Position numbers and translations under genes: made by a program. A stretch of DNA of 64,000 nucleotides from Kudoa neothunni (taxonomy: Eukaryota; Animalia; Cnidaria), in NCBI GenBank assembly GCA_964304625.1, contig OZ199839.1, positions 6,288,490-6,352,489 on the forward strand, read 5' to 3'. The notes beneath the pieces are model-generated. The model was given only the letters and a program-made list of their open reading frames with translations. It had not been told where the DNA came from and did no database searches. Positions 1 to 64,000 of the stretch are shown here, in pieces. How positions within the stretch are numbered: the first letter of the stretch is position 1; every line of letters starts with the position of its first letter.

Positions 1-59
1 GAATAAAATGCTCAGGTTTCCCAAATGGTACATCAAATAGAGTAATTGGTTTAAAACGT

Positions 60-815
60 TCAAATTGATTTTCCCAGTCGTTTTTTAATCTAACGGAAAA
101 ACAAAAACTTTATAGGAATTAAAATACATTTTGTATATTTTTAACAATTATTAAAAATGCTTTGTTGGTTTGTTGATAACAAGGTAGCTGTTAGAGTATT
201 GAGGGGCGGAATAGTTATCGACGAAAATAAAGTCGAGATTTTCTCTGGTAACGTAAGCGATGCCGTCCTTGATCCAAAAATTAATAATGAACAAATCTTT
301 CCCTACTTTTCTAATGATTCTCTATTAACATACAAACAATAATAACTCTGAAGAAAGCTACTGGCTACAGATGTCTTGTATGTAAAGAAACTTCTAAAAA
401 CTATGAGTCATCTATAAAATTAATTTAATGTCTTGAAAATGAGGGCATAAAATTTTCGTGGAATTATCCAAAATATTTTTATCTGTACCTCGAATAGTTT
501 TCTCCATTCGACGCTTCGGTGTTAAGGTTGATAGAGTAAACAATTTTTTAGGGCGAAATTGGAATTATCAAAAAACAATCTAAGGTTCAGTACATCCCTC
601 AAGTCATCAATGAAACATTTCACACCATCTACTCCAAATCTCATCTGTTGGCTTTCTATCGTAAATAGAAAAGCTATACGCGTAACCATATGAAGACCTC
701 ATATCCAATTTTTAAACTCAAAGCGTAAAGGTTTCCCTCTCCTAAACACCTTACAGGAATTATGTCCTTAATATGGTACCATTCGCACATTTGTGATGTT
801 CATTTTAAAAATTTC
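60..815 (-). pseudogene. Degenerate piggyBac (PGBD-like) transposase remnant
   Basis: The minus strand at about 810-700 translates as RMVPY*GHNSCKVFRRGKPLRFEFKNW. This matches the piggyBac motif MVP(Y/F)xGRHxxKxFIxGKPIRFGxKxW. Many stops; boundaries approximate. Confidence 0.7.
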
Positions 816-1099
816 ATACTTTCTTAAGTTTAAATTCATTTTTTCAATTCACGGTTGTTTATTTATACAATTTATCGCCCTTGTCCATTCTCACGCTATG
901 ATTAAGATGGAGATACCTCCTAATGGATTTGAAATGTTTATATGTCATCGCTTTATTCACTGACATTACTCCAGAATCTACAGCGTCTTCCCAACACATA
1001 TATTACCAGGTTAATGTATGGTAGCCGGTGAGTAACATATATTATTATAGTGTTAAGTTGTTCGACTCTCGGATTAAAAATGTGATCGTTTTTCAGTTA

Positions 1100-2148
1100 A
1101 ATATATATATATATATATATATATGTGATCGCTTTAAAATCATCATTATGATGTTATCGTCAAAATGTTGTTGAAAAACATTATAGGACTCACAACTCTT
1201 TCCTAAAATTTATGCAGGCTCTTCACATAAATTTTAACCGGTAATAAACTATGCATGATCGTTGAAATTTCGCGGCCTAATTTTATTTGGAGAAGATTTT
1301 TTAGGAAGGAGAAACTTCATCTTCAAAAAATTTACTAATTATTTTCATGCTGCATCTCAATCTCTCCACATATTTTGGGTGCGATTCTTATACCCGTATC
1401 CACTATTAAATTTGGCACCAAATTATCCTCCCCATCCATTAAATCTTCAACATTGATTGGAGAAAGAGTTACAAAACTTTGAAGGCTTTTCCTTTTTATC
1501 GCAAAATTCATTAACAGCGTCTAATAAATTTTTTTAACGTATTACATATACCACGAATTTCAACAATCTGTTAAAGTATTAAATGAAGATTTCCACGTGG
1601 CGGAGTTACTGTTCCTTTTTCGGCTCATGTTTTTTTTTGTTGATACTTTTCTTAATTCCAAACGTATATCAAAGAAAAACAAAATTTTGAGTTCCACATA
1701 TATATAATATTAAATCACAAATTTATTCTTATTTTGAAAATTACGATCGATTGAATGTTCCAAGATATATTTTCATTTATAAACAAATCTGTTTATCGAC
1801 AAAAGTGAAAATCATATTTTATTCGTGTGCCGAAAAGGAACACTAACTCTTAACGAGTTAACTGGATTTAAATAACTCGGGAATGGAAAAAAAATACGAC
1901 ACATATTAAATTGTTTAGCGTTAGTGTCAGGACAAGAAATTATTAATTCAAAATCAGGATTGATACGCTCCTGCAGTGAAATTATCACGATTTAAAGTTC
2001 GAAACAAAATTCGACAAATTACGATGTTTTAAAAAATTTAGTTTGACCTCTTATATAAATTAGTTTGAAACATAATATTTCATTTAATGTTATAAAGAAA
2101 CGTCTCTTTGCGAAATCTTCTCCAGGCAACGCCGGGGGATCGCGCTAG
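1100..2148 (+). mobile_element. Non-autonomous Helitron, diverged copy
   Basis: 3' hairpin TCCAGGCAACGCCGGGGGA followed by CTAG|T at 2145-2149. Region 1850-2148 is similar to the Helitron at 38083-39195. The 5' boundary is uncertain. Confidence 0.6.
1101..1124. repeat. (AT)n microsatellite
   Basis: ATATAT run read directly from the sequence. Confidence 0.9.
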
Positions 2149-2296
2149 TATTATATAAATTAATATAAAATAAATTTTTTTATATTTTATTTTAAAACTT
2201 TAAACATTTCAAATCATTCATGAGAAAATTTCATATTGATTCTTAAAATTAATTAAAAAGTATCTCTTGAACTAGGATTACGAGAAACCTGAACCA

Positions 2297-4221
2297 CAGT
2301 CGAACCTGGATATTGCGTAATTTCACAAGTTTATTGAAATATAACGATATTGTTTAGATTTTTTACATACAATTTGCTTGTATACTATTCAAAATAATGT
2401 TAACTGAGCAAGCAAAGATAAAAAGTTTTTACTAACAATGTATAAATTTAAGATAGCGCGCTAAAACTAGAACCTCTCTATTGCGTAACATTTTGTTTAG
2501 TTCTATCCCCACTTAACCTTCTCTTCGAATTCTGCGAAACAAAAATGGCAAGGAATCAGCGAACAGTAACTGAAAAAATTAAAATTATCTAATATTATAA
2601 TTCGATTAAATCATTCCAAGGAGCAAAAGCAATGATTGTTAGACATTTCAAGTTATCTAGTAATGTAAACTTATCAAACCCCATTAAAGTATATTTGCAG
2701 GGCACTCTACACTTGATATAATTTTAGCTGCTCAAAATTATATTTATTAATTCTACTATTTCAGATTCAAAAAAAAGAATAAAAGAAGGCAAATTCACGG
2801 AGTTGGATAATTTACTCTATGCATAGATCACCAAAATGCGAAATCAGAGGAAGATTTTCCCTGCTTACATAATTGTTGAGAAGGCCAAAAGTATCGCTAA
2901 ATCTATGGCAATTGACCAATTTACCGGTGGTAACAGTTGGGTCGTGAGATTCAAAAATAGATATGGTATTCATTATAAAAAATTTCACGGCGAAGCCAAC
3001 AGTGTGAATAATCAAACTGTAATGGAGGTTTTCGTTAAATTCCCAGAAATTTCACTAGGATACGAAGAATGCAGCATAATAAATATGGATGAAACGTCCC
3101 TTTTTTATGAACAGTTACTCCTACACACGTATATTCTAAATGACGAAACCGACGTGAAAGAAATTAAACAATCCAAGAAAAGGGTTATCGTTCTTGCGTC
3201 TGCGTCTTTAACAGGAAAAAAATTCCCACCAGTTGTAACATTGAAGTATCAAAACCCAGGTGTTTTAATAGATCAGAGTCATTTCCTTTGAAATATTATA
3301 CCAACAAATGCGTGGATGTCTTTAAATCCCATGATAATAAATTCCAAGAAGAAAAAAAGGAAAGTTTTCATTTTGTTAAATCAATGTCCGGTGCATTCAC
3401 AAAAGCTTCATGAATTTGAAAATATTGAACTGGTGTTTTTACCTATAAACATTACAAGTGTACTACAGCCAACGGACCTTGATATAATACGCAATTTAAA
3501 ATGTCAGTACCGTAAACTTTTGACAAACTATCAATTATCTGAAGAAAACAATTCAAATTTAATTAAGTATACCGTTTTGGATTGTATTAATACATTGAAG
3601 TGGGCATGGGAAAACGTATCATCGGCTACTATTCAAAATTGTTTCGGAAAATCTTGACTTTTTGAAAATTATGATTCTATCCTTCATCATATTGAAAAAA
3701 AATTATAAGATGGTGAAAACTTACCTCAAGATTTTCTTGATAATGATAGTGGTGCAAATTTTGTCACATTTTTCACTGTTCATCGACCTTATTTCTTAGA
3801 GAAAAAATTTGACGAAATCAACAAAAATATTGAAGACAAGGAAAAATTCCACGAAGAAACAATAGATTTACCTGAAACTCACGAAATTGATCAATTTAAA
3901 GAAAATATCGATCCGGATTTTGTAAAAGATGGAGCGCTTATGTCAATTTCAGAATTAAAACAATCGATTAATTTAATCAGGAAAGCTTTTAGGTTAGAAA
4001 ACCCAACAGCATTATTTTCGACGAATCTAGCTATGGATTTCATATCTAAAATAATTCAAAAAACGCATAAACAGGCGGAAATTGCTTATTGTGTTAAACC
4101 CAAATAAATTATTGTTTTTATGCATAATGCGCTCGTGCCAGTACCCTATATTGCGTAATTTCTCCATATTACGTAACTTTTTGGGAATTGAAAAAAATTC
4201 CGCAATATCCAGTTTTTACTT
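2297..4221 (+). mobile_element. pogo/Tigger DNA transposon (degenerate)
   Basis: Imperfect TIRs: CAGTCGAACCTGGATATTGCGTAATTT (2297) and AAATTCCGCAATATCCAGTTTTTACT (to about 4221). They enclose a CENP-B/DDE_1 transposase. Confidence 0.8.
2545..4100 (+). pseudogene. Tigger/pogo transposase pseudogene (CENP-B HTH + DDE_1)
   Basis: Motifs SWVVRFKNRYGI, GEANSV, INMDETSLFY, LLNQCPVH and FLPINITSVLQPTDLDII are present. Multiple stops and frameshifts. Confidence 0.85.
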
Positions 4222-4261
4222 CGGTTACTTAGAGTCAATAAAAAGAAAAACGCAAAAATGC

Positions 4262-4307
4262 GTGTCGTGGGATCCAAGCGGACCTCGCTCAGCACCAGGA
4301 GGGTTAA
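4262..4307 (+). mobile_element. Orphan piggyBac-type right end
   Basis: GC-rich subterminal sequence ending ...CACCAGGAGGG|TTAA. No matching left end was found. Confidence 0.4.
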
Positions 4308-4316
4308 ATATTAAAA

Positions 4317-7300
4317 GGTAGTGGCTATATCTCAGGTACCTGATAATCCGGTCGTTCTCAGGCTATATCTCAGGTAATCAATATCTCTAAAACTACCTAC
4401 TCAATATTGTTTTACCAGATTCCACATATCATCTTATATTTATCTAACTTAAGTTTTTGTAGATTTTTGAAAAATTAGAAAAAAATTAATTTTTCTTTGT
4501 GTGATCATACACAAGTCCAACAGCAGCTGGGCACGATTTTTTATTTTTTTAATATAATTTCATCAACTAGCATCATTATACACAAAATATAGAAATAATA
4601 ATAATTTTTGTCTTTTTTTTAAGAAATTAACATTTTTCACGTTATATGAAATAAAACTAATAATGGATTTAAATATTAGTTTAAGCGATCACTCAATAAA
4701 ACAGCTTTCATATGACACATGTAGAGGATTATTCTCAAAATTAAATTTTTTTTATATATTTAATTTTAAAGTTATAATTTTATTTCTTTTTCTTTATAAT
4801 TCCGATTGCAGTTAAACGACTTCCTCGTGGTCGACCAATCGATGTAACTTTAGAAGGAATCACTAGATCTAAACAAAAATTAGCATAATTTTTTTTTAGG
4901 TTTAACCTTTTAATTGAGGTTCTACGATGGCGTTTGATTCATCGTTACAATCAATTTGTTCTTCCAGAGGATTAAAACCATCACTGGAATTAAGTTTTGG
5001 TATTTTGGTAAGTGAGATTTCTATTAAATTTATCGATGACTCCTAATTTTTATTAGTTAAAGTAAAATTATAAATTTTACACATTTTCTTGAAATTCAGT
5101 TTCATCTTTAATTATATAAAATTTAATATTTCATTTATAAACAAAAATCATATGTATCAAGGAACTGATCGATAACCATGACATCGTGACTTCTAATTAT
5201 TTTTTCCAATAGATTTATTGATTTTATTGATTTTTCGAAAAATTCTCCGCAAAATTCGGAAGTTGTGTTGGCTAGTTTGGTTGTAAAATTTGACGCGTAC
5301 TTCAACTTTTGTCCAAATGTCTTTATGTTAATTTTTTGTTTCTTTTCAAGAACAACAGTAGGAAGATTTTCTGTATTATTTTGAGTTGTAGATTCCGCAT
5401 TTAAAAACTTCATTCCGTATGCCTTTTTCCATCGATCATTGCATAATGTTTCACAGAATAACGGGAGTTTTTCTGATAACCGTAACTTAGAATATGGCGA
5501 CATGGTAATGAAAATGAGCGATAAAATAAACAATGACACGTTGATCGACTTGTGGTTTCATTTGAGTTAGCGAATAATGCAGCATTGTCCAAGAATTTAT
5601 GTTCTTTTTGAAGCATGATAAATGCATACTTCGTCAGACATTCTTTATAGTGTAGAACCTGGTTGTTGTTGAGAATATCGTTTGATTCATAATACAGTTG
5701 ATTAATTGAAGAAACTTCCCTTTCAATTCTAAGTGAACTTAGAATTTAAAAAAAACTTTGGATGAAGTTGGCCAACGAGCTGAATTTTTGGACAACACTT
5801 AATTTTGGAATTTATTACTTCAAGGCGATTATTGGTTTCGTTGTCGTAAAGATTTTTCGTATTGCTGATATCAATGACCCATTCATTGTATATTCCTTCC
5901 CAATTTCTTTTGAAATATTCACTTAATTTGGGATTTTTAAAATCGTGAATCTGGTCAACGTAATGTAAATATTTATTGTAGTCAGTCGGGTACATCATTT
6001 TTTGTAAACAACTTAAAATCTCTTGTCTTTTAGTAGAAGATATTTCAAATTTGTAAACGGTGATATGTCTTTGAAAAATTTGATTCACATGAAATTTACA
6101 TAAAATGAATGATGATTGTGGAAAACTTAATTTGAGACATTTTCTTAGCTTTTCATCCTTGTCTGTAACGGTGGTATGTACGTTTTTTGATAAGTTTGGT
6201 ATAAATTTTGCCAAAGTATTACAAAACCATTGGATGGAATCTTCCGTCTCGTCGTAGAGAATGCAGGCACTCGAAATATGAGTCAAACCAAAAGAATCCT
6301 CCCCAGCAGATATGTATAACGGGGCCCTAAAACTATAAAATTATTCATCCGTTTTCAAAAGTTACCTTGAATTAAGGAGTTTATAAGTTGCATCAACGAA
6401 CATAACCTCAGGATAAAATTCCATTAACGACTTTATGTTTATCATATAAAATCTTAACGTAACATTTGAAATCTTCTTTCAACACTTTCTCTATTACACA
6501 TAGGTTATCACAGAATGAGTCTTTGTTTGCTCTAATATTGTGGATGGATTTCAAACGGATGTTTTTACCCGTTTCGTTGTAAATTTTATTTTGAATTAAT
6601 TTTTTATTGGCCCTAAGGTGAATTAATTCTACGAGATTTGGGTCATTTAGGTGAATTTTTCGTTGTTTTGGTAGATTTCGATATAGCACTGCACTTAAAT
6701 CATGATTATGTTCTAATATACTAGAACGTACTTCAAGTGCTACACCATCAACAGAGGTCCTAAGGTATAAAACCAAGGGGCAGTTTCCCTTTAATGCCGG
6801 TTTGTTTCTAATTCCATCGGATTTTGTTTTATTCTTGCCACTGAAAATACAACGATATGTAATTTCATAATACCGCAGAGATTGGTTAATTGATTTTGTA
6901 ATTCTATTTCGAATATTCGAAATAGTCCTCGCTTGATATTTATAAAGATTGCAAAAGTTTGATTCTTCGTAATTTTTTATAGCATTATCGAGTTTCTTGA
7001 AAGAACGAAATCGTTTTCCAATTGCAAACAAATTTGAACTCATCCTGTGCCACGCTAATTAGAAAGAGAAATTGCGCTCTCAAGTTATACATAACTCAGA
7101 AATTTATTATTATTTCTATATTTTGTGCATAATGATGTTAATTGATGAAACTATATTAAAAAAATAAAAAATCGCACCCAGCTACTGTTGGACTTGTGTA
7201 TGGTCACACAAAGAAAAAATAATTTTTTTTTAATTTTTCAAAAATCTACAAAAACTTAAGTTAGATAAATATAAGATGATATGTGGAATCTGGTAAAACA

Positions 7301-7353
7301 ATATTGAGTAGGTAGTTTTAGAGATATTGATTACCCGAGATATAGCCATTTCC
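4317..7353 (-). mobile_element. MULE family A, copy 1 (non-autonomous)
   Basis: TIRs of about 250 bp, GGTAGTGGCTATATCTC... / ...GAGATATAGCCATTTCC. 9-bp TSD ATATTAAAA / ATATAAAAA (one mismatch). Near-identical to 42544-45516. Confidence 0.92.
4790..7043 (-). pseudogene. MULE-A transposase pseudogene (FAR1/WRKY-like N-terminus, DDE, SWIM, AT-hook)
   Basis: Motifs FVDATYKL, TDKDEKL, LCKFHV, ETNNRLE, CHCLFYRSFSLPCRH (SWIM) and GRPRGSR. Contains a 39-bp intron and frameshifts. Confidence 0.88.
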
Positions 7354-7726
7354 ATATAAAAATTTGCCTATTTAAGTTTTTTATAATACGTTTTTCAATA
7401 AAATGAAGCTCAAGAGATAAATATTTTAACCTGGAAATTTATTAACATAATTCGATCAGATTCTAAATTAATAAAAACTATAACTACAGTTAGTCATATA
7501 AAGCTAATTCGAAGTCAATATAAAATTGAGAAAAATCTTAGTAAATCACGTAATTCTAAAATAAGTAAATATCAGAAATCTTATTTTTCTCTCTAAAAAC
7601 GCAAGCGAAATTCAAAAAACAATAAATTCAGCTAATGACTTAGAATATCAAATAATACAATGTGATCGAATAATTTCTATCATAAATACTACCTATTAAC
7701 TATAGTTAACGAAAATTATTTGAATC

Positions 7727-10700
7727 TCACTTCTTCTTCAATACCACGATTCCACCTATCACTACGACCACAACCACAGCAACGCACGCGATAATGATTC
7801 TACAAAACAGTTAGTTTAATTATCAGCATCTATAAAATATTCACATAAGTTTTGTTTTATTCCTAAAAAGTATTGAATTAAAAAAAGGAAGTTTACTAAG
7901 CTCACCCTGAACTACTCTTTGCTCCTACAATACATAACTCTAAACTACATTATAAACAAATAATAAACCTTGTTGTATGTCAGCACCGCCAAAAATTGTA
8001 TCGTCATGAACACTGTAAACAGTCAAATAATAGTTATTTCCATCAGTTAAATTATTTATTTTGAATTCTTTACATGTCACAAAGGCAGTGCATCTGTCTA
8101 CGTTTCTTCCCATGCAAGATTTTACTACCGCATTTGATTTGACACTACTGTTACGTAACTCCCATTTGCATTTTGATTTATCGTTCATACTGGCTGGAAC
8201 TGTGGTGGTTACAATGAAACTGTTCCCATCACGTGTAATGACGACTGATATCAATTTGGAAGAGTCAGTTGGGTTTACTCTTGGTGTACCTAATATAAGT
8301 TTCGTTGAAAAAATTCTTAATAGAGACATTAAATGTAGTACTCGATTCTATGATATGCTCTTTTTGTGAGGATTTCCCGATAGCTGTGACTAAAATTTTG
8401 TATGCATTTGCTGCTTCATACTCGGGAAATGTTATGGAATTGCAAAAGGGATTTGAAGAACATGTGTTAATGCTGTTCGCAGCACCATCACGTTGTGTAT
8501 CTGAATTATCTGAAACTGACGATTTCGCCGTTGGCATTAGACCACCGTCTGCTACAACTGGTACAGCAATTCTAGCTATACTGAGATCTGCAGAACTTGA
8601 ACTGGGAGGAGCAGCTACTGGGGGTGTCGGTGCTATTGGAGCGGTAACAGATGTGGTTACTTTCGGCACCGCTGGACATGTGTAGAAGTCTGTGTAATCG
8701 TTACCAGTCTTCTTTTTTACGATATAACTACAAGTTGCACTTGGATCCACGGAATTTAATCGTGCTATTAATGACAAACCATCCAAGGTGATCTTGTGTG
8801 TTATTGTTAATGTTGTTAATGCTATAAAAAATTTAAAGAATAAATTATAAGTTCAATAACCTGTTTGTATATTTGTGTAATCTTTTATATCGTAGTCCTT
8901 ATGTGCAATCACTCTGATGTCATAAGCTGTGTTTGGCTCAAGGTCTTCTATCGTAACTTGTTCACTACACATTCCTCTACACGGACTGATGCCATTGCAT
9001 TTCGCATGGTAAAAACTGTTCAATCCAGTTGGACTTACCAAATACTCACAGGTTGGTTCAGTTTTCTTTTCATCATTTGTAGTTGAAGTAATAGATATAG
9101 CTGTAAGAGAGACTGTCGTGTCTGTATTTGTTGGTGTGGTAGTTCCATAATCTTTATTTGCTCCCTTTGCTATATAATTCGTTATTTTATAAAATAAATA
9201 TAATGATTTACTTGTTCTTAGGAATATTTTCTCTTTATAACTTGCTGGAAGATTAGTGCCCTCAAATTTTATCTCCATCATGTATGCTTTCCCCGCTGTA
9301 AGCTCCTGAATCATCAATTTTGTTGTGCAGTCAGTTTTGCAATTGCCATCAATTGCACTGGTACTATCACATTTTGCGAGGGTTAGAGCGGTTGGCCTTG
9401 GTTTATCAGCAAAATAATGTTCAAGAGTACACGTAGTAAATGTTGGTGCAGATGCTGCTTTTAGTGAGGAAACATCTAACTTAACACCAGCGCCGGTATG
9501 AGAAGAAAGCAATCCCTCACTCGATTCAGTAAATGCTAAAGAAAATAATAAAAAAACATATTAAATTACGGATTACCAAATTTAGTTTTTTTGTAACCTT
9601 CCAAACTAGTACCAGTAGCTCTTATGTCGTGATGCCTTGTTTGGATTAAAATTTTAAATAACTTTTTTTCCGCATCGCCAATTAATTCGACATACTTACA
9701 AGGAGCATAACACATTTTACCAGTACCGCCGCAAACAGACGTATATGATTCTCCGTTCGCTGAATCCTGACCATCTTTAATACTGAATAGACATATTTCG
9801 GACGATGGAGAATTGGTGAATTTAATTCCTACCTTGTTTCCAGTTTTTTTAACAACGTAAAATTGAGGATCATAAATATCTATATTTTCCTTCATATATT
9901 GATTGGGCATATAGTAAAAGAAACTGGGATAATTTTTGCATCTCACTTCGTAGTGCGGTAACAATAAATCAAAGTCAACTTTGTTTGCTGAATTCCCATT
10001 ATTACATCCTTCCCCTTTGGTACCAACTTCATATTGGATATCTTTATAATAAATTGGGCAATCTACGGGAGCACAAGTTTTGGCTAGGAACTGCAGCTGT
10101 TTATTATGGCTGGTCGTGTCTGTCTGTGTAGACATGATAATTTGTGGATTGGCCAATAAAGCTAAATTCAATCGATTTTCATATTAAATTCAATTAATTT
10201 ACGTATTGAATATCCGAATACTTTTGAACCTGCTCCTTGAGTTTTATCTTTAATATCAGCTGTGTTTGCGCCTACGAAAACATATATGTATTTGGTTCTT
10301 GGTGATAGTTTTTCATAGGTGATTGTATTCACATCACTATTACAATCAACAACGCAATTATTTGGAGCAGCACTGTCATTAGCACTGCAGCTGTCAATGT
10401 TTAAAAACGCAGCATCTGGTACCGAAGCGCTAGAACTAGTAGCCTTTGCAATTTCTGCCTCGTTAGATCGCCTTATAAGACATTTTTGGCCAATTCCATA
10501 TTCAGAGCCTCCAAGTATGAGTTTAATTCTGTCTGGGTCAGCACCTGAAGCTTTCAAAATCTGGTATTTTAGAATTTTCGTTGGGGATGCAACTGCCGGT
10601 GATGCTGAATTAGGAGAACCTGGATTTAGTGCAGCATTGATTATGCCTGATCCTGATATTAAAACGCCTAAAATTACATTAGTATTAAAATTAACTCGCG

Positions 10701-10741
10701 AAGATACCTAAAACAAGGTAGAGAAATCCAGCTATTTCCAT
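7727..10741 (-). CDS. Gene A: Cys-rich FN3-like type-I membrane protein, multi-exon, apparently intact (about 870 aa)
   Basis: Spliced model: ATG at 10741, signal peptide MEIAGFLYLVLG|VLISGSGIINA with a 40-bp intron, then six domain exons with CxxxC motifs and FN3-like L(E/T)P/AxxxY motifs. Micro-exons 7906-7924 and 7845-7862 precede the TM exon IIIIACVAVVVVVVIGGIVVLKKK* (TGA 7727-7729). The 5' junction, the 8291-8342 junction and the three 3' junctions were read base by base and are GT-AG and in frame. Confidence 0.85.
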
Positions 10742-10786
10742 GATTGACAATTAAATGACTTACGAATTGATGATTCGGAATACAAT

Positions 10787-11023
10787 TGTCCCGAATTCAC
10801 TCATTTGTATATATAATGATTTATTCAATGACAGATAGAAAAATTTACATTAGATAGTAATTATTCAAGTTATTTGAAAATTAATTTAAACCATTTTTTG
10901 TTACCTACCTCAAATCGGTGTGGTAAATTAATTAGAACTATAGCGCAAATAGACAACTGCAAACTCAAAACCAAGATAATGCGAGCAGGATTAACATTGG
11001 GTAAACAATGTTGATCCGCCACA
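10787..11023 (-). repeat. 3' LTR of Gypsy element (237 bp)
   Basis: Minus strand TGTGGCGG...GGGACA with an internal AATAAA. Immediately preceded by the polypurine tract TTTAGGGGGGTTATA downstream of integrase. Confidence 0.7.
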
Positions 11024-12570
11024 TATAACCCCCCTAAAGTTTGAGGGTTAAATTTATAAATGTTTGGTTGTTTAATTAGTCGGCCATATCGAGGTCTAGT
11101 AGGTTGTTTGTTGGGGGAATCGCAGCTTGGCGACGTGCTCATAGAAGGAAGGTTTTCGTTCTGTTCGAAATAAGCTGGTTTTAGCCTATCAATCGATACA
11201 TTAACTATTTTGTTTTTTACCTGAACTTAAAGGTTTTATCTCCTCTAGAAAAAATTTTGAACGGACCATCGTACGGCGGTTTCAGGGGGATCATTGCCTA
11301 TCTCTCCGAATGTAGACATAGTGGCTATTTGTTAGGTTTTTTGGGATGTATGGTGTTTGTTTAATGTGTTTTGAGGTATCAAATAGACAGTATTATTTGA
11401 TGGTTTGTTTTAAATTTTGCACAAAGCCAGTAGGGTCGATGAAATCAATCTTAGGAAGGATTTTACCGGGTGTTTGACAGAGTGGCCGAATACGATATCT
11501 GAGGGAGAGAGCCCAATATCCAACTTAATGGTGTTTTTAATGCCAAGCAGAACCCAAGGAAGTTGGTCTGTCCAGGTGTAATCGGTGAATATTGTGGTAA
11601 TAGAAGTTTTCAGATGTCGATGAAACTTTTTCACCAATCCATTTGCCTGTGGGTGATATACTGTTTTACGGCATAATTTTATTACCAGTAGATTCAAAAT
11701 ATTCTCCCATATTTTGGATGTGAATTGTGATCCTCTGTCGGAAGTTATGATATCCGGTATTCCAAATCTAGAGATCAAGTTGCTGATAAGTACTCTGGCG
11801 CAATTAAGTGTTGATGTATCCACAATAGGAATTGCTTCTGGCCATCTAATGTATCGGTCAATAATTGTGAAAAGGAGTGTAAAGCCGTCGAAGTATGGTA
11901 AATGTCCAACTATATCAACATGTATATAGCTAAAGCGATTTTTGGCCAAGGGAAAGATATGAAGTGTTGAACGTGTATGTTGTGAACATCGAATGATTGG
12001 CATGGTAGCATTTTCTCCCCCATGCTCTTATTTCTTTATTCATATTTGGTCGTATATACCGTTGGATAATTGGCTTCAACGTAGAACGGATCGATGGATG
12101 CGATAAATAATGGAATTGTTTGAACAGTCTTTCCAGCAACATTTCAGGTACCGAAGATCGGTTAGTGCCTATCGATATGTTGCACCAAAGAATAATGTGA
12201 TCGGGACCAAATACGCGTTGAGAAATTTAAAGTTTAATATTTTTTGACAATCCGAAATGAGTGATTGATTTCACTGTTGTTCAGATTTGAGATGTTGAGG
12301 ATTAACTTCTTTGAGCTCGACAGATGGTGGCAACAATGTGAATATTCGTGATAAATTATCCACTATTAAGTTTTCGCAACCAGGCAAATATTGTAAATCG
12401 GTTGTATATTCGGATATAAAGATAGTTGGCGCTGTTGCTTCGCAGTCCAACATTCAGAATTCTTTCATATAACAGTGAGTAGTGGCTTGTGATCGGTAAA
12501 AACAGGAAAATTCCTTCCTTCCAAATAGAAACGAAAATAACGTACTGTTAGAGAAGGCCAAGTTTTGCGG
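10787..12570 (-). mobile_element. 5'-truncated Ty3/Gypsy LTR retrotransposon (RNase H-integrase-PPT-3' LTR)
   Basis: RNase H FTDHKPL, integrase zinc-finger HYLSHP, and core IHVDIVG..TSDRGSQF..YHPQANGLV, followed by a GPY/F region. Stops and frameshifts; no 5' LTR. Confidence 0.88.
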
Positions 12571-13467
12571 ATAGCACGTGCTCAACATGTATAAATTGGT
12601 GACGCGCGAATTACATTGCGTGTAGAATGATGGAACAAAACGATATTGATTGCTTTTATTAATAAAAATAACTTAAAATAAAGATAAAATTTTACATTTC
12701 CCATATAATACCGATAATAAAGCAGATTTCTACCAGTATTGGGTATGTCATACACGAAATTGCAAAGGACGGCTGTAGATATTCCCAGCGTAAAAAATAG
12801 AGAGGTAAGAGCCATTAGACTTGCGTGACGAGAGTCATTTATGGAAATATTCAATAAATACAAATATATTTTTTCTTTAACATTTAATTACTTTTTGACC
12901 GTCGCAATGTATGCTGGGCTTTCTGCCAATCTTTATAACATTTAATTCCTGGCTTGTTAATCTTGTAATTTTTAAGAATTTTGAATTTTATTTTGTTTAA
13001 TTTATATCTATTCTATACTTATTCTATATTTATCAATGTTTCTTTGGGATTTTAATGTTGTATAGTTCAAAATGTTTCATCTTCCTATTATTATTATTAT
13101 TAATATTTATTATTATAGAGTTTCCCAATTAAAATGAGATTTTTTGCAATAAACCTGATATTCATTAAGTTTGATAATTGGAATATTAAAATCTCAAATT
13201 CTGTTAACTTAAATTCTGCGCAGAACAACATTTTTAATATATCGATTTAACAAATCTAATAATAGCAACAAATAAATTTCTTATTTATTAATTATTTCTT
13301 TGTTTTCTGCCTTTCATAAATACTTTGACATCATCCTATAAAAGCTATCACAACGCGAAGCATTAATCTCGTTAAATCTAGATGATATAATTCTTTTAAT
13401 TGTCTCCCATTATTTGTTTCTACCATTATAACCAAATTTTTCCACACGGAAAAAATATTCTCTATAG

Positions 13468-14060
13468 CAGAGGTTCTCAACCGATTTTTTAAAGTTACCC
13501 CCTTAACTTGAGCGCCAAATTCATATTTATCTTATGTTTTGATACTGGTTTACCTATAGCAGAGGCTATTTGAGGGGTAAATTCTGGTCCTAAATGGCAC
13601 GTACGCTTGCATAATGACAATTTTTTTCCCATCAACTCTTACTCACAAGCTGTATACAGATTTAATTTTTTAGTTTTTGTCAAATTAGATTAGTTCATGA
13701 ATATTCGTTTGCTCCAAGGCATAGAAATAATCAAAACTAATGACACTTGAATATTATTTACCATGAAAATAGTCATTTTGAGTATTATTATTATTAGGTT
13801 CCATCACTCAAAGATAAAAGAAACATAAAACAAATAGATTTTAATAGTTTTATTAACTGCTGTTATAAACTTCTTCTTAAGAACATTTTAAGAATTTTTG
13901 CCGAATTCTTATTGAAGTTAATAGCCCTGAATAATACAATTCCTTAGAAATCCTGAAGTACGTTACAAACCTATAATGCAAATATTCCTCCTATCTAATT
14001 TTGAAATTATTTAATTTATCCCCTGTCATCTAAATTCCCCCTCCCTGTTTAGAACTTCTG
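13468..14060. mobile_element. hAT (Buster/Charlie-type) MITE
   Basis: TIRs CAGAGGTTCTCAAC / GTTTAGAACTTCTG. Both 8-bp flanks have a central TA (CTCTATAG / TTCTAGCT) but match only partially. Confidence 0.55.
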
Positions 14061-16124
14061 TTCTAGCTGATTAAACCAGATAAATCTTCTCTCTACTTAA
14101 AAGATATCACTCTCAGCACTGCCTTATATTATTTCCTATTCTTGCATATTATAAATATCTTAAAAAAATTTACATTAATGAGGAAAAATGATTTATTATT
14201 TATAATCATTATTGTTAAATATAAAATATAAACATAATTCATAATTAGAGGTATTAAAAGTTTTTTAAGTTTATTTCGATAACACCATTACACCCTTTTT
14301 CAGAGTTATCCATTTTAAAGTACTCTAAAACGACAGGTGAAATATCTTTTAACGAACAAACAAATGTGTATACATGCACATACAGGTTGTGTAGTTGTAA
14401 TAGATTTGATTTATTTGGTCGATTTGAGGATGGATCATCGAATAAGGGCTTAAAACAGTCTATAAATATTTAATTGTGATAATATAAAATCAAAAATTAC
14501 TTCAACATTCGCTGTGTATATACACAAACTGACATTTTAGATTTTTGTCACCAACTCTTATCGTAAAATCTATATAGTAAATTTTAACGCGAAAATTAAA
14601 ACTTTAATAGATGTAAATGTGTTTAAGTAGTAAAGAAAATTATAGGTCTAGGCATCCTCAGAAATAGGAGAAATTCGTTTTCGTGACAATAGACAGCCCT
14701 GACATGGGTTTATACGCTAGCGTGATAATAGCTACTACCTTAAAAAAATGGTGCATACAAACAGATAAGATGTATTTTGTATAATACTCGAAAAATTTAT
14801 TTTTAAATAGTTTCAATTTAATAATAACCTTTTTCTTAAGGATAAATTTTGATTAATGATAAAAAATAAATTTTTGAAATAAAACCGTAGATAAAATTGA
14901 GAACATTTAGAGTTATTGTGTCTTGTTAATAATTGCATGTGCATAGGAAAATGTTCTATGAGAAATTTTTAATATTTATATGTTATTTGATTTTGCTAAA
15001 TCTTTTCTTTTTATATTCAACTTTAAAATGCAAATTAAGAAAATTAGTTCAAGTTGGTGAAATTGGAGTACCATACATCCTTTCAATACCCATATATTTC
15101 CATTAAAAAATGAAATATGTCTATTGATAACTCAAAATTTGAACGTAATAACGAGTTTAGCGGCTAGTAATTATACAATTTCTTCGCTTTTGAATCATAG
15201 ATATTGTATTTTATATTATACACATAACGTGGGGAGTCGCAGGTTGCCGACCCTTAGCACAATAAAATATTGATCAAAATAATTTATTCCTATAAACAAA
15301 ATATTTTTAGAGAAAGTGAAATAAAATCATAAATATTAATTAAACTTTTTTGAAATTAATGACGAGTTTCGCATAATTTATGTTTTATAATTTCGAAAAT
15401 TTAATATTCAACATTACTCCCATAAATCTTAATCATTTTCAGTTATAGGCGAATGTTAGACTTCAATTACCTTCATATTTATAAGTTATAAATTATAACA
15501 TTAAATAATATAAAAATTATTGCACATAGTTTAATATCGTATTCATTAAGCTCGGTTAATTATTTTCATCCAAACATTGTATATTAATTGAATGATATTA
15601 TTCATTATTGTATATAATACATTTAATGGCAAAACAATAAATAATTTTTTTATGATTTACCTGAATAATGCATAATTCAAAAAGTATAATATATGTCAAT
15701 TGAAATGATTACAATAAAGAAAAAATTTGTCCATGGAACATAAGGGATTCAAATATTTTATTCTCTCATTTATATGATTTTTATTAAAATATAAATTGGT
15801 TTCATTGTATATGGCGCATGCTCGTATATTATAGATGTCCACACCAAGTGATTCATCTAAAAAAGGATTACAAGGGATTATTTATTCAGTTTTTGTTAAT
15901 CCGATGATATTAGTTTGTTTTTCTAAAATATTGTTTCTCACAACCATAATAGTTGCCAGTTAACGGTGATAATCTAGTTGCATCCCTAAATCACCATCGT
16001 TTTTATTAAATATGGAATTTGTTATTAGTCGGCTGAATGAGAACGATCGACGACTTATTCTAATATATTAATAAAAATATCTTTCGTGAATACATGTATT
16101 ATTTGTGTTATAAAATCTCCAAAA

Positions 16125-19100
16125 ATGATTGTAACATCGTTAAAATGGAGATTTGTTACAACATTATATTTGTTTATTTTTTCAGGTAGTCATTTCAATT
16201 AAGTCATATTTTGAATATTTATTAGCAATAATGAGTAAATTTATCTCTACACAAGACATTGATAATAATATAATGAACTTAAGTTTTTCATCGGATATAA
16301 ATAAATACGTTGTTTCTCTTTCTGGTTATCACCTTCAAAATAGCAAAAGAAAGTGTGCACTACAATATTATGATAATAAGGCTTCGTCATTAAAAGTTAT
16401 TCCAACGTGCGCTACGGACATTACGAAGGCAACGGATGATTCCGCCTCAAATAAATGCATCTATGATTGTAAAAAAGTGGAATTGAAATTCAGTTGGGAT
16501 CAAATTAAGGAAATGAAATATCTAAGATGGTGTCAAGGAAAAGATGAGGATGAAGTCAGAAATTGTAACTTAAAGAAAGTTTATAAAATAAAAGGTAATT
16601 TAATTACAAATGAAATTTAGTGATAACTTTATGATAGATATATATGTTAAATCATCATTAAGGGTTGATAAAACAACCGACCAATTTACTATTTACATTA
16701 AAACTAAAATTGATAAGGGATTCAACCTCAAATGTGACTCTAATAATGAAGTTACTCATAATGCAAGTAACAATTTTTACAAAGAACAATCAATTCAACT
16801 AAAAACTAAATCATACCAACCAAAATATGCTGTTGAATTCAATGACAAATCTCCCGAAATATTTCTGAATCCCAAAAAACCTATTGAAGATTGGTTTATT
16901 GCGTCTGGATCAAAATCAGAAGCTGATAATAAGCGCTATTTCACAATAAGACTCCAAAATCCCGAACCGTCCAAGTTATGTTATTTTGGAATAAAAGATA
17001 TTAACGATTTGCGGTTTTCATCTTATTGCTCTATAAGGAATAAAGCTGGTCCGTGCCTTCAACCCTGTTACAAGGCGACATTATTCTATGACTCTGATTT
17101 GAATTTTGCCCAAGTTCTTGTAAAATCAGTTGGAAAGTCAAATTCAAAGGAATTTATTCAAACTGTTTTATGTATTCCTTAATTGTCTTACAAATTTTAA
17201 AAAATTTTGTAGTTCGTAATAATCAACCCACTGACGTTCTTTCGAATAAACAAAATAATCGAATTACAGTTAATCTTTCAGAATTAAATAAAAATGAAGA
17301 TGCTGATAGTGCAGTAGGTGCAGCAAAAATCACAGATGTAAAATTAATAAGGAAGTTTATGGGGACTGATAGTTTTGGAGATAACGTAACATGTGAAAAT
17401 GATTGTACTTCATTCGTTTCAACAACTATAACAGGACTTGAACCGTTAACTGAATACATTTTAAAGTTAAAAATCACGGGACTAAAAGCATTAGATTCAC
17501 CCGAAGTGAAACATTATCACCATTACTTTTATTTCAAAACTAAAGGTAAAACGATTTTTAAAAATATATCTAAATGTTGAATAGGAATTGAGTTTAGCAA
17601 TGGTAAGCAAATAACACCATCGGTCGGCGTTGGAAACACAAAATTGACGTTAACTCCAACTAATCTTTTCACTGCTGGATCTAATAATAATAACAACGCA
17701 GAATGTGAACTGTATTATTCTGTGGAAAATGAGAAATCCAAGCTACCTGCTACTTGTGAAAAAGATTCAAAAAAATTATTTTGCTCAGACATCTGTACTA
17801 GTGAATTCACAATTATAAATCTTGATCCTATTACACACTACAAAATAACTATCTGCTCCAAAGGTTACACATGTGCCGAGAGTGACTCCGTATCGAGTAA
17901 TTTTGGTAAGTTAAATGTTATTTAATTTAAATAGCAAATGGAAAAACTGTTACTATAAATAAATCAGACGATACTGCAGCAAAAAAGATCATTGCTACAA
18001 TGTCTGAGACTCCTAATGGAAATACTGAGAATTCCTGGCGTTATACTTTATTGGAAAAAGATTCCAATAAAATTATAGTGGATTGTCTGAATACCGATTG
18101 TACTCTTGAAACGCAAACAGATTCAGGATCAACGAAATTAGAAATTCCATGGTCTACTGTTGACCCAGAAGTTGCATACGAACTAGTTATAATAATTATA
18201 GATCAATCAAAACCAGTGAAATCAGAAATAACAAGTTGTTAAATGAATTAATCACCATTAAATATATAAATTTAGGGGACGCTGAAAAAGGGACGGGTGA
18301 TATGATTCTAACATACGATAAAACGCAAAGAAATTATAAGGTGAAATTTACAGGTGATTTATTGTCGAAAAGCGGTAAGACATGTAAAATTAAAATATCT
18401 GACAATGCGTTATCTGCATACGTCAATGCTGGTGACAGTAGTTCAGCAATCGAAAAAGATTGCGATCAACTTGTAACAGATGTTACTATTAATCGTAGTA
18501 GTGGAAACAAGCTGGCATATATTTCAGTTACGTATTCGGACACGAAACCTTCATCTGCTAAATCAACTATTGATTTATCAATTTTATCTAAAGCAACTAT
18601 TGGAAAAATGTTAAATGGTGATTACATAAATGAGGACAAGAATTATCTTTCTAAATCTTCAGTAGAAAGAAAAGAAGGTGCAGTCCCTGATAGCACCGTG
18701 GGACCAGAACAAACTGGTCTCTTGGAAGATACAAAAAAAGCTGGAGAAGGAACGGAACGAGATGAGCTTAAAAAGACTGTTCCAGACTCAGCACTAACGA
18801 AAAAACCCGCTTCACCCCCAAAACCGATCCCCTTCACTGCAGGAAAGGTCTTTTCGTACTACATAGGTAATCTGCTTTGATGATGTAATATAATGTTGTT
18901 AAGATTTTTACAATGAATTAACGCATATGGCTGAATTACAGCAAGATAAAATTAAATTTAGTGTCAATAAGTGTTCTTTAAATTGTAATGGATATAAGGA
19001 TGAAGTGAAGGAAAGTTCCTTCCATGGAACTACATCTGAGAATCCCGGTAACATTGAAAGTTACTCAATAAAGTTTGACGAACTAGTTGAAGACTATTAC

Positions 19101-22100
19101 ATAAGTTGCCCAAAATATTTTGACTTTCATTACTTCTATGACAACACATTTGTAAAAAACAATGCACCATTCTTCAATAGATTTTATTATGAATTGGCTT
19201 ACAGTGATCCAGTTAATAAGTTAACGATAAAATTAGTTAACGAAGAGCCTTCTGAAATATGTTCTTTTGAATGGATTGACGCGACTGCATCATCTACTAA
19301 TAGATTTTTCTCAAACACCTGCGATAATAATGCAAACTGCCTTTTTAGTTTGTGTAGTAACGTTACATTTGGAGATATTCCAACGGGTGTAAAGGCAGTA
19401 AAAATACGCGTTCTCAAATTAGGGATGGAACCTATCGTTGGCTATCAAAATAACATTTATATACGTAATCGTTAAAATAATGTATTATATAAATATATAT
19501 TCTAGTGAAACATGGCAATGATACGTCCGTGACTACATCTGATGACAGTAAAATCAAAGTAAATATGAGCGATAAAAATAAAGACGAAGATGGTCAAGCT
19601 GTCAACAGCGCATCTACTGTAGCATGTGAATTAAAAATCTGGAATGTATACGCTCCGTTGGTTAAGGAAACTGGGAGAAAAGCTGCTAATCCATCTACTA
19701 CTTGCATTTTTGGAGAAATGAGTATTACACCAAATCCTAATGATTTGCCAAATGATATTATGATAACAATAGCAAATATACCAAATTATTCTCCTAGAAA
19801 ATACTTTTATCATAAAACTGGTATTTTATGTAATTTTAGGTAAGCTATTTTACTTGTATAGGACAAACAAATGCTCTTTCTGGTGGGTCAATATCGGCTA
19901 CGCCAGCAGCAAGTGGATTCACATTTACTCCAAGTTCTACAGATATAAAAAGCACATGTTCAATTTACGTGCGAGAACATGATAAATTATATTATTATCC
20001 AGCTATATGCACAGAAAATGTATTGTGTATAAAAAAGTGTAATTTGCCGTTTACTATCATTGGATTGTATTCTGGCGCCACCTATGATATTATGATTGTA
20101 CCTAGTGGTAACTATAAGTTTCATATTTTAGAAGGCCAGAAAACAAGTAACAATATTCCGATTATGGTTTCATGGATAATTATAATTAGCTGGTAAAACA
20201 ATTGAATTCCAAATTTCATCTGAGTCAACAGGTAAAAATCTAAAAATAATACCGACAGAAAATATCGAGAATGATTCAAGTGTTGACTGTTATTATCAGT
20301 TTTATATGCATAAAGAAGGGAACAGTAATAATAAAAGTAAATAATCTTTTAATTTGTTTTTTAGCCTCACCAACGAAGATACAAAAGTCTTGCGTTGAAT
20401 GTGAAATTTCAACTAGTAATCAAAAAAAATGCAATGATATTCAGTTTGGTTCAGGCATATATAGTAATAAACATAATTACAGATTAATGATATATGTAAA
20501 TGACCAATCACCACCATTTAAATTAGAAATTCCGGGTAAACAAAATATAAGTAATTTTTGTAACATTATGACTAGCCTTTTCCCGCCGAGGAAAACTACA
20601 ACAAAAATTTGAACAAACAGTTAACAACGATATTGGGAAATTCTACGTTTCATTATCAGAATATCCAGATGGAAATAAATGTGCCCTAAAACTATCCAAT
20701 TTTGAAGATGTCCCTAATTTTGTGAAACCACTTTGTACCTCGAATACTGACAATAACTTATGCATAACTGATTGCACGTCTCAAAATGTTGAAATTGGAT
20801 ATATTAATGCCAATATCGATCGTTATCTATCAGTATGTTACGGTAAAGATGACAACGATGCGAAATCCTGTAAAAAAATTAGAGTTTTTCCAATAAAAAT
20901 GGGTAATTATAATAAATACTATTTTAATAATGCCGTTATACTGGCATATTATAATTCAATGTTTTTAGATTATAATCAAAAGCATACTTATTCTATCGGT
21001 CACATTGATGGTAAAGTTCGTTTTTCCTACAAAACAAACTCAAAAACCAAATGGACGGTGTATGCTGACGGAGAAAAAGACTTATCTAGTGATGCAGAAA
21101 AAAAGAAATTAGATGAAGATAGTTTCTCTGATACAATAACAGATAAGTCTGCAAATTTCTTAGTTGACAGATACATGGGTTATTATAATATTAACTCAAC
21201 ACTTTTGTGGCCAGGAATTTATTATTTTACGAATACTACCCTATTTAATGACACTATTCCCCTAAAATCAGAGATTATATATTCCATTTCAGCCGTTGAA
21301 AATAACATTAATAACTTGAAAATTCGATTTTCTCCTGGTCCCTATAATGACGAAATGTGCCAAATTAGTATATTTGAAGTGGATTCTGCTGGTACAGATC
21401 ATATGAGAAAAGTTTTGAACGTCTGTGAAAATAAAGAGAATGGTTGCTATCAACTTTGTCGAGATTCTGTTATTAACTTCACAGGAAACCATCAAAATGT
21501 TGGTGTAATTGTGAAAAGAAGATTTGATTCGGCTGGTCTCAAACAATACTTTAGAAGTAATTGAAATCCAACATTATTAATAAAATTTTTTAGGAAACGA
21601 TATTGGCTTTAATCTCACTGACATAACGAGTAATAGTGTCAAACTTATTGGGCTTCAAAATTACAATAATATAAAAAAAGAAAATAATCCCCAATGCACA
21701 ATTAAAATATCTAGAGCAAATACTATATCTACTGAAACCATGGCTCAATGTAGTGGTAATGAATGTAACAAAGACTGTGCCCAGTCATATTTGATTACTG
21801 GCCTCTCGGCTGGTACAAGTTATATAATTACAGTAACAGTTACAAACCTTGGTGTGAATAATGATTATATCAAAAAAGTTTTCTTTAGAACAAGTAAATG
21901 TAGCTTGTGATCATATTATTAATTGTATTTAGTTGATGGAGAACAGCTAACAGAATCAAATTCTCCAAACGCTATCATTGCAAGCACTGCTACTATTATA
22001 CCTTTTCAAGCAGACAATTCGTTCTCATTGTGCAGAATTTATCTACAGAAAAAGGATGATTCAAATGCAAAATTTATGGCTTCGTGTGAAGGAATAGGAA

Positions 22101-23120
22101 CCTGTGAAAATAAATGTGACAATCCATTCAAAATTGTTAACCTTGAATTGGGAGTAACATATGATGTTACTGTGGAGCCATCTGATGGCAAAGGCCTAAG
22201 AACCTTCGATATTACTACTAGTAATAGATTTTTGATTGTATTATTATAAAATAAGTAATAGCTAACGTGGATACTTCGGTTACTTACACATCTTATGGAG
22301 ATTATGGTATAGCAATTAATGTATCGTTTACTGACAAAAAGAAAACTTCAAAATGCCCGTTTATGTTGCACGAAAAAACAGATGTTGGCAAACCAGAACC
22401 AATCATTTTTTGGTGTAATGATGACGAAGAAGAATGTTCATCCAACAGTTGTAATATTGGTATCTACGGATTATCCAGGGAAAAAGATTATAGGTTGAGT
22501 GTGAAAGTGAAGGATTTATCGAAATATAAAATTCACGAGATTCCATGTAATTTTGAAATTAATATCTAACTTATTGTTTTTGGTTAACTAATAATATGAT
22601 GTACTGAAAGACTCAAAAATATCCAAACATTCAGGGTAAAAAATATTTCTAAATTATTTTAATATATGGTTTAGTAAATTTTTATGGATTATTTTTAAAC
22701 TAACATACTAGCAGAAGAGCAAAATATAAGAAGTGAATATACAAACATTGACGTAGGTAATATTTTTCAAAAAAAAATTATAAAAATTGCACAAGGGTAC
22801 ATTGCATACTTTCGAACTTTTCTAATATATTTTTAGTAAATTATGATAATAAGCTGTTTTAAAAAATCTGTAGATAGTGAAAGAAAGCACGAATATGAGG
22901 CCGCCAAGAACAGTCATTCGTATTTTAAATAATATTTAATTTTTTAAATTAAATTAATTTAGGTCTGTTGGAAAATATATGTAATGATAATTTTGTGTAA
23001 TCTTTTGGAATAATTCTTTCTAGCTGTTACGCAATGATACCAATCGTAGGAGCATTGCTAGTAGTGATAGGTTTGGTCATGTTCCGAAGGAAACCCCAAG
23101 ACGTTGCTTACGATTTATAA
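16125..23120 (+). CDS. Gene B: large Cys-rich FN3-like type-I membrane protein with three tandem five-domain modules (about 2000 aa), apparently intact
   Basis: ATG at 16125, signal peptide MIVTSLKWRFVTTLYLFIFS|AIMS with a 40-bp intron. All ectodomain introns read as phase 1 and join the ORF-track fragments in frame. FN3-like motifs GLEPLTEY, NLDPITHY, GLYSGATY, GLSAGTSY, NLELGVTY. An 18-nt micro-exon (22963-22980) precedes the TM/tail CYAMIPIVGALLVVIGLVMFRRKPQDVAYDL*. Confidence 0.85.
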
Positions 23121-23451
23121 GCATAATATTTAGTATAACAATTATCTATTATTAGAATAAGTATTATTTTCATTAACGATAAAATAGGTATTTCGTGTTC
23201 TTTTGAAATGATCAGAAATTAATTCTATCAATTACATATAAACCCATAAGAATTGTAAAAACTAAAAATATGACTCTACTTTTAAAACAGATATTCGTTT
23301 ATGCACGACAGCGAAAGAAGACACTATTTGAAATAAGAGAGCAGAATTAAAGAATCAACAAATATTTAATTCTGTTATTGTAAACATACTTATTTGTTAA
23401 TCCTTACAGTTTTTAAGTTTTATTTTAACCAATTTGTCGTTTTTAATATTA

Positions 23452-24320
23452 ACTTTCGGGAAGTGCCCAGCGTTGCTTGGGGGAGATTTCGTCTAAACAC
23501 GTTTTTTAAATGCATTCAAAAATATGTTGAAATTCCGAATTAACCCATAGAAATAAAATAACTAAAAAGTTTTAAGCTATATACATTAACGACTTGGATA
23601 ATGAAATTTAAATTATGACCATTTCTTTGAGGGAGTGTTCCAATCCCTGCGTTTTAAAAAATTTCGTGGTTCGACATCAACGCTAAATAATTTAAGGGCT
23701 GAATAGTATTTTTTCCATTTCCGAATTATTTAAATCCTGTTAGAATGTTATTTAAAGCGTTATTTTTTGGCTCGGGGGATTTTTAAATGTCGAATTTTGC
23801 CCCGGCTCGGAAAATGTGTGCATCGCTAAATTTTTAAGAGATAATAAAATAGAAAACGTATAAAAATTAATTGATACTGCTAAAATTAGCATTGCTTGGC
23901 CCGGCATAAACATTAGTGCACTTTTACAAAAAAAACAGCTAAAAATCATTTCAATATCAACATAAATAATTTATATAATTAGATGAAGTAAAAGTACAAC
24001 CATCTGCATTGAATCTAATCAATGAAAGTTTCAAATAGCGGACGATTTCAATGAAATCTACGGACATGATGCTTGTATAATAAAGCTTCAATCTACCTGA
24101 TTATAGAATTCCTTACCAGATCGCCATTAATAATGCATATATAGACTTTTTCTCATATTTCAAATCATTAATAGAACATTCACAATATGTTTATCAAGTC
24201 CAATACGTTAAAACTCCACAAATAAGGAGTGTATTTACATAAACATCCATATAGAAATGCCAAACTTATATATATATATATATACAGATAGATAGCAGCA
24301 GTTAATAAACATTTTATTGG
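23452..24320 (-). mobile_element. Non-autonomous Helitron, 5'-truncated copy
   Basis: Reverse-complement match to about 38390-39195, including the hairpin CCCAAGCAACGCTGGG. The terminal CTAG is mutated. Confidence 0.7.
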
Positions 24321-24339
24321 GTATATAATGGGGAAAATT

Positions 24340-27228
24340 AACTTCAACCAACCCTCAGCAGGTTATAAGCAGGTGTTAATCTTATTGTTTAAACTCAAGT
24401 AATCCAATTAACAAACTTTGAATCGAAAAAATCACCATTTGCAAAACATTTTAGTGAACATTTGGTAGTGCAAAAACGATTTAAATATTTTATGAAACAT
24501 TTTGATTTTTAAAAAATTGCAAATATGTCTCTATAAGGAATAAATTTTGACGCATATGCGTACTTGCTGGCACGCACACACACGGACATTTCAGTTTTAT
24601 ATGTATAGTAGACTAGCGCAAAAACCCCGCTTCGGTTGAGTTTCCTTTCCCGACCACCCTGATAAAAGCCGTGAGCAGGCGAAGGTCATTTTAAGTTCAA
24701 AGTTAATTATAATTATCTTATCGATCTTTCTATAACAGTCATGATCGAAATAAACAGCAATGACCCGATCATCCTCACTTTTTTCGTTATTGGACTTTAT
24801 TTTCATTTAGAAATCATAAGTTCTTACAAATCATGAGGCGTATTAATCGTTTTACCCAACCCGTCGATGAACTAACTAATCTAAAAGTTTGTTAACAATG
24901 TTTTACTTAATCAAAACGTTCTAACATAATTTTATATTCATTTAAAAAAAATATAAAAATTTTTAACTTTAACTAAACATGCAAAGTAAATAATATATTC
25001 AAGCGTATTAATTTATTAATTTCCCGTTTAAGCAACAAATCTTTGTTTGCACCGAAACCCCGCCTATGCACGAACAAATGTTGTAATTCGTCTTAAATAC
25101 GTTCAAAAGTAGAAAAGAGTAAACTTTCAAAGTTTCAGTTGTATATAAATACAGAAAATTAGAGTTATCTACGAATATCATTGAACATTGTAGCGAATCA
25201 TGTGCAGTGGTAATCTCATTGTATCAGCGCTAATCTGTTTGAATAAAGTTTACACTACAAATTAACCGCTTTATTAGAAAGTAGACAATCCCGTCGTATT
25301 TTTGTAGTTAATTTTGTATTTTTTAAAGTATATCACGAAAATCAAATAGTCTAAAAAGTCTCTGTATAAGAATATAATTTACACACACACGGACACTACT
25401 ACTTTATATATTAGGATATATTAGGATAGATAGATAGATATAGATATAGATAATGACCTAGAGGAAGGAAAACCTATTGAAACATTGGACACAACAAACG
25501 TATTGAGCTCATTTTCGCACTTTATAAGAGAAGAGATGCTCGAAGAAATTTTATCGTTCACAAACCGTAAAGGTCTTGAAAAATATAATGATCCGTAGAA
25601 ACTCCTAGATTGCATCGGATTAAAAGCTTTCTTAGGATTGCTGTTATTGGCTGGTGCCTATAAATCAAACCTAGAGTGTACAATGATTCTGTGGCATGAA
25701 ATTCAAGGAAGATCATTATTTCGCGCCATTATAAGTGAAATAAGATTTCAAAAAATCTTAAACTTCTTGCGCTTTGATGAACATTGGAAGCGTAAAAACT
25801 TCCCAAATTCAGTTGATAAATTTTCCCCCGCCAGGGAACTGTTTGGAAATTTTTCGGAAATCTGTAAGAATAGTTATATCCCTGGACCTAATTTGACCGT
25901 AGATAAACAACTATATCCGTTCCGAGGGAGTGTATCATTTCTTGTGTACATACTAAAAAAACCATCCAAATATGGGCTAAAATTTTGGATCGTATGTGAT
26001 AGTCAAACGCGTTACGTATCCAACTTTTTGCCTTACTTGGGTAAAATTGATGAATGCCGTGAAACAAATCTATGTTTTAAAGTTGTCATTGATTTGACTC
26101 AACATTTGTTGAAATCGGGAAAAACTATTACATGCAATAATTATTTCACTTCCTGGAAGCTAGCTCAATATTTATGATAAAGAAAAACGTCCATTCTTGT
26201 CACGGTACACCAATGTCGAACATTTATTCCAACCAAATAACTCTCGGAAGATATTTTCATCCTAATTTCTTATGTACCGACGAAAAACAAGGCTGTAATA
26301 ATTCTTTCTTCAGAGTACCATCGTAAACCAAAAGCAATTTTAGATTATAATGTAAAGGAGTGTGATGTTGACACTTTGGATCAATGTATTTCCATGTATA
26401 CATGGAAAAGAAAATGTTGACATTGGCAGTTCGCAGTATTTTGCAAATACTTGATATAACTGCGTGCAATGCATTTGTTGTATTTATTCATGGCAATCCC
26501 CATTATTGGGACACAAACAAGTCAAATCGTCGCCAACGATTTCTCGCGGATTTGTCCATGTCATTAATTAAGCCCGAGCAAGAATGGAGATATAAAATTG
26601 CATTTGTTTCTAACCAGCCTGCTGTTAAAAGAATAATGGAAATAGTTTGTTTCGAATTTAACAAAGAAAGTGATCCTCCAGTGGAAAACCAAGAAAATAA
26701 TCAAAGAAAGCGATGCCGTTTGTGTCCTATTATCAGTATTGCACGTAGAAGCAAGCAAATCTGTCACTTATGTGATCGAAATGTTTGTAATGAGCATTCA
26801 AAGAAAAAAATTATTTGTTTAAATTGTGACTCACAACGAAATTAATTTAAACATATTTTTTGCCTATGGTTTTTTTATTGAACGCAATGTGACGTTTATA
26901 ACGATTGGAACATATAGTAGAAATGAATTTAAAATAAAGGATTTCTATTTTGGTTAACAACCATAATAGGAATGTTGATTAAAATACAAATAAATTAAAG
27001 CTGACACTGAATAAATACATTTTAATAATAGGAAACAATATAATAATTTTTTTGTTATGCGTAATAATATAGTTTATCTTATTACCTTAACTGTTCTATT
27101 TTTATTTATATATCGTATATAATGTGACCTGCCAATAGCAGAAGAGTTAATTTAAGATTAAATTATAATAATGCATTTGACCTAAGTTAATTCTTGGGCT
27201 CCTGGAACCCAGGGTTAGTGTTTAAGGG
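24340..27228 (+). mobile_element. piggyBac element A, copy 1 (left end not found)
   Basis: Right end ...GGGCTCCTGGAACCCAGGGTTAGTGTTTAAGGG|TTAA, with a PGBD transposase inside. The left boundary is a guess. Confidence 0.75.
25450..26845 (+). pseudogene. piggyBac-A transposase pseudogene
   Basis: LTVDKQLYPFRG..KKPSKYGLKFW, ITCNNYFTS and a C-terminal Cys-rich domain RCRLCP..ICHLCDRNVCNEH. Stops and frameshifts; catalytic residues altered. Confidence 0.88.
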
Positions 27229-27769
27229 TTAATTCCTAACGTCTAAAACACATGTAGCCGATAAATCCTAATTTAATCTTATGACGTCATGGTAATCCCA
27301 CTATAGGAAAAAGGAAAACCTACGATTAGAGCATTTCTTTAAGGTTTAATATATATTAATTGTGATAATATGTCGTTGTATATTGTTATCTTTTAATAAT
27401 TTTAATACGAAGTTAAACCATTAAGTATGGGGATATATGGAGAAAATGTGTTCAATTATACAAACATTTTTTCTAGGATAAATTCTTATATTTTTCCAAA
27501 GCTTGAAATTATTTAGTATACAAATATATTTTCAGAGATTAAACGAATTTTGTACGGAAATTTTTGAGGTTTTCATTTTTAAAAATAAGAGATTTTCAAG
27601 TGGCTATTGGTACGGTAAATGGTATTCAGGTGACACTAGTTTGGACTATAAATCTATAGCCAACTTGTAAGTTGAAGTTGCTGAGATTAAAAATTCTCAT
27701 TACGCAAGCGGACATGCCGTTTAAGATTAAATTGTACTGCTGCCAATAGCCTCCGCCAGAAGATTTATC

Positions 27770-27814
27770 TAAAATGGGGTCACGAAAGTCCCCGCATGGT
27801 CCATGGAGGGTTAA
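27770..27814 (+). mobile_element. Orphan piggyBac-type right end
   Basis: GGGGTCACGAAAGTCCCCGCATGGTCCATGGAGGG|TTAA. Also present in the duplicate near 56750. Confidence 0.4.
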
Positions 27815-28384
27815 ACAAGAAAATTTTGTTCCCAAATAATTTTCATTATTAAAATAGAGGAAGTTTGCCACAATAAATTTAAAATTATTTACAGTAAAAT
27901 AGAGCGAATATTAAAATAATTAAATGAAGATGTAAAGTTTAATGGGAAGATAAATAAAAAACGGCTCTAAAGAACCCTAAGTTTGTTGGAGGTTAAAAGT
28001 ATAATTGTTTAATTAATGTGATTACTCACCTCCATTATATTAATTTCCCATGTATTTTATGCATTCTAGAACTACACGTAACATTTCCTTTTCTATATAA
28101 ATCTGAAAACATCCACGGAGAAATTTGACGTAATCTGTATAAATAATGTAATTGATTTGATGTATATGCTCATACTGTTACTTTTAAAGAATTCTCATTA
28201 CGTTAAAAAATATTGATTACACAATTTTTCTGTTGTCTAAAATTCTATCTATTTTTGATTGTTATATTTAAAATAAATATGCGTGAATAAACACGGAAAT
28301 TTTATAATTCCAATTAATTCGTAAAATGGGGTAAATATGTTATGATAAACTATGTTATTCATCAAAATGAAGCTTTTTAATAAT

Positions 28385-31300
28385 TCATTCTTTGATCTTG
28401 TTTTCATTTTTTCTATTTTCTTCCAAAAAATGTGGAAAGTTTTTCTAAAAATTACAATACATATTAAATATGTAATAAAATAAGAAACCTTTATCCTTTC
28501 TATTATAAGACATGACTTTGTGGTTATTTCTTCGTTGAAAGACGTTGACGATAACTCAAGAAATAAATTCAAAATATCGGGCAAAATGCCACTTTCCTCG
28601 ATAAACTCTGATGGCACAAATTGAAAAATATCTTCCGCAATAGGTATCAAAAATTCTATAAATGTTACCCAAAAGTTTTTTTGGGGATATGGCAAAATTT
28701 TCTTAAAGAGTGGCATCACAGAACCAATAATTATTCCTTTATACAACGCTAATGCTTCATGAATGAAATTTTCCATACTTTTTAAGCCCCTTTCAACATC
28801 GGAAGAGTATAACATACTTGGGGCTTGTGAACTTTCACTCTCAAATTCATGTTTAATTCTAAATTTTTCCTTATTTTGCCGAACGAAGGCATCAAATGCA
28901 TGGGAGAAAATATCGCCTAGAATTTGAATATCACAAATATTCAAGGCATTTTCGAAACCGGGTATGGTAATAAACTCCTTAAATATAATTAAAAGCTCAG
29001 TTATTGTCACCGCTGAGGAATTTTTAGTGCATCTCAGAAATTCTGGTTTCAAGTTAGTATTCCACATATTAGTTGCCCCATCAATATCACCATGCAGGAT
29101 AGAACAGTTAAGTAATCGGTACACACCTTTTGCGGTAGGGCAATAAATGGATTCATGCAAAGTATTTTTAAGTATATCAGAAAGAATATTCAAATAAATT
29201 TCAAAACTTTCGTAGACTTTATCAGTACAGTTTTCTACCAAAACGACCACGAATTCACACAGCCAATGTATAACACCAAGGTCGTCCTCAAAAAAACAAG
29301 TTTTACATCCATATAGAGGCGCCGACTTTAAAAGTTCTTTTACGTCGCCTTCCCGTGGGATGCTAACAAAATGGTTTACCTCAGTGAGATATTTAGCTAT
29401 CGAAGACTTTAATTTGGGCAATAACTTGAGTAAACGTGGTGGCTTGCATTTGGCCATGCCCTTTAATAGTGGGAAGAAGCAAGGCTGAATATCAAGCCTG
29501 TCTTTTAATAATATATGTGAATTATCGAAATTTTCTATATAATCTATAGTGAGTAAAGTAAATTGTTCCATTTCATGTGGAAAGTTTCTCTAAAAATTAC
29601 AATACATATTAAATATGTAATAAAATAAGGAACCTTTATCCTTTCTACTATAAGACATGACTTTGTGGTTATTTCTTCGTCGAAAGACGTTGACGATAAC
29701 TCAAGAAATAAATTCAAAATATCGGGCAAAATTCCACTTTCCTTGATAAACTCTGACGGCACAAATTGAAAAATATCTTCCGCAATAGGTATCAAAAAGT
29801 TTATAAATTGTACCCACAAGTGTTTTTGGGGATATGACGAAATTTTCTTAAAGAGTGGCATCACAGAACCAATAATTATTCCTTTATACAATGCCAATGC
29901 TTCATGAATGAAATTACCCATACTTTTTAAGCCCCTTTCAACATCGTAACGGTGTAACATACTTGGGGCTTGTGAACTTTCACTCTCAAATTCATGTTTA
30001 ATTCTAAATTCTTCCTTATTTTTTCGAACGAAGGCATCAAATGCATGGGAGAAAATATCGCCCAGAATTTGAATATCGCAAATATTCAAGGCATTTTCGA
30101 AACCGGGTATGGTAATAAATTCCTTAAAGATAATTAAAAGTTTGGTTATTGTCACCGCTGAGGAATTTTTAGTGCATCTCAGAAATTCTGATTTCAAGTT
30201 AGTATTCCACATATTAGTTGCCCCATCAATATCACCATGCAGGATAGAACAGTTAAGTAATCGGTACACACCTTTTGCGGTAGGGCAATAAATGGATTCA
30301 TGCAAAGTATTTTTAAGTATATCAGAAAGAATATTCAAATAAATTTCAAAACTTTCGTAGACTTTATCAGTATAGTTTTCTACCAAAACGACCACGAAAT
30401 CACACAGCCAATGTATAACACCAAGGTCGTTCTCAAAAGAACAAGATGTACATCCATATAGAGGCGCCGACTTTAAAAGTTCTTTTACGTCGCCTTCCCG
30501 TGGGATGCTAACAAAATGGTTTATATCAGTGAGATACTTAGCTATCGAAGACTTTAATTTGGGCAATAACTTGAGTAAACGTGGTGGCTTGCATTTGGCC
30601 ATGCCCCTTAATAGTGGGAAGAAGCAAGGCTGAATATCAAGCCTGTCTTTTAATAATATATGTGAATTATCGAAATTTTCTATATAATCTATAGTGAGTA
30701 AAGTAAATTGTTCCATTTCATGTGGTAAGTCACATAAGCTTTCATTACATAAGAAAATCAGCAATCTATGTCCATAATAATCAAAGCTAGCGGACGTCGA
30801 GAAGAATTTGCGCAATATTATAAAAATATGGTCTATTATTCCAGAAATGTAGCGGTGAGGCTCAGATTTGATAATTTTAAAAACAATTCTTAAGGAAGTA
30901 GTTAGTGTATATGTAAGCTTCGTCGTTGCATCGTCATTTGATTTGGAAATTAGATCACACAAAGAGATCCAAATATTCGTCGCCCCAATTAAGGCAATCT
31001 CAAACTTGATATAGCTGCATTTACAAACAATTTTTTCCAAAGCTCTTATGGCTATTATTTTGATGAAGCCATTATTATGATTTGTTGCCGCCTCTACAAT
31101 TAACGATAAGACTTCTTTGTGGAAGCCAATCAGTGTGTCCCGATGGTACATAAGGCATAATAACTCAGCTAGTTCAATTGTAGAATACAAAATTTTTGGA
31201 TTTTCACAAGAAAAATAAGGTAGTACTATACGAAGCATTTCCCGGGGCTCTAAACGTTCCCCTTTTCTTGAGTAAGAAGCCAATAAGTACATAATTTCAA

Positions 31301-32694
31301 TTGCTGTATCAATCTTTCTCCAATCAGAAGATTTTAAATATTCGTTAGCTCGTTTTTGAAACAAGTTATATACAACTTCGCTATCAAGTGCAGGCACAAT
31401 ACTACGGAAAAATGTTTGCATTAGCGTTTGTTCATTCTCTGAGAAGAAAGCGTTGTATAATATGTAATTGTCTATAAGCCATTGTTCTGGGTTGCTAGGA
31501 TAGGAGTCAATATGAAAACGTAGTGCATTGTCAATCATAGCTGGTATGAAACATTCACAGTTTTCTCTAACCTCCTCCCGAAACCATACAATAAGTTTCT
31601 CGGTCAATTTGTACAGCTCATAGTGGACTGGCCTTTCAATGCTGCTATTATTTTGAAGTTGCACCAATGTTTTGAAGGTCAGTTGTGAATAATCTTTAAA
31701 TAAAAATGAATAAGCTTGATATATCTCATGCATTTCTTTCATAAATAAAAGCCCCTCAGTAGTAGATACAAAAGTTTCCATTGCCTTCAATATATGTGGA
31801 ATCACGATTGAAAAATATATAACAAAAGGATCGTCATCCAATTCGTCAACGAAGTAAATCATATTATTCATTGGAATCCATACAAACTAAAGTATATTTA
31901 TATGTATATAAATAGATATGGAGTTCATTTAAATGTTGAATCGGTCGAATATAATTTTTAGAATATTTATTTTTAATAATATCTCATACATTTGGGATAT
32001 CTGAACTTTTTTCAAAACATTCAATGAAAAATTTGCTATATTGCACGTACGTATCCTCATCGGTTGTTGAAAATAATCCTCCATGGTATCTACAATCAAA
32101 AGCTCCTAATTTACAAACAGAAATTTATTTTACCTGAAAAAGACTGTTACACTGTCATGCAACTCCAAATTATTAGAAGTTAGACAACGGGTAACCAATT
32201 CCATAATAACTTCCAATTTATCTATTTTATTTTTGTTGATCAGTCTAATAACACTAGCGCAAGTCGATAACAATTTTTCTTGATGAGATTTCACTTCTTC
32301 ATTGACTAATAGGTTAAAGAGGTGGGCCTTTATTTCATTGACTAACTTATCAGAAACATTATTATCAATACAGAAAGTATCGCAGTAATGTTTGAGGAAT
32401 AATGAAGCCGTTTGTTTCAACTTGACGAATATTATTGTAGTAAAATAGTGGGAATTTACCTTATATGATTTTTGAGAGGATAAAACATCAAGCAAAAACT
32501 GTATTTTTTGATTAATCGGAAATAAATTCAATTTCACCTTCGATCATTAGTTAAAATATTAATCAATATTTATAACAGCTTACTAACGTGCAACTATTTC
32601 TTATGTCACAAAAAGGACCAAACTCACTTAAAATTGAACAAAATTCTACAAAATCCGACTTTTCATAGTTATTTTTATTAGACTCGATTTTCAT
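28385..32694 (-). CDS. Diverged importin-5/karyopherin-beta-like HEAT-repeat protein, copy 1 (about 1330 aa, 2 tandem 367-aa blocks)
   Basis: Seven-exon in-frame model from ATG 32694 (MKIESNKNNYEKSDFVEF). Segments QKIQFLLDVL..LKQTASLFLKHY, YLKSSDWRKIDTAIEIMYLLA and VLPYFSCENPKILYSTIELAELLC..GFHKEVL resemble IPO5/IPO4 HEAT repeats. One junction needs a GTGTAA donor (47-bp intron). The 3' end is uncertain. Confidence 0.7.
28430..30725. repeat. Tandem repeat, 2 x 1145 bp (1101-bp exon + 44-bp intron)
   Basis: The 1145 period is visible from antisense ORFs at 28964 and 30109. Junction microhomology CCACAT (minus strand). Confidence 0.93.
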
Positions 32695-33751
32695 TGAAGC
32701 TCACTGCTTAACGTGGATTTATCCGAAAATACCAATAATTCAATCGGCTGCTTACAAATCATCATTCATTAATTTGTTAATCTTTTATCAATAAAATTGT
32801 TATCGATTATCAAATCAACGCGACCATCTAAATACATTTGTGCCTCAATAGCGAATAGATACCCACTGAATAAATGCACCAATATGACTCATTACGGTTA
32901 AAGTTCAGTTCCTTCGGCGTCCGCCGGTTACACGCCATTGGTAATAATTGGGGGTTCAGGCTGTTTACATTTTCCGGAGTATGCTTCCTGCAATCTTCAC
33001 GTACGAAAATTTAGATAACCTAAATTTTGAAGACTTATGTTAATTCAAGAATCATCCTGAAGATTTAATTATTTTTTTCCAACAACTTGACTTACTACTA
33101 ACTTCAAGGTTTGTTCTTGTGGAGGTCAAATGAAACTTTCTCTAGGGAACAATGCTGCTGATGTTTCAAGTCATGCAGGAAGGAATGCTCGTTATGAAAA
33201 AATACGTTTTTCTACCAAGCCCTACTTTCTGCGTATCTGTATCAAATTTTAAAGATTTTATATTTTTGGGGCGTGGGAGCGACGGAACAATCTTTCTTAA
33301 TGAAAGAATGCCATATTAATTCTTCCGCCACTAATGTGGATTGGAAAAATTTTATACGTGACATTTGTTTGAGTCACTTCATTCGTAACCCAAACAAAGT
33401 GGGTGGCCCTGGCGTAAAAGTCCAAATAGACGAAAGTCAAATTCGTATGAGGAAGTTTGGGGTTGGTAGAATCCTACAAAATCAAAGTCTGTGGATAGTT
33501 GGTGGTGTGGATGAGGATGGAAAGGTTTTTATGGTGGAAACCGAAAAGAGAGACACTCCCACTCTTGAAAATATTATTACTACTCATGTTGAGAGGGGAT
33601 CCGTTATACATACAGATGGATGGCCTGCCTATAGTTCACTCACTGAGCTAGGTTATGAATACGGTCATGAGGCAGTAATTCATGATAGGGAGTTTGTCTC
33701 GTCTACAGGAGTCCACACCAATCGAATTGAGGGACTGTGGAGCGCTTCTAA

Positions 33752-36724
33752 TCCTCCCGGGACGAAGGGGGTGCATTATGCACCCCAATTTTTTTATTAT
33801 CAAAAATCTCCCTTTTTACACGTTAAGAATCTGATTCATGTTTTGTCAAATCTCACTACTTTATTAATATTTTTATCTAATAAATTTAAAATAGATAATT
33901 TGAAAGAAATTGGTTTAATATTACTAGTTAAAATGGCGCAGGTTATCCTTTACCTTCAAAAATTATAAATAATGATAAGTGGTGGTTACTATATCGTATA
34001 AAATTTATTTTTACATATAAAGCACTAATTAAATTAAAATGAAATGCGTAGAAAACCTAAGAAATCATATTTATAACTTATACCGAATTAGCCCCATGGA
34101 CCATAGGATTATTTTCAAAAACGCACGAGTGGTAACGTTGTCATTTGGGATCTGCAGGTGCATTTACGTTTGTATGAAAATTTGTTAATATTTAATTTTC
34201 GATAAAGTTATGCTATCAGAAAATAATTCAGATGATCTTATTGGAGATTTTAATAATAATGAATATGCTGACAGTGACCTAGAATTTGAAGGTCGCAGGT
34301 CTGATGAATCCTCATATAATGATTTTATTGAATATTCTGGAATTTCAGATGACTCAGAAGTCGACGGTGATGAAATATTGCAAGGGATAACGACTAGTAA
34401 ACCAGGTTTCCAGTGGAAATATGGCTGCAAATCAAGAAAACGAACGAGGTGCCACAATCATGTTATCGATAAGCCTGGTCCCATAGGAAATTCAGGAAAT
34501 ATTTCGTCAATTTTATCTTCGTTCCAGCTGTTTTTTTCTGATTCTGTGTTAGAAAAAATTTTATTCTTCACGAATAAGTACAGGCAGTCAAGTACTCAGT
34601 ATAAACATACAAATACAATAACGATGGAAGAATTAGTGGCCTTCCTTGATGTTATGATTGCGTCTGGTCGTTGTAATGGATCAAGAATGTCCCTCAAACT
34701 CCTTTGGAAAACTCACCCCCTATTTTAGCAGCCTTTTTTCAGCTGCAATATCGAGAGACCGATTCACCCTCATTTATCGGACTATCCGATTTGATGACAA
34801 ACTAGAACCTATCCGTGAGATTTTCGAGGAAATCAATATATCTTTTCGGGAAAATTTTTCACCCGGTTTACATATAACCATTGATGAACGAATGGTAGGT
34901 TTCCGAGGTAAGTGTCCATTCCGTGTCTACATAAAGAATAAACCCGTACGTTTTGGTATGAAACTTTGGGTTGCAGCCGATGCTGACACCTCATATTTGC
35001 TGAATGTGCAACCGTACATAGGAAGGATGGGCAACGTACGCGAGACTAAACAAGGGGAAAGGGTTTTCAAAGACCTCATGACTCTGGTTTTTGGTTCTGG
35101 GCGAGGATTGACAACTGACAATTTTTTCACCTCCGTGCCCTTGGCATTATTTTTACTACAGAAAAATATTACACTTACTGGAACTTTGTGAAGAAACAAC
35201 AGATATGTACCTGATATTCTTCGAGATTTTGCTTCTCTGAAGACGTGACATTAGTGTCATATATTCCCAAGAAAAATCGTAATGTTTTTCTATTGTCGAC
35301 TGAAATCCATGACAGTTCGATTGAACCATCAGAAAGAAAATGCCCCGAAATTATTCTAAATTATAATCAGACCAAAGGGGGCGTTGACAATGACGATCGG
35401 ATGACGCAACAATACAGCTGTGCTCGGACAACAAGAAGGTGGCCATTCAGGTTGTTTATGGACCTTATTGATATATCAACATTGAATTCTTATATTATAT
35501 GGATGATGGATGTCGAGGTTCCCAGACTGGCGATCAAGTGATCAAAGTCGGCGCCAGTATTTTCTTCGGGGACTGGCAACTGAATTAGTCAAACCGAATG
35601 TTTTGAGTCGTCAAAGTTTAGGACATATTTATCACTCTCATATTAAATTTGGATTTAATATATTTGACAAATACATAAAGGACGGTCAAACATCTATTTC
35701 TAATGAAGAAACTTTAATCCCAGTACAGTCAAGATGTACGCTTTGTCCAAGGAATATTGACGGGAAGTCCAGAGTTTCATGCTACACATGCAAGAAGACA
35801 GTGTGCCATTCGCATCGAATTTAAAAAAAAGTTATACAATGTCTTAGTTGTAATATGGAATCAAACTAATGTTCAAAAATTAATCCAATTTTAACAGATT
35901 TTTTAAATTGTGAAATATTTTTTAGTTCAAAAGTCCATTTATGTATGGTATTCATCTCCTCGAGAATAGAATGAAAATTACACAATGAATATATCATGTT
36001 TTAGTTAAAATTGTAATAGCTAACTTACAAATTTTTTTAATTGGAATATTTATTTTCATGCGTTCGGTGCTGCTTTGAAAATTCAACTTAACCCATTAAT
36101 AATAATAATAAATAATATAATACATTTTGAAAGCTACAAGTGAGAATAAATCCTAAAATACTTAACTCATATCGTTAAGATTAGTATGTATACATGAAAT
36201 TAATTTATTCTGTTCAATCATCAGTATTTATCTATATTACATTTCGTTTTTACTAAGTTATAGAATCGGAAGCTACAACGCAACGACGATTATTAGGTGA
36301 GAAAGAATTCCCTGCTAATTTAATCTCATTATCCATATATGGGAATAACGAGAATAATCGGTAGTTTACATAGACCTGGATGGCTCGACTCTCGGTATAG
36401 ATGTAAAAAAAACTCTGAAGCCGATAGCTGAATCTTCTAAGAATTTATAGAGAGCTTTATTGTTTTATTGAATACGTTTCGCTTGAATATTACGTTGATC
36501 CATCGTTTCTTTAATGGATTGTTCTTATTTGTTAAATGTGTTTTTTTTCTATAGAGCTATACAATTTTGACTTCTGGGTGGATCTTTTTAATATGTAAAT
36601 AATTTTTACTCAAATTAAACGGTGTATTGCATCAATAAAGAGTAATAACATGAAAATTTTCTGGAGTGCATAATGCACCCCCTTCGTCCCCCGCGTTAGT
36701 TTTTTGAGCTCCGTCTTCCGAGGG
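33752..36724 (+). mobile_element. piggyBac element B
   Basis: Terminal IRs TCCTCCCGGGACGAAG / CTCCGTCTTCCGAGGG, plus an asymmetric subterminal IR GGGACGAAGGGGGTGCATTATGCAC. Flanks CTAA and TAAA are mutated TTAA. Confidence 0.85.
34210..35869 (+). pseudogene. piggyBac-B transposase pseudogene
   Basis: ITIDERMVGFRGKCPFRVYIKNKPVRFGMKLW, TTDNFFTS, YNQTKGGVDNDD, RRWP and a Cys-rich C-terminus. Frameshifts and deletions. Confidence 0.9.
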
Positions 36725-37314
36725 TAAAGCGGAAATATCGTTCGGTGGCGAATAAAAAAAGGGAAATGATCGCTTCCTATATTGCCGAATGGATATTTAA
36801 ATGACTCCATAGGAAACGTGTTCTTTCTAAACTTTTAGAAGCAATTAAACATATTTATATTTTATAGATTTTGTTTTATTGTAAAAATTTATATAATTAT
36901 GTCTTTTTCCAATCGTCAATGAATAAATATTTTTGGTAAATTACGGCATTCTTAAGTTTATTTTAATTAGTGTTAAGTGTTAACCCATTATTTTTTATAA
37001 TGATTATATATATAAACATATTTATCAAATAATGAAGGTTTTTGTATAAAATAACAAAATCTTCCGAAAATTAAGTTAAAAGACAGATTGTTTTACATTA
37101 ACTTGGGCTCATTAGGATACAATTAAAAAAGAAATGGCATGATATGTGATTTTTATCCATCTAAAAACTATTAAAAATTATATTAAGGTTCAAATATCAT
37201 GAGTCGACATTTAGTTTTAGCTTATACATTTTTTAAAAAAGAACATGTTGTAAGATATAAAAAATATTTACTATTTAACTTTAAAATGTAATCTCATTTT
37301 AGGTTTTATACCGT

Positions 37315-37815
37315 TATCTGTCATTTGTTTTAAAAAATAACAAATAAAATCCATGATATATACAATACCATTAAAAATATTCGTTTATGTATAATTTTTA
37401 AATTTAAGAATAAAAACAAGCACTAATTTGTACCATATTATATTGTTATGCACATAAATTGACACCTTATTTTTTAATTTTTTAACATTTAAATAGTACA
37501 TATTATATTTTTTAATTGATATATTTTGTTTTATTGTGTGTAACTGAAGTAAAATAGATTTTATTGGGTTTATATGTTATGAAACGTGACCCGATTAGTA
37601 CCGATGGCTGGTAACCGGCGGACGCCGAAGGGGGGAGGAACTGAACTTTAACCCAATTTATGTGCATAACAAAATAATATAAGTTGAATATGTTTTTATC
37701 ATTAAATTTAAGAAATATATATATATATATATACGAATGTTTTTAATGGTATTATAGATATTATTGATTAATTATGGGTTACACTTGTAATTTTTTAAAA
37801 CAAATGATAGATGTT
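37315..37815. repeat. Diverged inverted repeat (37315-37461 vs 37654-37815) bracketing the Merlin right end
   Basis: TCATTTGTTTTAAAAAAT..TACCATTAAAAA..TTGTTATGCACATAAATTG is the reverse complement of CAATTTATGTGCATAACAA..TTTTTAATGGTA..TTTTTTAAAACAAATGA. Confidence 0.65.
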
Positions 37816-38082
37816 AGGGCAAGAAAACATAACCGTTTACGTAACAATAATCCCCAAACACACTATCAGTAGTATACATAAAGTTGTTATACTCCTAGGA
37901 CAATCTAGATGTCTCTGTTGTATTCCATAAGGCGCTATATGGTTCTATCGTCCTATAGGATCTTCCAGAGGCCCCAAAAAAGGATCTCATTTCAACGCAT
38001 AATTATATACTATAACAATAATAAGATATTATTGTATTAAAATAAATATTTCTGTCCCAATTAATTAAATTTGCAATGTTTA

Positions 38083-39195
38083 TCCTTTATATATATATAA
38101 AAGAGGACTGTCGGTATGTTTGTTTGTGTGTGTATGCCCCTAAGTACGCATGTGCGGATAATTTTTTCCTTATAGAGAGCCATATATAAAATTTTTATAA
38201 ATTTGTGATATTTAAAAAAATCGTTTAATTGTTTTCGGACTACGAAAGTTTCCAAAAAGTATTTATAAAATAGTGATTTTGTCGATTTAAAGTTTGTTTT
38301 TCGGATTAAATGAGTTCAACTATAGGATTAGCACTTGCTTATTTCATGGTTATGGTCGGTTGAAGTTAACTATCTCCTTTATATGCTCCATCATATGTTC
38401 ATTAACTGCTTCTATCTATCTTTATATATAAGGTTGGCGTTTCTATTTGGGTTCCTGTTTAAACACACTCTTTATTTGCGGAGTTTTAAGTTTTAACGTA
38501 TATGTCTCATAAATAACGAATTCGCGGAGAACGTTAAAGTCACATTGATTGAAGCGTTATAATGGAAATACTGCGTTCATAGGTTTCATTAAATTGTCCG
38601 CTAAGTTTTACTTTATGTGATTAAATTCAATGCGGATGGTTGTACTTTTATTTCACCAAATTATTTAAATTGTTTATGTTGAAATCGACGCAATTTGTGG
38701 CTGTTTATGATAAAAGCGCATGTAGGTTTATGCCGAGCTAAACGGTGCTAATTTTAGCAATATCGATTAATTTTCATAAGTTTTCTTCTATCTCTTTTAT
38801 TTTTTTTTCTAAAAAGTTAGTGGTGCACCCAGTTACTGAGCCAGGCCAGAATTCTACATTTAAAAATCCTCCGGGCCAAAAAATAACGTTTTAGATAACA
38901 CTTTAACGGGATTTAAATAATTCGGAATGAAAAACGTACAACGCTGACCTTAATTTGTTTAGCGTTGATGCCGAGCCACGAAATTTTTAAATGGGCGCAG
39001 GGATTGATACTTTCCTTCACAGAAATTATCATAATTTAAATTGCATAATCCAAATCGTTATAGTAAGTTGCTTAAAAATGTTTAATTATTTTGCTTCTAT
39101 GGGTTAATTCGAGATTTCAATATATTTTTTGAATGCTATTAAAAAATGCCTCTAGGCGAAATCTTCCCCAAGCAACGCTGGGAAATTCGAGCTAG
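38083..39195 (+). mobile_element. Non-autonomous Helitron (full length, about 1.1 kb)
   Basis: A|TC 5' end followed by (TA)n and (GTTT/GT)n. 3' hairpin CCCAAGCAACGCTGGG and CTAG|T. No TSD. Confidence 0.8.
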
Positions 39196-40379
39196 TTAAT
39201 AATATACTTTATATCGTATTCAAAAAAATTAATATATAAATATACAATTTATTATTTATAAAAGTTTACCAATTTAAAATCTTCATATAAATCAAATTAG
39301 TATTAAAATATTTTTAATTAATGTTGTTCTTCGATTTCATAACCAAAAATATCAGTGTACGAAAAATATAATTATTGTTAGTTTCAATTTCGCGAATAAT
39401 TGAGGTATAAAAATTTATAAACTAAAATAAACAATTATAGATATTACTAAATGTTTCAAAAGTTAATTTGACCTTTAGAAATAATGATAGATGACATATT
39501 ATTTCTCAATATTGGACAAGCTTCCTTAGAAAATTCACTGCACCAAATTTAATATGTACATAGTATGAAAATTTAAATAATGGTATTAGGATAAAATTAG
39601 CAAATAATCAGCTATTTTTCGGAGTTTATGGGAAAATGATGCGGATTACACGTGTACCCGACTGTAGTCAAATGGGAATTAGGCAAAAATTTAGAAGTAA
39701 TTTATTTGAGCTCAATATTCTTTTATTTATTATTGATAATCGTAAAAGAAAAAAAGAGAAATAACGCACGAAAGATGATGTTTTTCTGGAGTGACATACT
39801 TTATCATTACCACAATATTATTAAATAAAATTCTTTCTGTATGAGAATTCCGGACGAATAATGCCCTCAATGTCTAGATTTTGGTTGTTAAATCGGCGAG
39901 TGAACCGTAGCATTCGAAAATAACTTCAAGTTTTAATAGATAATTTAAATTTGAAACGTACTTTTAAAATCACTCGTTTCACTTAAATATCTTGTGAATA
40001 ATCTTATTTAAGTATTAAATAATTAAAAATAGAAAAAATTATGAAGTCAAATTGCCGTGTCATGAAATTTAAAGAGTTTAAGAAATACAAGAATAGTTGT
40101 GTCTAAAATTTAATGGATAGAAAAATTAACTCCCATCTGTACCAGACTTTCAAGTTAAAGATTTTTTCGCCAGCACCAAAAATAAACGAACGAAAGGGTG
40201 AGGATTGCCTGATCGAAACACGTGTTGATTATTTCAGGTCGCACGATGAGTTAAGTTTTTATTGTTTCCTATCTTGAAGTATGCTGTGCCAATCATAAAA
40301 CAAAAATATGTAACGTAATTCAATATATATCGATCCCAAAAGTTAAAATAACATTTTCTGCCTCGAGGGTATCCTACAC

Positions 40380-40474
40380 GGCATGGTTCCGCGTTTTCCT
40401 GCGCCGTCCAAATTAGCCAAAAAATTATTCATGACCCATATGTGGGTCATATGATCCCAGATTGGGAAACACTG
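40380..40474. mobile_element. hAT element end (other end not found)
   Basis: TTGGGAAACACTG TIR end with subterminal GACCCA/TGGGTC repeats. Flank GTTTATAT has a central TA. It marks where B/B' 3' homology stops. Confidence 0.5.
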
Positions 40475-42543
40475 GTTTATATAAAGATGGATAGAATTAA
40501 TTTCTAATTAGTTCAAAAGAACATGAAATACATATTTTATCGTTAATGAACATAATACGTATTCTAATAATAGATAATTGCTATACTATATATTATGCTT
40601 ATAAATCGTAAGCAGCGTCTTGGGATTTCCTTCGGAACATGACCAAACCTATCACTACTAGCAATGCTCCTACGATTGGTATCATTGCGTAACAACTAGA
40701 AAGAATTATTCCAAAAGATTACACAAAATTATCATTACATGTATTTTCCAACAGACCTAAATTAAATTAATTTAAAAATTGAAATATTATTTAAAATACG
40801 AATGACTGTTTTTGGCGGTCTCATATTCGTGATTTCTTTCACTATCTACAAATTTTTTTAATTCAGTTGATTATCATAAATTTACTAAAAATATATCAGG
40901 AAAATTAGGAAACATGTAGTGTACCCTCTTGCAATCTTTACAATCTTCTTTTGAAAGATATCACCTACGTCAGTGTTGGTATATTCACTTCTTATATTTT
41001 GCTCTTCTGCTGGTGTTAGTTTCAAAATAATCCATAAAAATTTACTAAACAATATATTAAAATAATTTAAAAATATTTTTTTTTACCCTGAATGTTTTGA
41101 TATTTTTGAGTCTTTCAATACATCATATTATTAGTTAACCAAAAACAATAAGTAAGATATTAATTTCAAAATCACATGGAATCTCGTGAATTTTATATTT
41201 CGATAAATCCTTCACTTTCACACTCAACCTATAATCTTTTTCCCTGGATAATCCGTAGATACCAATATTACAACCGTTGGATGAACATTCTTCTTCGTCA
41301 TCATTACACCAAAAAACTATTGGTTTTGTATTGGTATCGTCTGTTATCTCGTGAAACATAAAAGGGCATTTAGAAGTTTCCTTTTTATCAGTAAACAATA
41401 CATTAATTGCTATACCACTATCACCATAAGATGTGTAAGTAACCGATGTATCGACGTTAACTATTAATTATTTTATAATAATACAATCAAAAATCTATTA
41501 CTAGTAGTAATATCGAAGGTTCTTAGGCCTTTGCCATCAGATGGCTCCACAGAAACATCATATGTTATTCCCAATTCAAGGTTAACAATTTTCAATGGAC
41601 TGTCACATTTATTTTCACAGGCTCCTATTCCTTCACACGAAGCCATAAATTTTGCATTTGAATCATCTCTTTTCTGGAGATAAATTCTGCATAATGGAAG
41701 CGAATTTTCTGCTTGAAAAGGCGTAACTGACGCAGTGGTTGCTTCTATAAATTTTTGAGAAGTTGAATGTGTTAACTGTTCTCCATTGGCTAAATACACT
41801 TTGTAACATGATTATAAGCTGCATTTACTTGTTCTAAAAGAAACTTTTTTGATATAATCATTATTCACACCAAGGTTTGTAACTGTTACTGTAATTATAT
41901 AACTTGTACCAGCCGAGAGGCCAGTAATCAAATATGACTGGGCACAGTTTTCGTCACATTCAACATTACTACATTGAGCCATGACTTCAGTAGATATAGT
42001 ATTTTCTCTAGATATTTTAATTGTGCATTAGGGATTATTTTCTTTTTTTATATTATTGTAATTTTGAAGCCCAATAAGTTTGACACTATTACTCGTTATG
42101 TCAGTGAGATTAAAGCCAATATCGTTTCCTAAAAATGTTATATTTATATTTCTGGATTTCAATTACTTCTGAAGTATTGTTTGAAACCAGTCGAATCAAA
42201 TCTTCTTTTTACGATTACACCAACATTTTGATGGTCTCCTGTGAAGTTAATAATAGCATCTTGACAAAGTTGATAGCAACCATTCTTTTAATTTTCACAG
42301 ACGTTCAAAACATTCTCTGTTTTATCTGCACCAGCAAAATTCACTTCAAATATACTAATTTGGCACATTTCGTCATTATGGGGACCAGGAGAAAATTGAT
42401 TTTTCAATTTATTATTGTTATTTTCAACTGCGGACACAGAATAAATAATCTCTAATTTTAGAGGAATAGTGTCATTAAATAAGGTAGTATTCGTAAAATA
42501 ATAAATTCCTGGCCACAAAAGTGTTGAGTTAATATTATAATAA

Positions 42544-45516
42544 GGAAGTGGCTATATCTCAGGTAATCAATATCTCTAAAACTACTCAATATTGTTTTCC
42601 CATATTCCACATATCATCTTATATTTATCTAACTTAAGTTTTTGTAGATTTTTGAAAAATTAAAAAAAAATTATTTTTTCTTTGTGTGACCATACACAAG
42701 TCCAACAGTAGCTGGGTGCGATTTTTTATTTTTTTAATATAATTTCATCAATTAACATCATTATGCACAAAATATAGAAATAATAATAAATTTCTGAGTT
42801 ATGTATAACTTGAGAGCGCAATTTCTCTTTCTAATTAGCGTGGCACAGGATGAGTTCAAATTTGTTTGCAATTGGAAAACGATTTCGTTCTTTCGAGAAA
42901 CTCGATAATGCTATAAAAAATTACGAAGAATCAAACTTTTGCAATCTTTATAAATACCAAGCGAGGACTATTTCGAATATTCGAAATAGAATTACAAAAT
43001 CAATTGACCAATCTCTGCGGTATTATGAAATTACATATCGTTGTATTTTCAGTGGCAAGAATAAAACAAAATCCGATGGAATTAGAAACAAACCGGAATT
43101 AAAGGGAAACTGCCCCGTAGTTTTATCTCTTAGGACCTCTGTTGGTGATGTAGCACTTGAAATACGTTCTAGTATATTAGAACATAATCATGATTTAAGT
43201 GCAATGCTATATCGAAATCTACCAAAACAACGAAAAATTGACCTAAATGACCTAAATCTCGCGGAATTAATTCACCTTAGGGCCAATAAAAAATTAATTC
43301 AAAATAAAATTTACAACGAAACGGGTAAAAACATCCGTTTGAAATCCATCCACAATATTAGAGCAAACAAAGACTCATTCTGTGATAACTTATGTGTAAT
43401 AGAGAAAATGTTGAAAGAAGATTTCAAATGTTACTTTAGGATTTTATATGATAATCATAAAGTCGTTAATGGAATTTTATCCTGAGGTTATGTTCGTTGA
43501 TGCAACTTATAAACTCCTTAATTCAAGGTAACTTTTGAAAACGGATGAATAATTTTATAATTTTAGGGCCCCGTTATACATATCTGCTGGGGAGGATTCT
43601 TTTGGTTTGACTCATATTTCGAGTGCCTGCATTCTCTACGACGAGACGGAAGATTCCATCCAATGGTTTTGTAATACTTTGGCAAAATTTATACCAAACT
43701 TATCAAAAAATGTACATACCATTGTTACAGATAAGGATGAAAAGCTAAGAAAATGTCTCAAATTAAGTTTTCCACTATCATCATTCATTTTATGTAAATT
43801 TCATGTGAATCAAATTTTTCAAAGACATCACCTTTAACAAATTTGAAATATCTTCTACTAAAAGACAAGAGATTTTAAGTTGTTTACAAAAAATGATGTA
43901 CCCGACTGACTACAATAAATATTTACATTACGTTGACCAGATTCACGATTTTAAAAATCCCAAATTAAGTGAATATTTCAAAAGAAATTGGGAAGGAATA
44001 TACAATGAATGGGTCATTGATATCAGCAATACGAAAAATCTTTACGACAACGAAACCAATAATCGCCTTGAAGTAATAAATTCCAAAATTAAGTGTTGGC
44101 CAACTTCATCCAAAGTTTTTTTTAAATTCTAAGTTCACTTAGAATTGAAAGGGAAGTTTCTTCAATTAATCAACTGTATTATGAATCAAAAGATATTCTC
44201 AACAACAACCAGGTTCTACACTATAAAGAATGTCTGACGAAGTATGCATTTATCATGCTTCGAAAAGAACATAAATTCTTGGACAATGCTGCATTATCCT
44301 CTAACTCAAATGAAACCACAAGTCGATCAACGTGTCATTGTTTATTTTATCGCTCATTTTCATTACCATGTCGCCATATTCTAAGTTACAGGTTATCAGA
44401 AAAACTCCCGTTATTCTGTGAAACATTATGCAATGATCGATGGAAAAAGGCATACGGAATGAAGTTTTTAAATGCGGAATCTACAACTCAAAATAATACA
44501 GAAAATCTTCCCACTGTTTTTCTTGAAAAGAAACAAAAAATTAACATAAAGACATTTGGACAAAAGTTGAAGTACGCTTCAAATTTTACAACCAAACTAA
44601 CCAACACAACTTCCGAATTTTGCGGAGAATTTTTCGAAAAATCAATAAAATCAATAAATCTATTGGAAAAAATAATTAGAAATCACGATGTCATGGTTAT
44701 CGATCAGTTCCTTGATACATATGATTTTTGTTTATAAATGAAATATTAAATTTTATATAATTAAAGATGAAACTGAATTTCAAGAAAATGTGTAAAATTT
44801 ATAATTTTACTTTAACTAATAAAAATTAGGAGTCATCGATAAATTTAATAGAAATCTCACTTACCAAAATACCAAAACTTAATTCCAGTGATGGTTTTAA
44901 TCCTCTGGAAGAACAAATTGATTGTAACGATGAATCAAACGCCATCGTAGAACCTCAATTAAAAGGTTAAACCTAAAAAAAATTATGCTAATTTTTGTTT
45001 AGATCTAGTGATTCCTTCTAAAGTTACATCGATTGGTCGACCACGAGGAAGTCGTTTAACTGCAATCGGAATTATAAAGAAAAAGAAATAAAATTAGAAA
45101 CTTTAAAATTAAATATATAAAAAAATTTAATTTTGAGAATAATCCTCTACATGTGTCATATGATAGCTGTTTTATTGAGTGATCGCTTAAACTAATAATT
45201 AAATCCATTATTAGTTTTATTTCATATAACGTGAAAAATGTTAATTTCTTAAAAAAAAGACAAACATTATTATTATTTCTATATTTTGTGTATAATGATG
45301 CTAATTGATGAAATTATATTAAAAAAATAAAAAATCGTGCCCAGCTGCTGCTGGACTTGTGTATGGTCACACAAAGAAAAAATAATTTTTTTTTAATTTT
45401 TCAAAAATCTACAAAAACTTAAGTTAGATAAATATAAGATGATATGTGGAATATGGGAAAACAATATTGAGTAGGTAGTTTTAGAGATATTGATTACCTG
45501 AGATATAGCCACTACC
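42544..45516 (+). mobile_element. MULE family A, copy 2, inserted in a B' exon
   Basis: TIRs GGAAGTGGCTATATCTC / GAGATATAGCCACTACC. Perfect 9-bp TSD TTATAATAA. The empty site is visible in gene B at about 21180. Confidence 0.96.
42850..45080 (+). pseudogene. MULE-A transposase pseudogene, copy 2
   Basis: Same motifs and shared frameshifts as copy 1. Intron 43528-43566; additional private indels. Confidence 0.88.
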
Positions 45517-48500
45517 TTATAATAACTCATGTATCTATCAACTAAGAAATTTGCAGACTTATATGTCAATGTATCAGAGTAACTGGTTACAATCAGATTG
45601 CCTTTTTCTGAATTGCTAAATGAGTCTTTTTCTCCATCGGCATACACCGTCCATTCGGTTTTTGAGTTTGTTTTGTAGGAAAAACGAACTTTACCATCTG
45701 TGTGAGCTATACAGTAAGTATGCTTTTGATTATAATCTAAAAAAATTTAATTTTAATTTACCGATAAAATAGTATTCATTTCAAAATTTGTTATAATGTA
45801 AAAAAATAATATTTATTATAATTACCCATTTTTATTGGAAAAACTCTAGATTTTTTGCAGAATTTCGCTCGCATCAGTACCATTACTGCCATAACATACT
45901 GATAGATAACGATCAATTTTGGAATTAACATATCCAATTTGAACATTCTGCGACGTGCAATCAGTTATGCAGAAGTTATTGTCAGTGTTCGTTGTACAAC
46001 ATGGCTTCACAAAACTAGTGAGATCTTCGAAATTGGATAGTTTTAGGACACATTTATTCCCAGTTGGAAATTCTGATAGTCTAACATAGATTATCCCAAT
46101 TTCGTTATTAACTGCTTTTTCAAATTTTTGATGTAGTTTCCCATGTCGAGAGTGGGCTATTCATAATGTTACAAAAATTATTTATATTTTATTTACCCGG
46201 AATTTCTAATTTAAATGGTGGTGATTGGTTATGTGCATATATCATTAATCTGTAATTATGTTTATTACTATATATGCCCGAACCAAACTGAATATCATTG
46301 CATTTTTTTCGACTACTGGATGAAGCATCACATTCAACGCAAGACTTTTGTATCTTCGTTGGTGAGGCTAAAAAACAAATTAAAAGATTATTTACTTTTA
46401 TTATTACTGTTCCCTTCTTTATGCATATAAAATTGATAATAACAGTCAGTACCTGAATCATTCTCGATATTTTCTGTCGGTATTATTTTTAGATTTTTAC
46501 CTGTTGTCTCAGGTGAAAATTGGAATTCAATTGTTTTACCAGTTAATTATAATTATTCATGAAATCATAATCGGAATATTGTTACTTGTTTTCTGGCTTT
46601 CTAGAGTATGAACCTTATAGCTGCCACTAGGTACAATCATAATATCATAGGTGGCGCCAGAGTACAATCCAATGATAGTAAACTGCGAATTACACTTTTT
46701 TACACACAATTCTTTTTCTTCGCATATAGCTGGATAATAATATAATTTATCATGTTCTCTCACGTAAATTGAACATGTGTATTTTGAAGCTGCATTATCT
46801 GGAGTAAGTGTGAATCCATTCGTTGCTGGCGTAACCGATATTGACCCACTAGAAGGAGCAGTTGTTTGATCTAAATTAGTCAAATAATTTGCTAGATCTA
46901 CAAAAACTACCAGTTTTATGATAAAATTATTTTCTAGGAGAATAGCTAGGTATATTTGATATTGTTATCATAATATCATTTGGCAAATCAGTAGGATTAG
47001 TTGTAATACTCATGTCTCCAAAGTTGCAGTTACTAGATGGGTTAGTATCTTTTCTCCCAGTTTCCTTAACCAAAGGAGCGTATACATTCCAGATTTTTAA
47101 TTCACATGCTACAGTAGATGCGCTGTTGATAGCTAGACCATCTTCGTCTTTATTTTTATCGCTCATATTTACTTTGATTTTACTGTCATCAGATGTAGTC
47201 ACGGACGTATCATTGCCATGTTTCACTAGAATATATATTTATATAATACATCATTTTAACGATTACGTATGTAAATGTTATTTTGGTAACCAACGATAGG
47301 TTCCATCCCTAATTTGAGAACGCGTATTTTTACTGCTTTTACACCCGTTGGAATATCTCCAAATGTAACGTTACTACACAAACTAAAAAGGCAGTTTGCA
47401 TTATTATCGCAGGTGTTTGAGAAAAATCTATTAGTAGATGATGCAGTCGCGTCAATCCATTCAAAAGAACATATTTCAGAAGGCTCTTCGTTAACTAATT
47501 TTATCGTTAACTTATTAACTGGATCACTGACAGCAATTTCATAATAAAATCTGTTTAAGGCTGGTGCATTGTTTTTTACAAATGTGTTGTCATAGAAGTA
47601 ATGAAAGTCAAAATATTTTGGGCAACTTATGTAATAGTCTTCAACTAGTTCATCAAATTGAATTGAGTAGCTTTCAGTGCTACACTGTGTCTCAGATTGA
47701 GCTCCAGAGGTGGGATTAAGCTTAACTTCATCCTTATACCTATCACAATTAAGCAAGCATTTATTAGCGTCTAATTTTATATTTTCCCCTTCAATTCTTG
47801 CCAAATGCCTTATCTCCTCGTAAGAATCAACAAAATTATATTAATTTGTCAAATTAGATTTACATATGTAGTATGAAAAGACTTTTCCTACAGTGAACTT
47901 GATAGGAGATGGTGGCGGTGGAACGTGTGCCGGCGTTGATCCCTCTTGTTCGTTGTTAACCAAAGCGTCTTTTTTATCCTCGTTTTCTTCTGTCCCATCT
48001 TTCTGGGTTCCTTTGCTATTCAGATCAGTATCCTGTTTTTTTCCTGTTACCCTTTGTGGGTCACCTGATTCGCCTGATCCATGCCCTTCTGACTCCCTAG
48101 GGCCTGAGAGTGTCGGCCCTTCTGACCTTTCTATGGAAGATTTAGAAAGATGAGTCTTTTCCCCATCTACGTAATCGCCATGGAACATTTCTCCAATAGT
48201 TGCTTTATTCAGAGTTGATAAATTAATTGCTGACTTAGCAGTGGAAGATTTTTCATCCGAATACATAACTGAAATATAATTTAGTTTGTTTTCATTACTA
48301 ATATCAATAATAACTTCTGTTTCAAGTTGGTTGCAATCTTTTTCGATTGCTGAACTACTGTCACCTGCATTGACGTATACAGACAACTCATTGTTAGACT
48401 TTTTAATCGTGCATTTTTTATCATTTTTCTCGAATAAAGTACCTTTAAATCCCACCTTATATTTACTTTGTGTTCTATCGTATATTAGAATCATATCGCC

Positions 48501-51500
48501 CGCCCCCTTTTCAGCGTCTCCTAATTAAATATACTTAAAGCTAAATTACTTATTTAATAACTTTTTATTTCCTCTTTCATTGGTTTTGCATTATCTATAT
48601 TTATCGTGACTAATTCGTATACAACTTCTGGGTCAATAGTAGACCATGGAATTTCTAATTTCGTTGATCCGCCACTTGTTCGTACTCCAGGATTGCAATC
48701 GATATTTAAACAATCCAATATAATTTTCTTTGTATCTTTTTCCAATAGAGTATAACGCCAGGAATTCCCAATATTTTCATTAGAAGTAACAGACATTGTA
48801 GCCACAATCTTTTGTGTTGGAGTTTCGTCTGATTTAGTTATTGTAACAGTACTGTCACTAGCTATTTAAATTAGGCAATATTTAACTTAAATAAAAATTA
48901 CTTGATACGGAGTTACTCTCGGCACATGTGTAACCTTTGGAGCAGACAATTATTTTGTAATTTGTTTTAGGATCAAGATTTATAATTGTGAATTCACTAG
49001 TACAAATGCCCAAACAAAAAAATTTGTTTGAATCTTTTTCACAGGTAGCAGGTAACTTGGATTTCTCATTTTCCACCGAATAATACAGTTCACATTCTGC
49101 GTTGTTATTATTAGATCCAGCAGTGAAAAGACTAGTTGGAGCTAATGTCAATTTTGTGTTTCCAACACCGACCGATGGTGTTATTTGCTTACCATTGCTA
49201 AACTCAATTCCTATTCAACATTTAGATATATTTTTAAAAATCGTTATACCTTTTGTTTTGAAATAAAAATATCGGTGATAATGCTTCACTTCAGGGGAGT
49301 CTACGGTGTTTAGTCCCGTTATTTTTAACTTTAAAATGTATTCAGTTAACGGTTCAAGTCCTGTTATAGTTTTTGAACTGAATGAAGTACAGTCATTTTC
49401 ACATGTTACGTTATCTCCAATACTATCAGTTCCCATAAACTTCTTTATTAATTTTACATCTGTGATTTTTGCTGCACCTACTGCACTATCAGCATCTTCA
49501 TTTTTATTTAATTCTGAAAGATTAACTGTAATTCGATTATTTTGTTTATCCGAAAAAACGTCAGTGGGTTGATTATTACGAACTACGAGATTTTATAAAA
49601 ATTATAAAATAATCATTAAATTACAAGTAACAGTTTGAATAAATTCCTTTGAATATGACTTTCCAACTGATTTTACAAGAACTTGAGCAAAATTCAAATC
49701 AGAGTCATAGAATAATGTCGCCTTGTAACAGGGTTGAAGACAGGGGCCAGCTTTATTCCTTATAGAGCAATAAGATGAACACCGCAAATCGTTTATATCT
49801 TTTATTCCAAAATAACATAACTTGGACGGTTCGGGATTTTGGAGTGTTATTGTGAAATAGTGCTTATTATCAGATTCTGATTTTGATCCAGACGCAATAA
49901 ACCAATCTTCAAAAGGTTTTTTTGGGATTAAGAAATATTTCTGGCGATTTATCATTGAATTCAATAATATATCTTGGTTGATACGATTTGGTTTTAAGAT
50001 TAATTGATTTCTCTGTATTAAAATCGTTACTTGTATTATGAGTAAATTCTTCAATAGAGTCAGCTTTCACTTTGAAACCTTTGTTAATTTTACTCTTAAT
50101 GGAAACGGCAAATTGGTTATTTGATTTTTCTACGCCAGTATAGTTTGAAGATAAATATCTCATAACTTGATTTATACAATAACAGACATAATTGATGTTA
50201 CCCTTGACCTTATAAACTCTCTTGATAGGACAATTTTTGACATCATCTTCAGTTTTTCCTTGACACCATCTTAGATATTTCATTTTCTCAAATTCATCCC
50301 GGCTGAATTTTAATTCCACTTTTTTACAATCGTAAATGCATATGTTTGAATTGGAATAAATTTTGACGCATATGCGTACTTGCTGGCACGCACACACACG
50401 GACATTTCAGTTTTATATGTATAGTAGACTAGCGCAAAAACCCCGCTTCGGTTGCGTTTCCTTTCCCGACCACCCTGATAAAAGCCGTGAGCAGGCGAAG
50501 GTCATTTTAAGTTCAAAGTTAATTATAATTATCTTATCGACCTTTCTATAACAGTCATGATCGAAATAAACAGCAATGACCCGATCATCCTCACTTTTTT
50601 CGTTATTGGACTTTATTTTCATTTAGAAATCATAAGTTCTTACAAATCATGAGGCGTATTAATCGTTTTACCTAACCCGTCGATGAACTAACTAATCTAA
50701 AAGTTTGTTAACAATGTTTTACTCAATCAAAACGTTCTAACATAATTTTATATTCATTTAAAAAAAATATAAAAATTTTTAACTTTAACTAAACATGCAA
50801 AGTAAATAATATATTCAAGCGTATTAATTTATTAATTTCCCGTTTAAGCAACAAATCTTTGTTTGCACCGAAACCCCGCCTATGCACGAACAAATGTTGT
50901 AATTCGTCTTAAATACGTTCAAAAGTAGAAAAGAGTAAACTTTCAAAGTTTCAGTTGTATATAAATACAGAAAATTAGAGTTATCTACGAATATCATTGA
51001 ACATTGTAGCGAATCATGTGCAGTGGTAATCTCATTGTATCAGCGCTAATCTGTTTGAATAAAGTTTACACTACAAATTAACCGCTTTATTAGAAAGTAG
51101 ACAATCCCGTCGTATTTTTGTAGTTAATTTTGTATTTTTTAAAGTATATCACGAAAATCAAATAGTCTAAAAAGTCTCTGTATAAGAATATAATTTACAC
51201 ACACACGGACACTACTACTTTATATATTAGGATATATTAGGATAGATAGATAGATATAGATATAGATAATGACCTAGAGGAAGGAAAACCTATTGAAACA
51301 TTGGACACAACAAACGTATTGAGCTCATTTTCGCACTTTATAAGAGAAGAGATGCTCGAAGAAATTTTATCGTTCACAAACCGTAAAGGTCTCGAAAAAT
51401 ATAATGACCCGTAGAAAATCTTAAATTGCATCGAATTAAAAGCTTTCTTAGGATTGCTGTTATTGGCTGGTGCCTATAAATCAAACCTAGAGTGTACAAT

Positions 51501-51962
51501 GATTCTGTGGCATGAAATTCAAGGAAGATCATTATTTCGCGCCATAATAAGTGAAATAAGATTTCAAAAAATCTTAAACTTCTTGCGCTTTGATGAACAT
51601 TGGAAGCGTAAAAAGTTCCCAAATTCAGTTGATAAATTTTCCCCCGCCAGGGAACTGTTTGGAAATTTTTCGGAAATCTGTAAGAATAGTTATATCCCTG
51701 GACCTAATTTGACCGTAGATAAAAACAACTATATCCGTTCCGAGGGAGTGTATCATTTCTTGTTTACATACTAAAAAACCATCCAAATATGGGCTAAAAT
51801 TTTGGATCGTATGTGATAGTCAAACGCGTTACGTATCCAACGTTTTGCCTTACTTGGGTAAAATTGATGAATGCCGTGAAACAAATCTATGTTTTAAAGT
51901 TGTCATTGATTTGACTCAACATTTGTTGAAATCGGGAAAAACTATTACATGCAATAATTATT

Positions 51963-54900
51963 GGCAGTGTCTATTTTGCCGGACGCGCTTTTTCTCTTAA
52001 AATAATAATTCAATCGCTACAATTTTTTCCTAAAAATATCTTTTATAAATGCAGAATATAAATTTAGTTTCATTTATCTTTTAATTAATAATTAGGTATC
52101 AACATACATTGAGGATATTTTAAACTCATTCATAAGTTTCATTATAAATGACATTAAATTTTTATAAATCTGTATTATTTATACAATTAATCCAATTTTA
52201 TGTGTTATAACAGCATAAACGAGTAAAATACCCTCTAGCGTGCGGTTGTAACTTTGATAGTCGCGAGTAGAATCACTATGGAAGGAGAGTCTGATCAAAC
52301 ACTACTAATTCAGGATATTACATCTGAACCTATTGTCGGAAATGCATTTAAAAACTTTGAAAAGGCTAAAGAATTCATGGATAAGTACTCAAAGCGGAAC
52401 AACTTTTGTTACTGGATCCGAGACTCTAGAAAAATCTCAACTGCCCTAAAAAAATTTGATAGAGACATGAACTCTGATCTTGTTTATTATGAAGCCACTT
52501 TTTGTTGTGTTCATGGTGGTAAAAATGTAATTATCTATATAAAAATTGATGTAATTAATTTGAATTCAGATACAATCTAAAAGTGCTGGGAAGAGAAAAA
52601 TCAACAGCCATAAAAGTGGTTGCAATTTTTTCATTACACTGCGAGTTCCTAAAAACATAAATATGTTAGTTATTAGAAAATTGGATCTTACTCACAGCTG
52701 CAACAGAAATGAGCATTTTAGGGATTTTTTACCAATGAATAGAAAATTAGATGAAGAAAGCAAGAATCTTATAAAAAATGTTCATTTTTATGATGGAAAT
52801 TTAAAAAGAGTACAAGTAGAAATCATGAACCAATCACAAAAAAAGGTTTCGTTGAAGCAAATCCATAATTATATCCAAACATTGAAAAAAAATGTTTCGT
52901 CGGATATTTCGGAATTGTTTAATTCAATAAAAAATTCTCACCCAAATGCAACTATCGAAATATTGCATAATAACTCCAGTGAAATGACTGGAATATTTTT
53001 CCAAGACCTTTATATGAAAAACGTTATTAAAAAATTTCCCGAACTAGTATTTATGGATGCCACTTATAAATTAATCAATAATCGTATGCCATTGTATATA
53101 TGTCTGTTTATCGATTCATTTGGGCAAAGTCAAATAGGAGCTATTGCTCTTTTATCTGAGGAGAGTACCGTGACTGTTACCTGGTTATGCCAATCTCTAC
53201 TTAAACATAACGAGGAAATGTCAACCAAAACAGTTTGTTTCATTACGGATAAAGACATGATTGAAAGAAACTCTATAAGATCTATATTTCCTAACGTAAG
53301 TACAAACTTATGCCTGTACCATGTCTTAAGAACATTTGGGAGAGAAATCTCTACATTAAGAATGGGAATAAACAAAGCCGAAAGAAAAACTGCCTTAGAG
53401 TTGATTCAAAAGCTTTGCTATACCAATGATCCAAAAATTTATGAAAATTACCATGAATTGTTAAATAATACATGTAACAAAAAAATCATTACTTATTATA
53501 ATAAATCTTGGGATCCAATCAAACATGAATGGTGCCCGGCATACATGAACCTAAAGGGTACTTTTTTAAATAGAACAAATAATCGATTAGAATGCATAAA
53601 TTCCAAAATTAAACAAATCATAAAAAAATTCTCAACAATTGAAGTCTTTTTCAGCGATCTGCTTATTTATTTATCAAGTATGAGGACTGAGCGTGAGAAT
53701 AAAGCAGTTAGAGAGTGGACAACCCAAACTGTTGAGAAATTAAATCCAGACATTAACGAACAATATAAAACATTGTTGACTTCATATGCGTATAATATTA
53801 TGCAAGATGAAATAAATAATCATATCGAATCCTATGCCAATCCTGATCCCAATAGTTGTACATGTTGTTTCTACGTAAGTATGGAGTTACCATGTAGGCA
53901 TATTATTTACGCTAGAAAAATAATGAACATGAATTTATATGAAGAGAAAATTTGTAATAAGAGGTGGCACAAAGAATATTACCTGTCATTTATTCAAATG
54001 ACCAAAAATTTATATCTTCAAAATCCTTCGTGTTGTGTGCAACCAAGTATTACAGAAATTTCGAGTCAGTGCCCTGTTCCGAATTCTGCTTTTAAGCGAT
54101 ACATGGAGCTAGAAATTCTTAGTAAGAAAATAGCTTCGCTAGGGTCTGAAAAAACAGGGAGTCAATATGATTCATTAAAAAAGATTTTAGGTGAATTAAT
54201 CTCTCTTATTTCCAATGGAGATTCTCTGGATAAGGTGACTATTTTTTCCACTATTCATATATCAACTTAATTTAGTTCAAGTTAATGTCTGAATCTGTCA
54301 TCATAAACAATCAAGAGATTTCAATCCCAACATGTAATTAATGATATTGTCTTTAGTAGAATTTTTATTTCGTGTTTAGTTACTGAGGAATCACGATTAG
54401 AGAATGAGGATATACTAGAAGCAGTTAATGATAATGTTCCATCATCAATAATTGATATGGAGATCCCGAATATTGTAGATGATACCACAACTAAAAATCC
54501 ATCTTTGAAGGGTGTGTATCTTTTGTCCATTTTGCTAAATTCATAAAATTATAGGAATTAAGCTGCCAACAGTAGTGAAATTGAGAGGTAGACCAAAAGG
54601 TGTATTTCAAACAGTTATTGGTTTAAGAAAAAAAAGAAAATTATAATTATGGTAATGATGATAGTAGTAATAATAACAACACCAATATCGATATATTATA
54701 TTCAAATATAATTTTATGTGGAAGTTAAACAGTCACAATTATTTGGCGTTGCAATACAAGATAATTTCAAACATTTATTATTTAAAGTAGAATACTCAAC
54801 ATTTTATTAAATTTTTAGTGGGTGTATCAATCATCTGATAAAAACATTTACCTAATTATAAAAATTTTAAATACGAATTGGCCAAATAGTTTTACTTTAC

Positions 54901-55074
54901 TGTATTTTCATGTGGATATTATGGATACAAATTAGCTATGTTAAAATTCGTCACTGAATTAATGAAACTAAATTTATATTCTGCATTTATAAAAGATATT
55001 TTTAGGAAAAAATTGTAGCGATTGAATTATTATTTTAAGAGAAAAAGCGCGTCCGGCAAAATAGACACAGCCAC
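51963..55074 (+). mobile_element. MULE family B, putatively autonomous
   Basis: Near-perfect TIRs of about 112 bp, GGCAGTGTCTATTTTGCCGGACGCG... 8-bp TSD TAATTATT (51955-51962, 55075-55082). Empty site at about 26138-26145. Confidence 0.95.
52278..54646 (+). CDS. Intact MULE transposase (FAR1/WRKY-like zinc finger, DDE, SWIM, AT-hook), 5 exons
   Basis: ATG at 52278. Intron 52527-52569 and three 3' introns all splice in frame. FMDATYKL, ITDKD, LCLYHV, RTNNRLE, CTCCFYVSMELPCRH, LRGRPKG and a basic tail RKKRKL*. Confidence 0.88.
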
Positions 55075-57327
55075 TAATTATTTCACTTCCTGGAAGCTAG
55101 CTCAATATTTATGATAAAGAAAAACGTCCATTCTTGGCACGGTACACCAATGTCGAACATTTATTCCAACCAAATAACTCTCGGAAGATATTTTCATCCT
55201 AATTTCTTATGTACCGACGAAAAACAAGGCTGTAATAATTCTTTCTTCAGAGTACCATCGTAAACCAAAAGCAATTTTAGATTATAATGTAAAGGAGTGT
55301 GATGTTGACACTTTGGATCAATGTATTTCCATGTATACATGGAAAAGAAAATGTTGACATTGGCAGTTCGCAGTATTTTGCAAATACTTGATATAACTGC
55401 GTGCAATGCATTTTTTGTATTTATTCATGGCAATCCCCATTATTGTGACACAAACAAGTCAAATCGTCGCCAACGATTTCTCGTGGATTTGTCCATGTCA
55501 TTAATTAAGCCCCGAGCAAGAATGGAGGTATAAAATTGCATTTGTTTCTAACCAGCCTGCTGTTAAAAGAATAATGGAAATAGTTTGTTTCGAATTTAAC
55601 AAAGAAAGTGATCCTCCAGTGGAAAACCAAGAAAATAATCAAAGAAAGCGATGCCGTTTGTGTCCTATTATCAGTATTGCACGTAGAAGCAAGCAAATCT
55701 GTCACTTATGTGATCGAAATGTTTGTAATGAGCATTCAAAGAAAAAAATTATTTGTTTAAATTATGACTCACAACGAAATTAATTTAAACATATTTTTTG
55801 CCTATGGTTTTTTTTATTGAACGCAATGTGACGTTTATAACGATTGGAACATATAGTAGAAATGAATTTAAAATAAAGGATTTCTATTTTGGTTAACAAC
55901 CATAATAGGAATGTTGATTAAAATACAAATAAATTAAAGCTGACACTGAATAAATACATTTTAATAATAGGAAACAATATAATAATTTTTTTGTTATGCG
56001 TAATAATATAGTTTATCTTATTACCTTAACTGTTCTATTTTTATTTATATATCGTATATAATGTGACCTGCCAATAGCAGAAGAGTTAATTTAAGATTAA
56101 ATTATAATAATGCATTTGACCTAAGTTAATTCTTGGGCTCCTGGAACCCAGGGTTAGTGTTTAAGGGTTAATTCCTAACGTCTAAAACACATGTAGCCGA
56201 TAAATCCTAATTTAATCTTATGACGTCATGGTAATCCCACTATAGGAAAAAGGAAAACCTACGATTAGAGCATTTCTTTAAGGTTTAATATATATTAATT
56301 GTGATAATATGTCGTTGTATATTGTTATCTTTTAATAATTTTAATACGAAGTTAAAACATTAAGTATGGGGATATATGGAGAAAATGTGTTCAATTATAC
56401 AAACATTTTTTCTAGGATAAATTCTTATATTTTTCCAAAGCTTGAAATTATTTAGTATACAAATATATTTTCAGAGATTAAACGAATTTTGTACGGAAAT
56501 TTTTGAGGTTTTCATTTTTAAAAATAAGAGATTTTCAAGTGGCTATTGGTACGGTAAATGGTATTCAGGTGACACTAGTTTGGGCTATAAATCTATAGCC
56601 AACTTGTAAGTTGAAGTTTGCTGGGATTAAAAATTCTCATTACGCAAGCGGACATGCCGTTTAAGATTAAATTGTACTGCTGCCAATAGCCTCCGCCAGA
56701 AGATTTATCTAAAATGGGGTCACGAAAGTCCCCGCATGGTCCATGGAGGGTTAAACAAGAAAATTTTGTTCCCAAATAATTTTCATTATTAAAATAGAGG
56801 AAGTTTGCCCACAATAAATTTAAAATTATTTACAGTAAAATAGAGCGAATATTAAAATAATTAAATGAAGATGTAAAGTTTAATGGGAAGATAAATAAAA
56901 AACGGCTCTAAAGAACCCTAAGTTTGTTGGAGGTTAAAAGTATAATTGTTTAATTAATGTGATTACTCACCTCCATTATATTAATTTCCCATGTATTTTA
57001 TGCATTCTAGAACTACACGTAACATTTCCTTTTCTATATAAATCTGAAAACATCCACGGAGAAATTTGACGTAATCTGTATAAATAATGTAATTGATTTG
57101 ATGTATATGCTCATACTGTTACTTTTAAAGAATTCTCATTACGTTAAAAAATATTGATTACACAATTTTTCTGTTGTCTAAAATTCTATCTATTTTTGAT
57201 TGTTATATTTAAAATAAATATGCGTGAATAAACACGGAAATTTTATAATTCCAATTAATTCGTAAAATGGGGGTAAATATGTTATGATAAAACTATGTTA
57301 TTCATCAAAATGAAGCTTTTTAATAAT

Positions 57328-60300
57328 TCATTCTTTGATCTTGTTTTCATTTTTTCTATTTTCTTCCAAAAAATGTGGAAAGTTTCTCTAAAAGTTACAA
57401 TACATATTAAATATGTAATAAAATAAGAAACCTTTATCCTCTCTACTATAAGGCATGACTTTGTGGTTATTTCTTCGTCGAAAGACGTTGACGATAACTC
57501 AAGGAAAAAATTCCAAATATCTGGCAAAATGCCACTTTCCTCGATAAACTCTGATGGCACAAATTGAAAAATATCTTCCGCAATAGGTATCAAAAATTCT
57601 ATAAATGTTACCCAAAAAGTTTTTTTGGGGATATGGCAAAATTTTCTTAAAGAGTGGCATCACAGAACCAATAATTATTCCTTTATACAACGCTAATGCT
57701 TCATGAATGAAATTTTCCATACTTTTTAAGCCCCTTTCAACATCGGAAGAGTATAACATACTTGGGGCTTGTGAACTTTCACTCTCAAATTCATGCTTAA
57801 TTCTAAATTGTTCCTTATTTTGCCGAATGAAGGCATCAAATGCATGGGAGAAAATATCGCCTAGAATTTGAATATCACAAATATTCAAGGCATTTTCGAA
57901 ACCGGGTATGGTAATAAACTCCTTAAATATAATTAAAAGCTCAGTTATTGTCACCGCTGAGGAATTTTTAGTGCATCTCAGAAATTCTGGTTTCAAGTTA
58001 GTATTCCACATATTAGTTGCCCCATCAATATCACCATGCAGGATAGAGCATTTAAGTAATCGGTACACACCTTTTGCGGTAGGGCAATAAATGGATTCAT
58101 GCAAAGTATTTTTTAGTATATCAGAAAGAATATTCAAATAAATTTCAAAACTTTCGTAGACTTTATCAGTACAGTTTTCTACCAAAACGACCACGAATTC
58201 ACACAGCCAATGTATAACACCAAAGTCGTCCTCAAAAAAACAAGTTTTACATCCATATAGAGGCGCCGACATTAAAAGTTCTTTTACGTCGCCTTCCCGT
58301 GGGATGCTAACAAAATGGTTTACCTCAGTGAGATATTTAGCTATCGAAGACTTTAATTTGGGCAATAACTTGAGTAAACGTGGTGGCTTGCATTTGGCCA
58401 TGCCCTTTAATAGTGGGAAGAAGCAAGGCTGAATATCAAGCCTGTCTTTTAATAACATATGTGAATTATCGAAATTTTCTATATAATCTATAGTGAGTAA
58501 AGTAAATTGTTCCATTTCATGTGGAAAGTTTCTCTAAAAATTACAATACATATTAAATATGTAATAAAATAAGAAACCTTTATCCTTTCTACTATAAGAC
58601 ATGACTTTGTGGTTATTTCTTCGTCGAAAGACGTTGACGATAACTCAAGAAATAAATTCAAAATATCGGGTAAAATGCCACTTTCCTTGATAAACTCTGA
58701 TGGCACAAATTGAAAAATATCTTCCGCAATAGGTATCAAAAAGTTTATAAATTGTACCCACAAGTGTTTTTGGGGATATGACGAAATTTTCTTAAAGAGT
58801 GGCATCACAGAACCAATAATTATTCCTTTATATAATGCCAATGCTTCATGAATGAAATTACCCATACTTTTTAAGCCCCTTTCAACATCGTAACGGTGTA
58901 ACATACTTGGGGCTTGTGAACTTTCACTCTCAAATTCATGTTTAATTCTAAATTCTTCCTTATTTTTTCGAACGAAGGCATCAAATGCATGGGAGAAAAT
59001 ATCGCCCAGAATTTGAATATCGCAAATATTCAAGGCATTTTCGAAACCGGGTATGGTAATAAACTCCTCAAATATAATTAAAAGCTCAGTTATTGTCACC
59101 ACAGAGGAATTTTTAGTGCATCTCAGAAATTCTGGTTTCAAGTTAGTATTCCACATATTAGTTGCCCCATCAATATCACCATGCAGGATAGAGCATTTAA
59201 GTAATCGGTACACACCTTTTGCGGTAGGGCAATAAATGGATTCATGCAAAGTATTTTTTAGTATATCAGAAAGAATATTCAAATAAATTTCAAAACTTTC
59301 GTAGACTTTATCAGTATAGTTTTCTACCAAAACGACCGCAAATTCACACAGCCAATGTATAACACCAAGCTTGTCCTCAAAAAAACAAGTTTTATATCCA
59401 TATAGAGGCGCTGACATTAAAAGTTCTTTTACGTCGCCTTCCCGTGGGATGCTAACAAAATGGTTTACCTCAGTGAGATACTTAGCTATCGAAGACTTTA
59501 ATTTGGGCAATAACTTGAGTAAACGTGGTGGCTTGCATTTGGCCATGCCCTTTAATAGTGGGAAGAAGCAAGGCTGAATATCAAGCCTGTCTTTTAATAA
59601 CATATGTGAATTATCGAAATTTTCTATATAATCTATAGTAAGTAAAGTAAATTGTTCCATTTCATGTGGAAAGTTTCTCTAAAAATTACAATACATATTA
59701 AATATGTAATAAAATAAGAAACCTTTATCCTTTCTATTATAAGACATGACTTTGTGGTTATTTCTTCGTTGAAAGACCGTTGACGATAACTCAAGAAATA
59801 AATTCAAAATATCGGGCAAAATGCCACTTTCCTTGATAAACTCTGATGGCACAAATTGAAAAATATCTTCCGCAATAGGTATCAAAAATTCTATAAATGT
59901 TACCCACAAGTGTTTTTGGGGATATGACGAAATTTTTTTAAAGAATGGCATCACAGAACCAATAATTATTCCTTTGTATAATGCCAATGCTTCATGAATG
60001 AAATTACGCATACGTTTTAAGCCCCATTCAACATGGTTACGGTGTAACATACTTGGGGCTTGTGAACTTTCACTCTCAAATTCATGTTTAATTCTAAATT
60101 CTTCCTTATTTTGCCGAACGAAGGCATCGAATGCATGGGAGAAAATATCTCCCAGAATTTGAATATCGCAGATATTCAAGGCATTTTCGAAGCCGGGTAT
60201 GGCAATAAACTCCTTAAATATAATTAAAAGCTCAGTTATTGTCACCACAGAGGAATTCTTAGTGCATCTCAGAAATTCTGGTTTGAAATTAGTATTCCAC

Positions 60301-62784
60301 ATATTAGTTGCCCCATCAATATCACCATGCAGGATAGAACAGTTAAGTAATCGGTACACACCTTCTGCGGTAGGGCAATAAATGGATTCATGCAAAGTAT
60401 TTTTTAGTATATCAGAAAGAATATTCAAATAAATTTCAAAACTTTCATAGACTTTATCAGTATAGTTTTCTACTAAAACGACCACGAATTCACACAGCCA
60501 ATGTATAACCTCAGGGCCTTCCCTAACAAAACAAGTTGTACATCCATATAGAGGCGCCGACTTTAAAAGTTCTTTTACGTCGCCTTCCCGTGGGATGCTA
60601 ACAAAATGGTTTATATCAGTGAGATACTTAGCTATCGAAGACTTTAATTTGGGCAATAACTTGTGTAAACGTGGTGGCTTGTACTTGGCCATTCTCTTTA
60701 ATAGTGGGAAGAAACAAGGCTGAATATCAAGCCTGTCTTTTAATAACATATGTGAATTATCGAAATTTTCTATATAATCTATAATGAGTAAAGTAGATTG
60801 TTCCATTTCATGTGGTAAGTTATATAAGCTTTCATTATATAAGGGAATCAGCAACCTATGTCCATAATAATTAAAGCTAGCGGACGTCTTAAAGATTTTG
60901 CGCAATATTATAAAAATATGGTCTATTATTCCAGAAATGTAGCGATGAGGCTCAGATTTGATAATTTCAAAAACATCATCTATGGAACTAGGTAGTGTAT
61001 CTGTAAGATTCGTCGTCACATCGTCATTTGATTTGGAAATAAGATCACACAAAGAGATACAAATATTCGTCGCCCCAATTAAAGCAATCTCAAACTTGAT
61101 ATAGCTGCATTTAAGAACAATATTTTTCAAGGCACTTATAGCTATTATTTTGATGAAGCCATTATTATGATTTGTTGCCGCCTCTACAATTAACGATAAG
61201 ACTTCTTTGTGGAAGCCAATCAGTGTGTCCCGATGGTACATAAGGCATAATAACTCAGCTAGTTCAATTGTAGAATACAAAATTTTTGGATTTTCACAAG
61301 AAAAATAAGGTAGTACTATACGAAGCATTTCCCGGGGCTCTAAACGTTCCCCTTTTCTTGAGTAAGAAGCCAATAAGTACATAATTTCAATTGCTGTATC
61401 AATCTTTCTCCAATCAGAAGATTTTAAATATTCGTCAGCTCGTTTTTGAAACAAGTTATATACAACTTCGCTATCAAGTGCAGGCACAATACTACGGAAA
61501 AATGTTTGCATTAGTGTTTGTTCATTCTCTGAGAAGAAAGCGTTGTATAATATGTAATTGTCTATAAGCCATTGTTCTGGGTTGCTAGGATAGGAGTCAA
61601 TATGAAAACGTAGTGCATTGTCAATCATAGCTGGTATGAAACATTCACAGTTTTCTCTAACCTCCTCCCGAAACCATACAATAAGTTTCTCGGTCAATTT
61701 GTACAGCTCATAGTGGACTGGCCTTTCAATGCTGCTATTATTTTGAAGTTGCACCAATGTTTTGAAGGTCAGTTGTGAATAATCTTTAAATAAAAATGAA
61801 TAAGCTTGATATATCTCATGCATTTCTTTCATAAATAAAAGCCCCTCAGTAGTAGATACAAAAGTTTCCATTGCCTTCAATATATGTGGAATCACGATTG
61901 AAAAATATATAACAAAAGGATCGTCATCCAATTCGTCAACGAAGTAAATCATATTATTCATTGGAATCCATACAAACTAAAGTATATTTATATGTATATA
62001 AATAAATATGGAGTTCATTTAAATGTTGAATCGGTCGAATATAATTTTTAGAATATTTATTTTTAATAATATCTCATACATTTGGGATATCTGAACTTTT
62101 TTCAAAACATTCAATGAAAAATTTGCTATATTGCACGTACGTATCCTCATCGGTTGTTGAAAATAATCCTCCATGGTATCTACAATCAAAAGCTCCTAAT
62201 TTACAAACAGAAATTTATTTTACCTGAAAAAGACTGTTACACTGTCATGCAACTCCAAATTATTAGAAGTTAGACAACGGGTAACCAATTCCATAATAAC
62301 TTCCAATTTATCTATTTTATTTTTGTTGATCAGTCTAATAACACTAGCGCAAGTCGATAACAATTTTTCTTGATGAGATTTCACTTCTTCATTGACTAAT
62401 AGGTTAAAGAGGTGGGCCTTTATTTCATTGACTAACTTATCAGAAACATTATTATCAATACAGAAAGTATCGCAGTAATGTTTGAGGAATAATGAAGCCG
62501 TTTGTTTCAACTTGACGAATATTATTGTAGTAAAATAGTGGGAATTTACCTTATATGATTTTTGAGAGGATAAAACATCAAGCAAAAACTGTATTTTTTG
62601 ATTAATCGGAAATAAATTCAATTTCACCTTCGATCATTAGTTAAAATATTAATCAATATTTATAACAGCTTACTAACGTGCAACTATTTCTTATGTCACA
62701 AAAAGGACCAAACTCACTTAAAATTGAACAAAATTCTACAAAATCCGACTTTTCATAGTTATTTTTATTAGACTCGATTTTCAT
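57328..62784 (-). CDS. Diverged importin-5-like HEAT protein, copy 2 (3 tandem blocks; 1-bp insertions make it a pseudogene or reflect sequencing error)
   Basis: 5' exons are identical to copy 1 and there are three repeat units. Frameshifting single-base insertions near 59777 and 57590-57630. Confidence 0.62.
57373..60815. repeat. Tandem repeat, 3 x about 1145 bp
   Basis: Junction motif ATGTGG at 57373, 58519, 59664 and 60810. Antisense ORFs at 57908, 59053 and 60199. Confidence 0.93.
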
Positions 62785-64000
62785 TGAAGCTCACTGCTTA
62801 ACGTGGATTTATCCGAAAATACCAATAATTCAATCGGCTGCTTACAAATCATCATTCATTAATTTGTTAATCTTTTATCAATAAAATTGTTATTGATTAT
62901 CAACTCAACATGACAATATAAATACAGCCATGTCTCAGTAATCAGTAATGGATGGTTGTCAATTTGGTAACGGGGAGTGTGCAACTCCCATTTTTCGCAT
63001 GCCTCGCGATCCCGATTTTATTTTAAATCAATTATTCATTATTTTAAATTTATGGCCGAACAACAATTAGCCCCATAATTCACTTCTCAAATTTTTGCTA
63101 AAATTCACGTTTGGTTTCAACCGGTTCGCGTGCATGTCAATATCCTTTCCTTCCATACCTATGTCCAGTTTCATGCGTGTGCATCACACTGTAAAATACG
63201 GTTTTCTTGTGCTTACGTTTGATGATTATTCCTACAAACAAACTTTATTAAAACAAATATAACATAGAGTTTAATTAAGGAAGAGTTATTAAATTTCGTC
63301 AAAAAATCTTGTGATTTTTGTATGTCGAAATCTTTCTATTGATATTTTTTAAATTCTGTCCGTTGCGGGATATTAATCAAACAATCCAGATGGAGCCTCT
63401 TGAATCAAAACTTTCATTAAAATGTTAACCATATTTTTTATTTATTTTATTAAACTTTTGACTTCTTTAATAATTGGTTCGATATCATCAGATTAACCAT
63501 TGTGGGCAATAAGTCCGCATGATTTTGATTCTTACATGTTGCAGCATTATCACCGTCAAATATATTTTCGTAAACTTCAAATTCATTTAATACGATTAAT
63601 TATGTATTCATAAAATATTACTTTGTGAACTGTTTCTGGCTGGGGATATATTTCTTAACTCTTCTTGTCTATAAGCTGATTCAACTTTTTCATTACATTC
63701 TTATATATTATATACCAAGAATTTTTGATTTTTAAAACAATTAAATATAATTTCTGGCGTAATACTCTCCCAAAGTTTAATTAATGGCATGATTGAGTTT
63801 AATAATGTTTATTTTACGATGATAAAACCTTCACATAAACTGTGTATTTAGCCAGTGTATTCCTGCCTTACTTTTTAATGCATTTGATGATGCTTAAATT
63901 AAGGTTTGTAGAATATTATTTGTTTTTTTTGGTAGGAAAACAATTTCGATATTTTAAAAAAAATCAATATTTTGGGGATCCAGAGGATATTGACGAACAA

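What the first reader, a model, noticed from the sequence alone, without database searches (positions are those of the whole stretch)
7727..23120. Unrecognised family of Cys-stapled FN3-like surface proteins built from a five-domain phase-1 super-module
Seen: genes A and B are head-to-head, and both have a signal peptide, a single C-terminal TM and a very short tail. B consists of three tandem modules (about 16226-18230, 18275-20540, 20580-22547). Each has the order: D1 (KCxL/I..DC), long D2 (..(E/K)(I/L/M)C..C..CxxxC), FN3-like D3, FN3-like D4, D5. A has one module plus an extra D5-like domain. All inter-domain introns in B are phase 1. Known: symmetric phase-1 exons are the hallmark of shuffled extracellular domains, and canonical FN3 domains usually lack such Cys sets. 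Inference: a lineage-specific variable surface antigen, adhesin or allorecognition family that varies in module number.
Basis: partly seen in the sequence, partly recalled or inferred. Interest (0 to 1): 0.8.

Follow-up and report, generated by a model that had tools for sequence, protein, structure and literature searches.

The report
Kudoa modular FN3-like surface-protein family
Two real genes of a tuna muscle parasite (almost certainly the myxozoan Kudoa neothunni, a jellyfish relative) encode rod-like membrane proteins built from one or three copies of a six-domain fibronectin-III-like unit; they belong to a family of over 200 genes that I found described in no paper and that probably coats the parasite surface, but their function is untested.

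Summary
The anatomy is confirmed. Gene A (minus strand, about 870 aa) and gene B (plus strand, about 2,010 aa) are open, single-pass membrane-protein genes, and every domain-separating intron is phase 1. B holds three homologous modules. Each module has six domains, not five, because the long D2 exon encodes two. The modelled domains D1, D2b and D5 are FN3-like, as are D3/D4 by sequence. The genome matches Kudoa neothunni. Module number is fixed per subfamily: 63 of 67 B-type loci show all three module markers, and at least 150 A-type loci have one module. Both types also occur in unnamed, distantly related sequence data. A search of 1.84 billion proteins gave 21 hits, the 20 looked up all unnamed; I found no paper on the family. 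All domains are under purifying selection, with mosaic paralogs. Antigenic variation is not shown; the Alr and VSP definitions are not met. B's tail carries two apparent [D1,2] stwintrons, seen in DNA only; no RNA was available. This scan already noted the family and the stwintrons on other DNA of this genome.

The parts
10708..10741 (-). Gene A exon 1: start codon and first part of a signal-peptide-like leader, then a phase-1 intron
8342..10667 (-). Gene A module: D1 10667-10203, D2 (two domains) 10161-9577, D3 9535-9212, D4 9169-8861, D5 with Pro/Ser-rich insert 8821-8342
   Evidence: open frame, phase-1 introns; profile matches to B domains; D5 only weakly
7969..8289 (-). Gene A extra membrane-proximal domain D6 (D4/D5-like; 87-93% identical in about 30 closest paralogs)
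7727..7924 (-). Gene A tail: linker exon 7924-7906, 18-nt micro-exon 7862-7845 between phase-2 introns, TM exon 7799-7727 ending in three lysines
   Evidence: read from sequence, no RNA
16125..16185 (+). Gene B exon 1: start codon and signal-peptide-like leader, then a phase-1 intron
16226..18237 (+). Gene B module 1: exons 16226-16594, 16638-17171, 17213-17545, 17585-17896, 17935-18237
18276..20535 (+). Gene B module 2: exons 18276-18866 (D1 plus hinge), 18904-19464, 19506-19820, 19862-20146, 20190-20324 and 20365-20535 (split D5)
18590..18840 (+). Length-variable charged/Pro-rich hinge inside the module-2 D1 exon (approximate limits; exon about 127-219 codons across paralogs)
20576..22546 (+). 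Gene B module 3: exons 20576-20902, 20969-21556, 21594-21893, 21933-22220, 22262-22546
   Evidence: models
22611..22634 (+). 24-nt micro-exon of the B stalk
   Evidence: same length in all 19 parsed tails
22635..22714 (+). Apparent [D1,2] stwintron 1: G22635, inner intron 22636-22674, rest of the outer intron 22675-22714
   Evidence: DNA only
22715..22795 (+). 81-nt stalk exon under coding constraint (dN/dS 0.20)
22796..22873 (+). Apparent [D1,2] stwintron 2: G22796, inner intron 22797-22836, rest of the outer intron 22837-22873
   Evidence: DNA only
22874..23120 (+). Gene B tail: exon 22874-22919, 18-nt micro-exon 22963-22980 between phase-2 introns, TM exon 23024-23120 with an 11-aa tail ending Tyr-Asp-Leu
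40603..50355 (-). Third family member in the window (B-type, approximate limits), broken by frameshifts and a 3-kb MULE-type insertion in module 3

Best explanation
A and B represent the two main subfamilies of a Kudoa-lineage family of type I membrane glycoproteins. SHOWN: the ectodomain is a chain of about 100-aa beta-sandwich domains with conserved cysteines (7 domains in A, 18 in B). An ancestral six-domain unit with phase-1 borders was triplicated once, before the B subfamily expanded to about 67 loci. The genes then multiplied as whole units and exchange patches while staying under purifying selection. There is no catalytic or signalling tail. INFERRED: the cysteines form intradomain disulfides; the proteins stand about 25 nm (A) and 60-70 nm (B) off the membrane; they work as a non-signalling surface coat and adhesin repertoire that contacts host muscle, matrix or the invertebrate host, with paralog diversity spreading the immune target. 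Incomplete removal of B's first nested intron would give a secreted form.
For: Open multi-exon frames. Same layout in all 20 fetched paralogs. 63 of 67 B-type loci carry the three module markers in order (matched by eye). D2 tree groups by module position, not by gene. FN3 fold for D1, D2b, D5; FN3 Leu/Tyr-corner matches for D3/D4. dN/dS 0.13-0.47 and mosaic pairs. 18 N-glycosylation sequons in B, no RGD. Only 21 outside hits, none named among the 20 looked up.
Against: No expression, localisation or binding data: the one RNA run laid gave 0 reads, which is no test. A-type architecture was checked by coordinates only. Strong conservation of the B layout and of its C-terminal Tyr-x-Leu also fits a parasite-internal cell-adhesion role. 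Disulfide pairing was not read from the models.
Confidence: 0.5

Rival explanations
1. Programmed antigenic variation: one or few paralogs are expressed at a time and switched, as with Giardia VSP or trypanosome VSG.
For: Very large family. In A-type genes the membrane-proximal D6 is 87-93% identical among close paralogs while D2 is about 65-79%. Mosaic paralogs. About a third of the sampled B-type copies look broken. Antigenic variation is reported for another myxozoan (10.64898/2026.02.11.705288).
Against: No domain has exon-wide dN/dS above 0.7, even among close paralogs. No expression site or cassette structure was seen. VSP criteria fail.
Confidence: 0.2
2. Parasite-parasite adhesion or self-recognition (cell-in-cell stages, plasmodium, sporogenesis), working like Hydractinia Alr or sDscam by isoform-specific binding.
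For: Cnidarian ancestry; one exon per domain; non-canonical cysteines in FN3-like folds, as in Alr (PMC9546547); tandem arrays; layout conserved in a distant relative.
Against: No V-set or I-set match for any modelled domain; tails of 3-11 aa without ITAM or ITIM; loci spread over all three chromosomes rather than one complex; no Alr protein among the hits.
Confidence: 0.17
3. Decoy receptors that bind host cytokines or complement, in anchored and shed forms.
For: Cytokine-receptor FN3 arrays and CD45 are among the top fold matches. Partial splicing of stwintron 1 gives a stop before the TM in 6 of 7 genes tested.
Against: These matches tie with generic FN3 domains (Z 7-9.7, 4-16% identity). 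No WSXWS motif in the domain consensus sequences.
Confidence: 0.08
4. A largely neutral expansion carried by transposon activity, with most copies non-functional.
For: Window rich in MULE, piggyBac and Gypsy remnants; 7-8 of 22 sampled B-type loci broken or incomplete.
Against: Purifying selection in every domain; 13 of 22 loci have all 15 domain exons clean; both subfamilies persist in a distant relative.
Confidence: 0.05

Closest known systems
FN3-array receptors (receptor tyrosine phosphatases CD45/CD148, class I/II cytokine receptors, DCC/neogenin)
   Same: Type I topology and tandem FN3 folds; CD45 d3-d4 is among the best matches to D5 (Z 9.4, rmsd 2.6 A, 79 residues).
   Different: No phosphatase, kinase or signalling tail; 4-16% identity; matches tie with generic FN3; six-domain higher-order repeat; hundreds of paralogs.
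Hydractinia Alr family (PMC9546547)
   Same: Cnidarian, single-pass, one exon per domain, FN3-like domain with unusual invariant cysteines, many paralogs and pseudogenes.
   Different: Alr has 1-3 V/I-set Ig domains plus one FN3-like domain that lacks the EF-loop Leu and tyrosine corner, and often ITAM/ITIM tails. Here there are 7-18 domains, D3/D4 keep Leu and Tyr, and tails are 3-11 aa.
Giardia and Sphaerospora molnari VSPs (10.64898/2026.02.11.705288)
   Same: Signal peptide, Cys-containing ectodomain, single TM, short basic tail, parasite multigene family.
   Different: Cys about 3.3% (threshold 5%); 0-1 CXC/CXXC motifs (threshold 6); FN3-like beta-sandwich fold; multi-exon genes.
Taeniid EG95/45W oncosphere antigens (from my own knowledge, not tested)
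   Same: Parasite surface or secreted FN3 proteins in expanded families.
   Different: One or two FN3 domains in a flatworm; no sequence link was found in any search here.
Fungal [D1,2] stwintrons (PMC12403724)
   Same: Inner intron splits the outer donor between its first and second base; both introns are of the genome's normal size (about 40 nt).
   Different: Here in an animal, two in a row around an 81-nt exon; not validated by RNA.

Membership tests
FN3 fold superfamily | Seven-strand beta-sandwich superposing on FN3 domains | tested here: met
   D5 model pLDDT 87.5, Z 8-9.7 to FN3 domains; D1 and D2b Z 7-7.8, which the tool notes may be only a common arrangement
FN3 fold superfamily | EF-loop Leu and tyrosine corner in sequence | tested here: met
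   Invariant L70 and Y76 in the D3/D4 alignment; profile hits almost only FN3 chains in the PDB; 14 of 51 members hit Pfam fn3, best E 2e-5
FN3 fold superfamily | D2a is also FN3 | tested here: inconclusive
   All-beta in the model but not folded or searched alone
Receptor tyrosine phosphatase or kinase | Cytoplasmic catalytic domain | tested here: not met
   Stop codon 3-11 aa after the TM in A and in all parsed B tails; only four PTP-domain places in the genome
Class I cytokine receptor | WSXWS motif and Box1 tail | tested here: not met
   Absent from domain consensus sequences and tails
Hydractinia Alr | One to three V/I-set Ig domains before one FN3-like domain | tested here: not met
   Modelled D1, D2b, D5 match FN3 or generic sandwiches; 7-18 domains
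Hydractinia Alr | Each domain and TM in a single exon | tested here: inconclusive
   True for most exons, but D2 has two domains in one exon and module-2 D5 is split
Hydractinia Alr | Allele-specific homophilic binding | not testable with these tools
   Needs binding assays and population alleles
VSP (Giardia / S. molnari definition) | At least 5% Cys and at least 6 CXC/CXXC motifs | tested here: not met
   A 28/827 Cys, 0 motifs; B 62/1898 Cys, 1 motif (criteria)
Antigenic-variation system | Mutually exclusive expression with switching | not testable with these tools
   No parasite RNA available
[D1,2] stwintron | G + inner GT..AG intron + T..AG, restoring the frame after two steps | tested here: met
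   Full parse in 19 of 21 tails; 81-nt exon dN/dS 0.20 and followed by GGT in 20 of 21; 0 of 287 ordinary introns have both the preceding G and the following TA
[D1,2] stwintron | Splicing intermediate and mature mRNA observed | not testable with these tools
   Holder runs are DNA; the RNA run gave no reads

The most novel reading that the evidence does not exclude
The family is the dominant surface system of Kudoa, several hundred genes mostly missed by homology-guided annotation, used for clonal antigenic variation or self-recognition. In the B subfamily, two consecutive stwintrons, apparently the first described in an animal, act as a splicing switch between anchored and secreted forms.
Probability: 0.15. 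Interest if true: 0.88.

Novelty: new variant of a known kind. Interest (0 to 1): 0.62.

Why it matters
The published annotation of this genome lists 5,316 proteins, predicted from homology hints (PMC12239612). A family of at least about 215 loci, probably 300-450, of predicted surface proteins would be several percent of the gene set. Whether the annotation includes them was not checked. It is the obvious candidate for how Kudoa attaches to and persists in fish muscle, and a source of diagnostic or vaccine targets for parasites that spoil tuna flesh. It is also a clean case of two-level modular evolution (domain, then six-domain unit) that was frozen after one triplication. If RNA confirms the nested introns, they extend stwintrons from fungi to animals.

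Tried and rejected
Sphaerospora molnari as source: rejected; it has 40 contigs and 7 chromosomes, against three scaffolds of 17.2, 12.0 and 11.0 Mb here. RNA proof of splicing: runs X1-X3 cover introns and show no splice joints, so they are DNA; X5 gave 0 reads. The 66-nt D1/D2 intron of module 3 as coding sequence: rejected; it is 64-121 nt in paralogs, mostly out of frame. Single-step removal of the nested introns: gives a frameshift and a stop. Skipping from D5 straight to 22874 (327-nt intron) would keep the frame, so the stwintrons are not strictly required to reach the TM, but that leaves the constrained 81-nt exon unexplained. An all-against-all hhalign run timed out and was replaced by HMMER. 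The first tree included an unrelated ribosomal protein by mistake and was rebuilt. Word searches: 3 hits for D2, none for D3/D4. PDB sequence search: nothing for D1 or D2. ESM Atlas: no TM above 0.36. The outside runs could not be named.

Full report
Source. The window lies on a 40.26-Mb, four-contig genome with scaffolds of 17.15, 12.04 and 11.05 Mb and about 30% GC. The 18S fragment looks myxozoan to me, from memory of primer sites. These numbers match the Kudoa neothunni assembly from yellowfin tuna: 40.2 Mb, N50 12.0 Mb, three chromosomes plus mitochondrion, 30.4% GC, 49-bp introns, 5,316 predicted proteins, almost no parasite RNA (PMC12239612). That paper never mentions fibronectin, surface or transmembrane proteins.

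Gene models. B starts at 16125 and runs through 17 exons to 22546 without a stop; all 16 introns are phase 1. A starts at 10741 on the minus strand and has 7 phase-1 introns over 845 open codons. Both end the same way: a short exon, a phase-2 intron, an 18-nt micro-exon, a phase-2 intron and a TM exon. This shared ending argues for common ancestry. Twenty paralogs at roughly 45-80% identity keep the same borders. Of 287 introns, 92% are 35-50 nt. This is strong indirect support, but no RNA read was available.

The repeat. Pairwise shuffles and a profile matrix show position-specific homology: clear for D1, the second half of D2 and D4, moderate for D3, weak for D5. D3 of module 3 is as close to the D4 class as to other D3s, so the module itself arose from one domain type. 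The D2 exon folds as two beta domains, so the unit has six domains: 18 in B, 7 in A. In a D2 tree, sequences group by module position with support of 97-100, and the A-type forms a fourth group. The triplication therefore happened once, before the B paralogs radiated.

Fold. D5 models at pLDDT 87.5 and matches FN3 domains with Z up to 9.7; CD45, fibronectin, integrin beta4 and cytokine receptors tie. The D1-D2 model (a natural read-through frame given by reference; pLDDT 74) matches FN3-type sandwiches at Z 7-7.8 for D1 and D2b. D3/D4 keep the FN3 Leu and tyrosine corner and hit FN3 chains by sequence. No single known receptor stands out. Disulfide pairing is inferred from near-invariant cysteines.

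Family size and module number. Matching coordinates by eye across searches gives 67 loci with module-2 D2. Of these, 63 also have module-1 D2 about 2.2 kb upstream and module-3 D1 about 1.7 kb downstream. Four lack a detectable module 1 and one further locus has module 1 only; I saw none with a repeated module. A's D2 hits at least 150 places at E below 1e-48, which is the scoring cap, out of 465 candidates. D2-to-D6 spacing is nearly constant in about 40 pairs checked. The floor is about 215 loci; the D2 profile's 594 loose candidates suggest 300-450. So module number differs between subfamilies and is fixed within them. Earlier scan notes describe other, longer FN3-like arrays in this genome that I did not test.

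Relatives. A profile search of 1.84 billion proteins returned 21 hits; the 20 looked up are unnamed singletons from Logan or ENA contigs. Run SRR31175926 (17-23% GC, short introns) holds a near-complete A-type gene ending in three lysines, a B-type middle module in the same exon order, and a shorter one-module variant. Its SNF5 and rps14 are 44% and 51% identical to this genome's, and the two genes are neighbours in both. I infer another Kudoa-like myxozoan, but could not name it. No named myxozoan or cnidarian protein was hit. Eukaryote coverage of these libraries is uneven, so 'Kudoa-lineage' is provisional.

Selection. Exon-wide dN/dS is 0.13-0.47 over all paralogs and 0.22-0.69 among B's closest ones; module-1 D5 and module-2 D1, around the length-variable hinge, are the most relaxed. 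Pairs such as L018/L023 (dS about 1-2 in module 1, under 0.15 in the last four exons) show patchwise exchange. Thirteen of 22 sampled loci have all 15 domain exons clean; 7-8 are broken or incomplete, some possibly by assembly error. Site-level positive selection was not tested.

Nested introns. The lead came from earlier scan notes; I re-derived it here. B's stalk has a 24-nt exon and an 81-nt exon, each followed by G, a complete intron, then TA and a second intron-sized stretch ending AG. The full two-step parse gives a continuous stalk, TM and tail in 19 of 21 tails. The 81-nt exon has dN/dS 0.20, and none of 287 ordinary introns shows the same flanks. This fits the [D1,2] stwintron definition (PMC12403724); the seven papers devoted to stwintrons that the search returned concern fungi. 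Removing only the first inner intron gives a stop before the TM in 6 of 7 genes, a possible secreted form. An exon-skipping route to the TM also exists, so the claim needs RNA.

How it probably works. A leader, glycosylation sites, cysteine-stapled FN3-like rods, one TM and almost no tail point to a non-signalling surface protein. I put 0.5 on a coat and adhesin repertoire facing the host, 0.2 on programmed antigenic variation, 0.17 on parasite self-adhesion or recognition, 0.08 on a cytokine decoy and 0.05 on neutral expansion. Rod lengths assume about 3.5 nm per FN3 domain, from my own knowledge.

Verdict. The family is a new variant of a known kind (FN3-array surface proteins, expanded in a parasite), not found in the papers searched.

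Noticed in passing
window 10960-12560: Ty3/Gypsy-type retrotransposon remnant with an integrase-like frame (12027-11413, minus strand) between genes A and B; broken, observed only.
   Followed up: no
window 28252-32543 and 57285-62633: Two importin-like HEAT-repeat genes with internally duplicated blocks, part of a roughly 29-kb segmental duplication that also copies a piggyBac remnant.
   Followed up: no
window 5138-7058 and 42835-44734: Two near-identical MULE-type transposase copies; the second sits inside module 3 of the broken B-type gene. Another MULE-like frame lies at 52239-54267.
   Followed up: partly
G000:C2:6.21-6.36 Mb: Gene B is one of eight B-type loci within about 150 kb.
   Followed up: partly
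G000:C3:2961522-2977428: Duplicated tyrosine-phosphatase domain 10-30 kb from an A-type locus; whether it has an FN3-like ectodomain could not be checked.
   Followed up: no
G000:C1:13258309-13259023: Two adjacent D6-like matches, suggesting an A-type gene with one more domain.
   Followed up: no
G000:C2:2611533-2645408: Four tandem weak D2 matches (25-29% identity), probably a further divergent subfamily.
   Followed up: no
window 23090-23120: B-type tails end in a conserved Tyr-Asp/Glu-Leu in most paralogs, resembling a class II PDZ-binding or sorting motif.
   Followed up: partly
L036:1942-7201: In the outside run SRR31175926 a family gene lies beside SNF5 and rps14; in this genome an A-type locus also lies about 5 kb from SNF5, but on the other side.
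   Followed up: partly
window 20903-20968 and 22547-22610: Two introns are consistently longer (64-121 nt and 49-66 nt) than the 40-nt norm in all paralogs; no nested structure was seen.
   Followed up: partly

Follow-up and report, generated by a model that had tools for sequence, protein, structure and literature searches.

Karyopherin-β genes are usually present as one copy per subfamily and are stable in length. Gene A, on the minus strand of a 64,000-nt stretch of the Kudoa neothunni genome (contig OZ199839.1; hereafter the window), resembles importin-5 (IPO5) and contains a direct repeat with a spacing of 1145 bp. The locus raises the question of whether a transport receptor has gained a second copy of a large block of its solenoid with the reading frame kept, or whether the repeat is an accident preserved in a decaying gene. 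The full explanation developed below is, in our judgement, probable though not secure: gene A would be a real protein-coding member of an IPO5-derived family in which a 367-residue block was duplicated in frame.

Gene A contains two tandem units, each with its own intron

Self-BLAST aligned positions 28430-29585 with 29575-30730 at 96.1% identity, and the gene A array resolved into two tandem 1145-bp units, A1 and A2, that are 96.2% identical (Table 1). The array was missed by Tandem Repeats Finder, whose longest period is 500. Every unit, including the three in the second copy, gene B, contains a 44-nt intron that starts GT(T/C) and ends TTTTTAG, and subtracting 44 from 1145 leaves 1101 nt, or 367 codons, in each. 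The first-pass annotation of this DNA had arrived at the same figures, which we confirmed for the gene A units; it had left the minus-strand orientation unstated. Judged on the DNA sequence alone rather than on RNA, the GT and AG ends are kept in the introns of all five units, with 0–2 substitutions.

The five introns of gene A measure 46, 44, 103, 44 and 44 nt, all of them GT..AG. When the joined CDS was checked for frame after in-silico splicing, it comprised 1342 codons with zero internal stops; the computed protein is 1342 aa rather than the 1330 aa given earlier, and the predicted splice ...ERIK/RNFPHEMEQF reads in frame as had been proposed. Unit A1 supplies the last 364 codons of exon 4. 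Stop codons occur at 6.8% per codon on the gene A strand, so that 367 open codons would arise by chance with P = 5.6e-12, and chance is no explanation for the open frames.

Table 1. Coordinates of gene A, gene B and their features in the window
Feature	Position	Strand	Details
Gene A, IPO5-derived paralog	28385..32694	minus	six exons; CDS 4029 nt, 1342 aa
Gene A exons	32694-32584, 32537-32134, 32089-31990, 31886-29634, 29589-28489, 28444-28385	minus	
Exon 4 of gene A	29634..31886	minus	751 aa; approximately human IPO5 residues 211-951, central and C-terminal HEAT arch
Tandem unit A1	30725-29581	minus	1145 bp, including intron 4 (29633-29590); 96.2% identity to A2, 97.0% to B2
Tandem unit A2	29580-28436	minus	1145 bp, including intron 5 (28488-28445); 98.3% identity to B3
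Co-duplicated 44-nt intron	29590..29633	minus	GTTCC...TTTTTAG; keeps unit 2 in frame
Upstream breakpoint	30720..30730	minus	ACTTACCACAT, encodes LPH
Downstream breakpoint, last exon	28430..28440	minus	ACTTTCCACAT, encodes FPH
TGA stop, common to A and B	28385..28387	minus	nearest paralog has TCA (Ser) there
Gene B, segmental-duplicate copy	57328..62784	minus	three units
Gene B units	B1 60815-59670, B2 59669-58525, B3 58524-57379	minus	
Gene B unit introns	59722-59679, 58577-58534, 57431-57388	minus	
1-base insertion, unit B1	59777..59778	minus	GG versus G
1-base insertion, unit B3	57615..57619	minus	T5 versus T4

A microhomology marks the founding junction

The array starts at 30725, where the sequence reads ACTTACCACAT/GAAATGG, and ends at 28435, where it reads ACTTTCCACAT/TTTTTGG. 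These two breakpoints have CCACAT in common and match at 10 of 11 bases. At the internal junctions (A1/A2, B1/B2 and B2/B3) the sequence is AGAAACTTTCCACATGAAATGG in all three cases, and this identity bears out the earlier claim that a CCACAT microhomology (LPHEM versus FPHFL) founded the array.

We propose that in the common ancestor of A and B, illegitimate recombination or a replication slip joined the two CCACAT sites, one in the large exon (LPH/EMEQF) and the other in the short last exon (FPH/FLEEN). The 1145 bp duplicated in this way would begin with 364 codons from the end of the large exon, continue through the last intron (44 nt) and take in 3 codons from the start of the tail exon. 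With the intron duplicated as part of the unit, splicing would restore the frame, and the protein would acquire a second 367-residue block. The block corresponds approximately to human IPO5 residues 565-950 and spans some six or seven of the HEAT repeats that make up the C-terminal arch. In the DSSP assignment of the exon 4 model described below, helix 388-403 opens with the first residue of the unit, and the unit finishes at the end of helix 737-750. Both breakpoints thus appear to fall at the start of a helix, and from these helix positions the extra block would be expected to lengthen the solenoid in register.

Gene A is related to importin-5

Taken together, the sequence comparisons and the predicted fold argue that gene A is derived from IPO5. 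The genome has only one canonical IPO5 gene, separate from gene A, whose product matches Importin_rep_4 (2.8e-12) and HEAT_EZ. Against this protein exon 4 scored 3e-28 in BLASTP, with 25% identity over 411 aa, and the profile of the paralog family described below scored 2.2e-79; exon 2 of gene A (134 aa) matches its N-terminal exon with an E of 1.9e-5. A profile of 12 paralogs matched human importin-5 (6xte_A) at 7.6e-24 across IPO5 residues 213-861.

Searches of general collections returned little. Pfam, applied to every gene A exon and to four paralogs, gave no importin or HEAT domain and nothing at E below 0.01, and IBN_N was undetected by Pfam in the N-terminal region of gene A and likewise in the canonical IPO5 of this genome. 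With phmmer, exon 4 had 0 matches among 1.84e9 representative proteins, and the matches of exons 4 and 2 in the PDB were no better than chance. A word-indexed search of 5.8e9 proteins with the family profile yielded 0 matches among 5749 candidates. That search applied a prefilter of 5-residue words and length limits, and an HSP70 control recovered metazoan proteins from the same collection; its blank result indicates that the collection has no close relatives but, given the prefilter and length limits, falls short of proving absence. The HSP70 of this genome is no more than 78% identical to any protein there, and its best matches are scattered across arthropods, rotifers and flatworms. A search for the Rfam SL1 RNA found nothing, which is weak evidence; these results lend no support to a Strongyloides-like nematode, an affinity that three chromosomes, about 40 Mb, short introns and TTTTTAG acceptors had suggested.

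The AlphaFold2 model of exon 4, built from the 12-paralog alignment, is all-alpha with 35 helices (pLDDT 82.7, pTM 0.73). Foldseek placed RanBP5 first (E 3.8e-10), and VIA-align superimposed residues 1-751 of the model on residues 211-951 of 6xu2_A with a Z of 21.9, Kap121p reaching 21.6. The best matches in the two programs were RanBP5, Kap121p and importin-4, in keeping with the IPO5 or IPO4 hit that the first-pass annotation had expected of such a comparison. Other HEAT proteins reach Z 16-19 in VIA-align, and the fold alone would therefore not single out IPO5. The identification as an importin-derived HEAT solenoid accordingly draws on the BLASTP match to the genome's own IPO5, the family profile and the exon 4 model, which agree.

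The structural alignment of exon 4 stops at residue 951 of IPO5 and residue 928 of Kap121p. The family therefore appears to lack about 150 aa at the C-terminal end, the part of the IPO5 C-terminal arch from about 950 to 1097, and its members continue for only 19-38 aa beyond the large exon. Gene A shares with IPO5/RanBP5 and Kap121p/Pse1 (karyopherin-β3) a predicted all-alpha HEAT solenoid, and its N-terminal exon is homologous to the corresponding end of the IPO5 encoded in this genome. It differs from IPO5/RanBP5 in lacking a Pfam importin or HEAT match, in its low identity (about 25%) to the genome's own IPO5, in having the C-terminal block twice and in belonging to a family that ends in this short tail exon. 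The gene A product most probably remains a HEAT adaptor of the karyopherin type, with an enlarged C-terminal arch, and the exon 2 homology suggests that it keeps a region equivalent to the Ran-binding end of IPO5.

Gene A belongs to a multi-member family

A genome-wide check for paralogs and for a separate canonical IPO5, suggested at the outset, turned up both. In addition to the canonical gene, the 40-Mb genome contains an IPO5-derived family of 14 full-length members (24-47% identity) and 4 short copies, which so far appears in this genome alone. In 13 of the 14 full-length members the large exon stays open for about 750 codons, despite the 6.8% of stop codons in the DNA. Gene A groups, at 100/100 support, with the paralog that neighbours canonical IPO5. 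All 10 paralogs that were inspected have a conserved tail exon that can be read only once a short intron downstream of the large exon is taken out, and in most of these the frame of the large exon ends in K then V, which suits a donor of the form lysine-codon/GT. A script that scored candidate donors in the paralogs did not choose the lysine-codon/GT donor every time.

Two and three units in a duplicated gene pair

The unit counts reported initially, two in gene A and three in its paralog, were correct, and both arrays could be resolved to exact units. The 5′ exons of A and B show only 3 differences in 1750 bp. Copy B would have arisen when a segment of at least 8.3 kb was duplicated. Unit B1 is the most divergent of the five (93.5-94.9% identity), and the nearest counterparts of A1 and A2 are B2 and B3, respectively. 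These relationships led us to reject a plain history in which the extra unit of B was added once the two copies had separated; they are consistent either with gene A having lost a unit or with gene conversion. After the segmental duplication, unequal crossing-over between homologous units, together with gene conversion, would produce both the difference in count and the mosaic of identities. The difference is one between two paralogs in one assembly, not among alleles.

Copy B probably became a pseudogene recently; alternatively, it contains assembly errors. Its open frame, as assembled, ends at 59681 because of the 1-bp insertion in B1, and a second insertion interrupts B3; both indels are changes in homopolymer length.

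Decay versus constraint

The condition of copy B bears on gene A itself, since both genes could be decaying, with the duplication a neutral structural accident in a region that is full of transposons and itself segmentally duplicated, and the open frame of A left over from a copy that worked until recently. We regard this as unlikely, although it is the alternative that deserves most attention. Besides the two frameshifts in B, it can call on the premature TGA that A and B have in common, which cuts off the last 9 residues, including the family-conserved IExLL tail; the former stop persists in frame 30 nt downstream of the gene A TGA, at 28357-28355. The 5′ flank shared by A and B extends for only about 140 bp, gene A lies among transposon remains, and the flanks contain piggyBac-like, IS1595/Merlin-like and MULE sequences. 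The A1-A2 pair taken by itself is also close to what decay would leave, with 12.5 synonymous and 30.5 non-synonymous differences, or 71% non-synonymous against a neutral expectation of 79.6%. Decay is harder to reconcile with 1342 open codons and intact splice sites at all five introns of gene A, and with a significant synonymous excess across the units. Of the variable states among the five units, 40 are synonymous and 65 non-synonymous (binomial p = 2.4e-5 against the same neutral expectation), the excess includes the changes specific to B1 (14 synonymous, 21 non-synonymous), and pairwise dN/dS among units ranges from 0.34 to 0.62. These comparisons indicate that the units overall have been under purifying, not diversifying, selection.

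Non-synonymous changes are also distributed in patches, at unit codons 91-120, 241-270 and 301-330, which again counts against decay. The first two patches, the largest, coincide with parts of the model that have low confidence (residues 485-487 and 636-645), whereas the helices appear to be conserved.

Is the array an adaptive accordion?

The first-pass annotation read the locus as an "accordion" of in-frame blocks, in a neo-functionalised karyopherin paralog in which unequal crossover changes the length of the solenoid, and suggested that it could be a variable binding or restriction protein in host-parasite, transposon or drive conflict. As a statement about gene A the in-frame part holds, the frame being open throughout, but the three-unit gene B is frame-broken twice as assembled. 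A change in unit number stands at the level of DNA, where the count differs (2 versus 3), there is one founding junction and the units form a conversion mosaic; at the level of protein it is weakened by the gene B frameshifts and the shared nonsense codon. The duplication is, moreover, confined to this one gene pair among the 14 full-length family members. With these three observations in view, the accordion is an extrapolation from one intact two-unit gene.

The conflict reading as a whole strikes us as improbable. The unit counts and the conversion mosaic would suit it, as would the non-synonymous patches (for example, 18 changes versus 3 synonymous at unit codons 91-120), the size and great divergence of the IPO5-derived family, and a precedent in Drosophila, where recurrent duplication of nuclear-transport genes has been linked to meiotic drive (PMC8645118). 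Overall dN/dS is nevertheless below 1, the two largest variable patches lie where confidence in the model is low, the repeat occurs in a single gene pair, and the longer array is the broken one. We attach equally little credence to a broader version, in which the 14 full-length and 4 short genes would be fast-diversifying karyopherin-like receptors or decoys kept by conflict with an import-dependent virus, transposon or driver, with duplication of the HEAT block in the A/B lineage serving as an adaptive means to alter how long the cargo-binding arch is, and intron retention toggling between one-block and two-block isoforms. A retained unit 1 intron would run into a stop 29 codons after unit 1.

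It is very improbable that faulty assembly, such as the expansion of a repeat or the wrong placement of a haplotype, created the tandem units or all of copy B, for although both B indels are homopolymer-length changes and identity between A and B reaches 99.8% in places, the five units differ pairwise by 1.7-6.5%, or 19 to 74 sites, in structured shared patterns that are not assembly stutter, and the flanking contexts of A and B differ, with a MULE insertion beside B only and a neighbouring duplicated segment that connects to A and B through opposite ends.

On the reading that we favour, in-frame duplication of a 367-residue block in a protein-coding IPO5-derived gene, gene A offers a clear, datable route by which a solenoid protein gains several HEAT repeats at once with the frame kept. 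If gene A is expressed, it would be a natural experiment on how far the arch of a transport receptor can lengthen and a way into why this lineage multiplied IPO5; if it is not, the locus would only be a well-preserved case in which microhomology mediated an exon-intron duplication and unequal crossing-over came afterwards.

Comparison with other expanded or repetitive genes

Large paralogous expansions were little in evidence in a survey of karyopherins (O'Reilly et al. 2011, PMC3083441). The same survey describes a lineage-specific karyopherin-β expansion in Trichomonas vaginalis, which has 15 XPO1 genes (O'Reilly et al. 2011, PMC3083441). The K. neothunni family resembles that case in that one karyopherin-β subfamily is greatly expanded in a single genome, and differs in being IPO5-derived, in residing in a metazoan genome of 40 Mb and in having diverged too far for Pfam.

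To our knowledge, Drosophila is the only documented setting in which nuclear-transport duplicates have been tied to genetic conflict. Paralogs of importin-α, Ran and Ntf-2 have arisen there by recurrent duplication associated with conflict and meiotic drive, mostly as retrocopies, according to PMC8645118. The likeness consists in extra, fast-evolving, lineage-restricted copies of nuclear-transport genes, and the difference in that the copies here were made at the DNA level, keep their introns, come from an importin-β-type gene and include one with an internal block duplication.

Unequal crossing-over changes the repeat number of LRR, ankyrin, TAL-effector and zinc-finger arrays. By analogy, once two tandem units were present in the ancestor of A and B, homologous misalignment could add or remove whole units in frame. 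The unit here is a 367-aa multi-HEAT block with an intron, not a single repeat of 24-40 aa, and the counts are two and three only, in two paralogous genes.

Structure of the tandem array

Gene A, an importin-5 (IPO5)-derived paralog, contains a direct repeat with a spacing of 1145 bp, and self-BLAST of the window aligned 28430-29585 with 29575-30730 at 96.1% identity. The same sequence, with one extra unit, recurs in gene B at 57.3-62.9 kb. The coding strand of the array is minus, and unit borders were set from the junction motif. The array begins at ACTTACCACAT followed by GAAATGG and ends at ACTTTCCACAT followed by TTTTTGG. The three internal junctions share one sequence, so a single founding event at a CCACAT microhomology gave rise to the array, in agreement with the first-pass annotation. 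Every unit carries a 44-nt intron, GT to TTTTTAG, whose removal leaves 1101 nt (367 codons), and after the predicted splicing the unit junction reads ...ERIK/RNFPHEMEQF. Since 6.8% of codons on the coding strand are stops, 367 open codons are not a chance occurrence (P = 5.6e-12).

Positions of the features discussed (window coordinates, except the canonical gene on contig C2)
Feature	Position	Strand	Remark
Gene A exons (6)	32694-32584, 32537-32134, 32089-31990, 31886-29634, 29589-28489, 28444-28385	minus	
Unit A1	30725-29581	minus	junction motif
Unit A2	29580-28436	minus	junction motif
Unit B1	60815-59670	minus	junction motif
Unit B2	59669-58525	minus	junction motif
Unit B3	58524-57379	minus	junction motif
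Canonical IPO5, single	about C2:1360640-1365577	minus	Pfam and importin-5 match
Mutator-like (MULE/SWIM) DNA transposon, 3.1 kb	51950-55085		flank of copy B
piggyBac-like (DDE_Tnp_1_7) and IS1595/Merlin-like transposase fragments	25638-26174, 33273-33965, 34210-34725		both sides of gene A
Inverted pair	16439-24582 and 38125-50357		74-91% identity; FN3-like surface-protein genes
Direct pair	24537-32836 and 50353-62926		96.6-99% identity; importin-like genes

The five introns of gene A (46, 44, 103, 44 and 44 nt) are all GT..AG. Once the canonical intron is removed gene A is in frame: exons joined in a script for codon counting give a CDS of 4029 nt, or 1342 codons, with zero internal stops, while searches and folding were run on single exons and not on the joined protein. 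The first-pass description of the sequence was accurate overall, although it omitted the strand, missed the frameshifts in gene B and gave the protein as 1330 aa; its "accordion" label goes beyond the evidence. Indirect evidence for the intron comes from the paralogs: in 10/10 examined, the tail exon can be reached only if a short intron that follows the large exon is removed. The conserved tail motif, x-[YF]-P-x-x-F ... K-x-x-I-E-x-L-L, has both parts in 7 of these paralogs and one part in 3. In most of the 10 the large-exon frame ends in K then V, which fits a donor of lysine codon/GT, although the donor-scoring script did not always choose that donor among the candidates. The five intron copies of A and B vary at two positions only, with GT and AG kept. 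Retention of intron 4 would bring a stop 29 codons past the first unit and give a protein of about the ancestral length.

Importin-5 origin and the paralog family

No exon of gene A matched a Pfam family, and direct searches of 1.84e9 representative proteins and of the PDB returned no match. Against its own genome, exon 4 (751 aa) matched numerous paralogs in which an exon of ~750 codons runs without interruption (24-47% identity) and a single locus at C2:1.361-1.363 Mb, whose ORFs carry Importin_rep_4 (2.8e-12; the sole such locus in the genome), HEAT_EZ and Importin_rep_6 and match human importin-5 at 1e-38. This separate canonical IPO5 matches exon 4 by BLASTP at 3e-28 (25% identity, 411 residues). 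A profile built from 12 derived paralogs and free of canonical importins matched human importin-5 at 7.6e-24 (IPO5 residues 213-861) and the genome's own IPO5 at 2.2e-79. An AlphaFold2 model of exon 4 on the same alignment is all-helical (pLDDT 82.7, pTM 0.73); for exon 4 alone, Foldseek ranked RanBP5, Kap121p and importin-4 first, and VIA-align gave Z 21.9 (model 1-751 with RanBP5 211-951) and Z 21.6 (Kap121p 185-928). Homology was also found for exon 2, which matches the N-terminal exon of the genome's IPO5 (E 1.9e-5). From these matches together, the gene A family derives from importin-5, and "importin-derived" was apt. The duplicated block, exon-4 residues 388-751, corresponds roughly to IPO5 residues 565-950; judging from alignment ranges, the final ~150 residues of IPO5 seem to be absent from the family, which has a short tail exon in their place.

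A profile search of the genome recovered 14 full-length members: contig C1 has 4, C2 has 7 (A and B among them) and C3 has 3. In 13 of the 14 the large exon is free of stops. Four short tandem copies at C2:2114669-2131975, matching N-terminal exons and profile positions 1-80 only, look like truncated, N-terminal-only copies. Three derived paralogs lie directly beside canonical IPO5 (C2:1.331, 1.340 and 1.351 Mb), and the family probably arose in this neighbourhood, C2:1331081-1365577 (loci L005, L012, L015, L018 and L019). Gene A pairs with the 1.351 Mb paralog (100/100 support); elsewhere the tree shows a deep radiation that is poorly resolved, its terminal branches being about one change per site in length. 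Alignments and tree exclude the paralog at C3:7537729-7542666 (L008), which is partly N or X. Among family members only A and B have the extra block. In a published karyopherin survey, which reported few signs of large paralog expansions, the biggest case is 15 XPO1 genes in Trichomonas (PMC3083441). The assembly comprises 40.26 Mb in three large contigs (17.2, 12.0 and 11.0 Mb) and one of 18.2 kb; G+C in the window is ~30%, and the genome's intronless HSP70 reaches no more than 78% identity to any collection protein, with best matches spanning arthropods, rotifers and flatworms. The genome is metazoan, and the databases searched contain no close relative.

Putative function, selection and signs of decay

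In the exon 4 model the unit opens with the first residue of helix 388-403 and closes after helix 737-750. At each breakpoint the sequence encodes x-P-H, apparently where a helix starts; the second breakpoint is in the tail exon, outside the model. Given these borders, the second block would stack on the first, adding about six or seven HEAT repeats to the C-terminal arch, and the N-terminal region and central part would stay single. The product is most likely a putative divergent transport receptor or adaptor. We place moderate confidence in this account taken whole.

The main rival, that A and B are a recent pseudogene pair, we consider unlikely. Gene B as assembled has GG for G at 59778/59777 in B1, which ends its open frame at 59681, and T5 for T4 at about 57615-57619 in B3; both alter the length of a homopolymer and may reflect either true mutation or misassembly. 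Where the nearest paralog reads TCA, A and B both have TGA, a shared stop that cuts the last 9 residues, the conserved IExLL among them; the earlier stop persists in frame 30 nt downstream. Both genes also lie among piggyBac-like, IS1595/Merlin-like and MULE sequences. On the other side, the units have been under purifying selection for most of their history: pairwise dN/dS is 0.34-0.62, and variable sites of the five units show 40 synonymous and 65 non-synonymous states where neutrality predicts 79.6% non-synonymous (p = 2.4e-5). Changes private to B1 (n = 35) divide into 14 synonymous and 21 non-synonymous. A putative role in genetic conflict goes beyond the evidence; its sole precedent is that of Drosophila nuclear-transport duplicates (PMC8645118), and nothing in A or B supports it directly.

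Non-synonymous changes are concentrated in three patches, unit codons 91-120 (18 non-synonymous to 3 synonymous), 241-270 (10 to 2) and 301-330 (7 to 1). The first two coincide with stretches where the model has low confidence (residues 485-487 and 636-645). Among the five units the most variable patch is a loop at unit codons 92-103 (about 30452-30417 and 29307-29272 in the window). In the family alignment this loop has a conserved G-C-x-x-C and one more conserved Cys, and it overlaps a low-confidence stretch in part.

Probable exchange between copies and genomic setting

Unit identities are 98.3% for A2-B3, 97.0% for A1-B2 and 96.2% for A1-A2, with B1 at 93.5-94.9% to each other unit. In the DNA upstream of the array, 1750 bp hold 3 differences between A and B and the next 320 bp hold 38. 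Such a mosaic of identities suggests that gene conversion and unequal exchange have taken place between the copies. A divergent tract of ~1.5 kb in copy B (window 30731-31050 and 59670-61140), comprising B1 and the 320 bp that precede the array, is 88-95% identical to A inside DNA otherwise 98-99.8% identical, and fits a gene-conversion boundary or the remnant of an older copy. The difference in unit number is compatible with loss in A and with gain in B alike.

Segmental duplications form a mosaic across the window, with the direct pair attached to opposite ends of the inverted pair. The MULE has 128-bp TIRs (51950-52077 and 54958-55085, 96.9% identical) and an intact 535-aa transposase ORF at 52663-54267(+). 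Because it flanks copy B and not copy A, it probably inserted after the segmental duplication, the alternative being loss from the flank of copy A.
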